Below are positions 1 to 64,000 of a stretch of 64,000 nucleotides of DNA, piece after piece. Numbering within the stretch: the stretch's first letter is position 1; each line of letters opens with the position of its first letter. The notes under the pieces were generated by a model. It worked only from the letters and a program-made list of their open reading frames with translations. It was not told the origin of the DNA and did no database searches. The stretch is from Ignavibacteriota bacterium (GTDB lineage: Bacteria > Bacteroidota > Ignavibacteria > UBA10030 > CAVZMI01), in contig CAVZMI010000032.1 in the NCBI GenBank assembly GCA_963776275.1, positions 41,704 through 105,703 of the forward strand, read 5' to 3'. A program made the position numbers and the translations under genes.

Positions 1-19
1 GATCACAGGTTCATATTTA

Positions 20-1720
20 ATGAACAGCGATACGGAACAAAATCCAAGGTTTAAAACAATACAGCTCGAACCTAACAACCCGATTGGTGTAGCGAAAGGA
101 ATATTTCCCGGTCGTGTAGTATGGGTACATAATCCCGATGCGACAAATGAAGACTGTATTGTTGATGCACCTGGTCATGGCTGGTACATGAGTGAAAATA
201 TGGATCAGTCCGTCGTGGATGGAATGGTTTCTTCCGCTTTGCAGAACCTGACCGGAGAGACAAGTGACAGCGCAGCGTGGAGGGCGATATTCCAGTATCA
301 CAACACGACCCGGGGAAAAGGAGCTGTTAACTATATCCCTGGACAGAAGGTGTTTATTAAAATAAACGCAACGAGCAGCTATAGTTTTTATCCCGATAGT
401 TTAACACCTACTGCATATGTCTCCGAAACATCATCAGCGACTGTTCTTGCAGTTTTACGCCAGCTTGTCAATGTCGTTGGTGTTGCACAGAGCGATATTT
501 ACATCGGCGATCCGATGAAGCATATCTATAAACACTTATACGATGTATGGCACGGAGAATTTCCGAATGTCCATTATCTCGATAATACTGGTTTCTATAC
601 AAAACTGGGAAGAGAACAAGCAATTAAAAGTACAACTGCCGTCATACATTACTCAGATCATGGAACGATTTTACGTGCAAATGTCTGGGATCCCGGAAGA
701 ACTGGTGGAGCTCCCATCTATAATGATCACCTCTATACTATCCTTGATAGTGCTGAATATCTGATCAATATTCCAATGCTTAAGGGACACAAGCGTGCCG
801 GAATGACGATGTTTGCAAAAAATCATTTTGGCTCACAGACACGGGGCGATGCATCTCATTTACATAACGGACTGCTTGCTCCAATGGAAATGGAGAATAG
901 TGCCACACGAATACGGCCCGGATACGAATTATACCGCATTCAAGTTGATATAATGTCGCATTCATTGGAAGGCAAAAAGAATCTTGTTTACTTAATGGAT
1001 GCATTATGGGCTACCGATTATGAGCTCGATGTACCGATAAAATGGCAGATGGCTCCTTTCTATGATGATTATATGTCATCCGTATTTGCATCACTCGACC
1101 CAGTTGCTATCGAATCGGTCGGTTATGATTTTCTACGTTCCGAGTTTACAGCAGAACGCAGTCCATTAGCAGGTACTTATGTGCAAATGGATGGAGTCGA
1201 CGATTACCTTCATCAGGCGGCAGATTCGACAAATTGGCCAACGGGCACTAAATATGATCCGGATAGCACCGGCGTCCATATCTATAGTCTCGGCGTTCAT
1301 GAACACTGGAATAATTCCGATGACAAGCAATATTCAAGGGACCTGGGAACAGGTTACGGTATCGAATTACTCCAAGTTGATACGACTACTTCTATCGCCA
1401 TGGATAATCAAGGAAATCGTCCAAAAGGATATGAGCTCTATCAAAATTATCCTAATCCATTTAATCCCACTACGACGATAGCCTATTCATTACCCAAAAA
1501 ATCATCGGTTGAAGTAACAATTTACGATCTGCAGGGACGTGCAATAAAGTCATTCAATTACAACTCACAATCGGCGGGGTATCAAAGAGTTGTATGGAAT
1601 GGGACAAATAATTATAGCAAACATGTATCGAGCGGAATCTATATATACAGGGTACGAGCTTCATCGCTGGAAGATGGAAATATATTCGATAAGTCGGCAA
1701 AGATGATCCTGTTGAAATAA
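20..1720 (+). CDS. Secreted DUF362-like protein with T9SS C-terminal sorting domain; probably 5'-truncated by the window edge
   Basis: 566-aa ORF whose frame stays open back to nt 2. Blocks GRVVWVHNP, KVFIKINATS and IPMLKGHKRAGMTMFAKNHFG resemble DUF362 (PF04015). The last ~95 aa (YPNPFNPTTTI...KMILLK) are a type-A T9SS CTD. Paralog of 5927..7897, which carries an extra N-terminal hydrophobic region. Confidence 0.7.
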   Translation: MNSDTEQNPRFKTIQLEPNNPIGVAKGIFPGRVVWVHNPDATNEDCIVDAPGHGWYMSENMDQSVVDGMVSSALQNLTGETSDSAAWRAIFQYHNTTRGKGAVNYIPGQKVFIKINATSSYSFYPDSLTPTAYVSETSSATVLAVLRQLVNVVGVAQSDIYIGDPMKHIYKHLYDVWHGEFPNVHYLDNTGFYTKLGREQAIKSTTAVIHYSDHGTILRANVWDPGRTGGAPIYNDHLYTILDSAEYLINIPMLKGHKRAGMTMFAKNHFGSQTRGDASHLHNGLLAPMEMENSATRIRPGYELYRIQVDIMSHSLEGKKNLVYLMDALWATDYELDVPIKWQMAPFYDDYMSSVFASLDPVAIESVGYDFLRSEFTAERSPLAGTYVQMDGVDDYLHQAADSTNWPTGTKYDPDSTGVHIYSLGVHEHWNNSDDKQYSRDLGTGYGIELLQVDTTTSIAMDNQGNRPKGYELYQNYPNPFNPTTTIAYSLPKKSSVEVTIYDLQGRAIKSFNYNSQSAGYQRVVWNGTNNYSKHVSSGIYIYRVRASSLEDGNIFDKSAKMILLK

Positions 1721-1853
1721 TATTTCTCAAGTTAAGTCAGAATTCTTTGAAGCCGGAGGATATTCAATGATCCACAACCATCCTGCGGCTTCAGAATTTT
1801 GACCCGTTATCTTCCAATCTTAAAAATACAGTAATATTATCGGATGGGATCAT

Positions 1854-3482
1854 ATGCGAAAGACAATTATTCTTGCAGCTTGTTTCGTTTCTGCACTCCT
1901 TCACGCTCAAACACCGGACGTCACCATTGATACGGTTTCCAATTATAACTCGTGGGTATGGAAGGCAATCGTTATGCAGAACGGTCTCGTCACGCACGCC
2001 ACAATACCGGCTATCGGCGGCCGCGTGATGCAGTACGATTTAGGAAGCCATCCTTCAATCTTCGTCAATCCCTCATTGGACCTACTTGGAAAAACCTTCA
2101 AACCAGCTCTGAACGATAAATGGTACAATTTCGGAGGATACAAAACTTGGCCCGCACCTCAAAGTGTATGGAATTGGCCACCACCACCTACTCTTGATTA
2201 TGGTTCATATACTGCAAACAGCATGCTTCAATCGTATGATTCAGTCTCTTTAACTGTTACAAGTCCGATCGAATCGTGGCGTGCACCGAACATCCAATTC
2301 CAACGCAGGGCAACGATATATCCCGGAACCAGCCGCGTGAAGATGGAGCAAACCATCATCAATCAAGGTGCACAACCAGTGAGCTGGAGCATGTGGAGCA
2401 TCGTACAATCAATCGTCAACCATTCCGGTAAAAGCGATTACGAGAATTTCTGGGTGTACTTCCCGATTAATCCTAACAGTCGATACGGAGAAAGCGGAGT
2501 CTATTATTCAGCCGCCTCGAATTCATGGAAAGGAGAAGTTGCCCCGGGAATTTACGGTGTTCAATGTATGCCGGCCTACAGCAGCGATGTAAAAAAAATA
2601 TATTCTGATTCACACAAAGGATGGATCGCATATACCGATCGACTTGATTCCGTCGTCTATGCGAGGACGTTCGACATCTTCGAAGGGGCCGAATATCCGG
2701 ACAATGGATCCCGCTCTTCGGTGTACGTAAGCCCTCGCTATACTCCCGTCTATATGGAAGTAGAAGTCACCGGTCCCATAGTCGAACTTGCAGGCGGTGG
2801 AGGAAGCTATACTTTCACAGAAAATTGGTGGGCTGCGAAGATGCGGGCACCGGTATTGGATGTAAATACCGTCGGGGCAATTGCCGGCAGATTGTCATAC
2901 GATTCGGCGACACAAACCCTTTCAGCTGTCTATGGCGTATTCCATAAAGGCACGGCAAAGGTGGTGTTCACAAGCACTGACCATCAGATTGTTGCCGAAG
3001 GAGAAGCACATGACGTCACGCCGCTCCAGGAATTTCAATTTCAGGAAACAATTGCAATTCCAGAGGGTGCGGCAACAGCCGAAATACGGGTTTACAACTC
3101 AAATAAAGAATTGGTCGGCGTGCTGGATAGTGCAAGCGTTTCGCAGCCTGTAACCGTAATCGAGACAAAAGCACCTTCGTTAATTTCAGAGTATCGTCTT
3201 GAACCCAACTATCCCAATCCATTCAATCCCGGTACGACAATTACGTACACGCTGCCAAAAAAGTCATCGGTCGAAATCACAATCTACGATCTGCAGGGTC
3301 AAAAAATAAAATCATATACATATAATGCTCAGCCGGCAGGCTTTCAAAGAGTTATCTGGGATGGAACAACCGATCAAGGTAGTACGCTATCCAGCGGAGT
3401 ATTTATATACAGGGTAAGAGCGATATCCATGGAAGATGGAAAAATTTTTGATAAGTCGGCAAAGATGATTCTACTTAAGTAA
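1854..3482 (+). CDS. Secreted beta-sandwich protein (DUF4380 / aldose-epimerase-like, tentative) with T9SS CTD
   Basis: 542-aa ORF with signal peptide MRKTIILAACFVSALLHAQ. GGRVMQYDL and GGYKTWPAPQSVWNWPPPP blocks are reminiscent of DUF4380. C-terminal YPNPFNPGTTI...KMILLK. Confidence 0.55.
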   Translation: MRKTIILAACFVSALLHAQTPDVTIDTVSNYNSWVWKAIVMQNGLVTHATIPAIGGRVMQYDLGSHPSIFVNPSLDLLGKTFKPALNDKWYNFGGYKTWPAPQSVWNWPPPPTLDYGSYTANSMLQSYDSVSLTVTSPIESWRAPNIQFQRRATIYPGTSRVKMEQTIINQGAQPVSWSMWSIVQSIVNHSGKSDYENFWVYFPINPNSRYGESGVYYSAASNSWKGEVAPGIYGVQCMPAYSSDVKKIYSDSHKGWIAYTDRLDSVVYARTFDIFEGAEYPDNGSRSSVYVSPRYTPVYMEVEVTGPIVELAGGGGSYTFTENWWAAKMRAPVLDVNTVGAIAGRLSYDSATQTLSAVYGVFHKGTAKVVFTSTDHQIVAEGEAHDVTPLQEFQFQETIAIPEGAATAEIRVYNSNKELVGVLDSASVSQPVTVIETKAPSLISEYRLEPNYPNPFNPGTTITYTLPKKSSVEITIYDLQGQKIKSYTYNAQPAGFQRVIWDGTTDQGSTLSSGVFIYRVRAISMEDGKIFDKSAKMILLK

Positions 3483-3530
3483 TTCTCCGGATACCCAAAA
3501 AACACTTTTAAAAATCCAGAGAGAATAATA

Positions 3531-4621
3531 ATGAAAACGATAATTAATATCTTCACAATGAGCCTGGCACTGTTGTTCTTTGTTCAGCAGACATTCGCAC
3601 AGGATACCAAAGAAACAAAATTAAAAGAAATACGACACTGGTGGAATGAAGCTCAATTTGGAAAACGTTTTCAATATCCGGACGCCAGAAAGCTTCCACT
3701 GATATCGGTAAAAGGAAACAGATTCGTCAATTCTCGGGGCGATACCGTCCTTTTCAGGGGAATTTCAATTTCAGATCCCGACAAGCTCGAGACGCAGGGT
3801 CATTGGAATAAAAATCATTTCATGAAAATAAAAGAAATGGGTGCGCGAATTGTCCGTATCCCCGTTCATCCGGTCGCATGGCGGGAAAGTGCCCAGAAAA
3901 ATATCTCGCCCTGCTCGATCAGGCGTTGGAGTGGTGCACGGAACTGGATATGTACATCATTATCGATTGGCACACGATCGGGAATTTAAAAACGGAACTA
4001 TTTCAAAATCCGATGTACAACACAACGATGAAAGAAACGTTTGAATTCTGGCGTGCCGTCGCCGCCCGCTACGCTGGAATCAATACGATTCCCTTTTATG
4101 AAATTTTCAACGAACCGACCTCAATTCAGAATCGACTCGGACGCATAAGCTGGGATGAATGGAAAAAGATTAATGAAGATATTATTGCCCTGATCAGATC
4201 GTACAATAAAGAGAGCATACCATTGGTTGCACCCTTCGACTGGGCGTACGATCTCACTCCGCTGCACATTAATCCAATCGAAGCGGAAGGAATTGGATAC
4301 GTAACGCATCCTTATCCGGATAAAAGGTCGAAACCGTGGGAACCAAAGTGGGAGGAGGATTTCGGATTCGCTGCCAATCAATATCCGGTTATTGCCACTG
4401 AATTTGGATTCATGGGGAGTCATGGAGTTGTAAATGAATACAGTGATTATGGAGATAGGATCATCAAGTATCTCGAAGAAAAGGGTATAAGCTGGGTCGC
4501 ATGGATATTCGATCCGGAATGGGGCCCATCGTTGATTTCATCATGGGATACCTACAAACTGACTGAAAGCGGTGAATTTTTTAAAAAGGCAATGCAGGAT
4601 ACTACACACACAATTCATTAA
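3531..4621 (+). pseudogene. GH5 endoglucanase/mannanase-type glycoside hydrolase, split by a 1-nt frameshift
   Basis: ORF 3531..3989 (signal peptide, ...VRIPVHPVAW) continues in ORF 3878..4621 (EKYLALLDQALEW..YIIIDWH..FNEPT..ATEFG). Together they form one GH5 fold with NEP acid/base and a TEFG nucleophile region. The shift lies within about 3878-3897 (GGG 3883-3885 / CCC 3892-3894). Confidence 0.8.
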
Positions 4622-4635
4622 AATCTCCGGAGTAC

Positions 4636-5847
4636 ATGATGAAAATATTTTGTTTACTTCTCATAGTATTTCTCCCGTTCATCGCTGCAGCACAATCACC
4701 GATTCCACCCGGTGCGAAATTAGATACTGTGGTCTCTGGACTGTCTCAACTCGAAGGACCTGTCTGGAAAGACGGACTCGGATTGCTTTTCAGCGATATC
4801 GCCCGGAGCAGGATATACCTGTGGTCGCCTTCCGATAGTTCGACCACAATCTACCTCTACCCTTCAGACAGTTCCAACGGTTTGACCCTGGATGCTCAGG
4901 GACTACTTATCCTCACCCAAATGCAAAAGCGCCGGGTATCACGTCAGGAATCGAACGGAACTATCACTCCCCTCGCTTCAACATTTCGTGGGAAAAAATT
5001 TAACAGTCCGAACGACCTTGTGGTAAAATCCGATGGATCGATTTTTTTTACAGATCCCGATTTCAATATTCCGGCAGGTCAGACAAAGGAACTTAGTTTC
5101 AAGGGAGTATATAGAATAAGTCCTTCAGGTACTATTGCGCTTCTCGACAGTGTGTTTGATAAACCGAACGGTCTCTGCTTCTCGCCGGACGAGACACAAC
5201 TCTACGTCAATGAATCGCCCCAAGGGAAAATTTATGCCTGGGATGTTGTCAATGACTCAACCATTACAAACAAAAGGTTATTGTATACGATTCCGTTGGG
5301 CGGGTATTCTGACGGAATGAAAGTTGATCCTGAAGGGAATATTTACTGCACAGGACCGACCGGAGTGTGGATCATTTCACCGGACGGAGAATATCTCGAT
5401 AAAATCGCCACACCGCCAAATCATAATCCATCAAACTGCGCATGGGGCGATGCTGACAGAAAAACACTCTATATCACGACAGGTAATGCCACTCCGGGTA
5501 CTGGATTCATCTATCGAATCAGGCTCGCATCGGGTACAGGAATCGAAAATCATAGTTCTGTCATTCCCGACAAATTCGAGTTATATGCGAATTATCCCAA
5601 TCCATTCAACCCGAACACACAGATAGAATACGGTTTGCAGAAAGCGGCCCATGTCAATCTGACTATCTACAATATTAAAGGGCAGAAAGTGGAAACACTC
5701 GTCGATGGAGACCGTAACGCCGGAATCCACAAGCTCACCTGGAACGGCTCAAGCGTTCAAGGAAAAGAAATTGCCGGCGGTATATATCTGCTTCGGTTGC
5801 AGGCAGGCGAATCCCAGAAGATCCAAAAGTTGGTACTTTTAAAATGA
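4636..5847 (+). CDS. SMP-30/gluconolactonase/LRE-like six-bladed propeller with T9SS CTD
   Basis: Signal peptide present. Motifs LEGPVWKDG, NSPNDLVVKSDGSIFFTDP, PNGLCFSPDETQLYV and GGYSDGMKVD match the family. C-terminal YPNPFNPNTQI...LVLLK followed by a TGA stop. Confidence 0.85.
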   Translation: MMKIFCLLLIVFLPFIAAAQSPIPPGAKLDTVVSGLSQLEGPVWKDGLGLLFSDIARSRIYLWSPSDSSTTIYLYPSDSSNGLTLDAQGLLILTQMQKRRVSRQESNGTITPLASTFRGKKFNSPNDLVVKSDGSIFFTDPDFNIPAGQTKELSFKGVYRISPSGTIALLDSVFDKPNGLCFSPDETQLYVNESPQGKIYAWDVVNDSTITNKRLLYTIPLGGYSDGMKVDPEGNIYCTGPTGVWIISPDGEYLDKIATPPNHNPSNCAWGDADRKTLYITTGNATPGTGFIYRIRLASGTGIENHSSVIPDKFELYANYPNPFNPNTQIEYGLQKAAHVNLTIYNIKGQKVETLVDGDRNAGIHKLTWNGSSVQGKEIAGGIYLLRLQAGESQKIQKLVLLK

Positions 5848-5926
5848 AAAATTTTAAAATGCAATAAATATAAGGTATACTCCCGTATAGAGAAATGACA
5901 GATAGAACAATTATCCGAGAAAACCT

Positions 5927-7897
5927 ATGAAAAATATTTTTAGTAAATATTTTCGGTTCTGTCCTAGGACCGGAAGGCCGATAGACTCCAGACCGCTTAC
6001 TGGTTCATCACGTTTATTATTTCCACTCATAGGGCTAGCCGCCCTGTTGTGGATAATTATTCGTTTGGTTCCGAAACCAAGTCGTGCCGCATATCCATGC
6101 ATGCGAGCCGCAACACCGGTTGCATCATCATTTATCATCTATCTATTGGGCCTTATTTCATCGTTGGTTTTCTTTAAGAAGGCCAGGATATATCTCTATC
6201 AATCAAGAGTTATTCTATTTTCATTATCGTTATTGCTGGCGTTGATTTTTGGTATTTTTTCCTACGTAAACACAAATCAAAAAGTATATGCGGATTCCCA
6301 GTCGGTTCTGGAAGGCCCTAACCAATCGATAGGAATCGGGAAAGGAGTCTATCCCGGACGTGTTGTCTGGGTCCATAATCCCAATGCACTTAATCAGAGT
6401 TGTACAAATACTTACGGAGATTATTGGTCGCAGGATAATAACACCCATCAAACCGTGGTAAACAATATGGTATCCGAAGCGATACAAATGTTGACCGGCA
6501 AAGGATCAGATGTAGAGGCCTGGGATGCCATCTTCCGATATTATAATCAAACTCATGCGAGAGGAGATATTGGTTATACAGCCGGAGAAAAAATTGTCAT
6601 CAAGATTAATCTCAACACCGGAGTTTCAGGGAGTAATAACGTTCGAGTGAACTTTCAAACGGTTGATACATCGCCACAGATCCTCTATGCCGTTCTGGAT
6701 CAACTCATCAACCGCGCTGGGGTGGCACAAGCAGACATCAGTGCAGGTGATCCGGGTCGAAATATCGACAACCTGTACTGGGACAAATGCCATCCGATAT
6801 TTCCGAATGTAAAATATTTCGGTAACGGCACCGGCCGGACTCCAATAGTACGATCAACACTACCCGAATTGATGACCAGTGACGGCCAGATGCAAAATTA
6901 TTTACCGGCCGCTTACGTGGATGCAGCCTATTTGATCAATATTCCGGTGTTCAAGCAGCATCATCGCGCCGGCATATCACTATCGAGCAAAAATCATTTT
7001 GGAACATTGCTCCCCTACCTGAGTGGCGGCAGCGCTTTCCCTGCCCATTACAGTCTTCCATGTACACAGGGAAATGGCAATGTTGATAACGGCGGGTATG
7101 GTAAGTATCGTATTTTTGTCGATTTTATTGGGCATAAAGATCTCGGAGGAAAAACAATTCTCTACCTCTTTGATGCATTATGGAGTTCGACGAACTACGG
7201 TGATCCGCCTTGGAGGTGGAGAACGTCTCCCTTTAATACAAATTACCCTGCATCGGTATTTGCTTCACAAGACCCTGTGGCAATAGAATCAGTTGGTTTC
7301 GATTTTCTCCATAATGAGTTTTATGCAGGCAACCCAAGTGGGAATGCCTTTCCACAATATTCGGGTGTCGATGATTTCTTGCATCAGGCAGCCGATTCGC
7401 TGAATTGGCCGGCCACGATCAAATACGATCCGGAAGGTGACGGTACTTACCTGCCCCGAAGTATGGGTGTCCATGAACACTGGAATAATGCCGCCGATAA
7501 AAAATATACAAGGAATCTTGGAACAGGCGAAGGTATCGACTTGATAGAAGTAGAACATCCTTCCGATATCAATACAGGTGATAACGCCAATCATCTGAAT
7601 GAATATTTTCAACTCTACACAAATTATCCCAACCCATTCAATCCCGGCACAACGATAGTTTATACGTTACCCAAACAATCATCCGTTGAAGTGACGATTT
7701 ACGATTTGGAGGGACATGCAGCAAGAACATATACATTTAACGCACAATCGGCTGGTTATCAAAAAGTCGTGTGGGATGGAATAAATGATCTTGGTAGACC
7801 GGCATCCAGCGGAGTATATATGTACAGAGTGAGAGCCACCTCGCTGGAGGATGGAAAAATATTTGATAAATCGAAGAAAATGGTCTTGCTTAAATAG
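5927..7897 (+). CDS. DUF362-like protein with N-terminal multi-hydrophobic region and T9SS CTD
   Basis: 656 aa. The first ~115 aa hold 3-4 hydrophobic segments and PSRAAYPCMRAATP. DUF362-like blocks follow (GRVVWVHNP, KIVIKINLN, IPVFKQHHRAGISLSSKNHFG), then YPNPFNPGTTI...KMVLLK. Confidence 0.7.
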   Translation: MKNIFSKYFRFCPRTGRPIDSRPLTGSSRLLFPLIGLAALLWIIIRLVPKPSRAAYPCMRAATPVASSFIIYLLGLISSLVFFKKARIYLYQSRVILFSLSLLLALIFGIFSYVNTNQKVYADSQSVLEGPNQSIGIGKGVYPGRVVWVHNPNALNQSCTNTYGDYWSQDNNTHQTVVNNMVSEAIQMLTGKGSDVEAWDAIFRYYNQTHARGDIGYTAGEKIVIKINLNTGVSGSNNVRVNFQTVDTSPQILYAVLDQLINRAGVAQADISAGDPGRNIDNLYWDKCHPIFPNVKYFGNGTGRTPIVRSTLPELMTSDGQMQNYLPAAYVDAAYLINIPVFKQHHRAGISLSSKNHFGTLLPYLSGGSAFPAHYSLPCTQGNGNVDNGGYGKYRIFVDFIGHKDLGGKTILYLFDALWSSTNYGDPPWRWRTSPFNTNYPASVFASQDPVAIESVGFDFLHNEFYAGNPSGNAFPQYSGVDDFLHQAADSLNWPATIKYDPEGDGTYLPRSMGVHEHWNNAADKKYTRNLGTGEGIDLIEVEHPSDINTGDNANHLNEYFQLYTNYPNPFNPGTTIVYTLPKQSSVEVTIYDLEGHAARTYTFNAQSAGYQKVVWDGINDLGRPASSGVYMYRVRATSLEDGKIFDKSKKMVLLK

Positions 7898-7970
7898 GAT
7901 GATGTGATTTTCATAGCCGGACGGGTGAAGTTGTACCGTCCGGGTAATGGCGAATCGTTCCGGCCAAAAC

Positions 7971-9026
7971 TTATTTTAAAATCGGATAATGAATTTTTGG
8001 TTCTTTTACAGTGACCCATGGTAATTTATCTAATGTAAGGACTTCCTCACACTCGTAAATCGCCCGAAATGCCTGGAACCCTTGAAAGCCGCCTGCATCA
8101 CCCCAGGCCATAAACCATGTCCACCGCGGCTGTGCACGGAGGTTTTCGGGAGTTGGCACCGCACCAACTTCACCCAATGCAATCGGTTTGTCACCTGCCA
8201 GAGCTAAAAGCTGATCATAATCGTTTTGAGCATACCCGTTTCGATAGACATCCATCGCAAAAATATCAACTACATCCTGTCCCGGGAAATATTTGGCGAA
8301 CGGATCGAGATTTTCACGCAGCTCATTAGCATTGAACACCCAGATTAAATTGTTCAAGCCGTGAAAATTCACAAGCCGATCAAAAAGCATGCGATATAAT
8401 GTTTTATAGCCGCTTTCCCCTTCTTTCTTCCCCCACCAGAACCAATCGCCGTTCATTTCATGGTAAGGACGCCAGAGCACCGGTACGCCGGCATTCCTTA
8501 ATTGTTTCAGAAACCATGCAATCACATCAACCTGAGATTTCCAGCGCTCGTTGATCTCGGTTCCGGGTGTGATCAGATCCTGCCATTCCCGTTCTGTGAG
8601 TTTTCCCATAATAGATTGCTGGAAATCTACAGGCTCTTCTTCGATCGGACGTACCGCATGCCACATGAGTGTAATAATGAATCCTTCACTGTTTCTCCTG
8701 ATCGCTTCGTCCACAATCTGTTGACGGTAGTTGATGCCATCCCATGTTCCCGGTTCGCTGAATCCGAAATCCTGTCCGAAGACGGCAGGGTAGCGCTTAG
8801 TCATTTTCTGAACACCGGCGAGCCGTATAGAACCGTACAGCGGGTTACAGTGCTGACCCGTAAGCGTATGATTTCCGGAAATGCTGTATATATATTGCAG
8901 CAGTCTTACAGCTTCAGGTGATGGATTTGGCGTCACCGGCCTGACGGAATTATCACCGCTGAAGAGAGAGAATGTATTAAAAAATAATGCTAGATAAATT
9001 CCAGAGATTATTTTTATGGTACTCAA
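7971..9026 (-). CDS. GH26 beta-mannanase
   Basis: 351 aa with a TTG start and signal peptide. Contains MWHAVRP and the GH26 hallmark RPYHEMNGDWFWWG. Confidence 0.85.
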   Translation of the reverse strand: MSTIKIISGIYLALFFNTFSLFSGDNSVRPVTPNPSPEAVRLLQYIYSISGNHTLTGQHCNPLYGSIRLAGVQKMTKRYPAVFGQDFGFSEPGTWDGINYRQQIVDEAIRRNSEGFIITLMWHAVRPIEEEPVDFQQSIMGKLTEREWQDLITPGTEINERWKSQVDVIAWFLKQLRNAGVPVLWRPYHEMNGDWFWWGKKEGESGYKTLYRMLFDRLVNFHGLNNLIWVFNANELRENLDPFAKYFPGQDVVDIFAMDVYRNGYAQNDYDQLLALAGDKPIALGEVGAVPTPENLRAQPRWTWFMAWGDAGGFQGFQAFRAIYECEEVLTLDKLPWVTVKEPKIHYPILK

Positions 9027-9078
9027 GGATAAACCTCCTCTTATGAATAAATAACAGAATATTTTCGATCACAGATCT

Positions 9079-10507
9079 TTATTTTAACAACATTGCCTTC
9101 ATCGTTCGAGTTGAATATATACCGCTCCGATCCCGCGAGGTTAATCGAAAAAGATACATACCGCTGGAAAACTTAGAAGCATCCCAGATAATCTGGTGAG
9201 GTTCGTCTTCCCTCTACATCGTTGATCAGTGTGGCGATTTCCCGACCCAGAGCATCGTACACTTTCAACGATACATTAAATCTTGATCCCGCGCCCGCTA
9301 TCTGATATCTGATCACAGTTGTCGGATTAAACGGGTTCGGAAAATTCTGGTACAGAGCGAACATATCCGGCAGAGCACCATCGTCATTCGTAAAAATTCC
9401 TCTTCCGTGTATGGCATTCTGAGAAGTTCCCCAATCGATTGTGTTTATGACAGCAATAAGCGTATCGGCGATTTTGTGATGAGTACTGACATTGGGGTGT
9501 CCTTTATTCACATAGCCATCGTTATAATAGGGGAACCATGCATAAAAGACATCACTATTGCCCACCTCATTTTCCTGATCGACAATTTCCGATATGGTTG
9601 ACTTAAGCCATTCCGGATGAGCCGAGACGGCCAGAATTTTCGTACCGGGATATAGGGACCTGATCGTATCGATAAATTCATGATATCGCGTTTGAAAGAA
9701 AGTTTTATTTTGGTTCGGTATGGTTAAACTATCATATCCGTGCCAGCTGTTGAAATCATTCAGTCCGAGACAGATGACAACCAAGTCGGGAATCCATTGT
9801 CCGAAATTCCATTTCGGCAGACTGATATACTCGAGCGCACGGTCGAAAATAGCGGGCAAATTGTTGCTCGTGTTCCCCTGCCAATCCTGTATAAGACCGA
9901 AACCTGATGCACTTGTCAAATGAAATTGTGCATCATAATATCTAGCAATGATCGCTCCAAAGCCTTCATCAATGTTGGTATACGAATCGTCTGGAGGGGC
10001 TGAGTCGTTCGAAGTCCATTCATTCCCGGAGGCGCAGGTGAATGAATCGCCGATAAACTCGATTTTCTTTGCTGGTTTTTGTTTCGGCGTCAGGAGATTT
10101 TTTCCATCGTCAAGGACGAATCCATTGAATGTAAATTTTCCCCAGTTAGTCTCATTCCTTTTCGTCACGCGGATCGTATGATGGCCGTCCGAAAGACCCG
10201 ATCGCAACGTGTAAGAAGCGGTTGTAAATATTGTGGGATGGAATACAAATTTGATTGTATCGTCAATAGTAACATTGTAGTAACAAAAATTGTCGGTCAT
10301 CCTGATTCCGATGCTTGTTCCTTCGAACTCGGCATATACAGAGACGCCGGGCCATGAATGTGTCGGAGCTGTTGGAACGCTGAAATCCCATCTTCCAAAA
10401 TATTGTATGTTCGGATCACTCGCGGGAACGATGTTTGTGGAGTACGATAGATTGCAGAAAACTATGAGCAACACTGCAGCGGACATAAAGATGTATAAGC
10501 TCCTCAT
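9079..10507 (-). pseudogene. CE2-type SGNH acetyl esterase with T9SS CTD, frameshifted inside the CTD
   Basis: N-terminal jelly-roll followed by an SGNH domain (IEFIGDSFTCASGNE, VVICLGLNDF, GHPNVSTHH). ORF 9173..10627 stops within the CTD (..VYDALGREIATLINDVEG..). The -1 frame continues DEPHQIIWDASKFSSGMYLFRLTSRDRSGIYSTRTMKAMLLK* to 9079. The shift is near the CCC run at 9210-9212. Likely start is MRSLYIF.. at 10507. Confidence 0.75.
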
Positions 10508-11076
10508 ATATCCTCCCTTCTGATGAAATCCATTCATTTTTAACCGACTTTGATGATCGGCTTCTTGACGTAAATGTTTCAAAATAACTCTTTTATTCCT
10601 TCGTTTCAATCTATCGACTCTAATCAATTAATAAATTCTAAACACATGACACAGATTGAAGTTTTTACTACAACGACCAGACAATTCTACAATATATTCT
10701 TCCATGGATAATAAGTAGACCATAACTTTATATATTTATTCGGAGAAACCGTATTATAATACGAATATAGCTGGCACATTTTTTGCAATACTTTTATAAA
10801 GAATGGAATGATTTTTCAGGAATGGGAAGAGTACTTCATATCGAAAAGACCGAGTGTTGTAAGTTTTTCCAGCTATCATTAAGAATCGTGCAGTAATTAA
10901 ATTCTCTGCGACTCTTGCACGAAATGGTGTAATGTGACGTTCTCAGTAGAATATTAGCGAATGTAAAACTGCGGCAGTCGTTGCAATTATCACATTTCAT
11001 GGCAATATAATTTTTGAAGCGATTTTCATATCTTACGTAATATGAGAAAATATTCTTAAATTACAGACGTTGACTA

Positions 11077-13671
11077 ATGAAAAATATTTTCAGAGGATTA
11101 ATCTTGTGTCGTATGACTTATAATAGATATACGAATACCATACTCCCAGTAATTGTCATGACTTTTGTAATCGGATTCATGTCGCAGGTCTATGCTCTTG
11201 ATCCTCATAAAACTATTAATCAATACGGCCATAATGTCTGGATGCGAAAAAATGGTTTACCGGCAAATGCAATAAATGTCGCTCTTCAGACTCATGATGG
11301 TTACTTCTATATCGGGACATCGACAGGTTTATTTCGTTTTGACGGCGTACACTTCAGTGAGGTGAATATTAATCCACATGATAGCGTAGCGGATGAAAAG
11401 ATATCTGCTTTATGCGAAACAAGAGATGGGAGTCTTTGGATCGGCACAACATATAATGGATTGCGCTGCATTAAGGATGGAAAAGTCATTCTATATGGAC
11501 AAAACGAAGGGTTGACGGAGATAGAGATTAAGAGACTATTTGAAAGCCGCGCCAGACATTTTTGGGTGGGCACGGCTCATGGACTCTTTCTGTTCAGTGA
11601 GGGAAAGTTCAAACAAGTACCTATAAATCCCGCCTACATAACCAGCATTGCCGAAGATGCTCAAGGAAGAATTTGGATTGGGACACATGCAGGTGTGCGA
11701 ATTTTTAAGGATGACGATGGGTCAGAGATCTTCAATTTTACATCTGCTGACGGTTTACCCAATAATATAACTTCATCCATCTGTGTCGATCGAAAATCAA
11801 ATGTTTGGATTGGAACTGAAGATGGATTGGCGTGTTGGAAAAACGGTCTGCTAACAACCTACACAACAAAAAATAGATTGTCAAATAATCATATTACCAC
11901 GATTTATGAAGACAAGGATGGCAACCTCTGGGTAGGAACGCGTAATGGCCTTAATCGTTTTTATAATAAACAATGGATTACATTCACAAATTCGGACGGC
12001 CTTACAAATAATTTTATTTTATCATTTGTTGAAGATCATGAAGGAAGTCTTTGGGTTTGTACCTTGGAAGGATTGGATCATTTCAGAGATGTGAACGTCA
12101 CTTCATACACCATGAAAGAGGGGCTTGCCAACGACTACCTTTCCAGTGTTGTTGAAACACCGGATAGAAGTCTGTATTTTCTCAGTAATTCGGATATCAG
12201 TATTACACGATTGAAGAATGGCAAATTCACAAAATTTTCTAATCAAGTTGGGACCGCCTTTGTCTCACGCGACAGCAGCCTCTGGATTGGCCAAAACGGA
12301 TTACTCTTCAATATTAAAAACGATCAAATTAAAAAATTCGATACAACCACCGGTCTACCCGCCAAATGGATTTCGGCAATCACGGAAGATGATAAAGGTC
12401 TTATAATCTATGTTGATAATATCGGCATTCGGCGGTTCATGAATGGACAATTGAAACCTTACTTGATGAAAGACGGGCAACCATATCCTAATAATGAATA
12501 CGTAGTATGTCTTTACGCACAATCAGACGGAACATTATGGGCAGGTACAACACGTGGGTTAGTAAGGATACATGACGGGTATAGTACAACGTTTACAACA
12601 AAAAATGGATTGGCAGGTAATTGGATCAGTTCTATTTCTGATGATGGACAGGGGAGTGTTTGGATAACTTCGCCACATGGAGGTTTTACACGTTACAGGG
12701 ATGGAAAGTTTACTGCATATACCAACAAAGTTGGATTGTTCACCAACGAAATATACTGTGCTATTTTTGACGACCAGGGAGATATTTGGCTGAGTAGTCC
12801 ACGAGGAATAGGGCATATTAAGCATCAGGAACTCGATGACTTTGCCGAGGGTCGATTGAACGCCATTCATTCAGAAATATTTTTAATGGTGGATGGAATG
12901 AAAACAGATGAATGTTTCGGTGAATGGCAACCTGCCGGTTGGAAAACGCACGACGGCCATATTTGGTTTGCCACAAAGAAAGGGGCAGTGATGATTGATC
13001 CGAAAGCAATCAAGAAGAACTCACTTTCCCCACCGGTGATAATCGAGAATGTTATAGTAAATCAGCAAAGAGCAAGTATAAATCAGTTCACTAAACTTGC
13101 CCCTGGCTCAGATAAAATTGAATTTCATTATGCAGCATTGAGTTTTCTCGTGCCGGAACGGGTGCTGTTTAAATATAAGCTTGAAGGATATGATTCGGAT
13201 TGGATCGAAGCAGGAACCAGGCGAGTCGCATACTATACGAACCTACCGCCCGGCAATTACCATTTCAAGGTAATAGCATGTAACAATGACGGACTCTGGA
13301 ACGAGGCAGGAGCGCATTACGGATTCAGACTTGAACCGTTTTTCTATCAGACATACTGGTTCTATGCACTTCTGGTGCTTGTGATCGGTGGAACCGTGTA
13401 CGGTTTTTTCAGGCTGAGATTATGGCAGCACGTAAGGAAAGAGAAGGAATTGCAGGAGCATATACACGAAGCGCTAGCAAATATCAAAATGTTAAACGGA
13501 TTAATTCCGATATGCTCAAGATGTAAGAAAATTCGAGACGACAAGGGGTATTGGGACCAACTCGAAGAATATATCGAGACACACTCCGATGCAACATTTT
13601 CACACGGTATTTGTCCCGATTGTGCGAAAGAATTATATCCGGATATGGTTTCAAAAATGAAGAAAATATAG
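11077..13671 (+). CDS. Membrane sensor: Reg_prop beta-propeller repeats + Y_Y_Y domain + TM + short Cys-rich cytoplasmic tail (no kinase/REC/HTH)
   Basis: 864 aa. Signal anchor, repeated LWIGT/VWIGT..GL motifs, Y_Y_Y block LFKYKLEGYDSDWIEAGTRRVAYYTNLPPGNYHFKVIACNNDGLWNE and TM YWFYALLVLVIGGTVYGFF. An 86-aa tail ends IPICSRCKKIRDDKGYWDQLEEYIETHSDATFSHGICPDCAKELYPD. Confidence 0.85.
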   Translation: MKNIFRGLILCRMTYNRYTNTILPVIVMTFVIGFMSQVYALDPHKTINQYGHNVWMRKNGLPANAINVALQTHDGYFYIGTSTGLFRFDGVHFSEVNINPHDSVADEKISALCETRDGSLWIGTTYNGLRCIKDGKVILYGQNEGLTEIEIKRLFESRARHFWVGTAHGLFLFSEGKFKQVPINPAYITSIAEDAQGRIWIGTHAGVRIFKDDDGSEIFNFTSADGLPNNITSSICVDRKSNVWIGTEDGLACWKNGLLTTYTTKNRLSNNHITTIYEDKDGNLWVGTRNGLNRFYNKQWITFTNSDGLTNNFILSFVEDHEGSLWVCTLEGLDHFRDVNVTSYTMKEGLANDYLSSVVETPDRSLYFLSNSDISITRLKNGKFTKFSNQVGTAFVSRDSSLWIGQNGLLFNIKNDQIKKFDTTTGLPAKWISAITEDDKGLIIYVDNIGIRRFMNGQLKPYLMKDGQPYPNNEYVVCLYAQSDGTLWAGTTRGLVRIHDGYSTTFTTKNGLAGNWISSISDDGQGSVWITSPHGGFTRYRDGKFTAYTNKVGLFTNEIYCAIFDDQGDIWLSSPRGIGHIKHQELDDFAEGRLNAIHSEIFLMVDGMKTDECFGEWQPAGWKTHDGHIWFATKKGAVMIDPKAIKKNSLSPPVIIENVIVNQQRASINQFTKLAPGSDKIEFHYAALSFLVPERVLFKYKLEGYDSDWIEAGTRRVAYYTNLPPGNYHFKVIACNNDGLWNEAGAHYGFRLEPFFYQTYWFYALLVLVIGGTVYGFFRLRLWQHVRKEKELQEHIHEALANIKMLNGLIPICSRCKKIRDDKGYWDQLEEYIETHSDATFSHGICPDCAKELYPDMVSKMKKI

Positions 13672-13743
13672 GCGTTATCGACTTCGTAGCACCTTTACCT
13701 ATACAGAGGCGATTCTTTTTCCTCAATTCACCTTAATACAGCG
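13672..13743. repeat. 72-nt post-stop segment duplicated after the second sensor gene (partner 16669..16741)
   Basis: gcgttatcgacttcgtagcacctttacctatacagaggcgattctttttcctcaattcaccttaatacagcg aligns with gcgttagcgacttcatagcacctttacatatatagaggcgattctttttcctcacttcaccttatatacagcg. Confidence 0.8.
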
Positions 13744-14082
13744 ATTGTTTGAAGATATCAGTCCCTGCAACGAACGGATCTTGTTTTCTAAGGCTTATAT
13801 GAGAGATGAAGAAGATACTCCTATCTTAAGTTTAATATGATCCCTGAGATTGTATCCGTGCATTTTCAATTTCCGACCATCAAAATCCAGATTAGGGACA
13901 TATGACGCTGAAAATTTTTGATATGCCGGCGTACAAATTTGCCTTGTTAATGGGCACTTTATTCGTTCGCCTCATAAAAAATCTTGTTATAATAAAGATA
14001 ACAATGATTGTTGCCGAATATATATAATGAGGGGGTATAGCCGGGCAAAACCACAGCGATTAATGGGTAATACATAATTATT

Positions 14083-16668
14083 ATGCAGAGTCATATGCCG
14101 AAAAGCAAATATAAACGAGCGGTGCTCTTAGTATTCGCAATGTTGTTTATATTCGGAGCGATATCGCCGATCTTCGCACTCGATCCCCAAAAAACTATTA
14201 ATCAATACGGACACACTGTCTGGATACGCCAAAATGGTCTACCGGCAACTGCCGTGAACGTAGTACTGCAGACCCATGATGGTTGCATCTGGTTTGGTAC
14301 GTCGGCGGGTTTGTTTCGTTTTGACGGTGTCAGCTTCAAACAGGTGAGCACAAATCCGGAAAATTCTCAATCGAACGAATCAGTTACTTCATTATGTGAA
14401 ACAAGAGACAGCAGTCTCTGGATCGGAACGGGGTATAATGGTCTACGTCGCTATAAGAATGGCAAGATGTATAATTACGGCTCGAAGGAAGGTTTTTACG
14501 ATATTCAAATTCGACAACTAGTTGAAAGCCGAACCGGATCTCTCCTCATAGGTACTTCCAATGGTTTCTATGCGTTCAGCAATGGCGTATTTAGACCCCT
14601 TCTTCTTATTCCTAATTATATATCCGGTGTTGCTGAAGATTCACTGGGAAGAATTTGGGTTGGAACACATCTTGGCGTACGAATCATTGACGAGTCTGAC
14701 CCGACAAAAGTCGTCTGGCTTACAACCAAAAACGGATTACCACAAAATGTGACTTCATACATTTATACGGATCGACAGGCAAACGTGTGGGTCGGAACAT
14801 ACAGTGGATTAGCCATATGGAAGGACGGTAAGTTTACAATATATAATGTGAACAATGGCTTGTCGGATAATTTCATACTTGTAATCTATCAAGACAGGGA
14901 CGGCAACGTTTGGGTTGGAACCCATAAAGGACTCAATCGATTTTATGGAGGCAAATGGACAAGCTACATAGATTCAGATGGCCTGACCGATAACAATGTT
15001 GTATCACTCACAGAAGATCATGAAGGCGGACTCTGGGTTTGCACTTCAAATGGACTCAATCTATTCAAAAACGTCAACATCACTACATTCACAACTTACG
15101 AAGGACTTCCGAGTAACAACATTTCAAGTATCATTGAAACATCGGATAAAAGCCTATACTTCTTTAGTAATGAAAGATCATACATTACCCGATTTATAAA
15201 TGGGAAGATCACCAAACGTGGCATACAAATCGGTCCCCTTTTTGCAGGACCGGTTTATTCGGCACGAGACGGGAGTCTGTGGATTGGTCAGAACGGATTA
15301 CTTTTCAACATCAAGAATGGAAAAGTCAAACGCTATGATGCTACAACAGGATTACCCTTAAAATGGATTCCTGCAATTACTGAAGACGATAAAAGTCTAA
15401 TTTTATACATCGACCACAAAGGTATCTTTAGATTCGTTAATGGACGGTTGACGCCTTATTTAATGAAAGACGGAAAACAATATCCTGCCGAAGAATATGT
15501 GGTATGTTTTTACCAACAACATGATAATCTTTTGTGGATCGGGGCCGCTAGCTGGCTGATGAAAGTAGAGAATGGAGAAGCTACAACTTATACAATTAAA
15601 GACGGGCTGGCCGGTAACTGGGTCACTTCTATTTATGACGATCGACAAGGGAATCTCTGGATCAGTTCACCCCAAGGCGGTCTCACGCGATACAAGAACG
15701 GTAAATTCACTGCATACAGCAAGAAGGCGGGTCTATTCACTGATGAAATATATTGCGTGTTAGGCGACGATCAGGGCGATCTATGGTTGAGCAGTCCGGT
15801 GGGCATCGGGCGCGTCAGCTGCAAGGAACTCGATGATTACGCCGAAGGACGGACAAACATCATTCATTCACAGGTCTATGAAATCGCTGACGGGATGAAA
15901 ACGGATGAGTGCTTTGGAGAATATCAGCCTGCAGGATGGAAAACACACGACGGCCATATATGGTTTGCGACGAGGATTGGTGCAGTAATGATTGATCCCA
16001 AAACGTTCAAGAAAAACGAACTCCAGCCACCGGTGTTGATCGAGCATGTCACTGTGGATCAACAGATAGTACCACCCGACCGTTTCATTAGTCTTCCGGC
16101 TGGTACACAAAAGTTGGAATTTCATTACACCGCACTCAGTTTCCTTATGCCTTCAAGAGTGTTATTCAAGTATAAGCTTGAAGGATACGATCATGATTGG
16201 GTAGATGCAGGTACAAGACGTGTGGCTTATTATACAAATCTTCCGCACGGTGATTATCGTTTTCATGTGATGGCATGTAACAACGACGGATTATGGAATG
16301 AGGTCTGCGCAGACTTCGGTTTTAAACTTGAGCCGCACTTCTATGAAATGTACTGGTTCTATGCACTCGTATTGATTGCATTGGGAGGAATCATCTACGG
16401 CTTTATCCGATTACGATTATGGCAGCATATAAAGAAAGAGAAAGAGCTGCAGGATCGCATCCAGGAGGCACTCACCAATCTTAAAATATTGGGAGGTCTT
16501 GTTCCGATTTGCGCCAATTGCAGGAAGATTCGAGACGACAAAGGGTATTGGGACCAATTGGAAGAATATGTCCAGACCCATTCAGATGTGAGATTTTCAC
16601 ACAGCATCTGTCCCGAATGTGCAAAAAAATTGTATCCTGATATGATTTTAAAAAAGAAGAAAACGTGA
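14083..16668 (+). CDS. Paralogous membrane sensor: Reg_prop + Y_Y_Y + TM + Cys-rich tail
   Basis: 861 aa with the same architecture as 11077..13671. Tail: VPICANCRKIRDDKGYWDQLEEYVQTHSDVRFSHSICPECAKKLYPD. Confidence 0.85.
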   Translation: MQSHMPKSKYKRAVLLVFAMLFIFGAISPIFALDPQKTINQYGHTVWIRQNGLPATAVNVVLQTHDGCIWFGTSAGLFRFDGVSFKQVSTNPENSQSNESVTSLCETRDSSLWIGTGYNGLRRYKNGKMYNYGSKEGFYDIQIRQLVESRTGSLLIGTSNGFYAFSNGVFRPLLLIPNYISGVAEDSLGRIWVGTHLGVRIIDESDPTKVVWLTTKNGLPQNVTSYIYTDRQANVWVGTYSGLAIWKDGKFTIYNVNNGLSDNFILVIYQDRDGNVWVGTHKGLNRFYGGKWTSYIDSDGLTDNNVVSLTEDHEGGLWVCTSNGLNLFKNVNITTFTTYEGLPSNNISSIIETSDKSLYFFSNERSYITRFINGKITKRGIQIGPLFAGPVYSARDGSLWIGQNGLLFNIKNGKVKRYDATTGLPLKWIPAITEDDKSLILYIDHKGIFRFVNGRLTPYLMKDGKQYPAEEYVVCFYQQHDNLLWIGAASWLMKVENGEATTYTIKDGLAGNWVTSIYDDRQGNLWISSPQGGLTRYKNGKFTAYSKKAGLFTDEIYCVLGDDQGDLWLSSPVGIGRVSCKELDDYAEGRTNIIHSQVYEIADGMKTDECFGEYQPAGWKTHDGHIWFATRIGAVMIDPKTFKKNELQPPVLIEHVTVDQQIVPPDRFISLPAGTQKLEFHYTALSFLMPSRVLFKYKLEGYDHDWVDAGTRRVAYYTNLPHGDYRFHVMACNNDGLWNEVCADFGFKLEPHFYEMYWFYALVLIALGGIIYGFIRLRLWQHIKKEKELQDRIQEALTNLKILGGLVPICANCRKIRDDKGYWDQLEEYVQTHSDVRFSHSICPECAKKLYPDMILKKKKT

Positions 16669-16741
16669 GCGTTAGCGACTTCATAGCACCTTTACATATA
16701 TAGAGGCGATTCTTTTTCCTCACTTCACCTTATATACAGCG
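16669..16741. repeat. Partner copy of the 72-nt post-stop segment; overlaps the 3' end of the convergent GH13 gene
   Basis: See 13672..13743. Positions 16720-16741 encode ..YAVYKVK* of the GH13 gene on the minus strand. Confidence 0.8.
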
Positions 16742-18426
16742 TAGGAGATCCCCGGCACATCCAGGCTTACGATTTTATTTTTCCTTGATATTTTTATCGC
16801 TTTCCCTACCAGTAGCTGCAGCTTTTTATATTCTATGTTCATCTGGAATTCCGCCGATGCATCCTTATCGGCCGGATTTAGAATCATCAGAATCACATCT
16901 TTTCCGTTGGCTCTGGCATAAATAAAGGGATATGTATTTTCTTTTGCATATAGCGGTACAAACTCGGCATATGCAGCCAGAGCAGGCTCTTTATGCTTCA
17001 ATTGTATCAGTTTCCTAACCCGGTTCAGCAGCGAATTCGGATCTTTATCCTGCCTTTCAATATTGGGTGCGTTGTTTGTCGTATCCACAGGCAAATACAG
17101 ATTCGAAAAATCAGCTGCAGAAAAACCGCAGTTCTTACCCGACGTCCATTGCATTGGAGTGCGGGCACCTGAGCGTGGTTTGTAGGCGCCTTCAATTTGG
17201 GGCATGTCGGCCAATTGACGCATACCTATTTCATTTCCATAATAAATAAATGGCACGCCGGGCATGGTTATCCCGAATGCCATAATCATTTCAAGTTCAT
17301 CGGTGGTCCGGTTTATATTCAACCGTGCGTTATCGTGGTTCCCGAGAGGCAGCAGAATATATCCCTTGGTTTTTGTGTCATTGTATTGATCCATGTATTT
17401 CGAAAGGAAATTAGCTATGTTCCCCTTTCCTTCCTTATCGAAAAAACTGTGCCCTTCGGAATATCCGTTCAGAATGCGCCAGCTTTCTTTTTGCATAAGA
17501 TCGTTGTAGCCGTCGAACCAGTGGAAAAAATCGGCGTGGAAGGCACCGTCAAGCGCGTCTTTCGGATACGACCATTCTGATACCATAAATGCCTGGGGGT
17601 ATTTCGTTTTCACAATCTGACGAATCTCGGTCCAGAATTTTTTTGTATCTCCATTTACATCGCTGCCTTTCACCAACGCACCGGCCATATCTGCGCGTAT
17701 ACCGTCGGCGCCCATGTCCATCCAGAAGCAGAATACTTTTTTTAACTCCTCGCGCATCGCTAGAATGTCTGGATGGTTGACCGGCAGCTGCCATTTTTTT
17801 GTCGAATCGGGTTTACCGAAACCAAAGTTGAGCGCCGGCTGCGACCAGTAGAAATTCCGCATAAAATTTCCATTACGTTGTCCGTAACCCTGAATAAATC
17901 TGTTACAGTACTCGCCTTCGTCCATCTTCCATACATTATCTGTCCATACATACCAGTTCGAATATTTATTCTGTTGTTGTTTGCATGATTCAATGAACCA
18001 CGGATGATCAATGGCAGTGTAGGTTATGACATAATCGAAAATCACTCTTAAACCGCGTTTGTGCGCTTCTTCAAACAGCCGTTTTGCATCATCGTTTGTT
18101 CCGTAACGGGGCGCCACTTTATAATAATTTCGAATATCATAACCTGCATCATTAAACGGCGAGTCAAAAAACGGATTAATCCAAATGCCGTCGACCCCGA
18201 GGCTTTTAACGTAATCCAATTTTTGAATGATACCGTTCAAATCGCCTATACCGTCGCCATTTGAATCGTAGAAGGTTTGCGGGTAAATCTGGTAAAACAC
18301 CGCGTGATGAAGCCATGCAGGACCATCGGGGATGGTGCATAATCCGGTTATATCAGCTCCTTGCCCATATGCAGGAGCAAATCCAATGAATATGTATATA
18401 GCAACAAGAATTAATTTCTTATTCAT
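16720..18426 (-). CDS. GH13 alpha-amylase-family enzyme (alpha-glucosidase / oligo-1,6-glucosidase-like)
   Basis: 568 aa with a signal peptide. Contains YQIYPQTFYDSNGDGIGDLNGIIQKLDYVKSLGVDGIWINPFFDSP, GADGIRADMA, VSEW and LGNHDN conserved regions. Confidence 0.9.
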   Translation of the reverse strand: MNKKLILVAIYIFIGFAPAYGQGADITGLCTIPDGPAWLHHAVFYQIYPQTFYDSNGDGIGDLNGIIQKLDYVKSLGVDGIWINPFFDSPFNDAGYDIRNYYKVAPRYGTNDDAKRLFEEAHKRGLRVIFDYVITYTAIDHPWFIESCKQQQNKYSNWYVWTDNVWKMDEGEYCNRFIQGYGQRNGNFMRNFYWSQPALNFGFGKPDSTKKWQLPVNHPDILAMREELKKVFCFWMDMGADGIRADMAGALVKGSDVNGDTKKFWTEIRQIVKTKYPQAFMVSEWSYPKDALDGAFHADFFHWFDGYNDLMQKESWRILNGYSEGHSFFDKEGKGNIANFLSKYMDQYNDTKTKGYILLPLGNHDNARLNINRTTDELEMIMAFGITMPGVPFIYYGNEIGMRQLADMPQIEGAYKPRSGARTPMQWTSGKNCGFSAADFSNLYLPVDTTNNAPNIERQDKDPNSLLNRVRKLIQLKHKEPALAAYAEFVPLYAKENTYPFIYARANGKDVILMILNPADKDASAEFQMNIEYKKLQLLVGKAIKISRKNKIVSLDVPGISYAVYKVK

Positions 18427-18429
18427 TTT

Positions 18430-18879
18430 TTATCTCTTCAATTTTATTGTCATTGCTTTTTGTCTGTAGGTAATGATCTTATCAGGATTCGCGGTACTTT
18501 CAACACCAACTCCATGATCAGCACCCACAAGCACAATGTGAAAGGTGCGCTGCACCGGTGCTCCATGATATGATCCTATCTGTGCACCCAAGGTAAGCAT
18601 TTTCCTTTCTTCATTCCACCGGATCGGAATTTGAATACAGAGATGCTTTTCATAATCATATGTATCGCCCTCATCGTCATACAGGGTGAACTCGGCATCC
18701 TCACCGGTGTAGAATGTATCCGATGCTGAAATACGGACGCGCACAACAACCGGCGAGAAAAAAGTGATTCTAATTTTGTACTTCCCGATATCGAATACTT
18801 CCGTCGAATGTCCGGAGAAGACATTCCCTTGACAGAGTACTGTCAGACAGAAGATCCACGATACTATTCTTCTGCTCAT
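18430..18879 (-). CDS. 149-aa secreted protein consisting essentially of a GH31 C-terminal (DUF5110-like) domain
   Basis: Signal peptide, then a short KIRITFFSPVVVRVRIS strand. FYTGEDAEFTLYDDEGDTYDYEKHLCIQIPIRWNEERKMLTLGAQIGSYHGAPVQRTFHIVLV follows, typical of the distal beta-sandwich of GH31 enzymes. Lies 4 nt upstream of the GH13 start. Confidence 0.55.
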   Translation of the reverse strand: MSRRIVSWIFCLTVLCQGNVFSGHSTEVFDIGKYKIRITFFSPVVVRVRISASDTFYTGEDAEFTLYDDEGDTYDYEKHLCIQIPIRWNEERKMLTLGAQIGSYHGAPVQRTFHIVLVGADHGVGVESTANPDKIITYRQKAMTIKLKR

Positions 18880-18974
18880 AATTGATTCTTGGCAATAAGA
18901 GTTGTATAATAATATAATGAACTCTAAAATATAATCCTACCATCCAATAATAAAAAAGCAATCCTGAGGGCGAT

Positions 18975-20330
18975 ATGAGCACAGATTCAGTACGCGTGGA
19001 AGAATTGATGCTGCTTCTTACTGAAGGAATTTTACACAGGTGGTATCCATTAGTCATCGATAAGGAATGCGGGGGATATTTTACCAACGTGTCTCACGAC
19101 TGGACGTTGCCGCCGGAGCAGGAAAAAATGATAGTATCTCAGGCACGTCATGTATGGACGTTGTCGAAGGTGGCCGAATTTCTTGGAGGGAACAGGGAAT
19201 ATGAGCAGATGGCTCGTCACGGCTTTCCATTCCTTAAGAATAAAATGTGGGATGAGAAATACGGCGGTTTTTTCCAGATCCGAAGCCGGGATGGCGGTAT
19301 GTCGGATGTTCGCGGATGGCGGGATGAAAAGCGCGCGTACGGGAACGCTTTCGCTGTGTACGGCCTTGCCGCACTCTACGAGAAAACACACGATCTGGAA
19401 GTTCTAGAGTTTGTAAAGACCGCTTTTCGTTGGATCGAAGAACATGCACACGATCCGAAGCACAAAGGATATTTCCAGTTTTTCACGCGGGAGTCGAAGC
19501 CGTTTGACAAAACGTCGGAATATAAAACAATTGCTTTCGATAGCAATGAACTGGGATTTAAGGATCAGAATTCATCGATACATTTGCTGGAAGCATTTAC
19601 CCAGCTGTACGATGTCTGGAAGGATCCTCTGGTACATTCAAGGCTGCATTCGCTATTGGAGCTCATCCGGGATACAATGGTGGCAAAACAGGGTTATCTG
19701 CAATTGTTTTTCCACAATGATTGGACGCCGGTCTCTTTCCGTGACAGTTCTAAGGAAGAACGCGAAGCCAACTACGGATTGGATCATGTCTCATTTGGCC
19801 ATGATTATGAAACCGCCTTTTTAATGCTGGAAGCTTCGTACGCATTAGGATTGACCGGCGATATACGTACGCTGGTCGTCGCAAAAAAAATGCTCGATCA
19901 CGCCCTGACGTACGGCTGGGATGAAAAAGCCGGCGGGTTCTACGACGGCGGATATTACTTCAAGGGGGATGACCGCTGTACAATCATCAAGGATACAAAA
20001 AACTGGTGGGCGCAGGCTGAAGGACTGAACGCGCTGCTCTTGTTTTCAAAAATATTTCCCGACGAATCCCGCTACTATACATATGTCCTGCGCCAATGGA
20101 AGTATGTAAAATCGTACATCATCGACGGGGAAAACGGAGATTGGTTTGAAGGCGGCATAGATAAAGAGCCGCATTTCCGCACAGGAATGAAAAGCCACAT
20201 GTGGAAATGCACCTATCATACATGCCGTTCTCTTATGAACTGCATAACGATGATCATCAATAATTCCGACAAACCATTGAACAGAGTGATTGAACACTGG
20301 CGCAAGACCGCTAAGCAGTTACCAAAATAA
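18975..20330 (+). CDS. N-acylglucosamine 2-epimerase (AGE) superfamily, cellobiose/mannobiose 2-epimerase-like
   Basis: Motifs GGYFTNVSHDW, SQARHVWTLS, KRAYGNAFAVYGLAALY, NSSIHLLEAFTQLY and WWAQAEGLNALLL. Convergent with the GH130 gene. Confidence 0.8.
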   Translation: MSTDSVRVEELMLLLTEGILHRWYPLVIDKECGGYFTNVSHDWTLPPEQEKMIVSQARHVWTLSKVAEFLGGNREYEQMARHGFPFLKNKMWDEKYGGFFQIRSRDGGMSDVRGWRDEKRAYGNAFAVYGLAALYEKTHDLEVLEFVKTAFRWIEEHAHDPKHKGYFQFFTRESKPFDKTSEYKTIAFDSNELGFKDQNSSIHLLEAFTQLYDVWKDPLVHSRLHSLLELIRDTMVAKQGYLQLFFHNDWTPVSFRDSSKEEREANYGLDHVSFGHDYETAFLMLEASYALGLTGDIRTLVVAKKMLDHALTYGWDEKAGGFYDGGYYFKGDDRCTIIKDTKNWWAQAEGLNALLLFSKIFPDESRYYTYVLRQWKYVKSYIIDGENGDWFEGGIDKEPHFRTGMKSHMWKCTYHTCRSLMNCITMIINNSDKPLNRVIEHWRKTAKQLPK

Positions 20331-20368
20331 AAAAACCTGCTGACGTCAATACTCTCGACGCAGCAGGT
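20324..20368 (-). terminator. Probable intrinsic terminator for the GH130 gene
   Basis: Hairpin acctgctgacgtc-aatactctc-gacgcagcaggt (20335-20368). On the minus strand it is followed by a U-run (plus-strand aaaataaaaaaa). Confidence 0.55.
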
Positions 20369-20387
20369 CGTGAAAAAATTAAATGTA

Positions 20388-21575
20388 TTATTTTCGATGT
20401 GACAGCTCGAGATTTTTCTTTATGAGCTGAATTCGCTGTTGAACACTTGCACCAGTACGAAGTCCGTCTTCCGGCGTGGAAAGAACATAATCAAGAAGCC
20501 TATCGACCGTTGAAACAGCGACGTGCATCCTCGTATCAGATGAACCGTAATAGATAAATACGTCGCCGTTCTTGCGTTCCACCCACCCGTTACTAAAGGT
20601 GACATTCGAAACATCTCCGACCCGTTCGTCGCCCTGGGGAGCCAGAAAATATCCGCCGGGCCTTGCGATAACTTTTGCAGGGTCTCTTAAATCAGTAAGT
20701 AACATATATAATACGTAGCGCAATCCTGCGGCGGTGTTTCGAACGCCGTGCGCAAGTTGAAGCCAGCCTTTGTCTGTTTTAATCGGTGCCGGACCCAGGC
20801 CGTTTTTCACTTCCTTTATTGTATGGTATGCCCGATCATCGATAATGGTTTCATTATCGATCACGGCATTCTCGATACTATCCGACAGTCCCCACCCTAT
20901 CCCGCCGCCCGATCCGGCTTCTATGAAACCATCCTGCGGTCGTGTATAGAATGCATATTTCCCGTTAATGAACTCGGGATGAAGGACGACATTCCGCTGC
21001 TGCGGAGATTTTGTTATGAGATCCGGCAGCCGTTCCCATTTCAATAAATCTTTTGTTCTGACTATACCGCACTGGGCGATAGCAGAAGACATGTCGGTAC
21101 GGGGAACATCAAGATCCTTCCGCTCCGTACAAAACAAACCGTAGATCCAGCCATCCTCGTGCCCGACTAGGCGCATGTCGTAGACATTAATATCGGGATC
21201 CGAAGTCTCCGGGATCTGGATGGGATAATCCCAGAAGCGGAAATTGTCCACACCATTGGAAGATTCTGCAATGGCAAAAAAGGATTTGCGATCCACACCT
21301 TCAACGCGCACCATCAATAAAATTTTTCCCTTATATTCAATAGCGCCGGAATTGAATGTTGCATTCACCCCCAGGCGTTCCATCAGATACGGATTGGTTT
21401 TGTAATTCAGGTCATATCGCCAGAAAAGCGGCGTATGTTCGGCAGTGAGTACCGGATTCGCATACCGTTGATAAACACCGTTTCCTTTCCCTAATTTTCT
21501 ATTCTTTTTTGTGATGAGACGTTTGTGCTCTGCAAGGAGCCGTTTCAACTGCCGGTTGAATTCTTCTTTTTTCAT
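20388..21575 (-). CDS. GH130 4-O-beta-D-mannosyl-D-glucose phosphorylase-like
   Basis: 395 aa. Long stretches match remembered Bacteroides fragilis MGP sequence: [117 protein letters not shown] and [15 protein letters not shown]. Confidence 0.92.
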
Positions 21576-21741
21576 TCTATCCTTTCCTTTTTATTATCCT
21601 TAAATATACTACAAGGTTTCAGAAATATCAAATTGATGAAATGAATAATCATAGAGCCCGGGTCTTTTTCTTATCGTTAAGTTTTATTATCTTATACAGA
21701 CACAATTGTCTAAGGAACACACTTCGGAAAGGCACACAGAA

Positions 21742-23799
21742 ATGATACTTCCATCACGCTCGTACTTGAAAACTATCTTATGTGGGTGTGTTATGATTCT
21801 GACAACAACTGTATGCGTTGTCCCTTCGTTATCCCAACAATCAACTTTCCAACTTGCTCCGCTTTTTACAGATAATATGGTTCTACAACAGCAACGGCAT
21901 GTGCCTCTATGGGGAAAAGGCATTCCGGGAACCTCAGTCGTTATTCGGGCATCATGGGGAAGACAGGCGACCGCAACCGTCATGGGGGACGGCGCGTGGT
22001 CGGTGAAACTCCCGACTCCAAAAGCAGGTGAACCATTCCAAATATCCTTTATTCACGATACATCGACGACGGTATTACGAAATGTTCTAACAGGCGAAGT
22101 ATGGCTCTGTTCAGGTCAATCGAATATGGAAATGCCGTTGGAAGGCTGGCCTCCGGCAGATACGATCGCGAATTCCTCCAGTGAAATTGCACAAGCTCAA
22201 TTCCCTTCCATACGTCTATTCTCGGTTAAGCGTGCCAACGAAGCAGAACCGAGCGATATTTGTGAGGGAAGGTGGCAGGAATGTTCGCCCAACACCGTGC
22301 GCAGTTTCGGCGCAGTGGCGTATTTCTTTGGCCGGATGCTGCATCAGAATCTCAAGATACCGATTGGTCTTATCAATACAAGTTATGGAGGCACTCCGAT
22401 AGAGGCATGGATGAGCAGGGAAGCACTGCAATCATTCCAGGAATTTACCGAAAAGTTGAAAAGGTTGGATGAAAACAAAGACGGTATGCGGTTGCAGAAA
22501 CAGTGGATCACTCATCACGCCGGTATTAAGATTCGTGAAGGCGACCCATTGCATAAATGGGAAGGATTGAAATTCCAGGATGATAATTGCGCTGCGCGTG
22601 AGTACGACGACAGTACATGGAATGAAATGAAGCTGCCGACGCTGTGGGAACAGACATCGCTCGGCAACTTTGACGGAGCCATATGGTTCCGGAAAAAAAT
22701 CGCGATCCCATCGGCCTGGATAGGAAAGGATCTCGTTCTTAAACTCGGTCCAATTGACGATATGGATGAAACCTTCGTCAACGGTCGGCCCGTTGGTAAT
22801 TATCTCAGCGAAGATTTCTGGAAAATCGACCGTGCGTACAAAATTTCAGGGTCGATTATCCGTGATTCCCTTCTACAGATTGCAGTTCGAGTCATTGATA
22901 CACAGGGCGGCGGCGGGATCTGGGGAGATGCAAAGAACATGCAGGTGTATCAGGATAGCAGCAGCACCCGGATATCACTTGCAGGAAACTGGAAGTATCT
23001 ACCTGTGGCAGAGTACCGCGCGAATACCTTCTATATGTTCGGAGCAGCGGGGAAAGAATTCTACAACCGGCCCAAGCTCACAATCGACTTTTCAGCAAAG
23101 ACACCGACGGCGCTCTACAATGGAATGCTCCATCCGCTCATTCCGTTTGCGATCAAAGGCGTAATATGGTACCAGGGGGAAGAGAATACAGGACAACCGG
23201 CGCTTTACAAAAAGCTATTTCCGGCAATGATAAACGACTGGCGCTCGGCATTTTCATGCGGCGATTTTCCATTCTATTTCGTACAGCTTGCACCCTGGGA
23301 TTATGGAATTGTGACGAAATCCCAGCTCCTTCGGGAAGCGCAATTGCAGACTCTCTCGGTAAAGAATACGGGAATGGTCGTTACACTCGATATTGGCAAT
23401 CCGAATAATATTCATCCTGCCAATAAACAGGATGTCGGTAAGCGGCTTGCTCTCTGGGCGCTCTCGAAAACGTACGGCAGGAAAATCGCATACTCCGGTC
23501 GTATCTATAAGTCGATGAAAATACAGAGGGGCAGAATCATTCTTTCGTTCCAGTATGCTGAGAAAGGATTGGTTTTGAAGAATCTTAAGGCCGGAAATAA
23601 ATTCCAGATTGCCGGCAACGATATGCGGTTCAAAGATGCGGACGTAAAAATTCAGGGAAACAAACTCGTCGTCTCACATCCTGAAATTCTTAGTCCGAAG
23701 GCCGTGCGCTACGCATTCCACAACACAGACGAAGCGACACTCTTTAACAAGGAGGGGCTGCCTGCATCGTCATTCAGGACAGACGACTGGGAGAAATAG
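21742..23799 (+). CDS. Sialate O-acetylesterase (SASA/DUF303) family carbohydrate acetylesterase
   Basis: ORF 21706..23799; the probable start is MILPSRS.. (21742), preceding a signal peptide. Contains GEVWLCSGQSNMEMPL, TSYGGTPIEAWM and VIWYQGEEN. Confidence 0.85.
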   Translation: MILPSRSYLKTILCGCVMILTTTVCVVPSLSQQSTFQLAPLFTDNMVLQQQRHVPLWGKGIPGTSVVIRASWGRQATATVMGDGAWSVKLPTPKAGEPFQISFIHDTSTTVLRNVLTGEVWLCSGQSNMEMPLEGWPPADTIANSSSEIAQAQFPSIRLFSVKRANEAEPSDICEGRWQECSPNTVRSFGAVAYFFGRMLHQNLKIPIGLINTSYGGTPIEAWMSREALQSFQEFTEKLKRLDENKDGMRLQKQWITHHAGIKIREGDPLHKWEGLKFQDDNCAAREYDDSTWNEMKLPTLWEQTSLGNFDGAIWFRKKIAIPSAWIGKDLVLKLGPIDDMDETFVNGRPVGNYLSEDFWKIDRAYKISGSIIRDSLLQIAVRVIDTQGGGGIWGDAKNMQVYQDSSSTRISLAGNWKYLPVAEYRANTFYMFGAAGKEFYNRPKLTIDFSAKTPTALYNGMLHPLIPFAIKGVIWYQGEENTGQPALYKKLFPAMINDWRSAFSCGDFPFYFVQLAPWDYGIVTKSQLLREAQLQTLSVKNTGMVVTLDIGNPNNIHPANKQDVGKRLALWALSKTYGRKIAYSGRIYKSMKIQRGRIILSFQYAEKGLVLKNLKAGNKFQIAGNDMRFKDADVKIQGNKLVVSHPEILSPKAVRYAFHNTDEATLFNKEGLPASSFRTDDWEK

Positions 23800-23908
23800 C
23801 ATCATAATCATTTAAATTGCTTTTTCTAAGGAAAAAGTAAAAATTAAAAAGTGTAAAATAAAAATATTTTTAAGTGCCAGGTAGTACTTTTTACTTTTTC
23901 ATTCCCGT

Positions 23909-23946
23909 CCTGAGCGAGTCCCGATTTTATCGGGACGAGTCGAAGG
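23909..23946. repeat. Hairpin unit of the dispersed repeat family (inverse orientation of the 54188 copy)
   Basis: cctgagcgaGTCCCGATtttATCGGGACgagtcgaagg is the reverse complement pattern of ttcgactcGTCCCAAC..GTTGGGACtcgctcag at 54191-54227. Confidence 0.5.
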
Positions 23947-24000
23947 ATTTACTTTTTAATTTATTTTTCTACGCTGGAGGTCTTCGTGCTCTTTGTTCGA

Positions 24001-25818
24001 ATGATCGGTTCTCTCTCCATCCTTTTTCTTTGTATAGCAACTCTCTTCGCTGCAGGGCACCTCAAAAGATCCAGAAGAACATCATGATCGACCAGTTCGG
24101 TTACAGACCTGATGATCAAAAAATTGCAGTGGTTGTCGATCCTAAAATTGGCGGTAATTCAAACGAGAATTTTAATCCGGGTTCGACATACGAAGTACGT
24201 ACCTGGGATGATGACAAGGTTGTTTTTACAGGGAATCCTGTGGAATGGAATAACGGCGCCATAGACTTTTCATCCGGAGATAAAGGATGGTGGTTTGATT
24301 TCTCCCGGCTGGACAAGGAGGGTGAATATTATATCTTTGATAAAGAACAAAACGTGGGTTCTTATAAATTCGAAATATCGAAAAATGTTTATAAGAATAT
24401 TTTGAAAGCTGCGATGCACGTATTCTACTATCAACGGTTAAACGATCCTAAAAAGAAACCATACGCCGAGGAACCCTGGACAGACGACGCCGCTTTTATT
24501 GGCCCTGGCCAGGACAGAGAAGCGTTGTATGTTAACGATAAACAAAATAAGTCTCTTGCAAAGGATCTTTCCGGAGGATGGATGGATGCCGGAGACTATA
24601 ATAAATACGTCACCTTCGCGGATAATCCTATCCATCTGCTTCTAATGGCTTATACTCAAAAACCAAAAATATTTACAGACGATTACAATATACCTGAGTC
24701 AGGTAATGGAGTACCGGATATTATTGATGAAATCAAATATGAACTCGACTGGCTTAAAAAAATGCAGGAAGATGACGGAGGCGTGTTGATAAAAATGGGG
24801 AATATCGATTTTAACATTTCCTCTCCCCCAAGTACTGATAGACGCCCCAGATACTACGGACCGAAGTGTTCATCATCGACTATTGCAGCAGCCGGAATGT
24901 TTGCACATGCCGCGATCGTATTTTCGGATTTCCCCACGTTAACGGAATATGCAAAAGATTTAGGAAAAAGAGCCGTGAAGGCCTGGGAATGGTATAAAAG
25001 TAATCCGCGTTCTGATTCATGCGACGATGGAACAATTGAATCGGGGGATGCGGATTATAGCCTGGACATGCAGGATGGAATGGAAGTCGTATCCGCGATC
25101 TATTTGTTTGCACTTACCGGAAAATCAAAATATAATAACGTCGTCAAGAATAATTTTTACGCCGCTTCTCCATTCTATGACTCGCATCTCTCCCTTTATT
25201 TTAGCCACCAGGAAGATGCATTACTCTATTACACAACTCTCTCCGACGCTGACGAAGATGTAAAAAAGGCGATTCTGTCTCATCGTGCAAAACAAGGAAT
25301 GGGAATGGAGTTGTATCGGTATCAACAGGCGGACGATTTGTATATGGCATATTTGCCGAGGGCTCTATATAATTGGGGATCGAATAGTCTGCGTGCTGCA
25401 CTTGGCAGCGCAAATTATGATTTCATTATATACAATCTTAACAGCGGGAATAAGACCGTCTATCTGAATAGGGCATTGGGAATTCTTCATTATTTTCACG
25501 GAGTTAATCCGCTGGGAATCGTTTACTTAAGCAACATGTACAACTATGGCGCCGATTATTGTGCCGATCAAATATGGCACGATTGGTTTAGGGATGGATT
25601 GAAGCTGGGCCTGAAATCTCCGCCGGGCTTCGTCCCCGGTGAAGCCTAATTGTATGTATGGCGGCAGCTTGAAATATTTATCCGTGCAGCCTCTACAAAA
25701 GTGCTATTTAAATTGGAATAACGGCTATCCGGAAAACTCCTGGGAAATTACGGAACCTGCAATTTATTACCAGGCCTCTTATATTAAACTACTTTCAAAG
25801 TTTGTCAATTCTGAATAA
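24001..25818 (+). pseudogene. GH9 endoglucanase with N-terminal Ig-like domain; two 1-nt frame disruptions
   Basis: The core ORF has IMIDQFGYRPDDQKIAVV (CelD_N-like) and GGWMDAGDYNKYV (GH9). A signal peptide MIGSLSILFLCIATLFAAG is in another frame starting at 24001 (shift at GGG 24055-24057). The C-terminus (..[38 protein letters not shown]) is in another frame after CCCC 25634-25637 and ends at 25818, overlapping the next start as TAATG. Confidence 0.8.
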
Positions 25819-26660
25819 TGCATTCTATACTGGAAAGTACACTTGAGACTATTGAGATCGCTTCAGCGGATCGACGCGTCATCTATACTACCCGCGATCA
25901 CATCGAGGCGCCCAACTGGTCACGCGATGGAACATACTTTCTCTTCAACAGCAACGGCCTGATATACAGACTGGCAGTTACCGGCGGAACCCCTCAATTG
26001 CTCGACACCGGATTTGCCACGCATTGCAACAACGATCATGGCATCTCGCCCGACGGCAAGCAGCTGGTTATCAGCGACCAAACCGGCGATAATAAGTCGC
26101 GTATTTATCTCCTGCCAATTGACGGCGGAACCCCACGCCTCGTCACTCTGCTCGGTCCCTCCTACTGGCATGGATGGTCGCCGGACTGCAAAACCTTGGC
26201 ATACTGCGGCGAACGCAACGGCGAGTACGACATCTACACGATTTCCACCGATGGCGGCAAAGAGAAACAATTGACTAACGCTCCCGGTATCAACGATGGA
26301 CCCGATTATACGCCCGACGGCCAGTATATCTATTTCAACTCTGAGCGAACCGGCTCGATGCAAATCTGGCGCATGAAAACCGACGGCGGCTCTCAGGAAC
26401 AGATCACAGCCGACGAATACAACAACTGGTTTGCCCATCCATCGCCCGACGGCAAATGGATGGTTTTTTTATCATATGAAAAAGATATAAAGGGACATCC
26501 TGCGAATAAAAATGTAATGCTTCGTCTCATGGCTTTAGATGGAGGCAAGATTCAAACATTGGCCACACTCTTCGGCGGGCAGGGCACGATCAACGTACCG
26601 TCATGGTCACCCGACAGTCGAAATCTGGCTTTCGTAAGTTATAGATTAATCGATCAATAG
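25818..26660 (+). CDS. TolB-like PD40 (WD40-like) beta-propeller protein
   Basis: Repeated PD40 motifs: [76 protein letters not shown] and [13 protein letters not shown]. Confidence 0.8.
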
Positions 26661-26671
26661 GATATTAACAG

Positions 26672-27400
26672 ATGACGAAAAATAAAGTCGCAATAATCAC
26701 AGGAGCCAGTCGCGGAATAGGCCGGGAGGTTGCCATAGGTCTTGCCAGAGACGGTTATAGTGTGGTTTTAGTAGCACGTTCAAAAGGCGATTTAAAGAAG
26801 GTGTTGGACAAAATTAACACCGAACCCGTCAAAGGTGCATCTACTGCCATACACATGATGTATGCTGTTGATGTAGCTGATGCTCAGTGTATTAAAAAAA
26901 TAGTCAGAGACTCCGTAAAGAAATATGGCCATATCGATGTATTAATCAACAATGCCGGAGCATATTTCAGAGGAACATACAGCGTAACTCTCAAAGAACT
27001 TGAGTATATGCTTCGGGTCAATCTTATTGCCCCATTTGCCTTTATGCAGGAAGTAATACCGATAATGAAAGATCAAAAAGACGGCTATATCATCAATATA
27101 GCCTCGCGGGCAGGAAAGATAGGTTTTTCAGATGAGGGCGCTTATGCTGCCAGTAAATTCGGACTGGTGGGGTTGAATGAATCGGTTTATAGAGAACTGT
27201 CGACATACGGAATAAGAGTAACTGCTATTTGTCCGGGGTGAACCAATACCAAAATGGCACAAAAAGGAGAACCACCAATCGCCGGCACGGAAATGATACA
27301 GCCGTCGGATATTTTAAAAACCATTCGTTGGTTGTTGAGCGTTTCGCCGTCGGTAAGAATTCGGGAATTGGTCATGGAATGTAAAGAAAGCATTTGTTAA
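26672..27400 (+). pseudogene. Short-chain dehydrogenase/reductase (classical SDR) interrupted by an in-frame TGA
   Basis: Contains TGASRGIGREVA, NNAG and YAASKFGLVG. TGA at 27239-27241 falls where SDRs have CPGW. The same frame continues TNTKMAQKGEPPIAGTEMIQPSDILKTIRWLLSVSPSVRIRELVMECKESIC* to 27400. Confidence 0.8.
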
Positions 27401-27464
27401 TCATAAGAAGATATGCACTATACCAAATCGATAACTATCATCCAGTAACTCTGAGGATAAAAAA

Positions 27465-28109
27465 TTGAAGACTCTAATCTCGCTCATGACTTTTTTCACT
27501 GTTATTAATACTTCATCTTCCAATGCTCAATTAATACGGACTTACGGCTTCAAGGCCGGATTTATTAAAGCAGAGCAGCAATGGGACTATTCTCCACAAT
27601 CCGGTATACATGCATCCGGGATCGGTCTAATATGGGGATTTGACGGAGGTGCCTTTATTGAATTATTCAATTTCCAAAATTTCAGTTTACTTACCGAACT
27701 TCATTATATTCAAAAAGGAAGGACTGTTACTGTAATTGCGACTGCGGCTGCCGACAATCCACAGGGTTACATCGATCTTGGCCCGGAAGAAATCAAACAG
27801 AGATTTGAATATATTAGCATCCCTGTCCTTGCTAAATTGCGCATCGAAAACGATATGGTGACTCCGTATATTGCTCTCGGACCACGCCTCGAGTACCTGG
27901 TTGCACATCCTCCCTCACCCGTCTATGATAAGTTTAATAAAATTGAGCTCGCCGTCACTGGTGCCGCGGGGGTGGAGTTGTATTTCGGATTCACCCCGAA
28001 GTTCTTGTTTGAGGTCAATTACAGTCTAGACTTAACCAATAGTTACAAGAACGAGAATGTTACAGTGAACAATCGCTCAATATCATTCCTTTTTGGTGCG
28101 GAATTTTAA
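27465..28109 (+). CDS. Outer-membrane beta-barrel protein (OmpA-beta/PorT-like barrel family)
   Basis: TTG start and signal peptide. Shows alternating hydrophobic beta-strand pattern and a C-terminal ..FLFGAEF. Confidence 0.6.
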   Translation: MKTLISLMTFFTVINTSSSNAQLIRTYGFKAGFIKAEQQWDYSPQSGIHASGIGLIWGFDGGAFIELFNFQNFSLLTELHYIQKGRTVTVIATAAADNPQGYIDLGPEEIKQRFEYISIPVLAKLRIENDMVTPYIALGPRLEYLVAHPPSPVYDKFNKIELAVTGAAGVELYFGFTPKFLFEVNYSLDLTNSYKNENVTVNNRSISFLFGAEF

Positions 28110-28170
28110 TATCATCTGTTTAATGCCGACTCAATAATCATAGTAACTATACTGAAGGAGAACAGATCCA

Positions 28171-29562
28171 ATGGAGACCAAAGCAAGGTTGTCTGTGTTT
28201 CAGAAATTTTACTGGGGACTCGGAGGTTTCGCTGAAAATCTTGCCAATAATGCGCTTCTCTCTCTCATCTACCCGATTTTTGCTGTCGGCATGGGAATCA
28301 GCCCTTTCTTTATCGGCCTCGCGCTGACCGGTTCGCGTATCGTCGAGGTGATCACAGACCCTATGATCGGAAATCTATCCGACAATACGAAATCACGATG
28401 GGGACGCAGAAGACCCTGGATTTTCATCGGCTCGATCCTGATGTCGATTCTCTTCGTCGCGATCTGGTTCACCCCGCGTCCCGATGGCGGATCATTTCCG
28501 ATCGTCTATCTCATCGCGATGTGTTCTCTGTTCTACTTCGCATTCACCGTCTGGAATATCCCGTACAGCGGTCTAGGACTCGAGCTGGAGACCGATTACG
28601 ATGAACGGACAAAACTTATGATCTACCGCGTAACCCCTTCATTCATCGTGGGTATCGCGATCGGATCGCTCTATAAACTGACGCTAATGAGAGATGTGTG
28701 GGGAGGAGACGAGATCATCGGAGCCAGATACGTCTGTACCATTATCGGTGTCCTGATGCTGATCACCGGAATTATTCCGTCTCTCTTCTGTAAAGAACGC
28801 TACACTCTGCCGACCAAGCATGAAAAATTAAGCATCTGGCGCGCGATGGGGCTGACATTCAAAGATAAATCATTTCAATTGCTCATCGGCTCGGCCTTCT
28901 TCGTCTTTGTTGGCTTATTCTTCATGATACCTCTGCTCACCTACATATCGCTCTACTACGTCTGCCACGGAAGCAAAGAGTTGATGGCAACTATCGGAAT
29001 GTATACCGCATTCGTCCAGGCAACAACACAGATACTGAGCATGATCGCCATCGGTGCCATCGCAAAACATTTCGATAAGAAAATCGTGCTTATTGCCGGG
29101 CTTATCATCGGTATCATCGGTTATGTCTCAGGCTGGTTCCTGTTCACACCGGATGCTCCATACCTGACCATTATTCCTCCAGTCATCATCAATATCGGAC
29201 TCTGCGCATGCTGGGTGCTTAATGGCTCGTTCAATGCCGATATCTGCGATTACGATGAGCTGAAGACCGGCCGCCGCCGCGAAGGGATGTTCAGCGCTGT
29301 CTTCGCCTTCCTTACAAAACTAGCTATCGCATTCGTTTCTGCGGTCAGTTCATGGGTTCTCGTAAAGCTTGGATTCGAAGGACAGGATATTCACCCAACC
29401 ATCGAACAACTGTTCACACTACGGTGGATCTACATCGCCATTCCGGTTGGTGCCATGGTTGCGGCGATCCTCTGCATGTGGAAATATCCTCTTACGAAGC
29501 AGCGAGTGGTTGAAATTCAGGAGCAGTTAAAACAAAAAAGAGTTGAAATGGCGGTGCAATAA
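28171..29562 (+). CDS. GPH-family (MFS_2) glycoside/cation symporter
   Basis: 463 aa with 12 predicted hydrophobic segments. Carries the GPH signature DPMIGNLSDNTKSRWGRRRPWIFIGS. Confidence 0.85.
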   Translation: METKARLSVFQKFYWGLGGFAENLANNALLSLIYPIFAVGMGISPFFIGLALTGSRIVEVITDPMIGNLSDNTKSRWGRRRPWIFIGSILMSILFVAIWFTPRPDGGSFPIVYLIAMCSLFYFAFTVWNIPYSGLGLELETDYDERTKLMIYRVTPSFIVGIAIGSLYKLTLMRDVWGGDEIIGARYVCTIIGVLMLITGIIPSLFCKERYTLPTKHEKLSIWRAMGLTFKDKSFQLLIGSAFFVFVGLFFMIPLLTYISLYYVCHGSKELMATIGMYTAFVQATTQILSMIAIGAIAKHFDKKIVLIAGLIIGIIGYVSGWFLFTPDAPYLTIIPPVIINIGLCACWVLNGSFNADICDYDELKTGRRREGMFSAVFAFLTKLAIAFVSAVSSWVLVKLGFEGQDIHPTIEQLFTLRWIYIAIPVGAMVAAILCMWKYPLTKQRVVEIQEQLKQKRVEMAVQ

Positions 29563-29764
29563 TAATCTCATAACGATTACCGTCTAAACATTTTTTTTCT
29601 CTTAATAATCCCGCTGATCTTGCGTACTCCGTACGAAGTCTTTTCGTGTAAAAGATATTGAGACAGCGGGATGGAACCTACCCCAATGGCTGTCGGGGAA
29701 TCTCGAAAATAAATAGGGACAGGTTAAGTATTTGGAATAGTAACATCATATAAAAGGAAAAAAT

Positions 29765-30202
29765 ATGAACTATATCTCCGAACTTAAAAAACAGAAACAA
29801 ATTCTGAACGATCTCTTCGATAAAAAAGAAATTTATCGCAAGAGATACAGAAAAGGGGGATGGACAGGAAAAGAAGTCCTGATTCATATCAAAGATTCCG
29901 AGACTGTTAATTATGACAGGCTCAGAAGAATCATTGCGGAAGATAAGCCTATTTTGTGGTTTTTTTGGCAAGATCAATGGCAGAAGAATCTCAAATACAT
30001 GAAACAGGATATTGTACTGGCAAAAAACTTATTCATGACAACACGGGACTCACTTATCGAGACTGTCAAGATGCATTTGAAAAAGTCTGAAAAGAGGGAA
30101 GGCGTTCATTCCCGGCGTGGGGTGATGAACATGAGACAACTGATAGAATTTCATATCCGTCATGTCGACCGTCATATTAAACATATTCAAAGAATAAAAT
30201 AA
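29765..30202 (+). CDS. DinB-superfamily protein
   Basis: 145 aa. The H..D/H pattern (VLIHIKDSE ... FHIRHVDRHIKHIQ) is typical of DinB_2 four-helix bundles. Confidence 0.65.
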   Translation: MNYISELKKQKQILNDLFDKKEIYRKRYRKGGWTGKEVLIHIKDSETVNYDRLRRIIAEDKPILWFFWQDQWQKNLKYMKQDIVLAKNLFMTTRDSLIETVKMHLKKSEKREGVHSRRGVMNMRQLIEFHIRHVDRHIKHIQRIK

Positions 30203-30284
30203 ACCGATCCTGCAGCAAGGATACACTTTTTCAGATATTGAATCCTAAATAAAAAATGAGGCTATCGGGGGGATAATACTTTTA

Positions 30285-30836
30285 CTACAGGATCCTTCCT
30301 TCATCATCGAGCAAGTTAAGCTCACGGAGAATCCCGCGAGCATCAGACGCTTGCGTACGCTGCACCATCACTTTCACAATGGCCGATTTGTTATTCATTG
30401 CAAAAGAGAGATAATCGTGTTGTGAAAACACCTTCGAGGGAAATCCGGCATTCTCGAGATTTTTCCTGATCATCTCGGCTTCATATTCATTCTTCGTTGT
30501 AAAAACAGCCGACCATTGCCGGTGTATCTTCATATGCTCGGCAGTTTTGCAGAAGATGGTATTTCCCTTTTTTCTTGCACAATCGTTGCAGACCGGCTTT
30601 CCACAGACCACGCAAACACCGACGGCATCCTGTTTCGGATGCTCCTCGCATTCGATTTCCCCTTCGCCGGGTTCGAGAATAACTCCACAATGAGAGCAGA
30701 AGAAATCCTTTGCCCTCACCCGTCCGTCGCAATTTTCACATGACTGCTCTTCGTGCAGCTCAAGTTCCTCACCGCACTCCCGACATTTGGCGTCACCTTC
30801 TGTGTAGTAATTTCCACATACGGGACAATTCGGCAT
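30285..30836 (-). CDS. Multi-zinc-ribbon / B-box-like protein with C-terminal DUF2007-like domain
   Basis: Contains CPVCGN..CRECG, CENCDG..CSHCG and CEEHP..CVVCGKPVCNDC. The C-terminal ~70 aa resemble the DUF2007 putative signal-transducing domain. Confidence 0.5.
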   Translation of the reverse strand: MPNCPVCGNYYTEGDAKCRECGEELELHEEQSCENCDGRVRAKDFFCSHCGVILEPGEGEIECEEHPKQDAVGVCVVCGKPVCNDCARKKGNTIFCKTAEHMKIHRQWSAVFTTKNEYEAEMIRKNLENAGFPSKVFSQHDYLSFAMNNKSAIVKVMVQRTQASDARGILRELNLLDDEGRIL

Positions 30837-30840
30837 ACGA

Positions 30841-31785
30841 TTATCCCTCCTCCCCTTTCGGCTTCACCGAGAAATGGAATGCGACAATGGAGAAGGCCAA
30901 TATGACTGTAAACACGATGAAATTTGCCATAATTACCGGTATCGTCATTTTTCCCGCTGCCAGAGTTCCCACCATATCATCGTCGATTTTAAAATAGGCT
31001 GCCAATATAGCAACCGTATTATTAAAAAAATGTACAATGACGGCGACCATAATACTATTCGAATGATATACAATGTAGCCAAAGAAGATTCCAAGTGCAA
31101 TAAGTGGAATGAGCGAAAAAGGACTGAGATGATACACTCCAAAAATTATCCCTGTAATAATAATACCAAGCCACCCGCTAGAGCCGCTTTTCTCGAAATT
31201 CCTCTGGACCAATCCGCGGAAAAGAAACTCTTCACAAATCGACGGAATCAGTGCAGCGACGGTAATGACAAAAAAAAGCTCGGTTATTGAATGTGCCGTA
31301 ATAAGCATACGATAGATTTCTTCAATCATCTTTCGGACTTCATCGATCTGCGGTTTAAGCACATGAGGCAGCGGGATTTGATCCTGGAAATAGAGATACA
31401 CCTGCAGAACCTGCTGAAGTGCGAAGACGCCGACTATCGCAAAGAACACGCTCTTGATTGACGGGGTATTGAATCGAAAAAGCAAACGGAGGTTTTTTGT
31501 CTGGAGTCGCGCCAGAACGAGCGTCGGAATCAGTAAAAGAAAAATCTGTGCAAGAGCTGTTTGGATCCGGACTCCCCGAACATTTTCAGGCGTGACCTGT
31601 GTAGTCTTAAAAATAAGAACTGAAATGATGCTGCCGATGATCTGATACGAAAAAAAAATAACGCACAGAACAATGAGAGCGTACACCCAGGGTGAGATAC
31701 CGAGTCGATCGATTACCGAAAATTCTGAGAGTTGCGGTACGTTCTGGTCGGGCGCCCGGTCGTCGTTTTGATATTCTTCCGTCAT
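30841..31785 (-). CDS. CPBP-family intramembrane glutamic endopeptidase (CAAX protease/Abi)
   Basis: Multi-TM protein with EEFLFRGLV, FGVYH and HFFNN motifs. Confidence 0.85.
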   Translation of the reverse strand: MTEEYQNDDRAPDQNVPQLSEFSVIDRLGISPWVYALIVLCVIFFSYQIIGSIISVLIFKTTQVTPENVRGVRIQTALAQIFLLLIPTLVLARLQTKNLRLLFRFNTPSIKSVFFAIVGVFALQQVLQVYLYFQDQIPLPHVLKPQIDEVRKMIEEIYRMLITAHSITELFFVITVAALIPSICEEFLFRGLVQRNFEKSGSSGWLGIIITGIIFGVYHLSPFSLIPLIALGIFFGYIVYHSNSIMVAVIVHFFNNTVAILAAYFKIDDDMVGTLAAGKMTIPVIMANFIVFTVILAFSIVAFHFSVKPKGEEG

Positions 31786-32729
31786 TACATCCGCTGTTTA
31801 ATCATCGCGGCAAGGAGTGGTATCATGATTTCATGATGCCCGGTGATCTGAACCCCCCATCCCCCTTTTTGCGTCGGGCGTTGGACTACATTGACTCTTG
31901 GCCGGTAATGCTGTAGCATATCAAAATTCGCCGTTGTAAACCCGCGGGCATCGAATCCGAGGTTACGAGCGACAGTGAGCGATTTTAAAAAGACTTCGGG
32001 CAGGATGACCGCCGAGCCGACATTCAGTACAACGCCTCCGCCGCGCAATCTCTTCACGACTTCACATAGTACCCGGAAATCCCTGAAGCTCAATTCACCG
32101 GTCACGGCTCCGTTCATCGATGGCTGTTGATGAATCGTATCGGTTCCGATCGCCGCATGGACTGTCACCGGGACGCCATGCGTGACGCATGCCGCGAGGA
32201 TGCTGTATTTTCTCTTCGGCGCTTTCAGAAGTGCGTTTCCGAGCGCCTCGCCATATCCCATATCACCCTCGATACGGGCCCGCTCTAAAACTCCATTGAT
32301 GAATTCACCAGTTTCTCTGGACATCCCAAAACTACCATCCTCTATTTTCACCGCAACGTCTTCCGACGTTTCCCCCCACATTGCAGTCTCCACATCGTGA
32401 ATCGATGCCGCGCTGTTCATCGCAACTGCAGTGATCATTTCACGCTCAATAAGATCTATGACGACGGGAGAAAGTCCGACTTTAATCACATGCGCACCAA
32501 TCATTAAAATGACGGGTTTGTTTTTTCTACGCGAATTGACGATATCATCGACTAATTTCCGAAGATCCCCGGCAACGAGAATTCGCGGAAGAGAATGCAC
32601 GAAAGACGAAAAAGCCTCTTTCTTCGGGTTGTATACCTTTGCGAATGCTGAAAGCTTGACCCTGCTCCCACGTTTTTTAATAGAAACCGTCTTTACCTTG
32701 CTGAGATCCGCTTTTTTAAATTGTGACAT
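31785..32729 (-). CDS. Deoxyhypusine-synthase-like family protein (tentative)
   Basis: ORF 31785..32774; likely start MSQFKK at 32729. Contains PVILMIGAHVIKVGL, AMNSAASIHDVE, IGTDTIHQ and GGVVLNVGSAVILPEVFLK. The assignment is from memory of bacterial DHS-like proteins and is not verified. Confidence 0.4.
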   Translation of the reverse strand: MSQFKKADLSKVKTVSIKKRGSRVKLSAFAKVYNPKKEAFSSFVHSLPRILVAGDLRKLVDDIVNSRRKNKPVILMIGAHVIKVGLSPVVIDLIEREMITAVAMNSAASIHDVETAMWGETSEDVAVKIEDGSFGMSRETGEFINGVLERARIEGDMGYGEALGNALLKAPKRKYSILAACVTHGVPVTVHAAIGTDTIHQQPSMNGAVTGELSFRDFRVLCEVVKRLRGGGVVLNVGSAVILPEVFLKSLTVARNLGFDARGFTTANFDMLQHYRPRVNVVQRPTQKGGWGVQITGHHEIMIPLLAAMIKQRM

Positions 32730-32842
32730 GATATTCCTACTTTCTTCATAAACAAAAAATAACACCAGGCTCATAAAAAATAATGCACGATGCTGTACTT
32801 ATTCATTAAAAAATAGTTGTATGAGTAAGGCAACAAAGAAAT

Positions 32843-33673
32843 TTATTTTACCTTTGCCGGTATCGGCCCGCGCAGACCGGAATATTCCCGCAGCTCCACA
32901 TCGATCGATCCTATGACAACCTGTGTACTTACCTTGACCGGTATTTTCCGCTCATCATCAGATAACCATACTATAATACGCCCTTCGCTCTTGAATAAAC
33001 CACCTTCTTTGACAAGAGGCTCGAGAATTATGCACTTGAATGTCCCTGCCTCAACCTCGATTTCCTGACGGCCCAGATATTTCACATCGAGTGCATACGC
33101 TGAGTCTTTATAAAAATTCTTCAGATGAAACCGTTCCCCGGGACGCCGATTATCGTAATTTTGAGTCCGCATGAAATAGAATGCCGACATAATATCGTGG
33201 ACGAATTCCGGAATCCGGTAATTGCCTTCACTCGTTCTGGCAATATGATTCCGCTGATCGAAATCGGCAGTAAAATCGCGCGTGTAACCTCCTTCGCGTA
33301 TGTGCTGTTCAAATCTCCAGGGGAAGATTCCTTCCGCATCGATATATGTTTCGTACCGATCCCTGACGCGATAAATCCATGAAAATGCCGGCAGGGAATT
33401 CACCTCAAAGAGCACCTTGTACGTGCTCCTACCCTGCATAATCATAGTATCGGTAACCGACATAAATGCTTCACCGGCGGTGATGAAGCCATAACCGATG
33501 TCGAACACCAGCTTCTCGCCAATCCCAAATGCAGTGTTCGCGATGCCTGACGGATTCAGATTCATTGTGTCCGGAAGAACACGAACGGTATCCGTCTGGC
33601 AAAAAGCGTGCTGCTGCAAGACGAGAACTAACGCAAGAGTCCGGATTATGATTTTCCAATTATATTGCGGCAT
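32843..33673 (-). CDS. DUF3108-domain secreted protein
   Basis: An internal start MPQYNWKIIIRTLALVLVLQQHAFCQ (signal peptide) lies at 33673 within ORF 32843..34708. GEKLVFDIGYGFITAGEAFMSV is typical of DUF3108. Confidence 0.7.
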   Translation of the reverse strand: MPQYNWKIIIRTLALVLVLQQHAFCQTDTVRVLPDTMNLNPSGIANTAFGIGEKLVFDIGYGFITAGEAFMSVTDTMIMQGRSTYKVLFEVNSLPAFSWIYRVRDRYETYIDAEGIFPWRFEQHIREGGYTRDFTADFDQRNHIARTSEGNYRIPEFVHDIMSAFYFMRTQNYDNRRPGERFHLKNFYKDSAYALDVKYLGRQEIEVEAGTFKCIILEPLVKEGGLFKSEGRIIVWLSDDERKIPVKVSTQVVIGSIDVELREYSGLRGPIPAKVK

Positions 33674-34708
33674 ATTTCTCAAGAAGCTGGAGCACTCCAT
33701 TTTCGACATCGTCAACTGCAATTTGTTCCATGCATAGCGAGTGCAACGGCAAGGACCTCTCGAGCATTCTGGACATTTCGATTTATCCGGCTCAAAGATT
33801 AACCTCTTCTCCGTATATGGCCCCCAGCGTGCCGGACTGCACTGTACAATCGGCGGATAGAATCCTATTACCGGAGTACCGACGGCCGCCGCAATATGAA
33901 TCGGACCCGTAGAATTTGCGACGAGAACATGTATTTTCTCATAAAGGGCCGCAAGGTCTCTTAGGGAAAACCTCCCTACTGAGTTGATACACCCATTTCC
34001 GATTCCCGTGAATATTGAATCAACCAAAGATTGTTCTTCCTCACTTCCGGTCAGGATCACTCTCAATCCCCTGTGAAGTAATCGACGTCCTATGAATATG
34101 AAACGTTCCACCGGCCAATCGCGTGCCGAACCGCCGCTTCCCGCATGAAGCACAACCAGACGATCGGCCGGCGATATATGATATTCTTCAAAGAATGTCA
34201 GGATTTTCAGCCGTTCCTTTTCTCCAAACGGCACCGAAAAATCTCTCGACGGCTCTCGGCTGCAACCGAGCGGCTCCAGCAAATGAATATCGTATTCCAG
34301 CTCGTGACAGCGTGCATCTTTCCGGTGCTCATACACACGCCGGTTGAACAGGAAAGAATACCACCTGTAACCTGTCCCTATTCGGATCGGAATCCTTGCT
34401 GCAAAAAAAAGAAGAGCAAGCCAAAAACGCGGGAAGGCCATAACTACGACATCATACCGTTCTTTTCTTACGCGATGGAACAACGTCCACAATGATCCTA
34501 ATTCTTCGAGAGTCAGTGCAGCATCCAGGTAACGATGTCCTTCCACAAGACCCAACGTGTATTGACGCACAAGCATTGATATCTTTGCCTGTGGAAATTT
34601 CCGGCGCAATACCGCCAGCATCGGAAGAGAAAGAACTACATCGCCGATGCGATCCGTTCGCGTAATAAGGATGTTTCTATATTCCATAAGAGAAATATAC
34701 GCGTACAA
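33660..34708 (-). pseudogene. GT9 glycosyltransferase (LPS heptosyltransferase family), C-terminal frameshift
   Basis: N-terminus ILITRTDRIGDVVLSLPMLAVLRRKFPQAKISMLV and GSGGSARDWP. The canonical end ..PLHSLCMEQIAVDDVENGVLQLLEKYAAI* is in the +1 frame and stops at 33660-33662. The shift is at GG 33748-33749. In the given sequence the frame instead runs on into DUF3108. Confidence 0.75.
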
Positions 34709-34869
34709 AGACCGAAGTGCAACCTTACTCCTGATGATGTGTTTGAAATCACACTCAACCTTGCCACCATTTTTTATCAGCCAGTTTCCCGAGTCCCTTT
34801 CTGCCCACAGGACGGGAAGAGAAACATACTATGGAACAAAGATATATCGTTATACAATTTTTAACCGGT

Positions 34870-35400
34870 TGTCTCGAGTGGCTGTTTTTACAGCCTTCGA
34901 TCATTCACAATTCCGCCTTCACTTCCGCCTTCGTTCCAAAAAACGGAACTTCGGCGGACAAGTCGTTCCGGCGCCTGCCTGCTCGCCTCGCTTCGCTCGG
35001 CGAAGCGGGCCGGAGTGCCCGCCTTCAATGAAGCCTTCGGCAGGCGAAGGCCTCCGGCACGCAGGCCCGCCTTAGTCCGGAGGACGTCGGCGGGCAGGCA
35101 GGGACAGGTCGCAAATCACAATTCATACATACCACTCCTGACGGCGCTCGATACCGAAAAACAATTCTTCATTCACCGTGGTTTGACTCGCTCACCATAC
35201 TAAAGTACTGCTCACACCACTTACCTTCGACCCCTCGATGAACTCGGGGCAAGCAAGCTTTGGATTCCGTGGTGCTCGCTGCAGGCTCGAGCCAAGACTC
35301 GGCAACCTGGCTGTTTATATAACCTTCGATCATTCACAATTCAAGAATCACAATTCACAATTTATTTGTAGCCTCGACTCGTTAACGAACCCCGGTAGGG
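34870..35400. repeat. Cluster of structured intergenic repeats (partial + full copy of a ~200-bp family, GC-rich long hairpin, TCACAATT motifs)
   Basis: Shared blocks with 54188..54392: gactcgctca, ggcaacctggctgtttatata, ccttcgatcattcacaatt and attcacaatttatttgtagcctcgactcg. No convincing ORF; translations are low-complexity. Confidence 0.7.
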
Positions 35401-35466
35401 GTGGTATATTTATAGAACCGGATTTCAGAAAAATACAAACCCTGTAAGTGTGACATGTTAAAATTT

Positions 35467-36549
35467 CTATTTCAGCAAAACCATCCGTTTTGTTATCGTG
35501 ACATTTCCGCTCTGGAGACGGCAGAAATAGACTCCACTCGACACCGATGCTGCATTCCAACGGATCACGTACGATCCCGGTTCGAGGAGAGCGTTCAGAA
35601 GTGTTTCGATTTCCTTCCCTGTGATATCAAAGAGTGTGATCGAGACACGATCATGTCTGGGCACATGGAATTTGATAGTGGTTCCGGGATTAAAAGGATT
35701 TGGATAATTCTGCTCGAGGATGAATTGCGGCGGTGTTCCGTCCACATTCTGTTCAACTCCGAGTGTGGCTTCATATGCGATTGCCGCGTTGAATATCTCT
35801 TCAACAAGAAGCGGCGCTACATGAGCCGTTGCCGCATCATTCGGGTGGCTGTTGCCGGACTCGGTGCGGTACGAGTCGGGCAATTTGCCGTCCGAACCGG
35901 CAAGATGGTGGAAGAAATCGAAAACATAGACGTTCTGCGGAAACTGTCCGAACGCCGGGTCGAAACCGCCGGCAAGCGTATCTTTTGCCCAGCGGCAGAA
36001 TTGGTCGGACAGGAGTGCCGATTCATCGCTGGTCGATTCTCTCTCCTGAGGTGCGTTCGTCCATACGACGAAAAAGTTCGCCGGGTGGTTTTGCATGACA
36101 CGGATAAAATTGCGCCAGTGCCACTTGTAATTGAAGATCGTTTTCGATGCCGGATCGGTGGTATCCGAGGGCTCGCCCTCGCCCCACAGGTCGGATGATG
36201 GAAAACACGATTTAATCATGATAATTTTGTTGGCGGCAAGGTACGGACCGATATCGGAGGTGGTATCGTTGCTATCGAAAATATCGTGCCACCTGGACCA
36301 TTCATTATCCCACGGATCCACCGGCCACCATTCTTCGTTGAGCGAGACTGCGAATGATCCGGTATATCCATGACTTGAATTATAAGCATCGATCTCCTGC
36401 GGAACGCTAGTTGCACTTCCATTCGGTCCCCAGATGCATCCGCCTGTCGAATGGTGCAGGAATATGCCGCTGCGGAATAGATTTTCTTGCGCGGATGTGG
36501 ATGTGAGAAAGGAAATTGTCAGCAAGTAAAACAGTATGGTCTTGTGCAT
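35467..36549 (-). CDS. Secreted T9SS cargo protein, catalytic domain unassigned (possibly SGNH-like)
   Basis: ORF 35467..36588; likely start MHKTILFYLLTISFLTSTSAQ. Contains IFLHHSTGG and GNSHPND blocks. C-terminal YPNPFNPGTTIKF...KRMVLLK. Confidence 0.65.
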   Translation of the reverse strand: MHKTILFYLLTISFLTSTSAQENLFRSGIFLHHSTGGCIWGPNGSATSVPQEIDAYNSSHGYTGSFAVSLNEEWWPVDPWDNEWSRWHDIFDSNDTTSDIGPYLAANKIIMIKSCFPSSDLWGEGEPSDTTDPASKTIFNYKWHWRNFIRVMQNHPANFFVVWTNAPQERESTSDESALLSDQFCRWAKDTLAGGFDPAFGQFPQNVYVFDFFHHLAGSDGKLPDSYRTESGNSHPNDAATAHVAPLLVEEIFNAAIAYEATLGVEQNVDGTPPQFILEQNYPNPFNPGTTIKFHVPRHDRVSITLFDITGKEIETLLNALLEPGSYVIRWNAASVSSGVYFCRLQSGNVTITKRMVLLK

Positions 36550-36773
36550 GTACTCCTCCATATGTAGTTTAGTTATAGTAGATTGCATGTGATAATTTCT
36601 TATATCTGCTCACGCACATAATCTACTACCTTTTTACGGCAAAGCCAACTCGACATAACCACCGCCAAAGGCAGTGGACTTCTGCTTCACACTAAAATAA
36701 AGTGGGTCGGTTTTGTTGTGAATTTACCTTGACTTTAAATGTGGAATATAATAACATGTCAACATCCTACAAC

Positions 36774-36831
36774 TATGTTTCCCAAAGCCGTGTTTGGAAT
36801 ATTGGGTGGAGCAATATAGTTATCGTTAGCC
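36774..36831 (+). repeat. Copy A of a ~60-bp direct repeat ending in GTTAGCC, 24 nt upstream of an ORF start
   Basis: tatgtttcccaaagccgtgtttggaatattgggtggagcaatatagttatcgttagcc. Confidence 0.85.
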
Positions 36832-36854
36832 ACTATAATTATTAAAGTTAAAAT

Positions 36855-37748
36855 ATGATTAATAGCATTTTAAAAGTATTAAAAAATATTCTAAAATTTT
36901 ATTTTGATATTTGTTTAATAATTATGTCGGTTATTATTATATCAATCATTTTTACCCATCTCTTTCACTCTTTATTATCTACGGGTAAATATCTAAAATC
37001 CATCTTCATAATATGGATAATTCTTTTACCGATTTTAATAATTTTATATTATCTTATTACAAAATCTAAAAATTTTGATACGTTGGGTTTTAGAATTCTA
37101 AAATTAAATAATAATAAGAAATACGCCATTAGAAATTTTTTCGTTATTACTGCTTTCACAATATCATTGATATTTCTATTCCAATTATATTATGTAAATG
37201 TCTATTTCGTACCTGTAATGTGTTCAGCAAAACCAAATTTATTTGAAGGTGATTATTTAATGGTCGATAGGTTTTGGGTAAGAAATAATTCTCCTTCTCG
37301 TGGTGAAGTAATTGGATTTAAAACTCAAAAAATGAATTTTGATCTTGTCAAAAGATGTGTAGCTTTTGGTGGAGATACAATAGAAATAAAGCAAGGAATT
37401 GTATTAATCAACAACGAACCAGAAGGCAAACTGATATATTTGAAAAATGCATATGATTTCGTTGAACAGGAAGAATTGGAATATTATAAGATAATCAAAA
37501 AAAATGGTTTTGAGCATCTAGTTTGTTATCGACCAAATGGTTATTTTCGCAAGGAACATTTTGGTCCAATCGTTATCCCGGAAAATCATTATTTTCTTTT
37601 AGGGGATAATAGAGATAATAGTGGTGATAGTAGGTATTATGGCTCTTTTCCTAAAAATGAAATGTTTTGTAAAGCAGGATTTGTATATTTTTCAATTGAC
37701 CCAATAACTAAAAAAATACGATGGTCAAGAATTGGGATAACAATTTAA
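36855..37748 (+). CDS. Signal peptidase I (S26) homolog with ~115-aa N-terminal multi-TM extension
   Basis: Contains SAKPNLFEGDYLMVDRF, GEVIGFK, VKRCVAFGGDTIE and IPENHYFLLGDNRDNSGDSRYYG. By eye, the gene is very AT-rich compared with its neighbours. Confidence 0.75.
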   Translation: MINSILKVLKNILKFYFDICLIIMSVIIISIIFTHLFHSLLSTGKYLKSIFIIWIILLPILIILYYLITKSKNFDTLGFRILKLNNNKKYAIRNFFVITAFTISLIFLFQLYYVNVYFVPVMCSAKPNLFEGDYLMVDRFWVRNNSPSRGEVIGFKTQKMNFDLVKRCVAFGGDTIEIKQGIVLINNEPEGKLIYLKNAYDFVEQEELEYYKIIKKNGFEHLVCYRPNGYFRKEHFGPIVIPENHYFLLGDNRDNSGDSRYYGSFPKNEMFCKAGFVYFSIDPITKKIRWSRIGITI

Positions 37749-37907
37749 GTAATTATAAAATAGGCGGCTAACAAAAGTATTGATTTTTTGTGTCGGCGGG
37801 TAAGCGTGGTACATTAAGCATGGCTGGCAGAGATCTCGTGAAAACTGTAAAGCAATCTACCATATTTCGATAGATATAGTTAAAATGATTTTTAATTTCG
37901 GGTGTCT

Positions 37908-37972
37908 TATGTGTTTCCCAAAGCCATGTTTGGAATATTAGGTGGATCGATATAAATTAATTATTGTTAGCC
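37908..37972 (+). repeat. Copy B of the ~60-bp direct repeat ending in GTTAGCC, 4 nt upstream of an ATG
   Basis: tatgtgtttcccaaagccatgtttggaatattaggtggatcgatataaattaattattgttagcc. Confidence 0.85.
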
Positions 37973-37975
37973 GTC

Positions 37976-38701
37976 ATGTCAACTACACATAGTCCCGTAG
38001 AATGCGGGGATTGCGGGAGCGCAATCGATGTGAGCGCAGACCCTCCTGAGGGACGAGCCCCTTGCCCGAAATGCGGAAGCAAGAAACGCGCATACTATGC
38101 CACAATGGCAAATGCACAACCAACAGACTACATGCTTGACCACTTCGTCGCGCACAAGCTTTCGCAACTCACTGAGTGCGGGGCGGCTGAACTGCCTGAG
38201 AAATCGTCTTGGTTGAATGCCTTCATTCTCAATAACCTCTTCATGGTCAACTTCCCCCTGAAGACACGCGCGTACCTGTTCAACTTCCTCAGGCGTGCTG
38301 AAGGAGCACTTTCGGGCTATCGCGAGGCGCGTCTCGCGCTGATTAACTACGTCAATACACCACGCAGCACCATCTACCCATATTTCAAGGCACTCTCGCT
38401 ATTCGAGATCTGTGTCTCGCAGTGCTACCAGGGATACGAGCTCCTCGCTACTGCATCTGGTGAGAGGTTCTTCGAGCAGGGCGATGGAAGCGCCGCAGAA
38501 CGGCTTCAAAAGCTCTATGTAGATTCCAAGCACATGGATTGCATGATTGATGGCGAAAAAGTACCATTAGAAGCAACAGTTCCCCTATGGATCACTAATT
38601 CTGGACTTGAGAGCGGTAGGGCCGCGCTCTCATTTCTGGAACTGGAAGAGATACTGCTCAACATGTACACATTAGCGGAAAAGGTTTCTATGCTTGACTA
38701 G
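37976..38701 (+). CDS. Hypothetical protein with N-terminal zinc-ribbon (CGDCGS..CPKCGS)
   Basis: 241 aa from the ATG at 37976 (the track ORF starts at TTG 37964, inside the repeat). No family recognised. GC is clearly higher than in the flanking genes. Confidence 0.6.
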   Translation: MSTTHSPVECGDCGSAIDVSADPPEGRAPCPKCGSKKRAYYATMANAQPTDYMLDHFVAHKLSQLTECGAAELPEKSSWLNAFILNNLFMVNFPLKTRAYLFNFLRRAEGALSGYREARLALINYVNTPRSTIYPYFKALSLFEICVSQCYQGYELLATASGERFFEQGDGSAAERLQKLYVDSKHMDCMIDGEKVPLEATVPLWITNSGLESGRAALSFLELEEILLNMYTLAEKVSMLD

Positions 38702-38814
38702 TACGCAGATCAAATGCGTGAGGTAATTCGATCACGCCATTACAGCTACAAGAGTGAAGAAGCCCATGTTCTCAACCTTGGCCCGGCCGGTGTCCGCAAT
38801 CGAATCGATACCCT

Positions 38815-38872
38815 TATGTTTCCCAAAAACGTGTTTGGAATATTATGTGGATCAATATAATTACCGTTAGCC
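38815..38872 (+). repeat. Copy C of the ~60-bp direct repeat ending in GTTAGCC
   Basis: tatgtttcccaaaaacgtgtttggaatattatgtggatcaatataattaccgttagcc. Confidence 0.85.
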
Positions 38873-38897
38873 CGTTTGTCGCTATAACAAATCGGAG

Positions 38898-39092
38898 ATG
38901 CCCAATATGAGCATGCAATCAGTTAAAAAAAGCAAATGGCTATACCCTCTCCTTTATGTTGCCTTTTTCATTATCAGTATGTTACCGCCTTATACAGAAA
39001 AGCCATATGCTCCACAAGATACACAGAATGTGATTTGTTGTTATTTCTGTATATGCCTTCATATTACCGCGAATATACAAGAAGCGGGCTAA
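38898..39092 (+). CDS. Small hypothetical membrane peptide (64 aa), weakly supported
   Basis: One hydrophobic segment (WLYPLLYVAFFIISML). The stop codon lies inside GGCTAAC (39087-39093). An overlapping 72-aa ORF exists in another frame. Confidence 0.3.
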   Translation: MPNMSMQSVKKSKWLYPLLYVAFFIISMLPPYTEKPYAPQDTQNVICCYFCICLHITANIQEAG

Positions 39093-39156
39093 CATTCGGC
39101 TCGACAGCGCATGAAAAAGCGTTCCGCTTTTTCATCGAGTCAGGCTTTTGTTAAGC
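39087..39156 (+). other. 70-bp attC-like imperfect palindrome (GGCTAAC ... GTTAAGC)
   Basis: ggctaac-attcggctcgacagcgcATGAAAAAGCGttcCGCTTTTTCATcgagtcaggctttt-gttaagc. It has an 11-bp central stem, flanking ctcg/cgag pairing with unpaired bases, and terminal boxes resembling RYYYAAC / GTTRRRY. Confidence 0.35.
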
Positions 39157-39196
39157 GCTCGCACATTAGGTTCGACCCATTAGAAGAGGACATACA

Positions 39197-39829
39197 ATGC
39201 GAAAAATCGAAATAGCGACAATAGGTGTTTTATTTGGTGCAGTACCCATCATCATTTGTTTTCTCGCAGGGTGGTGGATCAGCATCCCTCTTGTTCCTGA
39301 ATCATGGATATTCCTATGCGCTCTAACGGGTTTTCTTGTTGGAGTACTTGTCGATGTTCTTTTTCTAAAAACGTGGGTTCGACATGCCTATTCGATGAAA
39401 CCTATAGTCTGGATGATGATTTATCTGTTCTATTCCATTGGGATGTTCGGTTTCTTCATGGGAGTTCCGGTTTTCAATGTAGCGCTTGCCTTGCCTGCTG
39501 GTTTTTTCATCGGGGGATGGCTGGTTCATAGCGGTGCAGATTCCACACGCATGAAGAAGGTAGCGCGACATTGCGCTATATTCACTACAAGTGTCCTAGC
39601 ACTTATTTGCATCGCATCAGCCGCAATTGCTCTGGCCAGTTCCTCCACAGCTTCCGATCTTCAAAAAATGTTCGGTCTTTCAGTTCAGGTTACACCCGCG
39701 ATGATCATTGGCATCATCTTGGGCGGAGGCATCTTCATCCTTATTCTTCAATGGTGGCTCACATTCAAGTCTGTAGAGCGAGCGTATAGATATTTTTTTG
39801 CACGTGTCAGTCCGTCAACGTTCACATGA
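39197..39829 (+). CDS. Hypothetical polytopic membrane protein
   Basis: 210 aa with 5-6 hydrophobic segments. No family recognised. Confidence 0.6.
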   Translation: MRKIEIATIGVLFGAVPIIICFLAGWWISIPLVPESWIFLCALTGFLVGVLVDVLFLKTWVRHAYSMKPIVWMMIYLFYSIGMFGFFMGVPVFNVALALPAGFFIGGWLVHSGADSTRMKKVARHCAIFTTSVLALICIASAAIALASSSTASDLQKMFGLSVQVTPAMIIGIILGGGIFILILQWWLTFKSVERAYRYFFARVSPSTFT

Positions 39830-39852
39830 AGTATATCATAGTTTGTATATAG

Positions 39853-39950
39853 TTACCGAGCGCTAACCAGCGGCTCCTCGGTAAATCCCACTGGACCCCA
39901 CAATCCCACATAAAACGTGGGACGAGTACAACACGAGAATGTGGGACGTA
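39853..39950. repeat. Hairpin cluster with CCCAC/GTGGG words (related to 45884..46143)
   Basis: ttaccgag..ctcggtaa stem, then aatCCCACtggaCCCCACaaTCCCACataaaacGTGGGAcgagtacaacacgagaatGTGGGAcg. Confidence 0.55.
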
Positions 39951-39988
39951 GTGCAACATTGCATGACAATTAATCGGAGATTAAAGGG

Positions 39989-40447
39989 ATGGAAATTAGA
40001 GATGCCATATTTAATGATCTTCCTTCAATATTAAAGCTACAAAAGTTGTGTTATCGGGAAAATGCGGAACGATATAACGACTATCAAATACCACCAATGA
40101 TTCAGACAATTAATGATTTAGAAGATGAATTTAATTATAATGTAATATTAAAAGCTGAAGATCAATCTAAAATAATTGGCAGTCTAAGAGCATATGAAAA
40201 AAATGGTATTTGTTACATCGGGAGAGTTATTGTTCATCCCGACTACCAAAACAAAGGAATTGGAACAAAATTGATGATAGAGATTGAAAGAAGATTCCCC
40301 AATGTTTCAAAATATGAATTATTTACTGGATATAAAGACGAAAAAAATATTTACTTCTATGGTAAATTGGGCTATAAGATTTTTAAGGAAGAAAACCTTG
40401 GCTATAAGATAAAACTTGTTTTCCTGGAAAAAATAAGAATAGGATGA
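39989..40447 (+). CDS. GNAT-family N-acetyltransferase
   Basis: Contains VIVHPDYQNKGIGTKLM (motif A) and a YGKLGYK tail. Confidence 0.85.
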   Translation: MEIRDAIFNDLPSILKLQKLCYRENAERYNDYQIPPMIQTINDLEDEFNYNVILKAEDQSKIIGSLRAYEKNGICYIGRVIVHPDYQNKGIGTKLMIEIERRFPNVSKYELFTGYKDEKNIYFYGKLGYKIFKEENLGYKIKLVFLEKIRIG

Positions 40448-40451
40448 AATC

Positions 40452-41039
40452 ATGAAACAGATTGTCACAAAGGAAGCCCTCAAGGATTTGTCGTCTGATA
40501 ATCCGAGAATAAAATACAAACGGGTCAAAAATCTCCTGACGATTGCCGGGAAGAACCCGGAACAACTCTACCCACATCTCCCCTTCTTTGTCAAACTTCT
40601 CAAGAGCGAGAACAACATTTTAAAGTGGATGGCAATCGACATCATTGGATCTCTATCCAGGGTCGATACGGCGAAGAGAATCGATGGATTGCTGACGACT
40701 CTCTTTGGATTCCTTCGAGCCGGGAAAATGATTACTGCGAACCATGCAATCGCCGCCCTGTCTGCCATCGCTTCAGCTAAACCATATTATCAGAAGAAAG
40801 TGACACAGGAGCTTTTAAAAGTCGAGCAATATACGTACGACACAGATGAGTGTCATAATATAGCCCTCGGGAAAGTCATTGTGGAAATAAATTCGTATTT
40901 TAAAGAACTGAAGCAGAATGATCAGGTCGTGGAATTCGTCAGCAGGCAGATAAATAATTCGCGTGCCGCAACAAGGAAAAAAGCTGAGAATTTCTTAAAA
41001 ATTCATAAAAACCAACCAACGAAGGAGAATAAACAATGA
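40452..41039 (+). CDS. Hypothetical alpha-helical (HEAT/ARM-like) protein
   Basis: 195 aa with helical-repeat character. The start lies 4 nt after the GNAT stop, and the stop overlaps the next start (ATGA). Confidence 0.45.
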   Translation: MKQIVTKEALKDLSSDNPRIKYKRVKNLLTIAGKNPEQLYPHLPFFVKLLKSENNILKWMAIDIIGSLSRVDTAKRIDGLLTTLFGFLRAGKMITANHAIAALSAIASAKPYYQKKVTQELLKVEQYTYDTDECHNIALGKVIVEINSYFKELKQNDQVVEFVSRQINNSRAATRKKAENFLKIHKNQPTKENKQ

Positions 41040-41420
41040 AATCGATTAAATTGGTTTTCCTCTACGGATTTCTCATCTGGCTAATACCCTTCATCGTATC
41101 GTTCATTATATTCCCGATTCATGAGAATGACCGTACGCTGTTCGAATCTATCATGCCTGTCGTATTGACTATTAGTACAGTTCTGTTTTCAATTCTTTAT
41201 TTAAAAAAGGTCGAAACTAAATTTTTAAAAGAGGGCATTCTCCTCGGCGTTATCTGGTTTCTGATAAGCTTCATTATCGACCAGTTTTTGTTCAGCGCAG
41301 GTCCCCATGAAAATGAGTTTTATCGACTATATAAAAGATATCGGACTTACTTATTTGATCATTCCCACCGTCACAATCGGATCCGGTTATCTCCTTGTAA
41401 TTAGACAGAAACCTCAATAA
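41036..41420 (+). pseudogene. Small 4-TM membrane protein with 1-nt frameshift near the 3' end
   Basis: ORF 41036..41404 ends in a non-membrane-like tail. After CCCC 41303-41306 the +1 frame reads MKMSFIDYIKDIGLTYLIIPTVTIGSGYLLVIRQKPQ* (a plausible last TM helix), stopping at 41418-41420. Confidence 0.55.
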
Positions 41421-41429
41421 AATTATATA

Positions 41430-41954
41430 ATGCAGATTGAAAAATTACTATCCGGCGGCGATCTGCGTTCGATCGGGAAAAGCAATTCTGTTGTTTTGAA
41501 AATAAAAAATCAAAACGACTTTGACGAACTTTTTCAATGCTTGTTTCATAAAGACAGAATTGTTGTAATGCGCGCGGCCGATGCAATTGAAAAAATAACA
41601 ATAAAGGATCCTCTGTATCTGGCAAGGCATAAGAAAAAAATACTGGAATTGTGCAACACCGCTGACGATAAAGAACTTCAATGGCATCTCGCTCTCATGA
41701 TTCCAAGGCTGCATCTGACCTATAAAGAACTTGCAAGAATGTGGAATTTACTATCACGCTGGGCATCGGATAATAGGGAGAGCAGGATTATGCAGGTGAA
41801 TTCGATTCAGGGTCTTTTTGAATTATCAAGAGTCCACACTAAATTGATCACCGACTTCAATATGATTCTTTCCAACATTGAACGGCAAAATATACCCTCC
41901 ATCGCGGCAAGAATAAGAAAATTGAAGAAGTCGTTCGGTCGAATCAATCCATGA
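41430..41954 (+). CDS. Hypothetical HEAT-like protein (DNA-alkylation-repair/AlkD-like fold, tentative)
   Basis: 174 aa, helical. The VVMRAADAIEKIT..LQWHLALMIPRL pattern is suggestive only. Confidence 0.4.
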   Translation: MQIEKLLSGGDLRSIGKSNSVVLKIKNQNDFDELFQCLFHKDRIVVMRAADAIEKITIKDPLYLARHKKKILELCNTADDKELQWHLALMIPRLHLTYKELARMWNLLSRWASDNRESRIMQVNSIQGLFELSRVHTKLITDFNMILSNIERQNIPSIAARIRKLKKSFGRINP

Positions 41955-42109
41955 CATCTTCCGTATAATCGATATGGCATGCGACGATCAAATATCGTAT
42001 ATTATTGAAAATAATCTTCAATAATAGAAAAGTAATTTTCCCCTTTGCGCTTTTACTTTTTCCTAAATAACGTCATTATACCATTGTCTCACAGTCGGAA
42101 CATATCGGA

Positions 42110-43252
42110 ATGAAACGATTCATACTTTTAATCTTGCTATTTGTTGCTGTTGGCAGCACTTCATGTAAGGAAGACACAGCCGGTTCCGATGAGAACCAGC
42201 CACCGGCAAATTACAACTCGGCACTTGCAACGCTTCTCGATTCGCTCAGGAATGTATATAATCTTCCCGCCCTCGCCGGTGCCATTGTAACAGATACGGG
42301 TGTGATCGATGCGCAGGCAGTCGGCTGCAGACGATACGCCGGGCCGGCAAATGTAACTGTAAACGACCAATTCCACCTCGGTTCGAATACCAAAGCCATC
42401 ACTGCAGTCCTCTTGGGAATTCTTGTCGACAGCACTCTTCTCGGCTGGGATTCGACATTGCCGTCGATATTTCCAGAGTATGCAGAAACAATGCGAACTG
42501 AATACCGCTCTGTCACAGTACGCGATATCCTTTCTCACAGCGCAGGATTCATCCGTGATCCATCCCTGACGCTTACTACACAAACACTAAGGGATCAGCG
42601 TGCGGAAGTCGTCGCTTGGGCTCTTAAACAACCCCCCGCAAACGTGCGCGGACAATATCTCTACAGTAATCTCGGGTACATTATTGCCGGAGCTATCGCG
42701 GAAAAGTTGACGAATCGTCCGTACGAGGATCTTCTCATGGAACGGGTTCTCCAGCCTCTCGGAATAACCACGGCTGGTTTCGGCCCCATGGGAACGGTCG
42801 GACTCGAAGATCAACCGCTTCAGCATACACCTCAGTACATACCTCTTCAACCCGAAGCGGCCGCAGATAACCCTCCAATATATAATTCTGCGGGGAGGCT
42901 TCATATGTCGGTTGGTGACTGGGGCCGGTACATACAATGGGTACTGGCATGTGAGGCTGGACATCCCACGCTGCTTCGTCCTGAAACCGCACACACTCTG
43001 ACTACGGGGGTAGTACCGATGCCCGGAGAGGGTTCGTATGCATTCGGGTGGGTAATTGTCGACCGGCAGTGGGCCGGCGGGCGCACACTCACACATACAG
43101 GGAGCAATGGGCTGAACTTCGCGGTCGCATGGCTCGCCCCGAATCGAAGATTCGCGGTCCTTGCTGAAACGAATATCTGCACCAGCACGACACCCGGCTC
43201 GATGGACGCCGTCGTCGGCCGGATGATTATGTTCCATTTGAACGGACACTAG
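42110..43252 (+). CDS. Serine hydrolase, beta-lactamase/transpeptidase-like (class C / S12 family)
   Basis: Lipoprotein-type signal (..GSTSC). Contains SxxK (LGSNTKAIT) and YxN (YSNLGY). By eye, GC-rich relative to its neighbours. Confidence 0.85.
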   Translation: MKRFILLILLFVAVGSTSCKEDTAGSDENQPPANYNSALATLLDSLRNVYNLPALAGAIVTDTGVIDAQAVGCRRYAGPANVTVNDQFHLGSNTKAITAVLLGILVDSTLLGWDSTLPSIFPEYAETMRTEYRSVTVRDILSHSAGFIRDPSLTLTTQTLRDQRAEVVAWALKQPPANVRGQYLYSNLGYIIAGAIAEKLTNRPYEDLLMERVLQPLGITTAGFGPMGTVGLEDQPLQHTPQYIPLQPEAAADNPPIYNSAGRLHMSVGDWGRYIQWVLACEAGHPTLLRPETAHTLTTGVVPMPGEGSYAFGWVIVDRQWAGGRTLTHTGSNGLNFAVAWLAPNRRFAVLAETNICTSTTPGSMDAVVGRMIMFHLNGH

Positions 43253-43258
43253 GACACG

Positions 43259-44065
43259 ATGAGCAGCGAAAACTTTTCAACGATAGCCCAACGATATAGA
43301 GAGACTTCGATAATCCAGAAGTCTGCAGCAGAAACATTATTTTCATTACTGGATCTCAAGGATGGTGAAAGTGTTTTGGATATCGGCTGCGGAACCGGAA
43401 ACCTGACAAAAAAGATTTTCGATATCACTCATGGAAGAACCGTCGGCATCGATCCTTCAAAAGGTATGATCGATGAATCGATAAAATCTTACGGTAATAT
43501 CATGGAATTCCGGATGATGAGGGCAGAGGATCTTGACTTTAAAAATGAATTTGATGCGGTCTTCTGCAATTCTACCTTTCAATGGATTCGGGATGTCGAT
43601 AAAGTCACAGCCAATTTCTATCGCGCACTCAAAAAGGAAGGACGTATAGGAATTCAGGCTCCGGGGAGAAGGCAATATTGTCCGAATTTCATCGCGGCTG
43701 TTTCAGAAGTACTTAAAAATCCCGGCACAAGAGAGTATTTTCGGAATTTTAAACATCCCTGGTTTTTTCGCGATACCGCCGACGAGTACTCACAATACTT
43801 CCTCAGACAGGGATTTCACATTGCTTTGAGTGAAATACAAACAATGGAAACATACCACAGTCCTGAAGAGATATATGAGATATTTGCATCGGGTGCGATT
43901 GCAGGATACCTGAATAAAGAGTATTACCCGGATGGATTCGACGAGTCATATAAAAAAGAATTTGAACGAATCGTGAAAGACTCATTCTATAAGCAGGCCG
44001 GCAGTGATGGAAAGGTAAAATTAGTATTTAATAGAATATTTTTAATCGCCGAAAAAACTGCATGA
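43259..44065 (+). CDS. Class I SAM-dependent methyltransferase
   Basis: Contains VLDIGCGTGNLT (motif I) and FDAVFCNSTFQW. Confidence 0.85.
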   Translation: MSSENFSTIAQRYRETSIIQKSAAETLFSLLDLKDGESVLDIGCGTGNLTKKIFDITHGRTVGIDPSKGMIDESIKSYGNIMEFRMMRAEDLDFKNEFDAVFCNSTFQWIRDVDKVTANFYRALKKEGRIGIQAPGRRQYCPNFIAAVSEVLKNPGTREYFRNFKHPWFFRDTADEYSQYFLRQGFHIALSEIQTMETYHSPEEIYEIFASGAIAGYLNKEYYPDGFDESYKKEFERIVKDSFYKQAGSDGKVKLVFNRIFLIAEKTA

Positions 44066-44145
44066 AAAGAATATTTGTCGCTATAGTTATATCTGCACTA
44101 TCCGTTGAAAAATAACATAATACATTTTATCAACAGGATGGCAAA

Positions 44146-45300
44146 ATGAAACTATCGAAAGCCATGATAGAACTATTCATCGTCGTTTCGCTACTTATCA
44201 CAGCCGCTGCATTATGCTTTGGACAGCAAAAGAATATCAATTCTTCCGGCTTCGAAATTCACAGAGGCGTCAACCTGAGCCATTGGCTGTCGCAATGTTT
44301 AGGGTGGTCGCCCAGGGAGACTTTTATCACAGAGAAGGATATACAATTTATCGACAGCATGGGCTACGACCATGTGCGAATACCTATCGATGAAACCGAG
44401 ATGTGGACAAGCGACGGAAAGCCGATAGAAGAATCATTCACATATCTCACCCGCTGCCTCGACTGGTGCGCGAAACACAATTTAAGGGCTATTGTCGATC
44501 TTCATATCCTGAAATCGCATAATTTCAACGCCGATAATGAAGGCGGGGAAAATATATTATGGACAGACTCTTCAGCACAGCACAATTTCATCAAACTCTG
44601 GAATGACATTTCGGATTACCTGAAAAATTATCCTGTCAACATGGTTGCCTATGAGCTTATGAACGAGGCGGTTGCGCCTAACCATGAAGACTGGAACAGG
44701 TTGATTGCCAAAGCTGTAAAGGTGATCCGCATACTTGAACCCAATCGTGTTCTTATCATCGGATCGAATAGATGGCAAAGACCCGAATTTTTCCCGCAGT
44801 TAAAAGTGCCTGAGAATGATAAAAATATTATCCTCAGTCTGCACACATATTCGCCAATTCATTTTACACACAATCGGGCCGACTGGACATCCTTCAAATT
44901 ATACACCGGGCCTGCACACTATCCCGGCCAGGTTGTTGCCGACGCCGATTATAAAAAATATGTCGACACAAATAATTTAGCTCTTGTGCATGGAATGGAC
45001 GGATCGGTCCAGGTATTCGATAAAAAGAGGCTTACAGAAGAACTGCTGCCTGCTGTACAGAAAGCCAAGGAACTCAATCTTCAGCTTTACTGCGGTGAAT
45101 TTGGATGCCTTCCTCATGTCGACAGAACTGAAAGGTTGAAATACTACAACGATATCGTCTCGGCATTCGAAGAGAACAATATCGCCTGGTGCAACTGGGA
45201 ATATAAAGGCGACTTTGGAATATATTCTTTTGACTTTGAGAAAAAAGTCTCCCTCTCACCCGATTTCGGATTGATCAACATTCTGATGCAAAAGAAATAA
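44146..45300 (+). CDS. GH5 glycoside hydrolase (cellulase family)
   Basis: Signal peptide. Contains GVNLSHWLSQ, DHVRIPIDE, AIVDLH, YELMNEAV and YCGEFG. Confidence 0.85.
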   Translation: MKLSKAMIELFIVVSLLITAAALCFGQQKNINSSGFEIHRGVNLSHWLSQCLGWSPRETFITEKDIQFIDSMGYDHVRIPIDETEMWTSDGKPIEESFTYLTRCLDWCAKHNLRAIVDLHILKSHNFNADNEGGENILWTDSSAQHNFIKLWNDISDYLKNYPVNMVAYELMNEAVAPNHEDWNRLIAKAVKVIRILEPNRVLIIGSNRWQRPEFFPQLKVPENDKNIILSLHTYSPIHFTHNRADWTSFKLYTGPAHYPGQVVADADYKKYVDTNNLALVHGMDGSVQVFDKKRLTEELLPAVQKAKELNLQLYCGEFGCLPHVDRTERLKYYNDIVSAFEENNIAWCNWEYKGDFGIYSFDFEKKVSLSPDFGLINILMQKK

Positions 45301-45348
45301 TAAACTGCCCCACACCTCACCTGCCGGCTATAAATAGGAGAAAATCTG

Positions 45349-45756
45349 ATGAATGAAAATTTAAACTCTGCACAGGAAGATTACACGGGTGGTGGGCGGC
45401 AAGATCATGAACCTCCGGTCGTCATCGCTTCATATGGCTGGCGCTATCATCATCTCGGTATACCAACCGATATCCCCCGCCCCGGCGAGCGATTTCTTGA
45501 GCAATTCAAGATGTATGTGTCGGGTTTCGAAACAAGTCCTTACGGCATCGAATGGATGCGATTCGAGCAGGATAGCCCTGTTTCTGAACTGATCAGAAAT
45601 GTTCCCCACTTAGCCTTTGAAGTAGACGATCTCGATTTTGCAATAAAGGGTAAATATATACTAACTGAAGCAACCTCTCTCTCCAATGGCATAAGGGTTG
45701 CCATGATCATCCATGACGGCGCCCCTATCGAACTCCTTGAATTTCGAAAGGGCTGA
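45349..45756 (+). CDS. VOC/glyoxalase-like small protein (tentative)
   Basis: 135 aa with HHLGIPT and HLAFEVDDLDFAIKG blocks. Confidence 0.55.
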   Translation: MNENLNSAQEDYTGGGRQDHEPPVVIASYGWRYHHLGIPTDIPRPGERFLEQFKMYVSGFETSPYGIEWMRFEQDSPVSELIRNVPHLAFEVDDLDFAIKGKYILTEATSLSNGIRVAMIIHDGAPIELLEFRKG

Positions 45757-45883
45757 CAATCATTGCTTTTACACACAAGAATAATTAATTTTTATAGATC
45801 GGGACGTTTGAAAAACTCTGTTTATATATTTTCTATGGACACACTTGAGCCGGCGGTCTGAAACAACCTGTATTTTCTGAATT

Positions 45884-46143
45884 GCCACGAGCTCGGGCTT
45901 TTACGCCCCACGCTTTCGTGCTTTTCACGTCCCACGATCTTTGTGGGACCAGTGGGGTTAACTCGTGGGAAATAAGAGGAGAAAAATGAGGGGTTTTAAC
46001 CCCACATTAAATTGATGTAGGGCTAAAGCCCGCAAAGATTTTTTAGATTTAAAAATCCACGACCTGACCCCACTGGAAAGCGTGGGGCGTAAATCCCACA
46101 GGAAACGTGGGACGGAAAAAACCCGAAGCACGAGGTCGTGGCC
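45884..46143. repeat. 260-bp BIME-like cluster of inverted repeats and GTCCCAC-N7-GTGGGAC hairpins
   Basis: A 17-nt perfect inverted repeat, ttacgccccacgctttc (45901-45917) / gaaagcgtggggcgtaa (46076-46092). Hairpins gtcccac-gatcttt-gtgggac (45929-45949) and tcccac-aggaaac-gtggga (46094-46112). Outer arms gccacgagctcg / cgaggtcgtggc. Confidence 0.75.
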
Positions 46144-46225
46144 ATTCATTCGGCATTAATTTTTCTCCGACCGGATATGTTATTCAGAGGTCTCAGCATT
46201 TAAAAGCCATGGAGAGATTCAATCA

Positions 46226-46603
46226 TTGGCTAAGGCACTTACAATAAGGGAAGTACCTTGCAACGGCTGCACGCTCTGCTGCCAGGGTGATGCCATCAAG
46301 CTTGAAGAAGAAGACCGGGCGCTGGATTATAAGACGGAATCCCATCCGTACATCCCAGGAGCCCTCATGATTGCACATAAACCGAACGGTGAATGTTTCT
46401 ACTTAAATGAACAAGGCTGCAGCATCCACAGCTGGGCGCCTTCATTGTGCCGTAGCGCTGATTGCCGCAGTCTCGCCATTAAATTGAATTATGATGCAGT
46501 ACGTTCACTCCATATGATGGGCAGGCTGGATTTCCGGGTATGGCTGCAGGGACGCAGACTTATCGAGGCAATGACCGCTCATGGCGGAAAGGATAATCAG
46601 TAA
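46226..46603 (+). CDS. YkgJ-family (UPF0153) cysteine-cluster protein
   Basis: TTG start. Contains CNGCTLCCQG ... CSIHSWAPSLCRSADC. Confidence 0.65.
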   Translation: MAKALTIREVPCNGCTLCCQGDAIKLEEEDRALDYKTESHPYIPGALMIAHKPNGECFYLNEQGCSIHSWAPSLCRSADCRSLAIKLNYDAVRSLHMMGRLDFRVWLQGRRLIEAMTAHGGKDNQ

Positions 46604-46609
46604 AATAAA

Positions 46610-47326
46610 ATGCTTAAAATCAGCGATATTGCCAAGATGATCGACCATTCAATTCTTCATCCTACATTTACAGATGATGATTTAAAGAAGAACTGTGATA
46701 TAGCAAAAAAATATCATGTTGCCACAGTATGTGTCAAGCCCTATCATACTCGGATGGCGGCTGAATTACTTAAAGGCTCCGATGTGGGGGTATGTGCAGT
46801 AATCGGTTTCCCGCATGGAAACAGTTCGACTGATATTAAAAATGCAGAAACACTTCAGGTAATTAACGACGGCGCAACAGAAGTGGATATGGTGGTGAAT
46901 ATCGGAAAAGTAATGCAGGGTGACTGGTCATATATCGACAACGAACTTAAAACAATTAATGATACCTGCCGTAAAAACAGGGCACTGTTAAAAGTCATTT
47001 TTGAGACGGACTTCGTATCGCGCGACAAGGATAAAATAAGACTATGCGAACTTTGCAACAAACATGATATTGCTTTTGTGAAGACATCGACCGGTTACGG
47101 ATTTGTCAGGAATAACAATGGAAAATATTCGTATGCCGGAGCGACCGAACACGATGTAAAGCTTATGCGTAAACATTGCGCTCCCGGAGTAAAGATAAAA
47201 GCTGCCGGTGGTGTACGGACACTTGATCAATTATTGAAATATCGCGAGCTGGGTGTGACTCGAATAGGTGCCTCGGCAACGGAAGCTATTATGGAAGAAG
47301 CGAAAAAACGTTTCGAATCGAAATAG
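46610..47326 (+). CDS. deoC: Deoxyribose-phosphate aldolase
   Basis: Contains MIDHSILHP, VCVKP, VIGFPHG, EVDMVVNIG, FVKTSTGY and KAAGGVR. Confidence 0.9.
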   Translation: MLKISDIAKMIDHSILHPTFTDDDLKKNCDIAKKYHVATVCVKPYHTRMAAELLKGSDVGVCAVIGFPHGNSSTDIKNAETLQVINDGATEVDMVVNIGKVMQGDWSYIDNELKTINDTCRKNRALLKVIFETDFVSRDKDKIRLCELCNKHDIAFVKTSTGYGFVRNNNGKYSYAGATEHDVKLMRKHCAPGVKIKAAGGVRTLDQLLKYRELGVTRIGASATEAIMEEAKKRFESK

Positions 47327-47336
47327 AGGTTGTTCA

Positions 47337-47780
47337 GTGAATATCGAAATTATCGAAGCAAAAAAAGAAGATTTGCCCTCAATCTTAAAGCTCTATGCCG
47401 TTGAAGACATTGATAACGGCGATATCCTATCAATCGGAAAAGCAGAAGTAATATTTAATAGAATGCAATCGTATCCGAACTATAAAATCTATATTGCAAA
47501 ATATAATGGGAAAACGGTGGGCACATTTTCACTCTCGATAATGGATAACATAGCACATCTCGGTAAATCTTCCGGTCTGGTTGAAGATGTGGTGGTTGAT
47601 AAAACCATGAGATCAAAAGGAATTGGGAAGATAATGATGGAATATGCCATGAAAATATGTAAAGAAAGTAACTGCTATAAAATGAGTCTATCCAGTAATT
47701 TGAAAAGAGAAAGAGCACATAGTTTTTACGAGAAATTAGGATTTGAAAAACATGGGTTCAGTTTTTTAATTAAAATATGA
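47337..47780 (+). CDS. GNAT-family N-acetyltransferase
   Basis: The GTG start at 47337 is in frame with track ORF 47268..47780. Contains VEDVVVDKTMRSKGIGKIMMEYAM and FYEKLGFE. Confidence 0.85.
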   Translation: MNIEIIEAKKEDLPSILKLYAVEDIDNGDILSIGKAEVIFNRMQSYPNYKIYIAKYNGKTVGTFSLSIMDNIAHLGKSSGLVEDVVVDKTMRSKGIGKIMMEYAMKICKESNCYKMSLSSNLKRERAHSFYEKLGFEKHGFSFLIKI

Positions 47781-47886
47781 TTTCGCAGGGCGAGAAGAAC
47801 TTCCGAAAATAATCAGCTGTTCTCAAAGCCCGCATAACGGTTGCAGAATATTTTTGTATGATCATAAATGATATAATAGATTTTTA

Positions 47887-48693
47887 ATGAATACCGATTA
47901 TGTCCATGGATATACAGAGCGAGAGTCGATCAGATTGGAAGATCAAGCCAATTGCCTGAGCGAGCTTCTCCACCACGATTCTATTTTTCCTAAAGGCTCG
48001 ATAATACTCGAGGCCGGCTGCGGAACCGGAGCTCAGACAAAGATCATTGCCCCCAAAAATCCTGACTCAAAATTCATATCAATTGATATTTCCGAAGATT
48101 CATTGCGTAAAGCCGATTCTCTCATAAAATCACTTAATATCAATAATGTCGAGTTTCAAACCGGCAACATTTTTAATCTGAAATTTGAAGAAGAATCCTT
48201 TGACCATGTTTTCGTTTGTTTTGTACTTGAACATCTTCCCAATCCTGTCGGAGCGTTACGAGCATTAAAAAAAGTATTGAAAAAAGGGGGATCCATTACG
48301 GTCATTGAAGGAGATCACGGCTCTGCCTATTTTTATCCTTACAGCCGGTATGCGCAAGAAGCGATTGATGCACTGGTAAAATTGCAGTCGACAAACGGCG
48401 GAAACGCCTCAATAGGCAGAGAACTTTACCCGCTTTTAAGCATCTCGAATTTTAAAAACTGCAAGGTTTCTCCCAGAATGGTTTATGTCGATTCGAGTAG
48501 ACCTGAACTTGTTGAGGGCTTTACAAAAAATACTTTTACGGCTATGATTGAAGGAATAAGAAATAAAGCTGTCAATAGTTGTCTCATCGATAAAAGCTCC
48601 ATTGAAAAAGGTATTCAGGATTTGTATCGAACGACTCAGATTGACGGTGTTTTTTGTTACACATTTTTCAAGGGAATTGGGTATAATATTTAA
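47887..48693 (+). CDS. Class I SAM-dependent methyltransferase
   Basis: Contains ILEAGCGTGAQT and FDHVFVCFVLEHL. Confidence 0.85.
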   Translation: MNTDYVHGYTERESIRLEDQANCLSELLHHDSIFPKGSIILEAGCGTGAQTKIIAPKNPDSKFISIDISEDSLRKADSLIKSLNINNVEFQTGNIFNLKFEEESFDHVFVCFVLEHLPNPVGALRALKKVLKKGGSITVIEGDHGSAYFYPYSRYAQEAIDALVKLQSTNGGNASIGRELYPLLSISNFKNCKVSPRMVYVDSSRPELVEGFTKNTFTAMIEGIRNKAVNSCLIDKSSIEKGIQDLYRTTQIDGVFCYTFFKGIGYNI

Positions 48694-48744
48694 AAAAGCA
48701 GTCGATGCAAGGAACAAATCCCTCGGGAGAATAATAAAAGAAAA

Positions 48745-50508
48745 ATGAAATCATCGTTGGCATTATTGAGTTTGCTTTCACTGCTTGCCTGTTCGATTAA
48801 TCCGCATGTCTGTGCACAGAACGATATACAAAAGACTTACTGTGATAAAGCGTATAAAGAATATCATTATGGTGTACCGTTTTTGCATCTGGAAGGGACC
48901 GATTATGAAGTAGGTTACCAGTACGGTTATCTCCTTAAAGATGAGTTACATGCCGTGTACGAGGGATTCAACGATTTCAAAGAAAACATGATGGAAAGGG
49001 AAATAAAATACCTGCCCTGGTATCAAAGATTTTTCGCTAATCTGTTTGGCTCGTTAATTTTAAAACACAAAATAAACAAATATGTCGATCAACTTCCGGA
49101 TGATATCCATAATCAATTGAAAGGCATGGCTGACGGTGCTGATATGCCGGTCAGATTTTTTTATGAAGTCAATCTCTTCGGCGATTATTTATCTCACGGA
49201 TGTTCTTCATTCGTCATAAAGAAAGGAAGCATAATCTATCACGCCCGCAACCTCGATACGCCGCTCAATCTGATCGCCAGATATCCTGTCATTGTGTGTT
49301 ACAGCATTAACGGACGACAAAAATATACAGATATAGGATTTATTTCCGGATTGATGATTTCCACCGGCTTCAACGAATCAGGAATTTCTTTTTCAGAAGA
49401 TTCAAATAATAATCCGATGGCTTTCGATAAGAATAATTCGAACCTGCTGGTTGAACGAAACAGAATTATAACCCGGGCTCACAATCTAAAAGAGGCCGAT
49501 TCATTAGTCAATGCGTTACTTATTCCCGAGGGATATATTTTTACACTCTCGGACAGTGAAGAAAAACAGGCAAATGTCTACGATGTAATCGGAAAAATAA
49601 AAGCTGCCACTCCGGTAGACGGTTATCAATATGTGGCAAACAGAACAATATCGCACGTCCTGGGTAAAAAAAGCGAATCGATTTATGCTGGTAATTTCCA
49701 TGATATCTCAAGGGAAATAAAATTTTCAGAATTAATCGATACAACTAAGACAAATATCGTCGACGAGGCAATAGATATCTTAAGTAACATCCATTTCTAT
49801 CATTACACCGACTCGATAGAAGTGTGGATCGATGCAATCAATAATTATCAAACGATTCAATCGGCAATTTTTGATCTGGCCGATTCGGCCGTGTATTTCG
49901 CATACAATACACACTATGCTGCATGGAGCAGATGGTTGAAGTATAACTATATTACAGGTGAGGTTGGTGTCTATAGAGAAGCCGATGACAAATTGAACCG
50001 AGCGGATATCTTGAAATTTGTCGATATCTGTAAAGAGTACCAGGCAGCAGACTGGCGCGACAGCACGATGGTCGATTCACTGGTTCGCCACATCATCGAT
50101 TCACAAATTGAAAATTACTTTTGCCTTGATGTATTATGTCAGCAATATCTATATCGTTTTAAAGCACCGGATATAACAATCGCTCATGCCGACAAAATGA
50201 TCAAGAAATATCCAGATGTAGTCACGGGTTATTATTACAAAGGTCTCGCTCTCGAAGAACAGAAACAATACGGCAATGCAATCACTCAATATATGAAAGC
50301 ATTCAATTGTACTATATGCTGTGAATATTACCTTGCCGGTGTCTGCGAACATCTCGCTTATTCGAATAATTTTCTGGGAAACAAAGAAATTGCCAAAGAA
50401 TATGCAGTAAAAGCATTGGCAATCCATAATCAGTATTGGATTCCGGATCATTTGAAAGAAAAGATTGAGAAGCTTGAAAAGATTGCGGCTATAGATTCAA
50501 AACGCTAA
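48745..50508 (+). CDS. C45-family (acyl-CoA:6-APA acyltransferase-like Ntn hydrolase) domain fused to C-terminal TPR-like region, secreted
   Basis: Signal peptide. Contains GTDYEVGYQYGYLLKDEL, a HGCSSFVIKKGSIIYHARNLD nucleophile-Cys context, and C-terminal TPR-like helices (YYYKGLALEEQKQYGNAI). Confidence 0.55.
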   Translation: MKSSLALLSLLSLLACSINPHVCAQNDIQKTYCDKAYKEYHYGVPFLHLEGTDYEVGYQYGYLLKDELHAVYEGFNDFKENMMEREIKYLPWYQRFFANLFGSLILKHKINKYVDQLPDDIHNQLKGMADGADMPVRFFYEVNLFGDYLSHGCSSFVIKKGSIIYHARNLDTPLNLIARYPVIVCYSINGRQKYTDIGFISGLMISTGFNESGISFSEDSNNNPMAFDKNNSNLLVERNRIITRAHNLKEADSLVNALLIPEGYIFTLSDSEEKQANVYDVIGKIKAATPVDGYQYVANRTISHVLGKKSESIYAGNFHDISREIKFSELIDTTKTNIVDEAIDILSNIHFYHYTDSIEVWIDAINNYQTIQSAIFDLADSAVYFAYNTHYAAWSRWLKYNYITGEVGVYREADDKLNRADILKFVDICKEYQAADWRDSTMVDSLVRHIIDSQIENYFCLDVLCQQYLYRFKAPDITIAHADKMIKKYPDVVTGYYYKGLALEEQKQYGNAITQYMKAFNCTICCEYYLAGVCEHLAYSNNFLGNKEIAKEYAVKALAIHNQYWIPDHLKEKIEKLEKIAAIDSKR

Positions 50509-50686
50509 GCTCCTTCGATGAATTTTCCGCAAATTATACATCTCACAGTTACAAATGCACGTGGAGTAAGCTGTCGGATGTACGGGTAGTTTTAGCACTG
50601 CAGAGCGAAGTTATATCCAAACATTCTGTCGGTCTCAGTATCGGCATCGACGATTTTCACACAAAGTGGAAATCACATTGTATTTT

Positions 50687-51175
50687 TTAGCGGCCTATTT
50701 CGATTATTTCATATTCGAGCATGCCGGCAGGAACCTGGATTTTAATAATCTCTCCCTTTGATTTTCCCATAAGGGCCTTTCCTATCGGCGAAGTAATTGA
50801 GAGCTTATTCTGCTCAAAATCCGCCTCTTCGGGGGAAACCATCCGGTATTCAAATTCCTTTTTCGAGTTCTTGTCTTTCACTTTGACAACTGAGAGGATA
50901 TATACTTTATCGGTTTGGAGGTCTTTACTATCGATGATCCGTGCACGGGAAAGTGTTTGTTCGAGTTTTGAGATACGCAATTCGAGATGCTGCTGTGCTT
51001 CTTTGGCTGCTTCATATTCGGCATTCTCGCTTAAATCGCCGTATCCGCGCGCGTCGGCAATCTTCTGCGCCATTTCAGCGCGTCCCTTAATTTTCAGCTC
51101 ACGCAGCTGATTTTCGAGCTCCACCAGACGCTCCCGCGTCAGATAGACAATACCATTGTTGGTATTGTCGGACAT
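50687..51175 (-). CDS. greA: Transcription elongation factor GreA
   Basis: Contains YLTRERLVELENQLRELK, ARGYGDLSENAEYEAAKEAQ and PIGKALMGKSKGE. Confidence 0.92.
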   Translation of the reverse strand: MSDNTNNGIVYLTRERLVELENQLRELKIKGRAEMAQKIADARGYGDLSENAEYEAAKEAQQHLELRISKLEQTLSRARIIDSKDLQTDKVYILSVVKVKDKNSKKEFEYRMVSPEEADFEQNKLSITSPIGKALMGKSKGEIIKIQVPAGMLEYEIIEIGR

Positions 51176-51220
51176 GTCGCATCCTCCCGAATAATAGATT
51201 ATAATTTCGAATGGAATGGA

Positions 51221-51259
51221 GAAAAATAAAAGCCATCACCGCATCCGCGGATGGTGGCT
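51221..51259 (-). terminator. Probable intrinsic terminator after ribBA
   Basis: Imperfect GC-rich hairpin agccatcaccgc-atcc-gcggatggtggct. On the minus strand it is followed by UUUAUUUUU. Confidence 0.55.
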
Positions 51260-51323
51260 ATAATTTAATGTACGACAAAACAAAATTAAATGCAAGAATA
51301 ATTTTTTACTATGAGAAAATTTA

Positions 51324-52559
51324 CTACTTGCGGTAATTCGTATCAACCAGTATCAAATGGCCTAATTTATCGCGTTTCGTTTTGAGATACCGCTCATTAG
51401 TTGCATTCGGTTCGATCTCGAGAGGAACACGCTCCACAATCTCCAGACCGTAGCCGGTAAGTCCCACAATCTTTTTCGGGTTGTTTGTCAACAGCTTCAT
51501 CTTCCCCACACCAAGATCATGAAGGATCTGTGCCCCGATGCCGTAATCACGCAAGTCCGGCCGGAAACCGAGTGCTTCGTTGGCCTCGACGGTATCGAGA
51601 CCTTCATCCTGTAATTTATATGCCTGCAGTTTGTTCGACAGACCTATCCCTCTCCCCTCCTGACGCATATACACGATCACGCCCGCACCTGTTTTCTCGA
51701 TCATTTTCATTGCAGCGACCAATTGATCACTGCAGTCGCATCGTAATGAACCGAAGACGTTGCCGGTCAGACATTCGGAATGAACACGCACCATGACGGG
51801 AACATCGGGCGATAATTCCCCTTTCGTGAGCGCGATGTGTTCATTTGCATCGGTCTGACTTTTATATAAATGAATATCAAAATTTCCGTACCGTGTTGGA
51901 AGCTTCGCCGAAGCGACACGCGTCACAAGTTTTTCGCGCATCATGCGATATTCGATCAGATCACGGACGGTGATCATTTTCAAATTGAATTTCTTAGTCA
52001 GTTTATGAAGATCGGGAACTCGTGCCATAGCCCCATCGTCGGTGAGGATTTCACAAAGCATTCCTGCGGGATAGAGTCCCGCAAGGCGGCAGAGGTCAAC
52101 GACAGCTTCGGTATGTCCTGCGCGGCGAAGGACTCCTCCTTCAGACGCGCGCAGCGGAAAGATATGCCCGGGTCTGGCAAAATCGCTTGGCTTCGATTTC
52201 GGGTCGATTACTGCACGAACAGTTGCCGAACGATCGTATGCCGATACACCGGTGGTAGTTCCATGAATGAAATCGATTGAAACGGTGAATGAGGTCTCGT
52301 GTAGCGAAGTATTGCTGTCAACCATGTTTCCGAGTCCGAGTTCTTCGCTCCGCTGTTTTGTTAACGGCGTGCAGACGACGCCGCGGCCGTACTTAGTAAA
52401 AAAGTTGATAGTTTCAGGAGTAACAAACTCAGCCGCGATAACAAAATCGCCTTCATTCTCACGATCTTCATCATCGACAACGATAAGGATTTTTCCCGCT
52501 TTCAGATCTTCGATCGCTTCGTGAATCGTATTGAATTCCGATATGTGTTTTTCTTTCAT
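51324..52559 (-). CDS. ribBA: Bifunctional 3,4-dihydroxy-2-butanone-4-phosphate synthase / GTP cyclohydrolase II
   Basis: Contains [41 protein letters not shown] and [11 protein letters not shown]. Confidence 0.95.
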
Positions 52560-52622
52560 CCCGAGATCTTCCTCTCCCCTCGATATTCGGTGAACACCCA
52601 GAGAGAAAATCCCCTCTCCATG

Positions 52623-52967
52623 TTAGTTTATCGGTTTATTATCTTCGCCTTCTCGGAGAATCGTCGAAACCGCACTTCTATCATATTTCACTTTCACGTT
52701 GTCGGCGATTTGTATGAGCAGAGTTTTTTCCTCAACACCGATCACCGTTCCATATTCTCCGCCGATCGTGACAACTTTATCTCCCTTTTTTACCGAATCG
52801 AGAAGTCTCTGACGTTCTTTTTGTTTCTTCTGCTGGGGACGTAGAATGAAAAGCCAAAAAATCAGAACCATCGCCCCGAGCATAACGAAGGTCATCATGG
52901 GGCTGCCGCTACCGCCGCCATTGGGTTGCTGTCCCATGAAGGCCAACAGGTTTACAATTGATATCAA
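52623..52967 (-). CDS. yajC: Preprotein translocase subunit YajC
   Basis: One TM segment, then RPQQKKQKERQRLLDSVKKGDKVVTIGGEYGTVIGV. Confidence 0.85.
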   Translation of the reverse strand: MISIVNLLAFMGQQPNGGGSGSPMMTFVMLGAMVLIFWLFILRPQQKKQKERQRLLDSVKKGDKVVTIGGEYGTVIGVEEKTLLIQIADNVKVKYDRSAVSTILREGEDNKPIN

Positions 52968-53016
52968 AGGATCCTCCTATATTATGTTATTGAGTAATAT
53001 AATGAATTTTTTAAAT

Positions 53017-54159
<1,143 letters not shown>

Positions 54160-54187
54160 CTAATTAATAAGAAAATTATTCATTCGT

Positions 54188-54392
54188 GGTTCGACTCGTC
54201 CCAACATACAACGTTGGGACTCGCTCAGCGAAGCCGTACTTTAGTGCACCACAAGGTCTCGACTTACTCGACCCAAGGCTCTGCAACCTGGCTATTTATA
54301 CAGCCTCCGATCAATCACAATTCCGCCTTCACTTCGTTTCGGCGGACAGGTCGTAACTCAAAATTCACAATTTATTCGTTGCCTCGACTCGC
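54188..54392. repeat. Full copy of the ~200-bp structured intergenic repeat family
   Basis: ggttcgactcGTCCCAACatacaacGTTGGGACtcgctcag ... ctgcaacctggctatttatacagcctccgatcaatcacaattccgccttcacttcgtttcggcggacaggtcg ... attcacaatttattcgttgcctcgactcg. Matches 35175-35385. Confidence 0.7.
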
Positions 54393-54435
54393 TTTTAAGA
54401 TTGTAATTGCGGTTCGATCCCAAAGAAGACGGGAC

Positions 54436-56097
54436 TTACCACAGCAGCAGCATCGATACGATGATTTGTGCCATAATGATTTTTGCAACCATTGATGCAG
54501 GATATACCGTCGCATACCAGACGTTCGGAAATTCATTTTGCGTCACCTGATTTGCATACGCCAGACATGCCGGCTGCGTCTGCATTCCCGAGAGCATCCC
54601 CATGATTGCCGACATCGGAAGTCTGAGATATTTATATCCAAGGAGTATTGCTGAGACGGCAACGAACGAAGTAATACAGGCTCCAGCCGCTATCAAACCC
54701 AGTCCTCCATTCTGGAATGTCGCACCGAATCCCGTCCCGGCCTTCGTACCAATTGCAGCAAGAAAGAAAACCAGACCGATTTGACGCACTACGAGATTTG
54801 CATTGAAGGGCATTCCCCAAGTGATTGGACCTGTTCGTCCAAGCCTTCCAAGGATGAGAGCAACTAGAAGCGGGCCACCTGCAAACCCCAGCTTGAATAC
54901 CATGCCGTTGGGAAGCGGAATCGGGAACATTCCCACAAAAACCCCAATAACAATGCCGAGTGAGACGGAAAGGAAATCGGTTTCAGCTATCGACTTAATG
55001 GAATCACCGAAAAAGTCTTTCATATGTTCAAAATTCTCACGGTTTGAAACGACCCGAATTCTATCACCCATTTCAAGTATGGTGTCCGGTGTAGGTATAA
55101 ACTCGATATCACCCCGTCCAAGGCGTGTCACGGTTGCACCGAATTGCTTCTGAATATTCAGTTCTGCGATTGTTTTTCCGACAAGTTCTTTTCGCGATAC
55201 AAAAATCCTTCGATAAAGAAAATTTCCTTGAGTTTCCTCGAGATGTTCCTGACATTGCTCCCCAAAAAGAAAACGCGCCCTTTCAAGTGCCTCGGAATTC
55301 CCCACAGCCACCACCTTATCCCCCTTATGAAGGATCGTCTCAGGTTCGACGATTCTTGTTCTTCCTCTATGCTGAATCCGGCTCAGGACAAATCCGGCAT
55401 TTTTCATCGGCCGCATTGCATCACGAACGAATTTTTCATCGACAGCAGGATTTGTGATAAGGTATGTCCGGCTCAGGATTGCATCACCCATTGCTTCCCG
55501 CATTCGCTTCTCTTCTTCCTTCACAAAATCAATTTTGTACAGCCGCATAAAAACATTAAACCAAAAAATAATTCCGAAAACACCGAAGGGGTACGCCAGA
55601 CCGTATGTGACGACAGGACTATTCAAGTACAAATTTGCCACGTCGGGTGGAAGATGCGTTGACATACCCTTGATTGTCTCGACGGTAGCAGCAAGAGCAG
55701 GCGTATTCGTAAGTGCCCCGCAAAAAAGTCCGGCAATACTCTGGCCCGTAAGACCCAATAATTTTGCCAGAACAATCGCCAGTACAGCTCCTCCTACAAT
55801 GACCAGAGATGCTACCGCATTTATTTTCATTCCTCTTTTCTTAAAAGAGGCAAAAAAGGCAGGTCCGGATTGGAGTCCGATTGCATAGACAAACAGAACA
55901 AGGCCGATGATATAAATTTCTTCAGGAAGGCTTAACCGCGGATCAACAGCACCGAATGTAATTCCAACGAAAAGTACTGCAGCGACTCCAAAATTAAATC
56001 CAAAAATCCTTATGTTCCCGACTAAAAAACCTAATCCAATAACGGAAAATAACAGAAGAAGTTGATTGTTTGCCAGAAGATCGATGATCGCTTGCAT
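54436..56097 (-). CDS. YidE/YbjL-type (AAE family) transporter with two TrkA-C (RCK-C) domains
   Basis: 553 aa with duplicated 5-TM halves flanking a soluble insert. The N-terminus LLLLFSVIGLGFLVGNIRIFGFNFGVAAVLFVG is typical. Confidence 0.8.
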   Translation of the reverse strand: MQAIIDLLANNQLLLLFSVIGLGFLVGNIRIFGFNFGVAAVLFVGITFGAVDPRLSLPEEIYIIGLVLFVYAIGLQSGPAFFASFKKRGMKINAVASLVIVGGAVLAIVLAKLLGLTGQSIAGLFCGALTNTPALAATVETIKGMSTHLPPDVANLYLNSPVVTYGLAYPFGVFGIIFWFNVFMRLYKIDFVKEEEKRMREAMGDAILSRTYLITNPAVDEKFVRDAMRPMKNAGFVLSRIQHRGRTRIVEPETILHKGDKVVAVGNSEALERARFLFGEQCQEHLEETQGNFLYRRIFVSRKELVGKTIAELNIQKQFGATVTRLGRGDIEFIPTPDTILEMGDRIRVVSNRENFEHMKDFFGDSIKSIAETDFLSVSLGIVIGVFVGMFPIPLPNGMVFKLGFAGGPLLVALILGRLGRTGPITWGMPFNANLVVRQIGLVFFLAAIGTKAGTGFGATFQNGGLGLIAAGACITSFVAVSAILLGYKYLRLPMSAIMGMLSGMQTQPACLAYANQVTQNEFPNVWYATVYPASMVAKIIMAQIIVSMLLLW

Positions 56098-56266
56098 GAA
56101 TAGGTATCGAAGTGTTGAAGCAAGTTATATGTTTTCTCAATTTACGGCTATTTTTGCTGAGATTCAATTGTAAAAAGTAAACCTTTGTAGATCTGCCACT
56201 CTTCATTAGAATTGTGAAAGGTTTCCGTCCTTCACACCGGCATTGGTTGACGGAAACCTTTTGCTG

Positions 56267-56641
56267 TCACTGCTGCATGCGGATTTTTCGAATGGAATAC
56301 AACAAAATATAAAGGCATCCTCCGATTGCATCAGCCGTAGCGTCGAAAAGATCGCTAGTACGCCCAGGAATGAACGACTGATGGAACTCATCGGATAATC
56401 CGTAGAGGATAACAATAGCGAGAGCAACAAACAGATGAAGACTCGCCAGACGTGAAAATTTTCGTTGATGAAGGAGCGCCCTATCGACAAGAGCGCAGAG
56501 GATAAAAAAGATGCCTATATGAACAAGTTTATCGGCATACGGAATCGAAATAACAGGAAATACTGAACTGGGAAGAGATGATAAAAAATAGATCACAACA
56601 AACCAGAGAAGAGCCGGCAATTGATAACGAATAAAATGCAT
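56267..56641 (-). CDS. VanZ-family membrane protein
   Basis: 124 aa, 4 TM. Contains DKLVH and SDEFHQSFIPGRTSDLFDATADAIGG. Confidence 0.75.
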   Translation of the reverse strand: MHFIRYQLPALLWFVVIYFLSSLPSSVFPVISIPYADKLVHIGIFFILCALVDRALLHQRKFSRLASLHLFVALAIVILYGLSDEFHQSFIPGRTSDLFDATADAIGGCLYILLYSIRKIRMQQ

Positions 56642-56642
56642 C

Positions 56643-58196
56643 CTATTCCTTTATTTTTATAAACTGGATGGCCTGCGGTAGCCGTTTCTGGATATCGGTC
56701 GCCAATAATCCGATGCCCTTGTTTTCAGCAGCCATATCTCCTGCAAATCCATGAAGAAACACACCGCAGATAGCCGCATCGACGGCGGATGACATTTGAC
56801 CCCAGAGTCCGCCAATTGTTCCTGTGAGCACATCGCCGGCGCCGGCTGTTGCCATCCCCGGATTTCCTGTACTGTTGATGAAGACTTCTCCTTTCTCAGA
56901 TGCAATAATCGTCGGCGCCCCTTTGAGAACGAGCGTTACCTTATACGTTGTAGCAAATTCACGTGCAACATCGATCAGGTGGCAAGGAATGTCTGCCGAT
57001 TCGATTCCGGATAGGCGCGCAAATTCGCCGATGTGAGGTGTGAGAATCGTGTCAGCTTTTTTCTTTTTGAGAATATCTATGTCTGCCGCAAGAGCATTCA
57101 AACCGTCGGCATCGATCAGCATCGGTTTCCCGGAAGAGGCAATAAGATCGAGGATCAGGGAGTCTGTTTCAGGATCGCGGCCAAGTCCCGGACCGATAAT
57201 CAATCGATCCGCCCATTCGATCCTTCTCTGAATTTCGGGCATTGCCTTTTTACCGATCGTAAAAGTATTTGTTTGTGCCAGTGCCAGAGGCATGACTTCA
57301 ACTGATTTTTTTGCCACTGCGTTATACACTCCCTCAGGTACTCCCAGCACCACAGATCCCGCACCGGCCTTTAATGCCGATTCGGATGCCATCTTTGCGG
57401 CACCGGTGAGTCCGCGTGACCCTGCGAGAATAAATATCTTTCCGACCGAATGCTTGTGTGCCCTGCGCTCCCGGTGAGGTAATCGTTTAAGAATGTCTTC
57501 ATGTTCCACAAGGTATGTCGCAATATTCGAAGTCTCATAGACGATGCGCGGTATACTGATCTCGGCAATCACCAGATTGCCGCTCACATCGGGCCCGTCG
57601 TTGATCAGGTGTCCGACTTTCGGCATTCCCATGGTCACGGTATACGAAGCCTGGACAGTCGATGCGCTTGCCATACCGGTTTCACCGTTGAGTCCGGAGG
57701 CGATATCAACGGCAATCACCGGTACACCGAGAGTATTCATCTCGGCGATCGCCGCAGCGTAATTCCCTTGTGTCTCTCCAGAGAAGCCTGTACCAAATAA
57801 TGCATCGATAACCAAATCCGGCGGAGTCAGCGGTTTTGATAGAGAAAATTGTTCGAGAAGGATTCGCGGTTTCTTTCCCTCCGCCTGGATAATCGCTCTG
57901 ACGAACTCGAGGTTTAATTTAGCGTCGCCCGATACATCCCGGCCACAAAAAATAACCTGGATATTCATTCCGAGATTGTACAGATGTCTCGCAACAACAA
58001 ATCCATCTCCCCCATTATTCCCTTTCCCGCAATAGATGCGGGCAGTCTTTCCATCAAGTGGTGAAAAAGAATTCTGGATAAGGCGCGACACCGATCGACC
58101 TGCATTCTCCATCAGGAGCAGACCGGGAATTCCAAATTCAACATTTGCACGTTGATCGCATTCACGCATTTCCTGAGGTGTGGCAACAAGGATCAT
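56643..58196 (-). CDS. nnr: Bifunctional NAD(P)H-hydrate repair enzyme (epimerase + ADP-dependent dehydratase)
   Basis: YjeF_N part (CGKGNNGGDGFVVARHL) and carbohydrate-kinase part (HKHSVGKIFILAGS, TPHIGEFARL, GNPGMATAGAGDVLTG). Confidence 0.92.
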   Translation of the reverse strand: MILVATPQEMRECDQRANVEFGIPGLLLMENAGRSVSRLIQNSFSPLDGKTARIYCGKGNNGGDGFVVARHLYNLGMNIQVIFCGRDVSGDAKLNLEFVRAIIQAEGKKPRILLEQFSLSKPLTPPDLVIDALFGTGFSGETQGNYAAAIAEMNTLGVPVIAVDIASGLNGETGMASASTVQASYTVTMGMPKVGHLINDGPDVSGNLVIAEISIPRIVYETSNIATYLVEHEDILKRLPHRERRAHKHSVGKIFILAGSRGLTGAAKMASESALKAGAGSVVLGVPEGVYNAVAKKSVEVMPLALAQTNTFTIGKKAMPEIQRRIEWADRLIIGPGLGRDPETDSLILDLIASSGKPMLIDADGLNALAADIDILKKKKADTILTPHIGEFARLSGIESADIPCHLIDVAREFATTYKVTLVLKGAPTIIASEKGEVFINSTGNPGMATAGAGDVLTGTIGGLWGQMSSAVDAAICGVFLHGFAGDMAAENKGIGLLATDIQKRLPQAIQFIKIKE

Positions 58197-58203
58197 AGAA
58201 GCC

Positions 58204-59634
58204 TCAAAAGAGTGAACGAGTGAATTGCAGAATTGTCGATGGGAAAAGACCGATCACAACAATGATAATCGCCGATATGAACAGTGCGATTATCCCCGTG
58301 ATAGGGACTTCGATCTCTTCTTTTTTATCAGGATCGTTGAAAAACATCACGACAACGAGACGTAAATAATAGTATACAGATACAAGACTCGCCAGCACAC
58401 CGATAACGGCAAGCCATGTAAAACCGGAGCTTACTGCTGCAGCAAACACATAATACTTGCCGAAGAATCCTGCAAACGGCGGAATTCCGGCAAGAGAGAA
58501 CATGAATAATGCCATCAGTGAGGCAAGAACCGGTTTACGGTGCCAGAGTCCGAGATAATCGTCAAATGTCAGATTCTTATCTTCATCTTTTTCAAGAATC
58601 GACAGAACACCGAACGCTCCCAGGTTCATGAATGAATATGCCACAAGGTAATAAATGACGCCGATCTGGCCGAGAGTGTTTGATGCAGTCACACCCGAGA
58701 GAATATATCCGGCGTGGGCAACGCTTGAATAGGCCAGCATTCGTTTGATGTTTTTTTGAGCAAGGGCGAGAATGTTCCCGACAATCATCGATGCCGCCGA
58801 GAGAATAGCAAAAACCTCGATCAGACGCGGGAGTTTGACCGTTATTGCCTGAGAAAAAAACAATAGAAGCGCAGAAAACGCAGCTGCCTTTGCACCCGTC
58901 GACATAAATCCAGAGACTGGCGTCGGCGCTCCTTCATACACGTCGGGAACCCACATATGGAAAGGAACCGCCGCCACCTTGAACGAAAATCCGATAACCA
59001 GCAGAGAAACTCCTATCCAGAACAGAACCGGCTGTTGAAGCTGTGGCAATCGCTGAACGATGACCGAAAAATTTGTCGTTTCTGTTGCGCCGTAAATCAG
59101 GGCTATTCCATATAAGAGAAAGCCGGTTGCAAACGACCCGAGCAAAAAATATTTCAGAGCGGATTCATTCGATTTTATGCGTTTCCTGAAAAATCCCGCA
59201 AGAACGTAGAGGCATACCGACATCAATTCAATTCCAAGAAATACCATGATCAGGTCGAGCGCCGAGGCCATCATCATCATTCCGGCAGTGGCGAATAAAA
59301 GCAAAGCATAATACTCACCGTAATTGATACCCTCTTTTTCGAGATAGCTCTTTGAGAAAAGGATCGTGGATGCGCATACAATCACAAATAACATATTGAA
59401 AATAGCCGCATATCCCCCGCCGAGGAGCATCCCTTGAAACCCTACGACATGCAATCCTGAAATAGAACCGACGATCCCGGCGGTAATTGCCAATCCCGCC
59501 AGCGACACACCGAAGACAATATTTTCTCCTTTTTTTATTGTACCCTCGATCACCATGACAACAAGGGCAAGGACTGTGATTGCCACGAGCGGGAGCGAAG
59601 CAAGAAAATCGGCTTGTGTAAACATGAGACCCAT
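58204..59634 (-). CDS. nuoN: NADH-quinone oxidoreductase subunit N
   Basis: 476 aa, ~14 TM. Contains KVAAVPFHMWVPDVYEGAPTPVSGFMS and MLAYSSVAHAGY. Confidence 0.92.
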   Translation of the reverse strand: MGLMFTQADFLASLPLVAITVLALVVMVIEGTIKKGENIVFGVSLAGLAITAGIVGSISGLHVVGFQGMLLGGGYAAIFNMLFVIVCASTILFSKSYLEKEGINYGEYYALLLFATAGMMMMASALDLIMVFLGIELMSVCLYVLAGFFRKRIKSNESALKYFLLGSFATGFLLYGIALIYGATETTNFSVIVQRLPQLQQPVLFWIGVSLLVIGFSFKVAAVPFHMWVPDVYEGAPTPVSGFMSTGAKAAAFSALLLFFSQAITVKLPRLIEVFAILSAASMIVGNILALAQKNIKRMLAYSSVAHAGYILSGVTASNTLGQIGVIYYLVAYSFMNLGAFGVLSILEKDEDKNLTFDDYLGLWHRKPVLASLMALFMFSLAGIPPFAGFFGKYYVFAAAVSSGFTWLAVIGVLASLVSVYYYLRLVVVMFFNDPDKKEEIEVPITGIIALFISAIIIVVIGLFPSTILQFTRSLF

Positions 59635-59650
59635 TTAAAATTACTTTCTT

Positions 59651-61087
59651 TTAAAAAGTCGTTTTATATTTCGATTTACGGTTAAACGAATATTTTAACA
59701 ACGGCGGAGTAACCAACGTCGTTATCATCACCATCATTACCACGGCTGAAAATACAGCATCGCTGATGACCGGGATCATTTGCTGGCTTCCATCAGGATG
59801 AACCCAGAGCATCTGCATACTCTTACCTATACCGGCAACAATCAGACCAACCTCGCCGCGCGGGATCATTCCGAATCCTATCGTTAGACGGTCGTAATTT
59901 TTACTGACGCCGAGTCCGCATATCTGCTTGCCGATAATAGCAGCAGCGGTAATAGCAATTCCGACACCCAGAAGATCCGGCTGGAAAAAAGTCGCCAGCT
60001 TTACCTGAATACCCATGAGAACGAAAAAAACAGGAACAAGAAAATGGTAGATTGGCTGAATGAGTTCAACCGTGTGTTTTTCTTCACCATTACCGACAAA
60101 ATGGACATCTTCAAGGACGAGACCCGCTGCAAATGCCCCGACTATAGGTGCAAGTCCGATTAGACTTGCAATCCATGATAGGAAGAAAGCAAAGATTAAA
60201 CTCGTCACCACCTTCATCCCGTCAACCGTCATGAGCGAGATCCAACGCCCTATAATCGGAAATAATTTTGTTCCGAGGACGATTGCGCCGACGAAAAAGA
60301 GGACTGCCTTCAGACTGATGATAAGGATATCTACAAAGGAAAAAGAACCTGTACTCACAATACCGACGACCACTGCGAGCACAATCAAGCCGAGCACATC
60401 ATCGATGACCGCGGCTCCCAGAATGATTTTTGCTTCACCGGTGTGCATTTTGTTCAGGTCTTTCATGACCCGTGCCGTGATCCCGACGGACGTTGCGCAG
60501 AGAACGGCTCCGGTAAATATATGAACGGCATCGGGTTCGGCAGAGAAAAAATACTTGCTGGCAAAAAAACCGAGGATAAATGGCACTATCACTCCAAGCA
60601 TCGCAACGATAAAAGACGGAACGCCGACTTTTTTCATCTCGTGGATATTCGATTCCAAACCGGCCTGGAAAAGAAGAATAATGATACCGATCCGTGCAAT
60701 CTGATCGATCACAACGGCCCATTGCACCGTCAGATGTTCGGTACGAAATGGTGCAAAGAAATTCATGAGACTACTCTCCGGAAAGAGCATCCCGATATTG
60801 CCGAGAATCACGCCGAATAGCAATTCGCCGAGGACAGCCGGTTGATGCAGGCGCTCGGCAAGCTCCCCTCCTACTTTTGCAGCAATAAGAATAATGATCA
60901 GTGCCAGCAAAATCGGTGTTACAGGATCAATATGCGATGTCGGCTGCGACGTGCCCGCGAACTGCGAAGTGCTTCGGTACGCAGTAGTGTCGCTAGCGGC
61001 AGGATTGATGGTATCACCGGCCAATATCGGAAGAGCCGGGAAGCACAGCACAAGCAGACAGATCAATATCAATGCAGCGTTCTTCAT
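59651..61087 (-). CDS. CPA2-type cation:proton antiporter (Na+/H+ exchanger family), embedded in the nuo operon
   Basis: 478 aa. N-terminal signal-like segment plus ~50-aa linker, then LIAAKVGGELAERLHQPAVLGELLFGVILG and ~12 TM. The start codon overlaps the nuoM stop (TAATG). Confidence 0.85.
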   Translation of the reverse strand: MKNAALILICLLVLCFPALPILAGDTINPAASDTTAYRSTSQFAGTSQPTSHIDPVTPILLALIIILIAAKVGGELAERLHQPAVLGELLFGVILGNIGMLFPESSLMNFFAPFRTEHLTVQWAVVIDQIARIGIIILLFQAGLESNIHEMKKVGVPSFIVAMLGVIVPFILGFFASKYFFSAEPDAVHIFTGAVLCATSVGITARVMKDLNKMHTGEAKIILGAAVIDDVLGLIVLAVVVGIVSTGSFSFVDILIISLKAVLFFVGAIVLGTKLFPIIGRWISLMTVDGMKVVTSLIFAFFLSWIASLIGLAPIVGAFAAGLVLEDVHFVGNGEEKHTVELIQPIYHFLVPVFFVLMGIQVKLATFFQPDLLGVGIAITAAAIIGKQICGLGVSKNYDRLTIGFGMIPRGEVGLIVAGIGKSMQMLWVHPDGSQQMIPVISDAVFSAVVMMVMITTLVTPPLLKYSFNRKSKYKTTF

Positions 61088-62665
61088 TATTTTACCGCCT
61101 CAGGAAACGGTTGTTGCTGTGTCGGAGACATAGATGTGATCTTCCCGCTGATCCTTCCCTGCATCTGCTGGACGGTATGTCGCACGGATACCGCAGAGGT
61201 GTTCAAAAATGTCGATGGATATAAACCTATCCAGACGATGAAGAGTACAATAGGCACAAGGACCATAATTTCTCGTTTCGTCAGATCATGAAGCGATTGA
61301 TTAGCCGGATTTGTACATTCACCAAAAAACATCCGTTGATATGCCCACAGCAGATACACCGCCGCAAAAATCACTCCTGTCGCGGCAAAAATTGTGTACC
61401 AGGGACTGTTCAAAAGTGGTGAGCTGAACGACCCCAGAAGAATAAGAAACTCGCCGACAAACCCATTCAGACCGGGAAGTCCGATCGACGAAAGCGAAAC
61501 CAACATAAAGAAGAATGCAAATACAGGCATCACCTTCACAAGTCCGCCAAAGTCGCTGATCATCCGTGTGTGGCGACGATCGTAGATCATCCCGACAAGA
61601 AGGAAGAGTGCGCCTGTAGAAAGACCGTGATTAACCATCTGAATGATGCTCCCCTGTAGACTCACTTCGGTCATCGCGAAAATGCCGAGCACGACAAATC
61701 CGAGATGGCTTACCGATGAATATGCGACGAGTTTCTTGATATCTGTTTGGACCATCGAGACAAGAGCGCCGTAAATTATTCCGATTATTGCCAGAATGCT
61801 TATAAATGGCGCAAGATGAGCCGACGCAATCGGGAAAAACGGTATACAGAAGCGAAGAAGCCCATAAGTCCCCATCTTCAATAGTACGCCGGCAAGGATG
61901 ACGCTCCCGGCGGTTGGAGCCTGGACATGCGCATCCGGCAGCCATGTATGAAACGGGAACAGCGGGGACCTTAATTGCAAAACTCAGCGCAAACGCAAGA
62001 AGCATCCAGGTCTGGATGCCGATTGGGATATTTGGAGCGACGTTCAGAAGTTCAATATAGTCTGTCGTGAAATGCGAGAGCGTGGAGTTTGCCGCCGTAT
62101 AGCCAAGCCATAGAATCGCGACGAGCATCAGCACACTTCCAAACATTGTATAGATGAAAAACTTCACCGCCGCATAAATCCGTTCCTGACCTCCCCACAC
62201 CCCGATTATAAAATACATCGGTATAAGCATTGCTTCCCAAAAGACATAAAAGAGAAACATATCGATCGCACAAAACACGCCGAGCATTCCCACTTCAAGC
62301 AGAAGCATGAAGATTACATATTGTTTAATCTTCTGTGTGATTGAATCCCACGATGCAAGAAGAACAAGCGGTGTAAGAAACGTCGTCAATAGTACAAGCA
62401 ATAATGAAATGCCGTCGATCCCGACGCTGTAGCTGATATTCAATGATGATATCCATGGTACCCGCTTTACAAACTGCATCGCCGCCGTAGCGCTGTCGAA
62501 ACGAAAATACAGGTGGAGCGAGAGGATGAATGTCAGTATCGACACTCCCAGACCGATTGTTTTTATCGCTGTCGTCCGCTCGGGCTTGAGCAGTACAATC
62601 AGCAGCACACCGATCAGCGGTGAAAAGATGACAAGCGTAAGAATTATTTCATTCATTGAATTCAT
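61087..62665 (-). pseudogene. nuoM: NADH-quinone oxidoreductase subunit M, split by a 1-nt frameshift
   Basis: ORF 61631..62725 (..[10 protein letters not shown]) and ORF 61087..61980 (..[34 protein letters not shown]) join to the canonical [15 protein letters not shown] if GGGG 61964-61967 is read as GGG. Confidence 0.9.
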
Positions 62666-62750
62666 GAACCTCTCCAAAGAGGCTGCTAAAAAAAATATTT
62701 TTAGTATTAATGCGTTTTGGCTCAATATCTTTGTACGGCCAAATCACCGG

Positions 62751-62842
62751 ATTCCGACATTCCGCCTCCATCCGCTTCCGGCGCATTTCGGCGGTCTACG
62801 ACCCCTACGGGTCTGTAGACCGTAGGACCTACGGCCCTACAA
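62751..62842. repeat. Palindrome-rich nuoL-nuoM intergenic element related to the dispersed repeat family
   Basis: attccgacattccgcctccatccgcttccggcgcatttcggcgg resembles the attccgccttcacttc..ttcggcgg block of the repeats. Followed by cggtctac..gtagaccg and ccgtagg-a-cctacgg palindromes. Confidence 0.5.
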
Positions 62843-62844
62843 GT

Positions 62845-63999
62845 CTACCTGAACAACATCCATCCCATTACAAGAAGCACTCCGATGACAAAAACAATTG
62901 CATAGAATTGCACAACGCCGGTCTGGATGCGCCTTGCGAACGAACTCAGCGATTGCATCAGTTTTGCCGAACCGTTGACTATGCCATCGATTACACCGAC
63001 ATCAAAACCATTCCAGAGAATTTTTTCGGAGACTTTCACAACCGGAGTAACAACAGCTGCATCATAGATCTCATCAACGAAATATTTCCGCCATAGGAGC
63101 GTATAGATTCCATGAAATTGTTTTGCTATGTTCTCCGCTATATCGTTTCTCCTCAGATACACCATCCGGGCACCGGCTACACCGAGGAGTGCAACGCCGA
63201 CAGAAAGCGCCATGAGAATATATTCGATGATCTGAACACCTTCTGTATATAATCCGAGTTTGACATTTGCTCCTTCGAAAACCGGTTCGAGGAAATGCTC
63301 GATTCTGTTTCCCCCGCCGAGTGCCGCCGGAACACCGATAAAGCCGCCGACAATCGATAGGAGTGCAAGAATAATCAGAGGTATGGTCATTGTCGACGGT
63401 GCTTCGTGGGGATGTATATCATGTTCCCATCGTTTTTCACCGTTGAATGTAAGACTGACGAGCCGGAACATATAGAACGCCGTCAATCCGGCACCGAAAA
63501 CACCCAGCGTCCACAGAAAATACGATTCGTGCGAAAAAGCCCGCCATAATATCTCATCCTTGCTGAAAAATCCCGAGAAGGGTGGAATACCCGCAATCGC
63601 AATTGCACCGATAAGAAAAGTCCAGTACGTCTTCGGCATCAGTTCTTTCAGTCCCCCCATTTTCTGGATATCCTGCTCTTCATGCATCGCATGAATGACC
63701 GCACCGGAACCGAGGAAAAGAAGTGCTTTGAAGAAAGCATGTGTCATGAGATGGAATATTCCGGCGGTGAACGCACCTACTCCAAGCGCGAGAAACATAT
63801 ATCCAAGCTGACTGATCGTCGAATATGCCAGCACTTTCTTAATATCGTTTTGAACAAGTCCGATTGTAGCTGCAAAGATCGCCGTCAATGCTCCGACCAT
63901 CGCGACGACGGTCATTGTCAGGGGCGTAAGCGCATAGAGAAGCGAACAGCGGGCAACCATATAGACACCCGCGGTGACCATTGTCGCGGCATGAATCAA
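62845..63999 (-). CDS. nuoL: NADH-quinone oxidoreductase subunit L (3' part; gene continues beyond window end)
   Basis: Contains IHAATMVTAGVYMVAR and KVLAYSTISQLGYMFLALG, plus a C-terminal lateral-helix region. The frame is open to the window edge. Confidence 0.9.
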   Translation of the reverse strand: MIHAATMVTAGVYMVARCSLLYALTPLTMTVVAMVGALTAIFAATIGLVQNDIKKVLAYSTISQLGYMFLALGVGAFTAGIFHLMTHAFFKALLFLGSGAVIHAMHEEQDIQKMGGLKELMPKTYWTFLIGAIAIAGIPPFSGFFSKDEILWRAFSHESYFLWTLGVFGAGLTAFYMFRLVSLTFNGEKRWEHDIHPHEAPSTMTIPLIILALLSIVGGFIGVPAALGGGNRIEHFLEPVFEGANVKLGLYTEGVQIIEYILMALSVGVALLGVAGARMVYLRRNDIAENIAKQFHGIYTLLWRKYFVDEIYDAAVVTPVVKVSEKILWNGFDVGVIDGIVNGSAKLMQSLSSFARRIQTGVVQFYAIVFVIGVLLVMGWMLFR

Positions 64000-64000
64000 T

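Follow-up and report, generated by a model that had tools for sequence, protein, structure and literature searches.

The window analyzed here is the whole 64-kb stretch of DNA, from an Ignavibacteria/KSB1-like chromosome. Synteny with the closest relative was found to break off at ~36560, and this position is the edge of an array of small gene units whose neighbor is a gene for a T9SS-sorted protein. The coordinates of the array are collected in Table 1. The units are co-oriented, carry mostly a single open reading frame (ORF) each, and have short leaders. Between 36855 and 50508, every ORF lies on the + strand, as the sequence-only reading had described for the units. The GC contents of the four consecutive units (26, 52, 38, and 45%) form a mosaic against flanks of 44–47% and a window mean of 44%. 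The strong GC differences described earlier were borne out, with 26% for ORF1, 52% for ORF2, and 38% for the ORF3 unit. The 113 nt between ORF2 and the next repeat have a GC content like that of ORF2.

Table 1. Units, open reading frames, repeat modules, and junction sites of the array in the 64-kb window.
Feature	Coordinates	Strand	Description
Promoter match, sigma-70-like	36723..36757	+	TTTACC-18-TATAAT and TTGACT-17-TAACAT; consensus match only
Module copy 1	36774-36831	+	3' part of junction site A
Junction site A	36592..36831	+	arm test p~0.09
Cassette 1	36826..37965	+	5' end TTAGCC; extends as far as the G of the following GTTAGCC
ORF1	36855-37748	+	signal peptidase I (S26) homolog; Pfam and NCBIfam
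Module copy 2	37908/37910-37972	+	3' part of junction site B
Junction site B	37766..37972	+	207 nt; arm test p~0.007
Cassette 2	37966..38865	+	5' end TTAGCCGTC; then ORF2, 113 nt, and module copy 3
ORF2	37976-38701	+	conserved 241-aa zinc-ribbon and helical protein
Junction site C, 3' module (copy 3)	38815..38872	+	from repeat alignment
Cassette 3	38867..39149	+	own-end repeat p<0.001 (one test), p 0.013 (second test)
ORF3	38898-39092	+	64 aa, hydrophobic
Junction site D	39087..39156	+	70 nt; folds strongly on both strands, z about -4.7
Unit 4	39150..39875	+	starts G|TTAAGCGCTCG; DNA match in L048
ORF4	39197-39829	+	210-aa membrane protein

No match to ORF2 was found in Pfam, PADLOC, NCBIfam, or the PDB sequences, and the protein was not found on plasmids, phages, or viral contigs. 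The AlphaFold model of ORF2 is confident, with a pLDDT of 89.6, but its best fold match in the PDB has an E value of only 0.23. ORF2 was rejected as the recombinase of the system because it has no family match, no fold match better than this, and no link to DNA recombination. Exact-sequence look-ups of ORF3 and ORF4 returned no record. Within the window, nothing was matched in an Rfam scan at the gathering thresholds, and zero tRNA genes were found in a tRNA scan.

Three direct copies of a repeat module of 58–65 nt are present in the array, where three near-identical repeats of ~60 bp ending in GTTAGCC had been reported. The ORFs begin 23, 3, and 25 nt past the module ends, in agreement with the short distance (4–26 nt) first given. 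In the alignment of the three copies, conservation sets in abruptly at (T)TATG and ends exactly at GTTAGCC. Substitutions are limited to a few positions, and copy 2 carries insertions of 2 and 5 nt relative to the other copies. All three copies share the core TTTCCCAAA-N4-TGTTTGGAATATT without a mismatch, with 0 matches expected by chance, and the identity is ~90% over 58 nt upstream of genes of 26% and 52% GC. A fourth copy of the 58-nt module was not found in the whole 64-kb window. GTTAGCC and its inverse GGCTAAC occur five times in 64 kb, all within 36825–39093: three times on the + strand, at the module ends, and twice on the - strand, at 37766–37772 and 39087–39093, where the GGCTAAC words had been noted. 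The clustering of the repeat copies and of these words is far beyond chance. The words CGCTAAC (39861–39867) and GGCTGAC (45751–45757) are also present as listed in the sequence-only reading; the latter was rejected as a cassette boundary since it has neither a partner nor other support.

The module copies could be functionless leftovers of a local duplication or gene conversion. There are three copies only, and exact-pattern scans of GTDB genomes, JGI metagenomes, and IMG/VR returned nothing but chance matches in which the repeat is not continued; no module copy was found in these public collections. However, the edges of the module are sharp, substitutions occur at few of its positions, its copies are linked to the inverse words and to the own-end repeats described below, and a diverged homolog of the same layout is found in L038. 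We regard the leftover explanation as distinctly improbable.

In each module, a hairpin is followed by an L'-like box, then by a spacer of 8 nt and by GTTAGCC. The hairpin is formed by the palindrome TTTCCCAAA-N6-TTTGGAA, in which the arms are kept and the spacer is variable: the two arms of 11 nt, TGTTTCCCAAA and TTTGGAATATT, are invariant among the copies, and the 6-nt spacers are GCCGTG, GCCATG, and AACGTG. Sites of the Xer/dif type are 28 nt long with an 11-6-11 arrangement bound by XerC/D, and their modules lie between oppositely oriented sites. The 11-6-11 shape of the palindrome, with invariant arms around a spacer that differs between copies, would suit the core site of an Xer-like or other simple tyrosine recombinase acting on pdif-like or dif-integrating modules, as would the palindrome with other arms at the corresponding position in L038. 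The conservation, however, continues for 35 nt past the palindrome to GTTAGCC, and it is there, and not at the palindrome, that the breakpoints lie and unit-specific sequence begins. The copies are direct repeats, unlike the inverted pairs of pdif modules, and the G|TT junction of unit 4 has no palindrome. The locus is also unlike a terminus, since the genes diverge here. A recombinase site at the palindrome is therefore judged to be highly improbable.

The units start at G|TTAGCC or G|TTAAGC (three with GTTAGCC, one with GTTAAGC), so that each boundary falls at the G|TT of a GTTRRRY-like core. In units 1 and 3, the inverse word belongs to a stretch of 20–35 nt showing complementarity with the 5' end of that unit. 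The inverted repeat of cassette 1 pairs 36825–36850 with 37738–37772, which includes GGCTAAC (p~0.01–0.02), and that of cassette 3 pairs GTTAGCCCGTTTGTCGCTATA (38866–38886) with TATACAAGAAGCGGGCTAAC (39074–39093). The relation is weak in unit 4 (p 0.08), which has CGAGCGCTAAC at 39857–39867, 3' of ORF4, and it is absent from cassette 2, where an inverse core was not found and the own-end test gave p 0.39. The repeat of unit 4 was downgraded from strong evidence and may be due to chance, because what forms its left arm is, in L048, the remains of a signal-peptide coding sequence. The own-end test covered 52 genes of the window, and only three others among them have such repeats at p<=0.02. The same own-end relation was seen in two classical integron cassettes taken as controls, aadA2 (GTTAGACATCAT vs ATGATGTCTAAC) and cmlA1 (GTTGGGCG vs CGCCCAAC).

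Small passenger units are also found in mobile insertion cassettes, in MITEs, and in the pdif (Xer) modules of Acinetobacter plasmids, and the array resembles these systems in the inverted repeats, or the palindromes like a recombinase core, that flank its small units. It differs from them in the absence of target duplications and common transposon ends, in the direct orientation of its sites, and in its junctions at G|TT. The units might nevertheless be passenger genes with terminal inverted repeats of this MITE-like kind, mobilized by a transposase encoded elsewhere and landed beside copies of a repeated backbone sequence. The imperfect terminal inverted repeats of units 1 and 3 (20–35 nt) would be expected from such an origin, L048 has unit 4 as a self-contained block at a different locus, and a methyltransferase gene at 43259–44065 is likewise surrounded by a 24-nt inverted repeat. 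We consider this origin improbable. Target-site duplications are absent at the flanks of units 1, 3, and 4, the unit ends differ apart from the GTTAG/CTAAC core, and there is no transposase in the 64-kb window. Without exception, insertion is at G|TT, as expected from site-specific recombination and not from transposition.

Four junction sites, A–D, were delineated. Site B has the order R'' GGCTAAC, 5 nt, L'' TATTGAT ... L' ATCGATA, 13 nt, R' GTTAGCC, and its L'' box is the exact complement of the ATCAATA of the module. The 9-bp inverted pair previously seen here (37766/37964) is real and extends to an outer stem of 12 bp, GGCGGCTAACAA (37763–37774) vs TTGTTAGCCGTC (37964–37975). Site D reads GGCTAAC, 5 nt, GCTCGA ... 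an 11-bp hairpin (39111–39135) ... TCGAG(T)C, 8 nt, GTTAAGC, and in its circular-junction form it is closed by an 8-bp R stem. Arms of the type R''-5-L'' ... L'-8/13-R' are present at sites B and D. Site A has a weak 5' arm, GATAA..TATATCTGCTCAC (36592–36613), that is complementary to the spacer plus GTGGAGCAATATA, and the inverse core is absent. The module of site C consists of the TTTCCCAAA-N6-TTTGGAA hairpin, the L'-like box ATCAATA, TAATTACC as the 8-nt spacer, and GTTAGCC as R'. At 38733–38746, GGTAATTCGATCAC may be the 5' arm of this site, but it is not significant (p 0.35). Folding of the junctions, proposed earlier as a check, and arm tests brought out R/L-box arms at sites B and D and none of significance at A and C, and in the arm test the 5' arm is significant at site B alone. 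Sites A–C are 150–240 nt long and have only their 3' 58 nt in common, with 5' arms that differ from site to site. Sites A and C, together with cassette 2, look decayed.

Complete integrons have been reported in Ignavibacteriae, and clusters of attC sites without an integrase are termed CALINs in the framework of IntegronFinder (PMC9024848). The array shares with integron cassettes and CALINs its co-oriented single-gene units, the G|TT of a GTTRRRY-like core, the mixed GC content, and the lack of an integrase nearby. In units 1 and 3 it also has an inverse core that pairs with the start of the cassette to which it belongs, and at sites B and D the junctions are imperfect hairpins carrying R and L boxes. 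In contrast to integron attC sites, however, the 3' spacer is 8 nt and not 6, the L stems are without the usual bulged base on the 5' arm, and GTTAGCC and GGCTAAC each deviate from the consensus at one position. Three of the sites measure 150–240 nt, and the usual attC length is about 57–141 nt. In one cassette (cassette 2) the inverse core is missing. As integron attC sites, these junctions are atypical.

A surrogate attC covariance model, R1, was built in-house from 13 class 1 attC sites and was found to recover held-out class 1 attCs at 55 and 37 bits. R1 gave no match at sites A–D of the window, even when the search was limited to 3.5 kb, so the covariance-model check suggested in the sequence-only reading came out negative with this home-made model. 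In L035 and L048, several attC-like sites discernible by eye likewise go undetected by R1, and its negative result is therefore weak evidence. A loose rule-based scan for R and L boxes returned 12 and 9 hits vs about 15.5 per strand in shuffled sequences and is for this reason without discriminating power. Family searches found no match to Phage_integrase or IntI in any sizeable ORF of the 64-kb window, as had been stated from inspection; the window has no tyrosine recombinase and no complete integron, in which intI would accompany attI and Pc by the first cassette. An integrase near the ORF2 homolog of L017 was rejected as an IntI; it is a generic Xer-like recombinase.

L048 is the only related genome that was found for unit 4. 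It carries a homolog of ORF4 with 90% amino-acid identity, and its DNA homology to the window is restricted to 39149–39875 (89% identity over 738 nt), with unrelated neighbors. The homology sets in at 39149/39150, exactly the predicted G|TT. Beside the ORF4 homolog, R1 finds canonical attC sites at 9816–9873 (31.7 bits, E 1e-6) and 6418–6490 (E 0.02). At the other end, the homology stops only 7–8 nt past the inverse core, and hence no shared attC follows.

Homologs of ORF2 in L018, L038, and L028 keep GTYAG..ATG directly before the start codon, and those of L018 and L038 reside in similar co-oriented arrays. Around the L018 homolog, sequence shared with the window begins at G|TTAGC and not before it; the junctions of L018 end in GTTAGGC, and the own-end complement of one of its units matches at 10 of 13 nt. 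L038 has a perfect 10-bp own-end repeat, GTTAAGTGTG vs CACACTTAAC. Directly upstream of its ORF2 homolog lies a diverged module homolog of the same layout (p 0.002): the palindrome is at the equal position with different arms, and TATAAT is kept. Upstream similarity to the module was not significant at the other ORF2 loci (L018, L028, L017, and L022). A conserved upstream region of the whole ORF2 family was rejected, since L038 alone is significant.

We propose, at about even confidence, that integron-type cassettes form a short array from 36.6 to 39.9 kb, which is located at a synteny break and, like a CALIN, lacks an integrase in its vicinity. The CALIN-type interpretation offered from the sequence is sustained by the G|TT boundaries, the own-end complementarity of units 1 and 3, and the breakpoint in L048 with the attC sites of that locus; the attC model in the window, the arms of sites A and C, and the site lengths do not sustain it, and the 64 kb contain no integrase. 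The clustering of repeats and words, the module edge at GTTAGCC, the arms of sites B and D, the GC mosaic, the synteny break, and the arrays of L018 and L038 also speak for it. In this reading, the cassettes start at TTAGCC or TTAAGC, directly past the G of the GTTRRRY-like core, each has one ORF with a very short leader, and cassettes 1 and 3 end in GGCTAAC, an inverse core with complementarity to their own 5' ends. The 58-nt modules would represent the part that is conserved, on the 3' side, in three unusually long junction sites related to one another, and each module would belong to the cassette upstream. The recombinase would be a tyrosine recombinase of the IntI type, either lost or encoded elsewhere; it would cut and rejoin single strands at G|TT on the folded junctions, and in an array that may still be active this would stack genes of differing origin, all pointing the same way. 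The promoter-like site at 36723–36757 would be the entry point of transcription, and a -10-like box within each 58-nt module may add to it.

In the homogeneous attC families of sedentary chromosomal integrons, such as the Vibrio cholerae repeats (VCR), the whole attC is conserved, in both halves. The array resembles these families in its near-identical junction repeats behind unrelated genes and in a diverged member in another organism (L038), and it differs from them in that only the 3' 58 nt are conserved and the 5' arms are variable. If these are working cassettes, integron-type gene capture in the FCB group uses junctions that are longer, half-conserved, and differently spaced in comparison with the proteobacterial model, and surveys with the standard attC covariance model would undercount arrays in uncultured phyla. 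An array of which only decayed remains are left would be an ordinary CALIN.

The module may instead be a common promoter, operator, or 5' leader of three unrelated genes, in which a regulator would bind TTTCCCAAA-N6-TTTGGAA and transcription would start near GTTAGCC; the downstream GGCTAAC words would then be incidental, or they would base-pair with the start of the mRNA. The position of the module is fixed at 3–25 nt 5' of each start codon, and the -10-like hexamers TATAGT, TATAAA, and TATAAT are found 5–11 nt before GTTAGCC, with TATAAT also in the L038 homolog. The conserved palindrome arms around a variable spacer are consistent with an operator, as is the location of the L038 homolog directly upstream of the ORF2 homolog (p 0.002), and promoters inside cassettes are known (PMC6557892, PMC11014356). 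However, there is no acceptable -35 box, and a sigma-70 scan flags nothing inside the repeats. A promoter of the Bacteroidetes type (TTTG ... TAnnTTTG) was rejected because it is not a feature of the upstream regions of this genome, and its TAnnTTTG -7 boxes are not used upstream of window genes. For the promoter or leader alternative raised earlier, the -10-like hexamers are the only recognizable boxes in the module. The module is also missing upstream of other window genes, and upstream similarity is not significant in L018, L028, L017, and L022. An identity of ~90% over 58 nt, before genes of 26% and 52% GC, exceeds the need of an operator, and both the own-end inverted repeats and the G|TT breakpoint of the module-less unit 4 are left unexplained. 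The promoter or operator explanation is weaker than the cassette-array reading, and we consider it unlikely.

A further and still doubtful possibility is that the module is a portable, clade-specific junction element that combines an attC 3' half, a hairpin, and a -10 box, and would serve each downstream cassette as both docking site and expression signal. It might be used by an integron-like system, possibly with a recombinase other than IntI, whose sites go unrecognized by the standard attC model. Should this be true, many arrays in Ignavibacteria-like and other uncultured organisms, those of L018 and L038 included, would escape the current integron finders. A junction module that carries a promoter would also bear on the expression of distal cassettes in chromosomal arrays.

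Promoter-bearing and ORF-less cassettes have been described (PMC6557892, PMC11014356), and the array has two features in common with them. A -10-like box lies just 5' of the junction in each module; the known examples are whole cassettes, whereas here the putative promoter module is within a proposed attC 3' half. The second is a 240-nt ORF-less stretch 5' of cassette 1 with the sigma-70-like match, which points into the array from ~20 nt upstream of module copy 1 and is a possible Pc-like promoter or promoter of an ORF-less cassette.

The 58-nt module was found by sequence search in three copies, each lying just 5' of an ORF, as the sequence-only reading had described (Table). Its core, TTTCCCAAA-N4-TGTTTGGAATATT, is invariant in 3/3 copies and absent elsewhere in the 64 kb, with none expected by chance. 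When the copies were aligned together with their flanks, similarity set in sharply at (T)TATG and ended exactly at GTTAGCC. Copy 2 carries two insertions, of 2 and 5 nt. A small hairpin, TTTCCCAAA-N6-TTTGGAA, occupies the module's first 30 nt, and the final 22 nt of copy 3 consist of L' (7 nt), a spacer (8 nt), and R' (7 nt); in copy 1, AGCAATA replaces ATCAATA, with the same L'/spacer/R' spacing. GTTAGCC and GGCTAAC cluster at the array: all five of these words in the window fall within 36825-39093, three as repeat ends and two inverse, at 37766 and 39087. Rfam and tRNA scans of the window gave no matches.

The strong differences in GC content noticed by eye between the units are borne out by measured values of 26% for unit 1, 51–52% for ORF2 with the 113 nt that follow, 38% for unit 3, and 45% for unit 4, with 44–47% in the flanks. 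The inverted repeats between the two ends of each unit are listed in the Table; among 52 window genes tested, only three others have such own-end repeats at p ≤ 0.02. The same relation is seen in classical integron cassettes from plasmids: aadA2 starts with G|TTAGACATCAT and its attC begins ATGATGTCTAAC, and cmlA1 starts with G|TTGGGCG, with the complement CGCCCAAC. Hall, Stokes and colleagues reportedly used this relation for placing the integron crossover at G|TT. Transposon-like units are a rival reading; no target duplications are present around units 1, 3, and 4, which counts against it.

Table. Coordinates of features in the window
Feature	Position or left arm	Right arm	Remark
Module copy 1	36774-36831		23 nt to ORF start
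Module copy 2	37908-37972		3 nt to ORF start
Module copy 3	38815-38872		25 nt to ORF start
Unit 1 own-end repeat	36825-36850 GTTAGCC AC TATAATTATTAAAGTTA	37738-37772 TAACAATTTAAGTAATTATA..GGCTAAC	p~0.01-0.02
Unit 2 own-end repeat			neither arm found; p 0.39
Unit 3 own-end repeat	38866-38886 GTTAGCCCGTTTGTCGCTATA	39074-39093 TATACAAGAAGCGGGCTAAC	p<0.001
Unit 4 own-end repeat	39150-39161 GTTAAGCGCTCG	39857-39867 CGAGCGCTAAC	one indel; p 0.08
Junction site B	37766-37972		207 nt
Junction site D	39087-39156		70 nt
Sigma-70-like site	36723-36757		consensus match, directed into array
ORF2	37976-38701		241 aa
Methyltransferase gene	43259-44065		
Repeat bounding it (43190-44125)	ATGATTATGTTCCATTTGAACGGA	TCCGTTGAAAAATAACATAATACAT	24 nt, imperfect, inverted; p<0.004
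Foldback	45880-46145		~265 nt
Single foldback arm	39880-39960		directly after unit 4
nuoM ORFs	61087-61980	61631-62725	overlapping
GH5 cellulase	3531-4621		
ORFs within it	3531-3989	3878-4621	overlapping

A shared promoter or 5' leader, the alternative offered earlier for the repeat, or a shared operator would account for the fixed position of the module and for its -10-like box. It fails on three points: the -35 box is missing, the own-end repeats are left unexplained, and the G|TT junction of unit 4 has no module. A sigma-70-like site is directed into the array. Since cassette-borne promoters are known (PMC6557892, PMC11014356), the promoter and cassette readings are compatible.

R and L boxes in the folded junctions were recovered at two of the four sites. 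Site D gives a strong fold on either strand (z about -4.7), with the layout GGCTAAC, 5 nt, GCTCGA, an 11-bp hairpin, TCGAG(T)C, 8 nt, and GTTAAGC, and in its predicted excised-circle form it is closed by an 8-bp R stem. Site B has a 12-bp outer stem, the L pair TATTGAT/ATCGATA, and a significant 5' arm (p~0.007); the L'' of this site and the ATCAATA of copy 3 are exact complements. The 5' arms of sites A and C are patchy (p 0.09 and 0.35). The module palindrome might be read as a Xer-like core; the breakpoints, however, lie elsewhere.

The proposal of attC sites was not upheld by R1, a home-made covariance model of the R and L stems built from 13 aligned attCs of class 1 integrons on plasmids. 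Two held-out attCs were recovered by R1, with scores of 55 and 37 bits; R1 gave no match at sites A–D, whether in the whole window or in 36.5-40 kb alone. Because R1 is biased to aadA-like sites and misses some sites that look attC-like by eye in the comparison loci L035 and L048, this result weighs against canonical attCs without being decisive. A loose rule-based attC scan had no discriminating power.

The window comes from the chromosome of an FCB-group bacterium. T9SS-sorted glycoside hydrolases are numerous in it, and it also carries Nuo genes, tgt, yajC, ribBA, and greA; one flanking protein has its best named relatives in Ignavibacteria and KSB1. Left of 36.6 kb, genes occupy the - strand; the ORFs at 36855-50508 are all on the + strand. 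For the left flank, L011 was the closest relative found (82% DNA identity); it retains the heptosyltransferase and T9SS genes and loses all similarity at window ~36560, the array edge. As the earlier reading had stated, no integrase is visible; no tyrosine recombinase is encoded within the 64-kb window.

A homolog of ORF4 with 90% amino-acid identity was found in L048, a 1.63-Mb contig. DNA similarity (89%) is limited to window 39149-39875, starting at the predicted G|TT and ending 7–8 nt past CGCTAAC, and the neighbours are entirely different. Two R1 matches adjoin the homolog, at 9816-9873 (31.7 bits, E 1e-6, ending GTTAGAC) and 6418-6490 (E 0.02), which places it among canonical attCs in a relative. 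Left of G|TT, L048 continues with a duplicated cassette 5' end and a signal-peptide remnant; thus the breakpoint arose in the lineage of the window, and the own-end repeat of unit 4 may be fortuitous. No integrase was found within 20 kb. The canonical matches in L048 also adjoin a 1090-aa type IIG restriction-modification gene. The duplication (92 nt; 9865-9956 and 14397-14488; 92% identity) comprises a cassette 5' end and signal peptide, one copy preceding the ORF4 homolog and the other a BNR_2 sialidase-like gene.

ORF2 encodes a zinc-ribbon plus helical protein with a confident AlphaFold model (pLDDT 89.6), whose best PDB fold match has an E of only 0.23. About 190 homologs were found, mostly on short contigs in varied contexts. 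The GC-rich contig L018 carries a co-oriented array of CopG, GATase, a 262-aa ORF, the ORF2 homolog, and a TIR-domain gene, with junctions ending in GTTAGGC or GTTAGCA. Two of these junctions (about 1100-1256 and about 3020-3142) have in common a ~130-nt repeat that contains CCTTGACAAGYCCTTGGAAAC and ends GTAGTTAGGC; the 262-aa unit has the own-end complement GTTAGGCGGAGTC versus GACTCCACACAAC. Upstream of ORF2, sequence shared with the window begins only at G|TTAGC. R1 gave no match in L018. In L038, the 172-aa ORF preceding the ORF2 homolog is bounded by a perfect 10-bp own-end repeat (GTTAAGTGTG versus CACACTTAAC), and the ~207-nt junction ahead of the homolog contains a diverged homolog of the module, TTAT..GTGTTT..TATAATTATTGTTAG (p 0.002), with a palindrome in the same position and different arms. 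Inert duplication of the repeats does not fit this module homolog or the sharp module edges. Three further ORF2 loci (L017, L022, L028) have no array. The ORF2 family (alignment A4) is widespread and highly conserved, ~240 aa long, with a 4-Cys zinc ribbon, a helical domain, and many invariant polar residues (e.g., RR, YR..R, YVDSKHMD, WITN); it had no match in Pfam, PADLOC, or NCBIfam.

Integron-type cassettes account for the G|TT junctions, own-end complementarity, co-orientation, GC mosaic, synteny break, and the L048, L018, and L038 comparisons, and integrons are documented in Ignavibacteriae (PMC9024848). Compared with textbook attCs, however, sites A–C are unusually long, only the 3' half is conserved, the spacing is 5/8 nt, cassette 2 is without an inverse core, and R1 is negative. 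Given both this fit and these departures, the CALIN reading first offered is partly supported: judged from sequence, the array probably works like an integron cassette array, as a CALIN in partial decay whose junctions form an atypical, clade-specific family.

The genes at 39989-50508 are also co-oriented (GNAT, HEAT-repeat, beta-lactamase-family, methyltransferase, GH5, glyoxalase-like, DeoC, GNAT, and methyltransferase), with GC from 37% to 54%. Their content looks cassette-like. However, several abut without a spacer, and no G|TT/inverse-core pairs were found in this run. The left arm of the repeat bounding one methyltransferase gene sits within the 3' end of the beta-lactamase-family gene. 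Two ~90-nt arms rich in CCCAC/GTGGGA form a foldback that occupies most of the 470-nt gap ahead of a CxxCxxCC gene, and one arm recurs singly. Three occurrences of the hairpin TCCCAC-N7-GTGGGA (39904, 45930, and 46094) compare with 0.04 expected. Possibly the foldback is MITE- or REP-like and has cut the junction that follows unit 4.

The split of nuoM reflects a frameshift, unless it is a sequencing error. The GH5 cellulase is apparently split, possibly by a frameshift; its second ORF matches profile positions 55-268 only, and the first is without a family match. A 4.2-kb Logan contig (L010, run ERR10755944), 99.95% identical to window 35076-39235, has a 1-nt indel that splits the T9SS gene. 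It stops at 39235, shortly beyond junction D, possibly because strains vary at the array.
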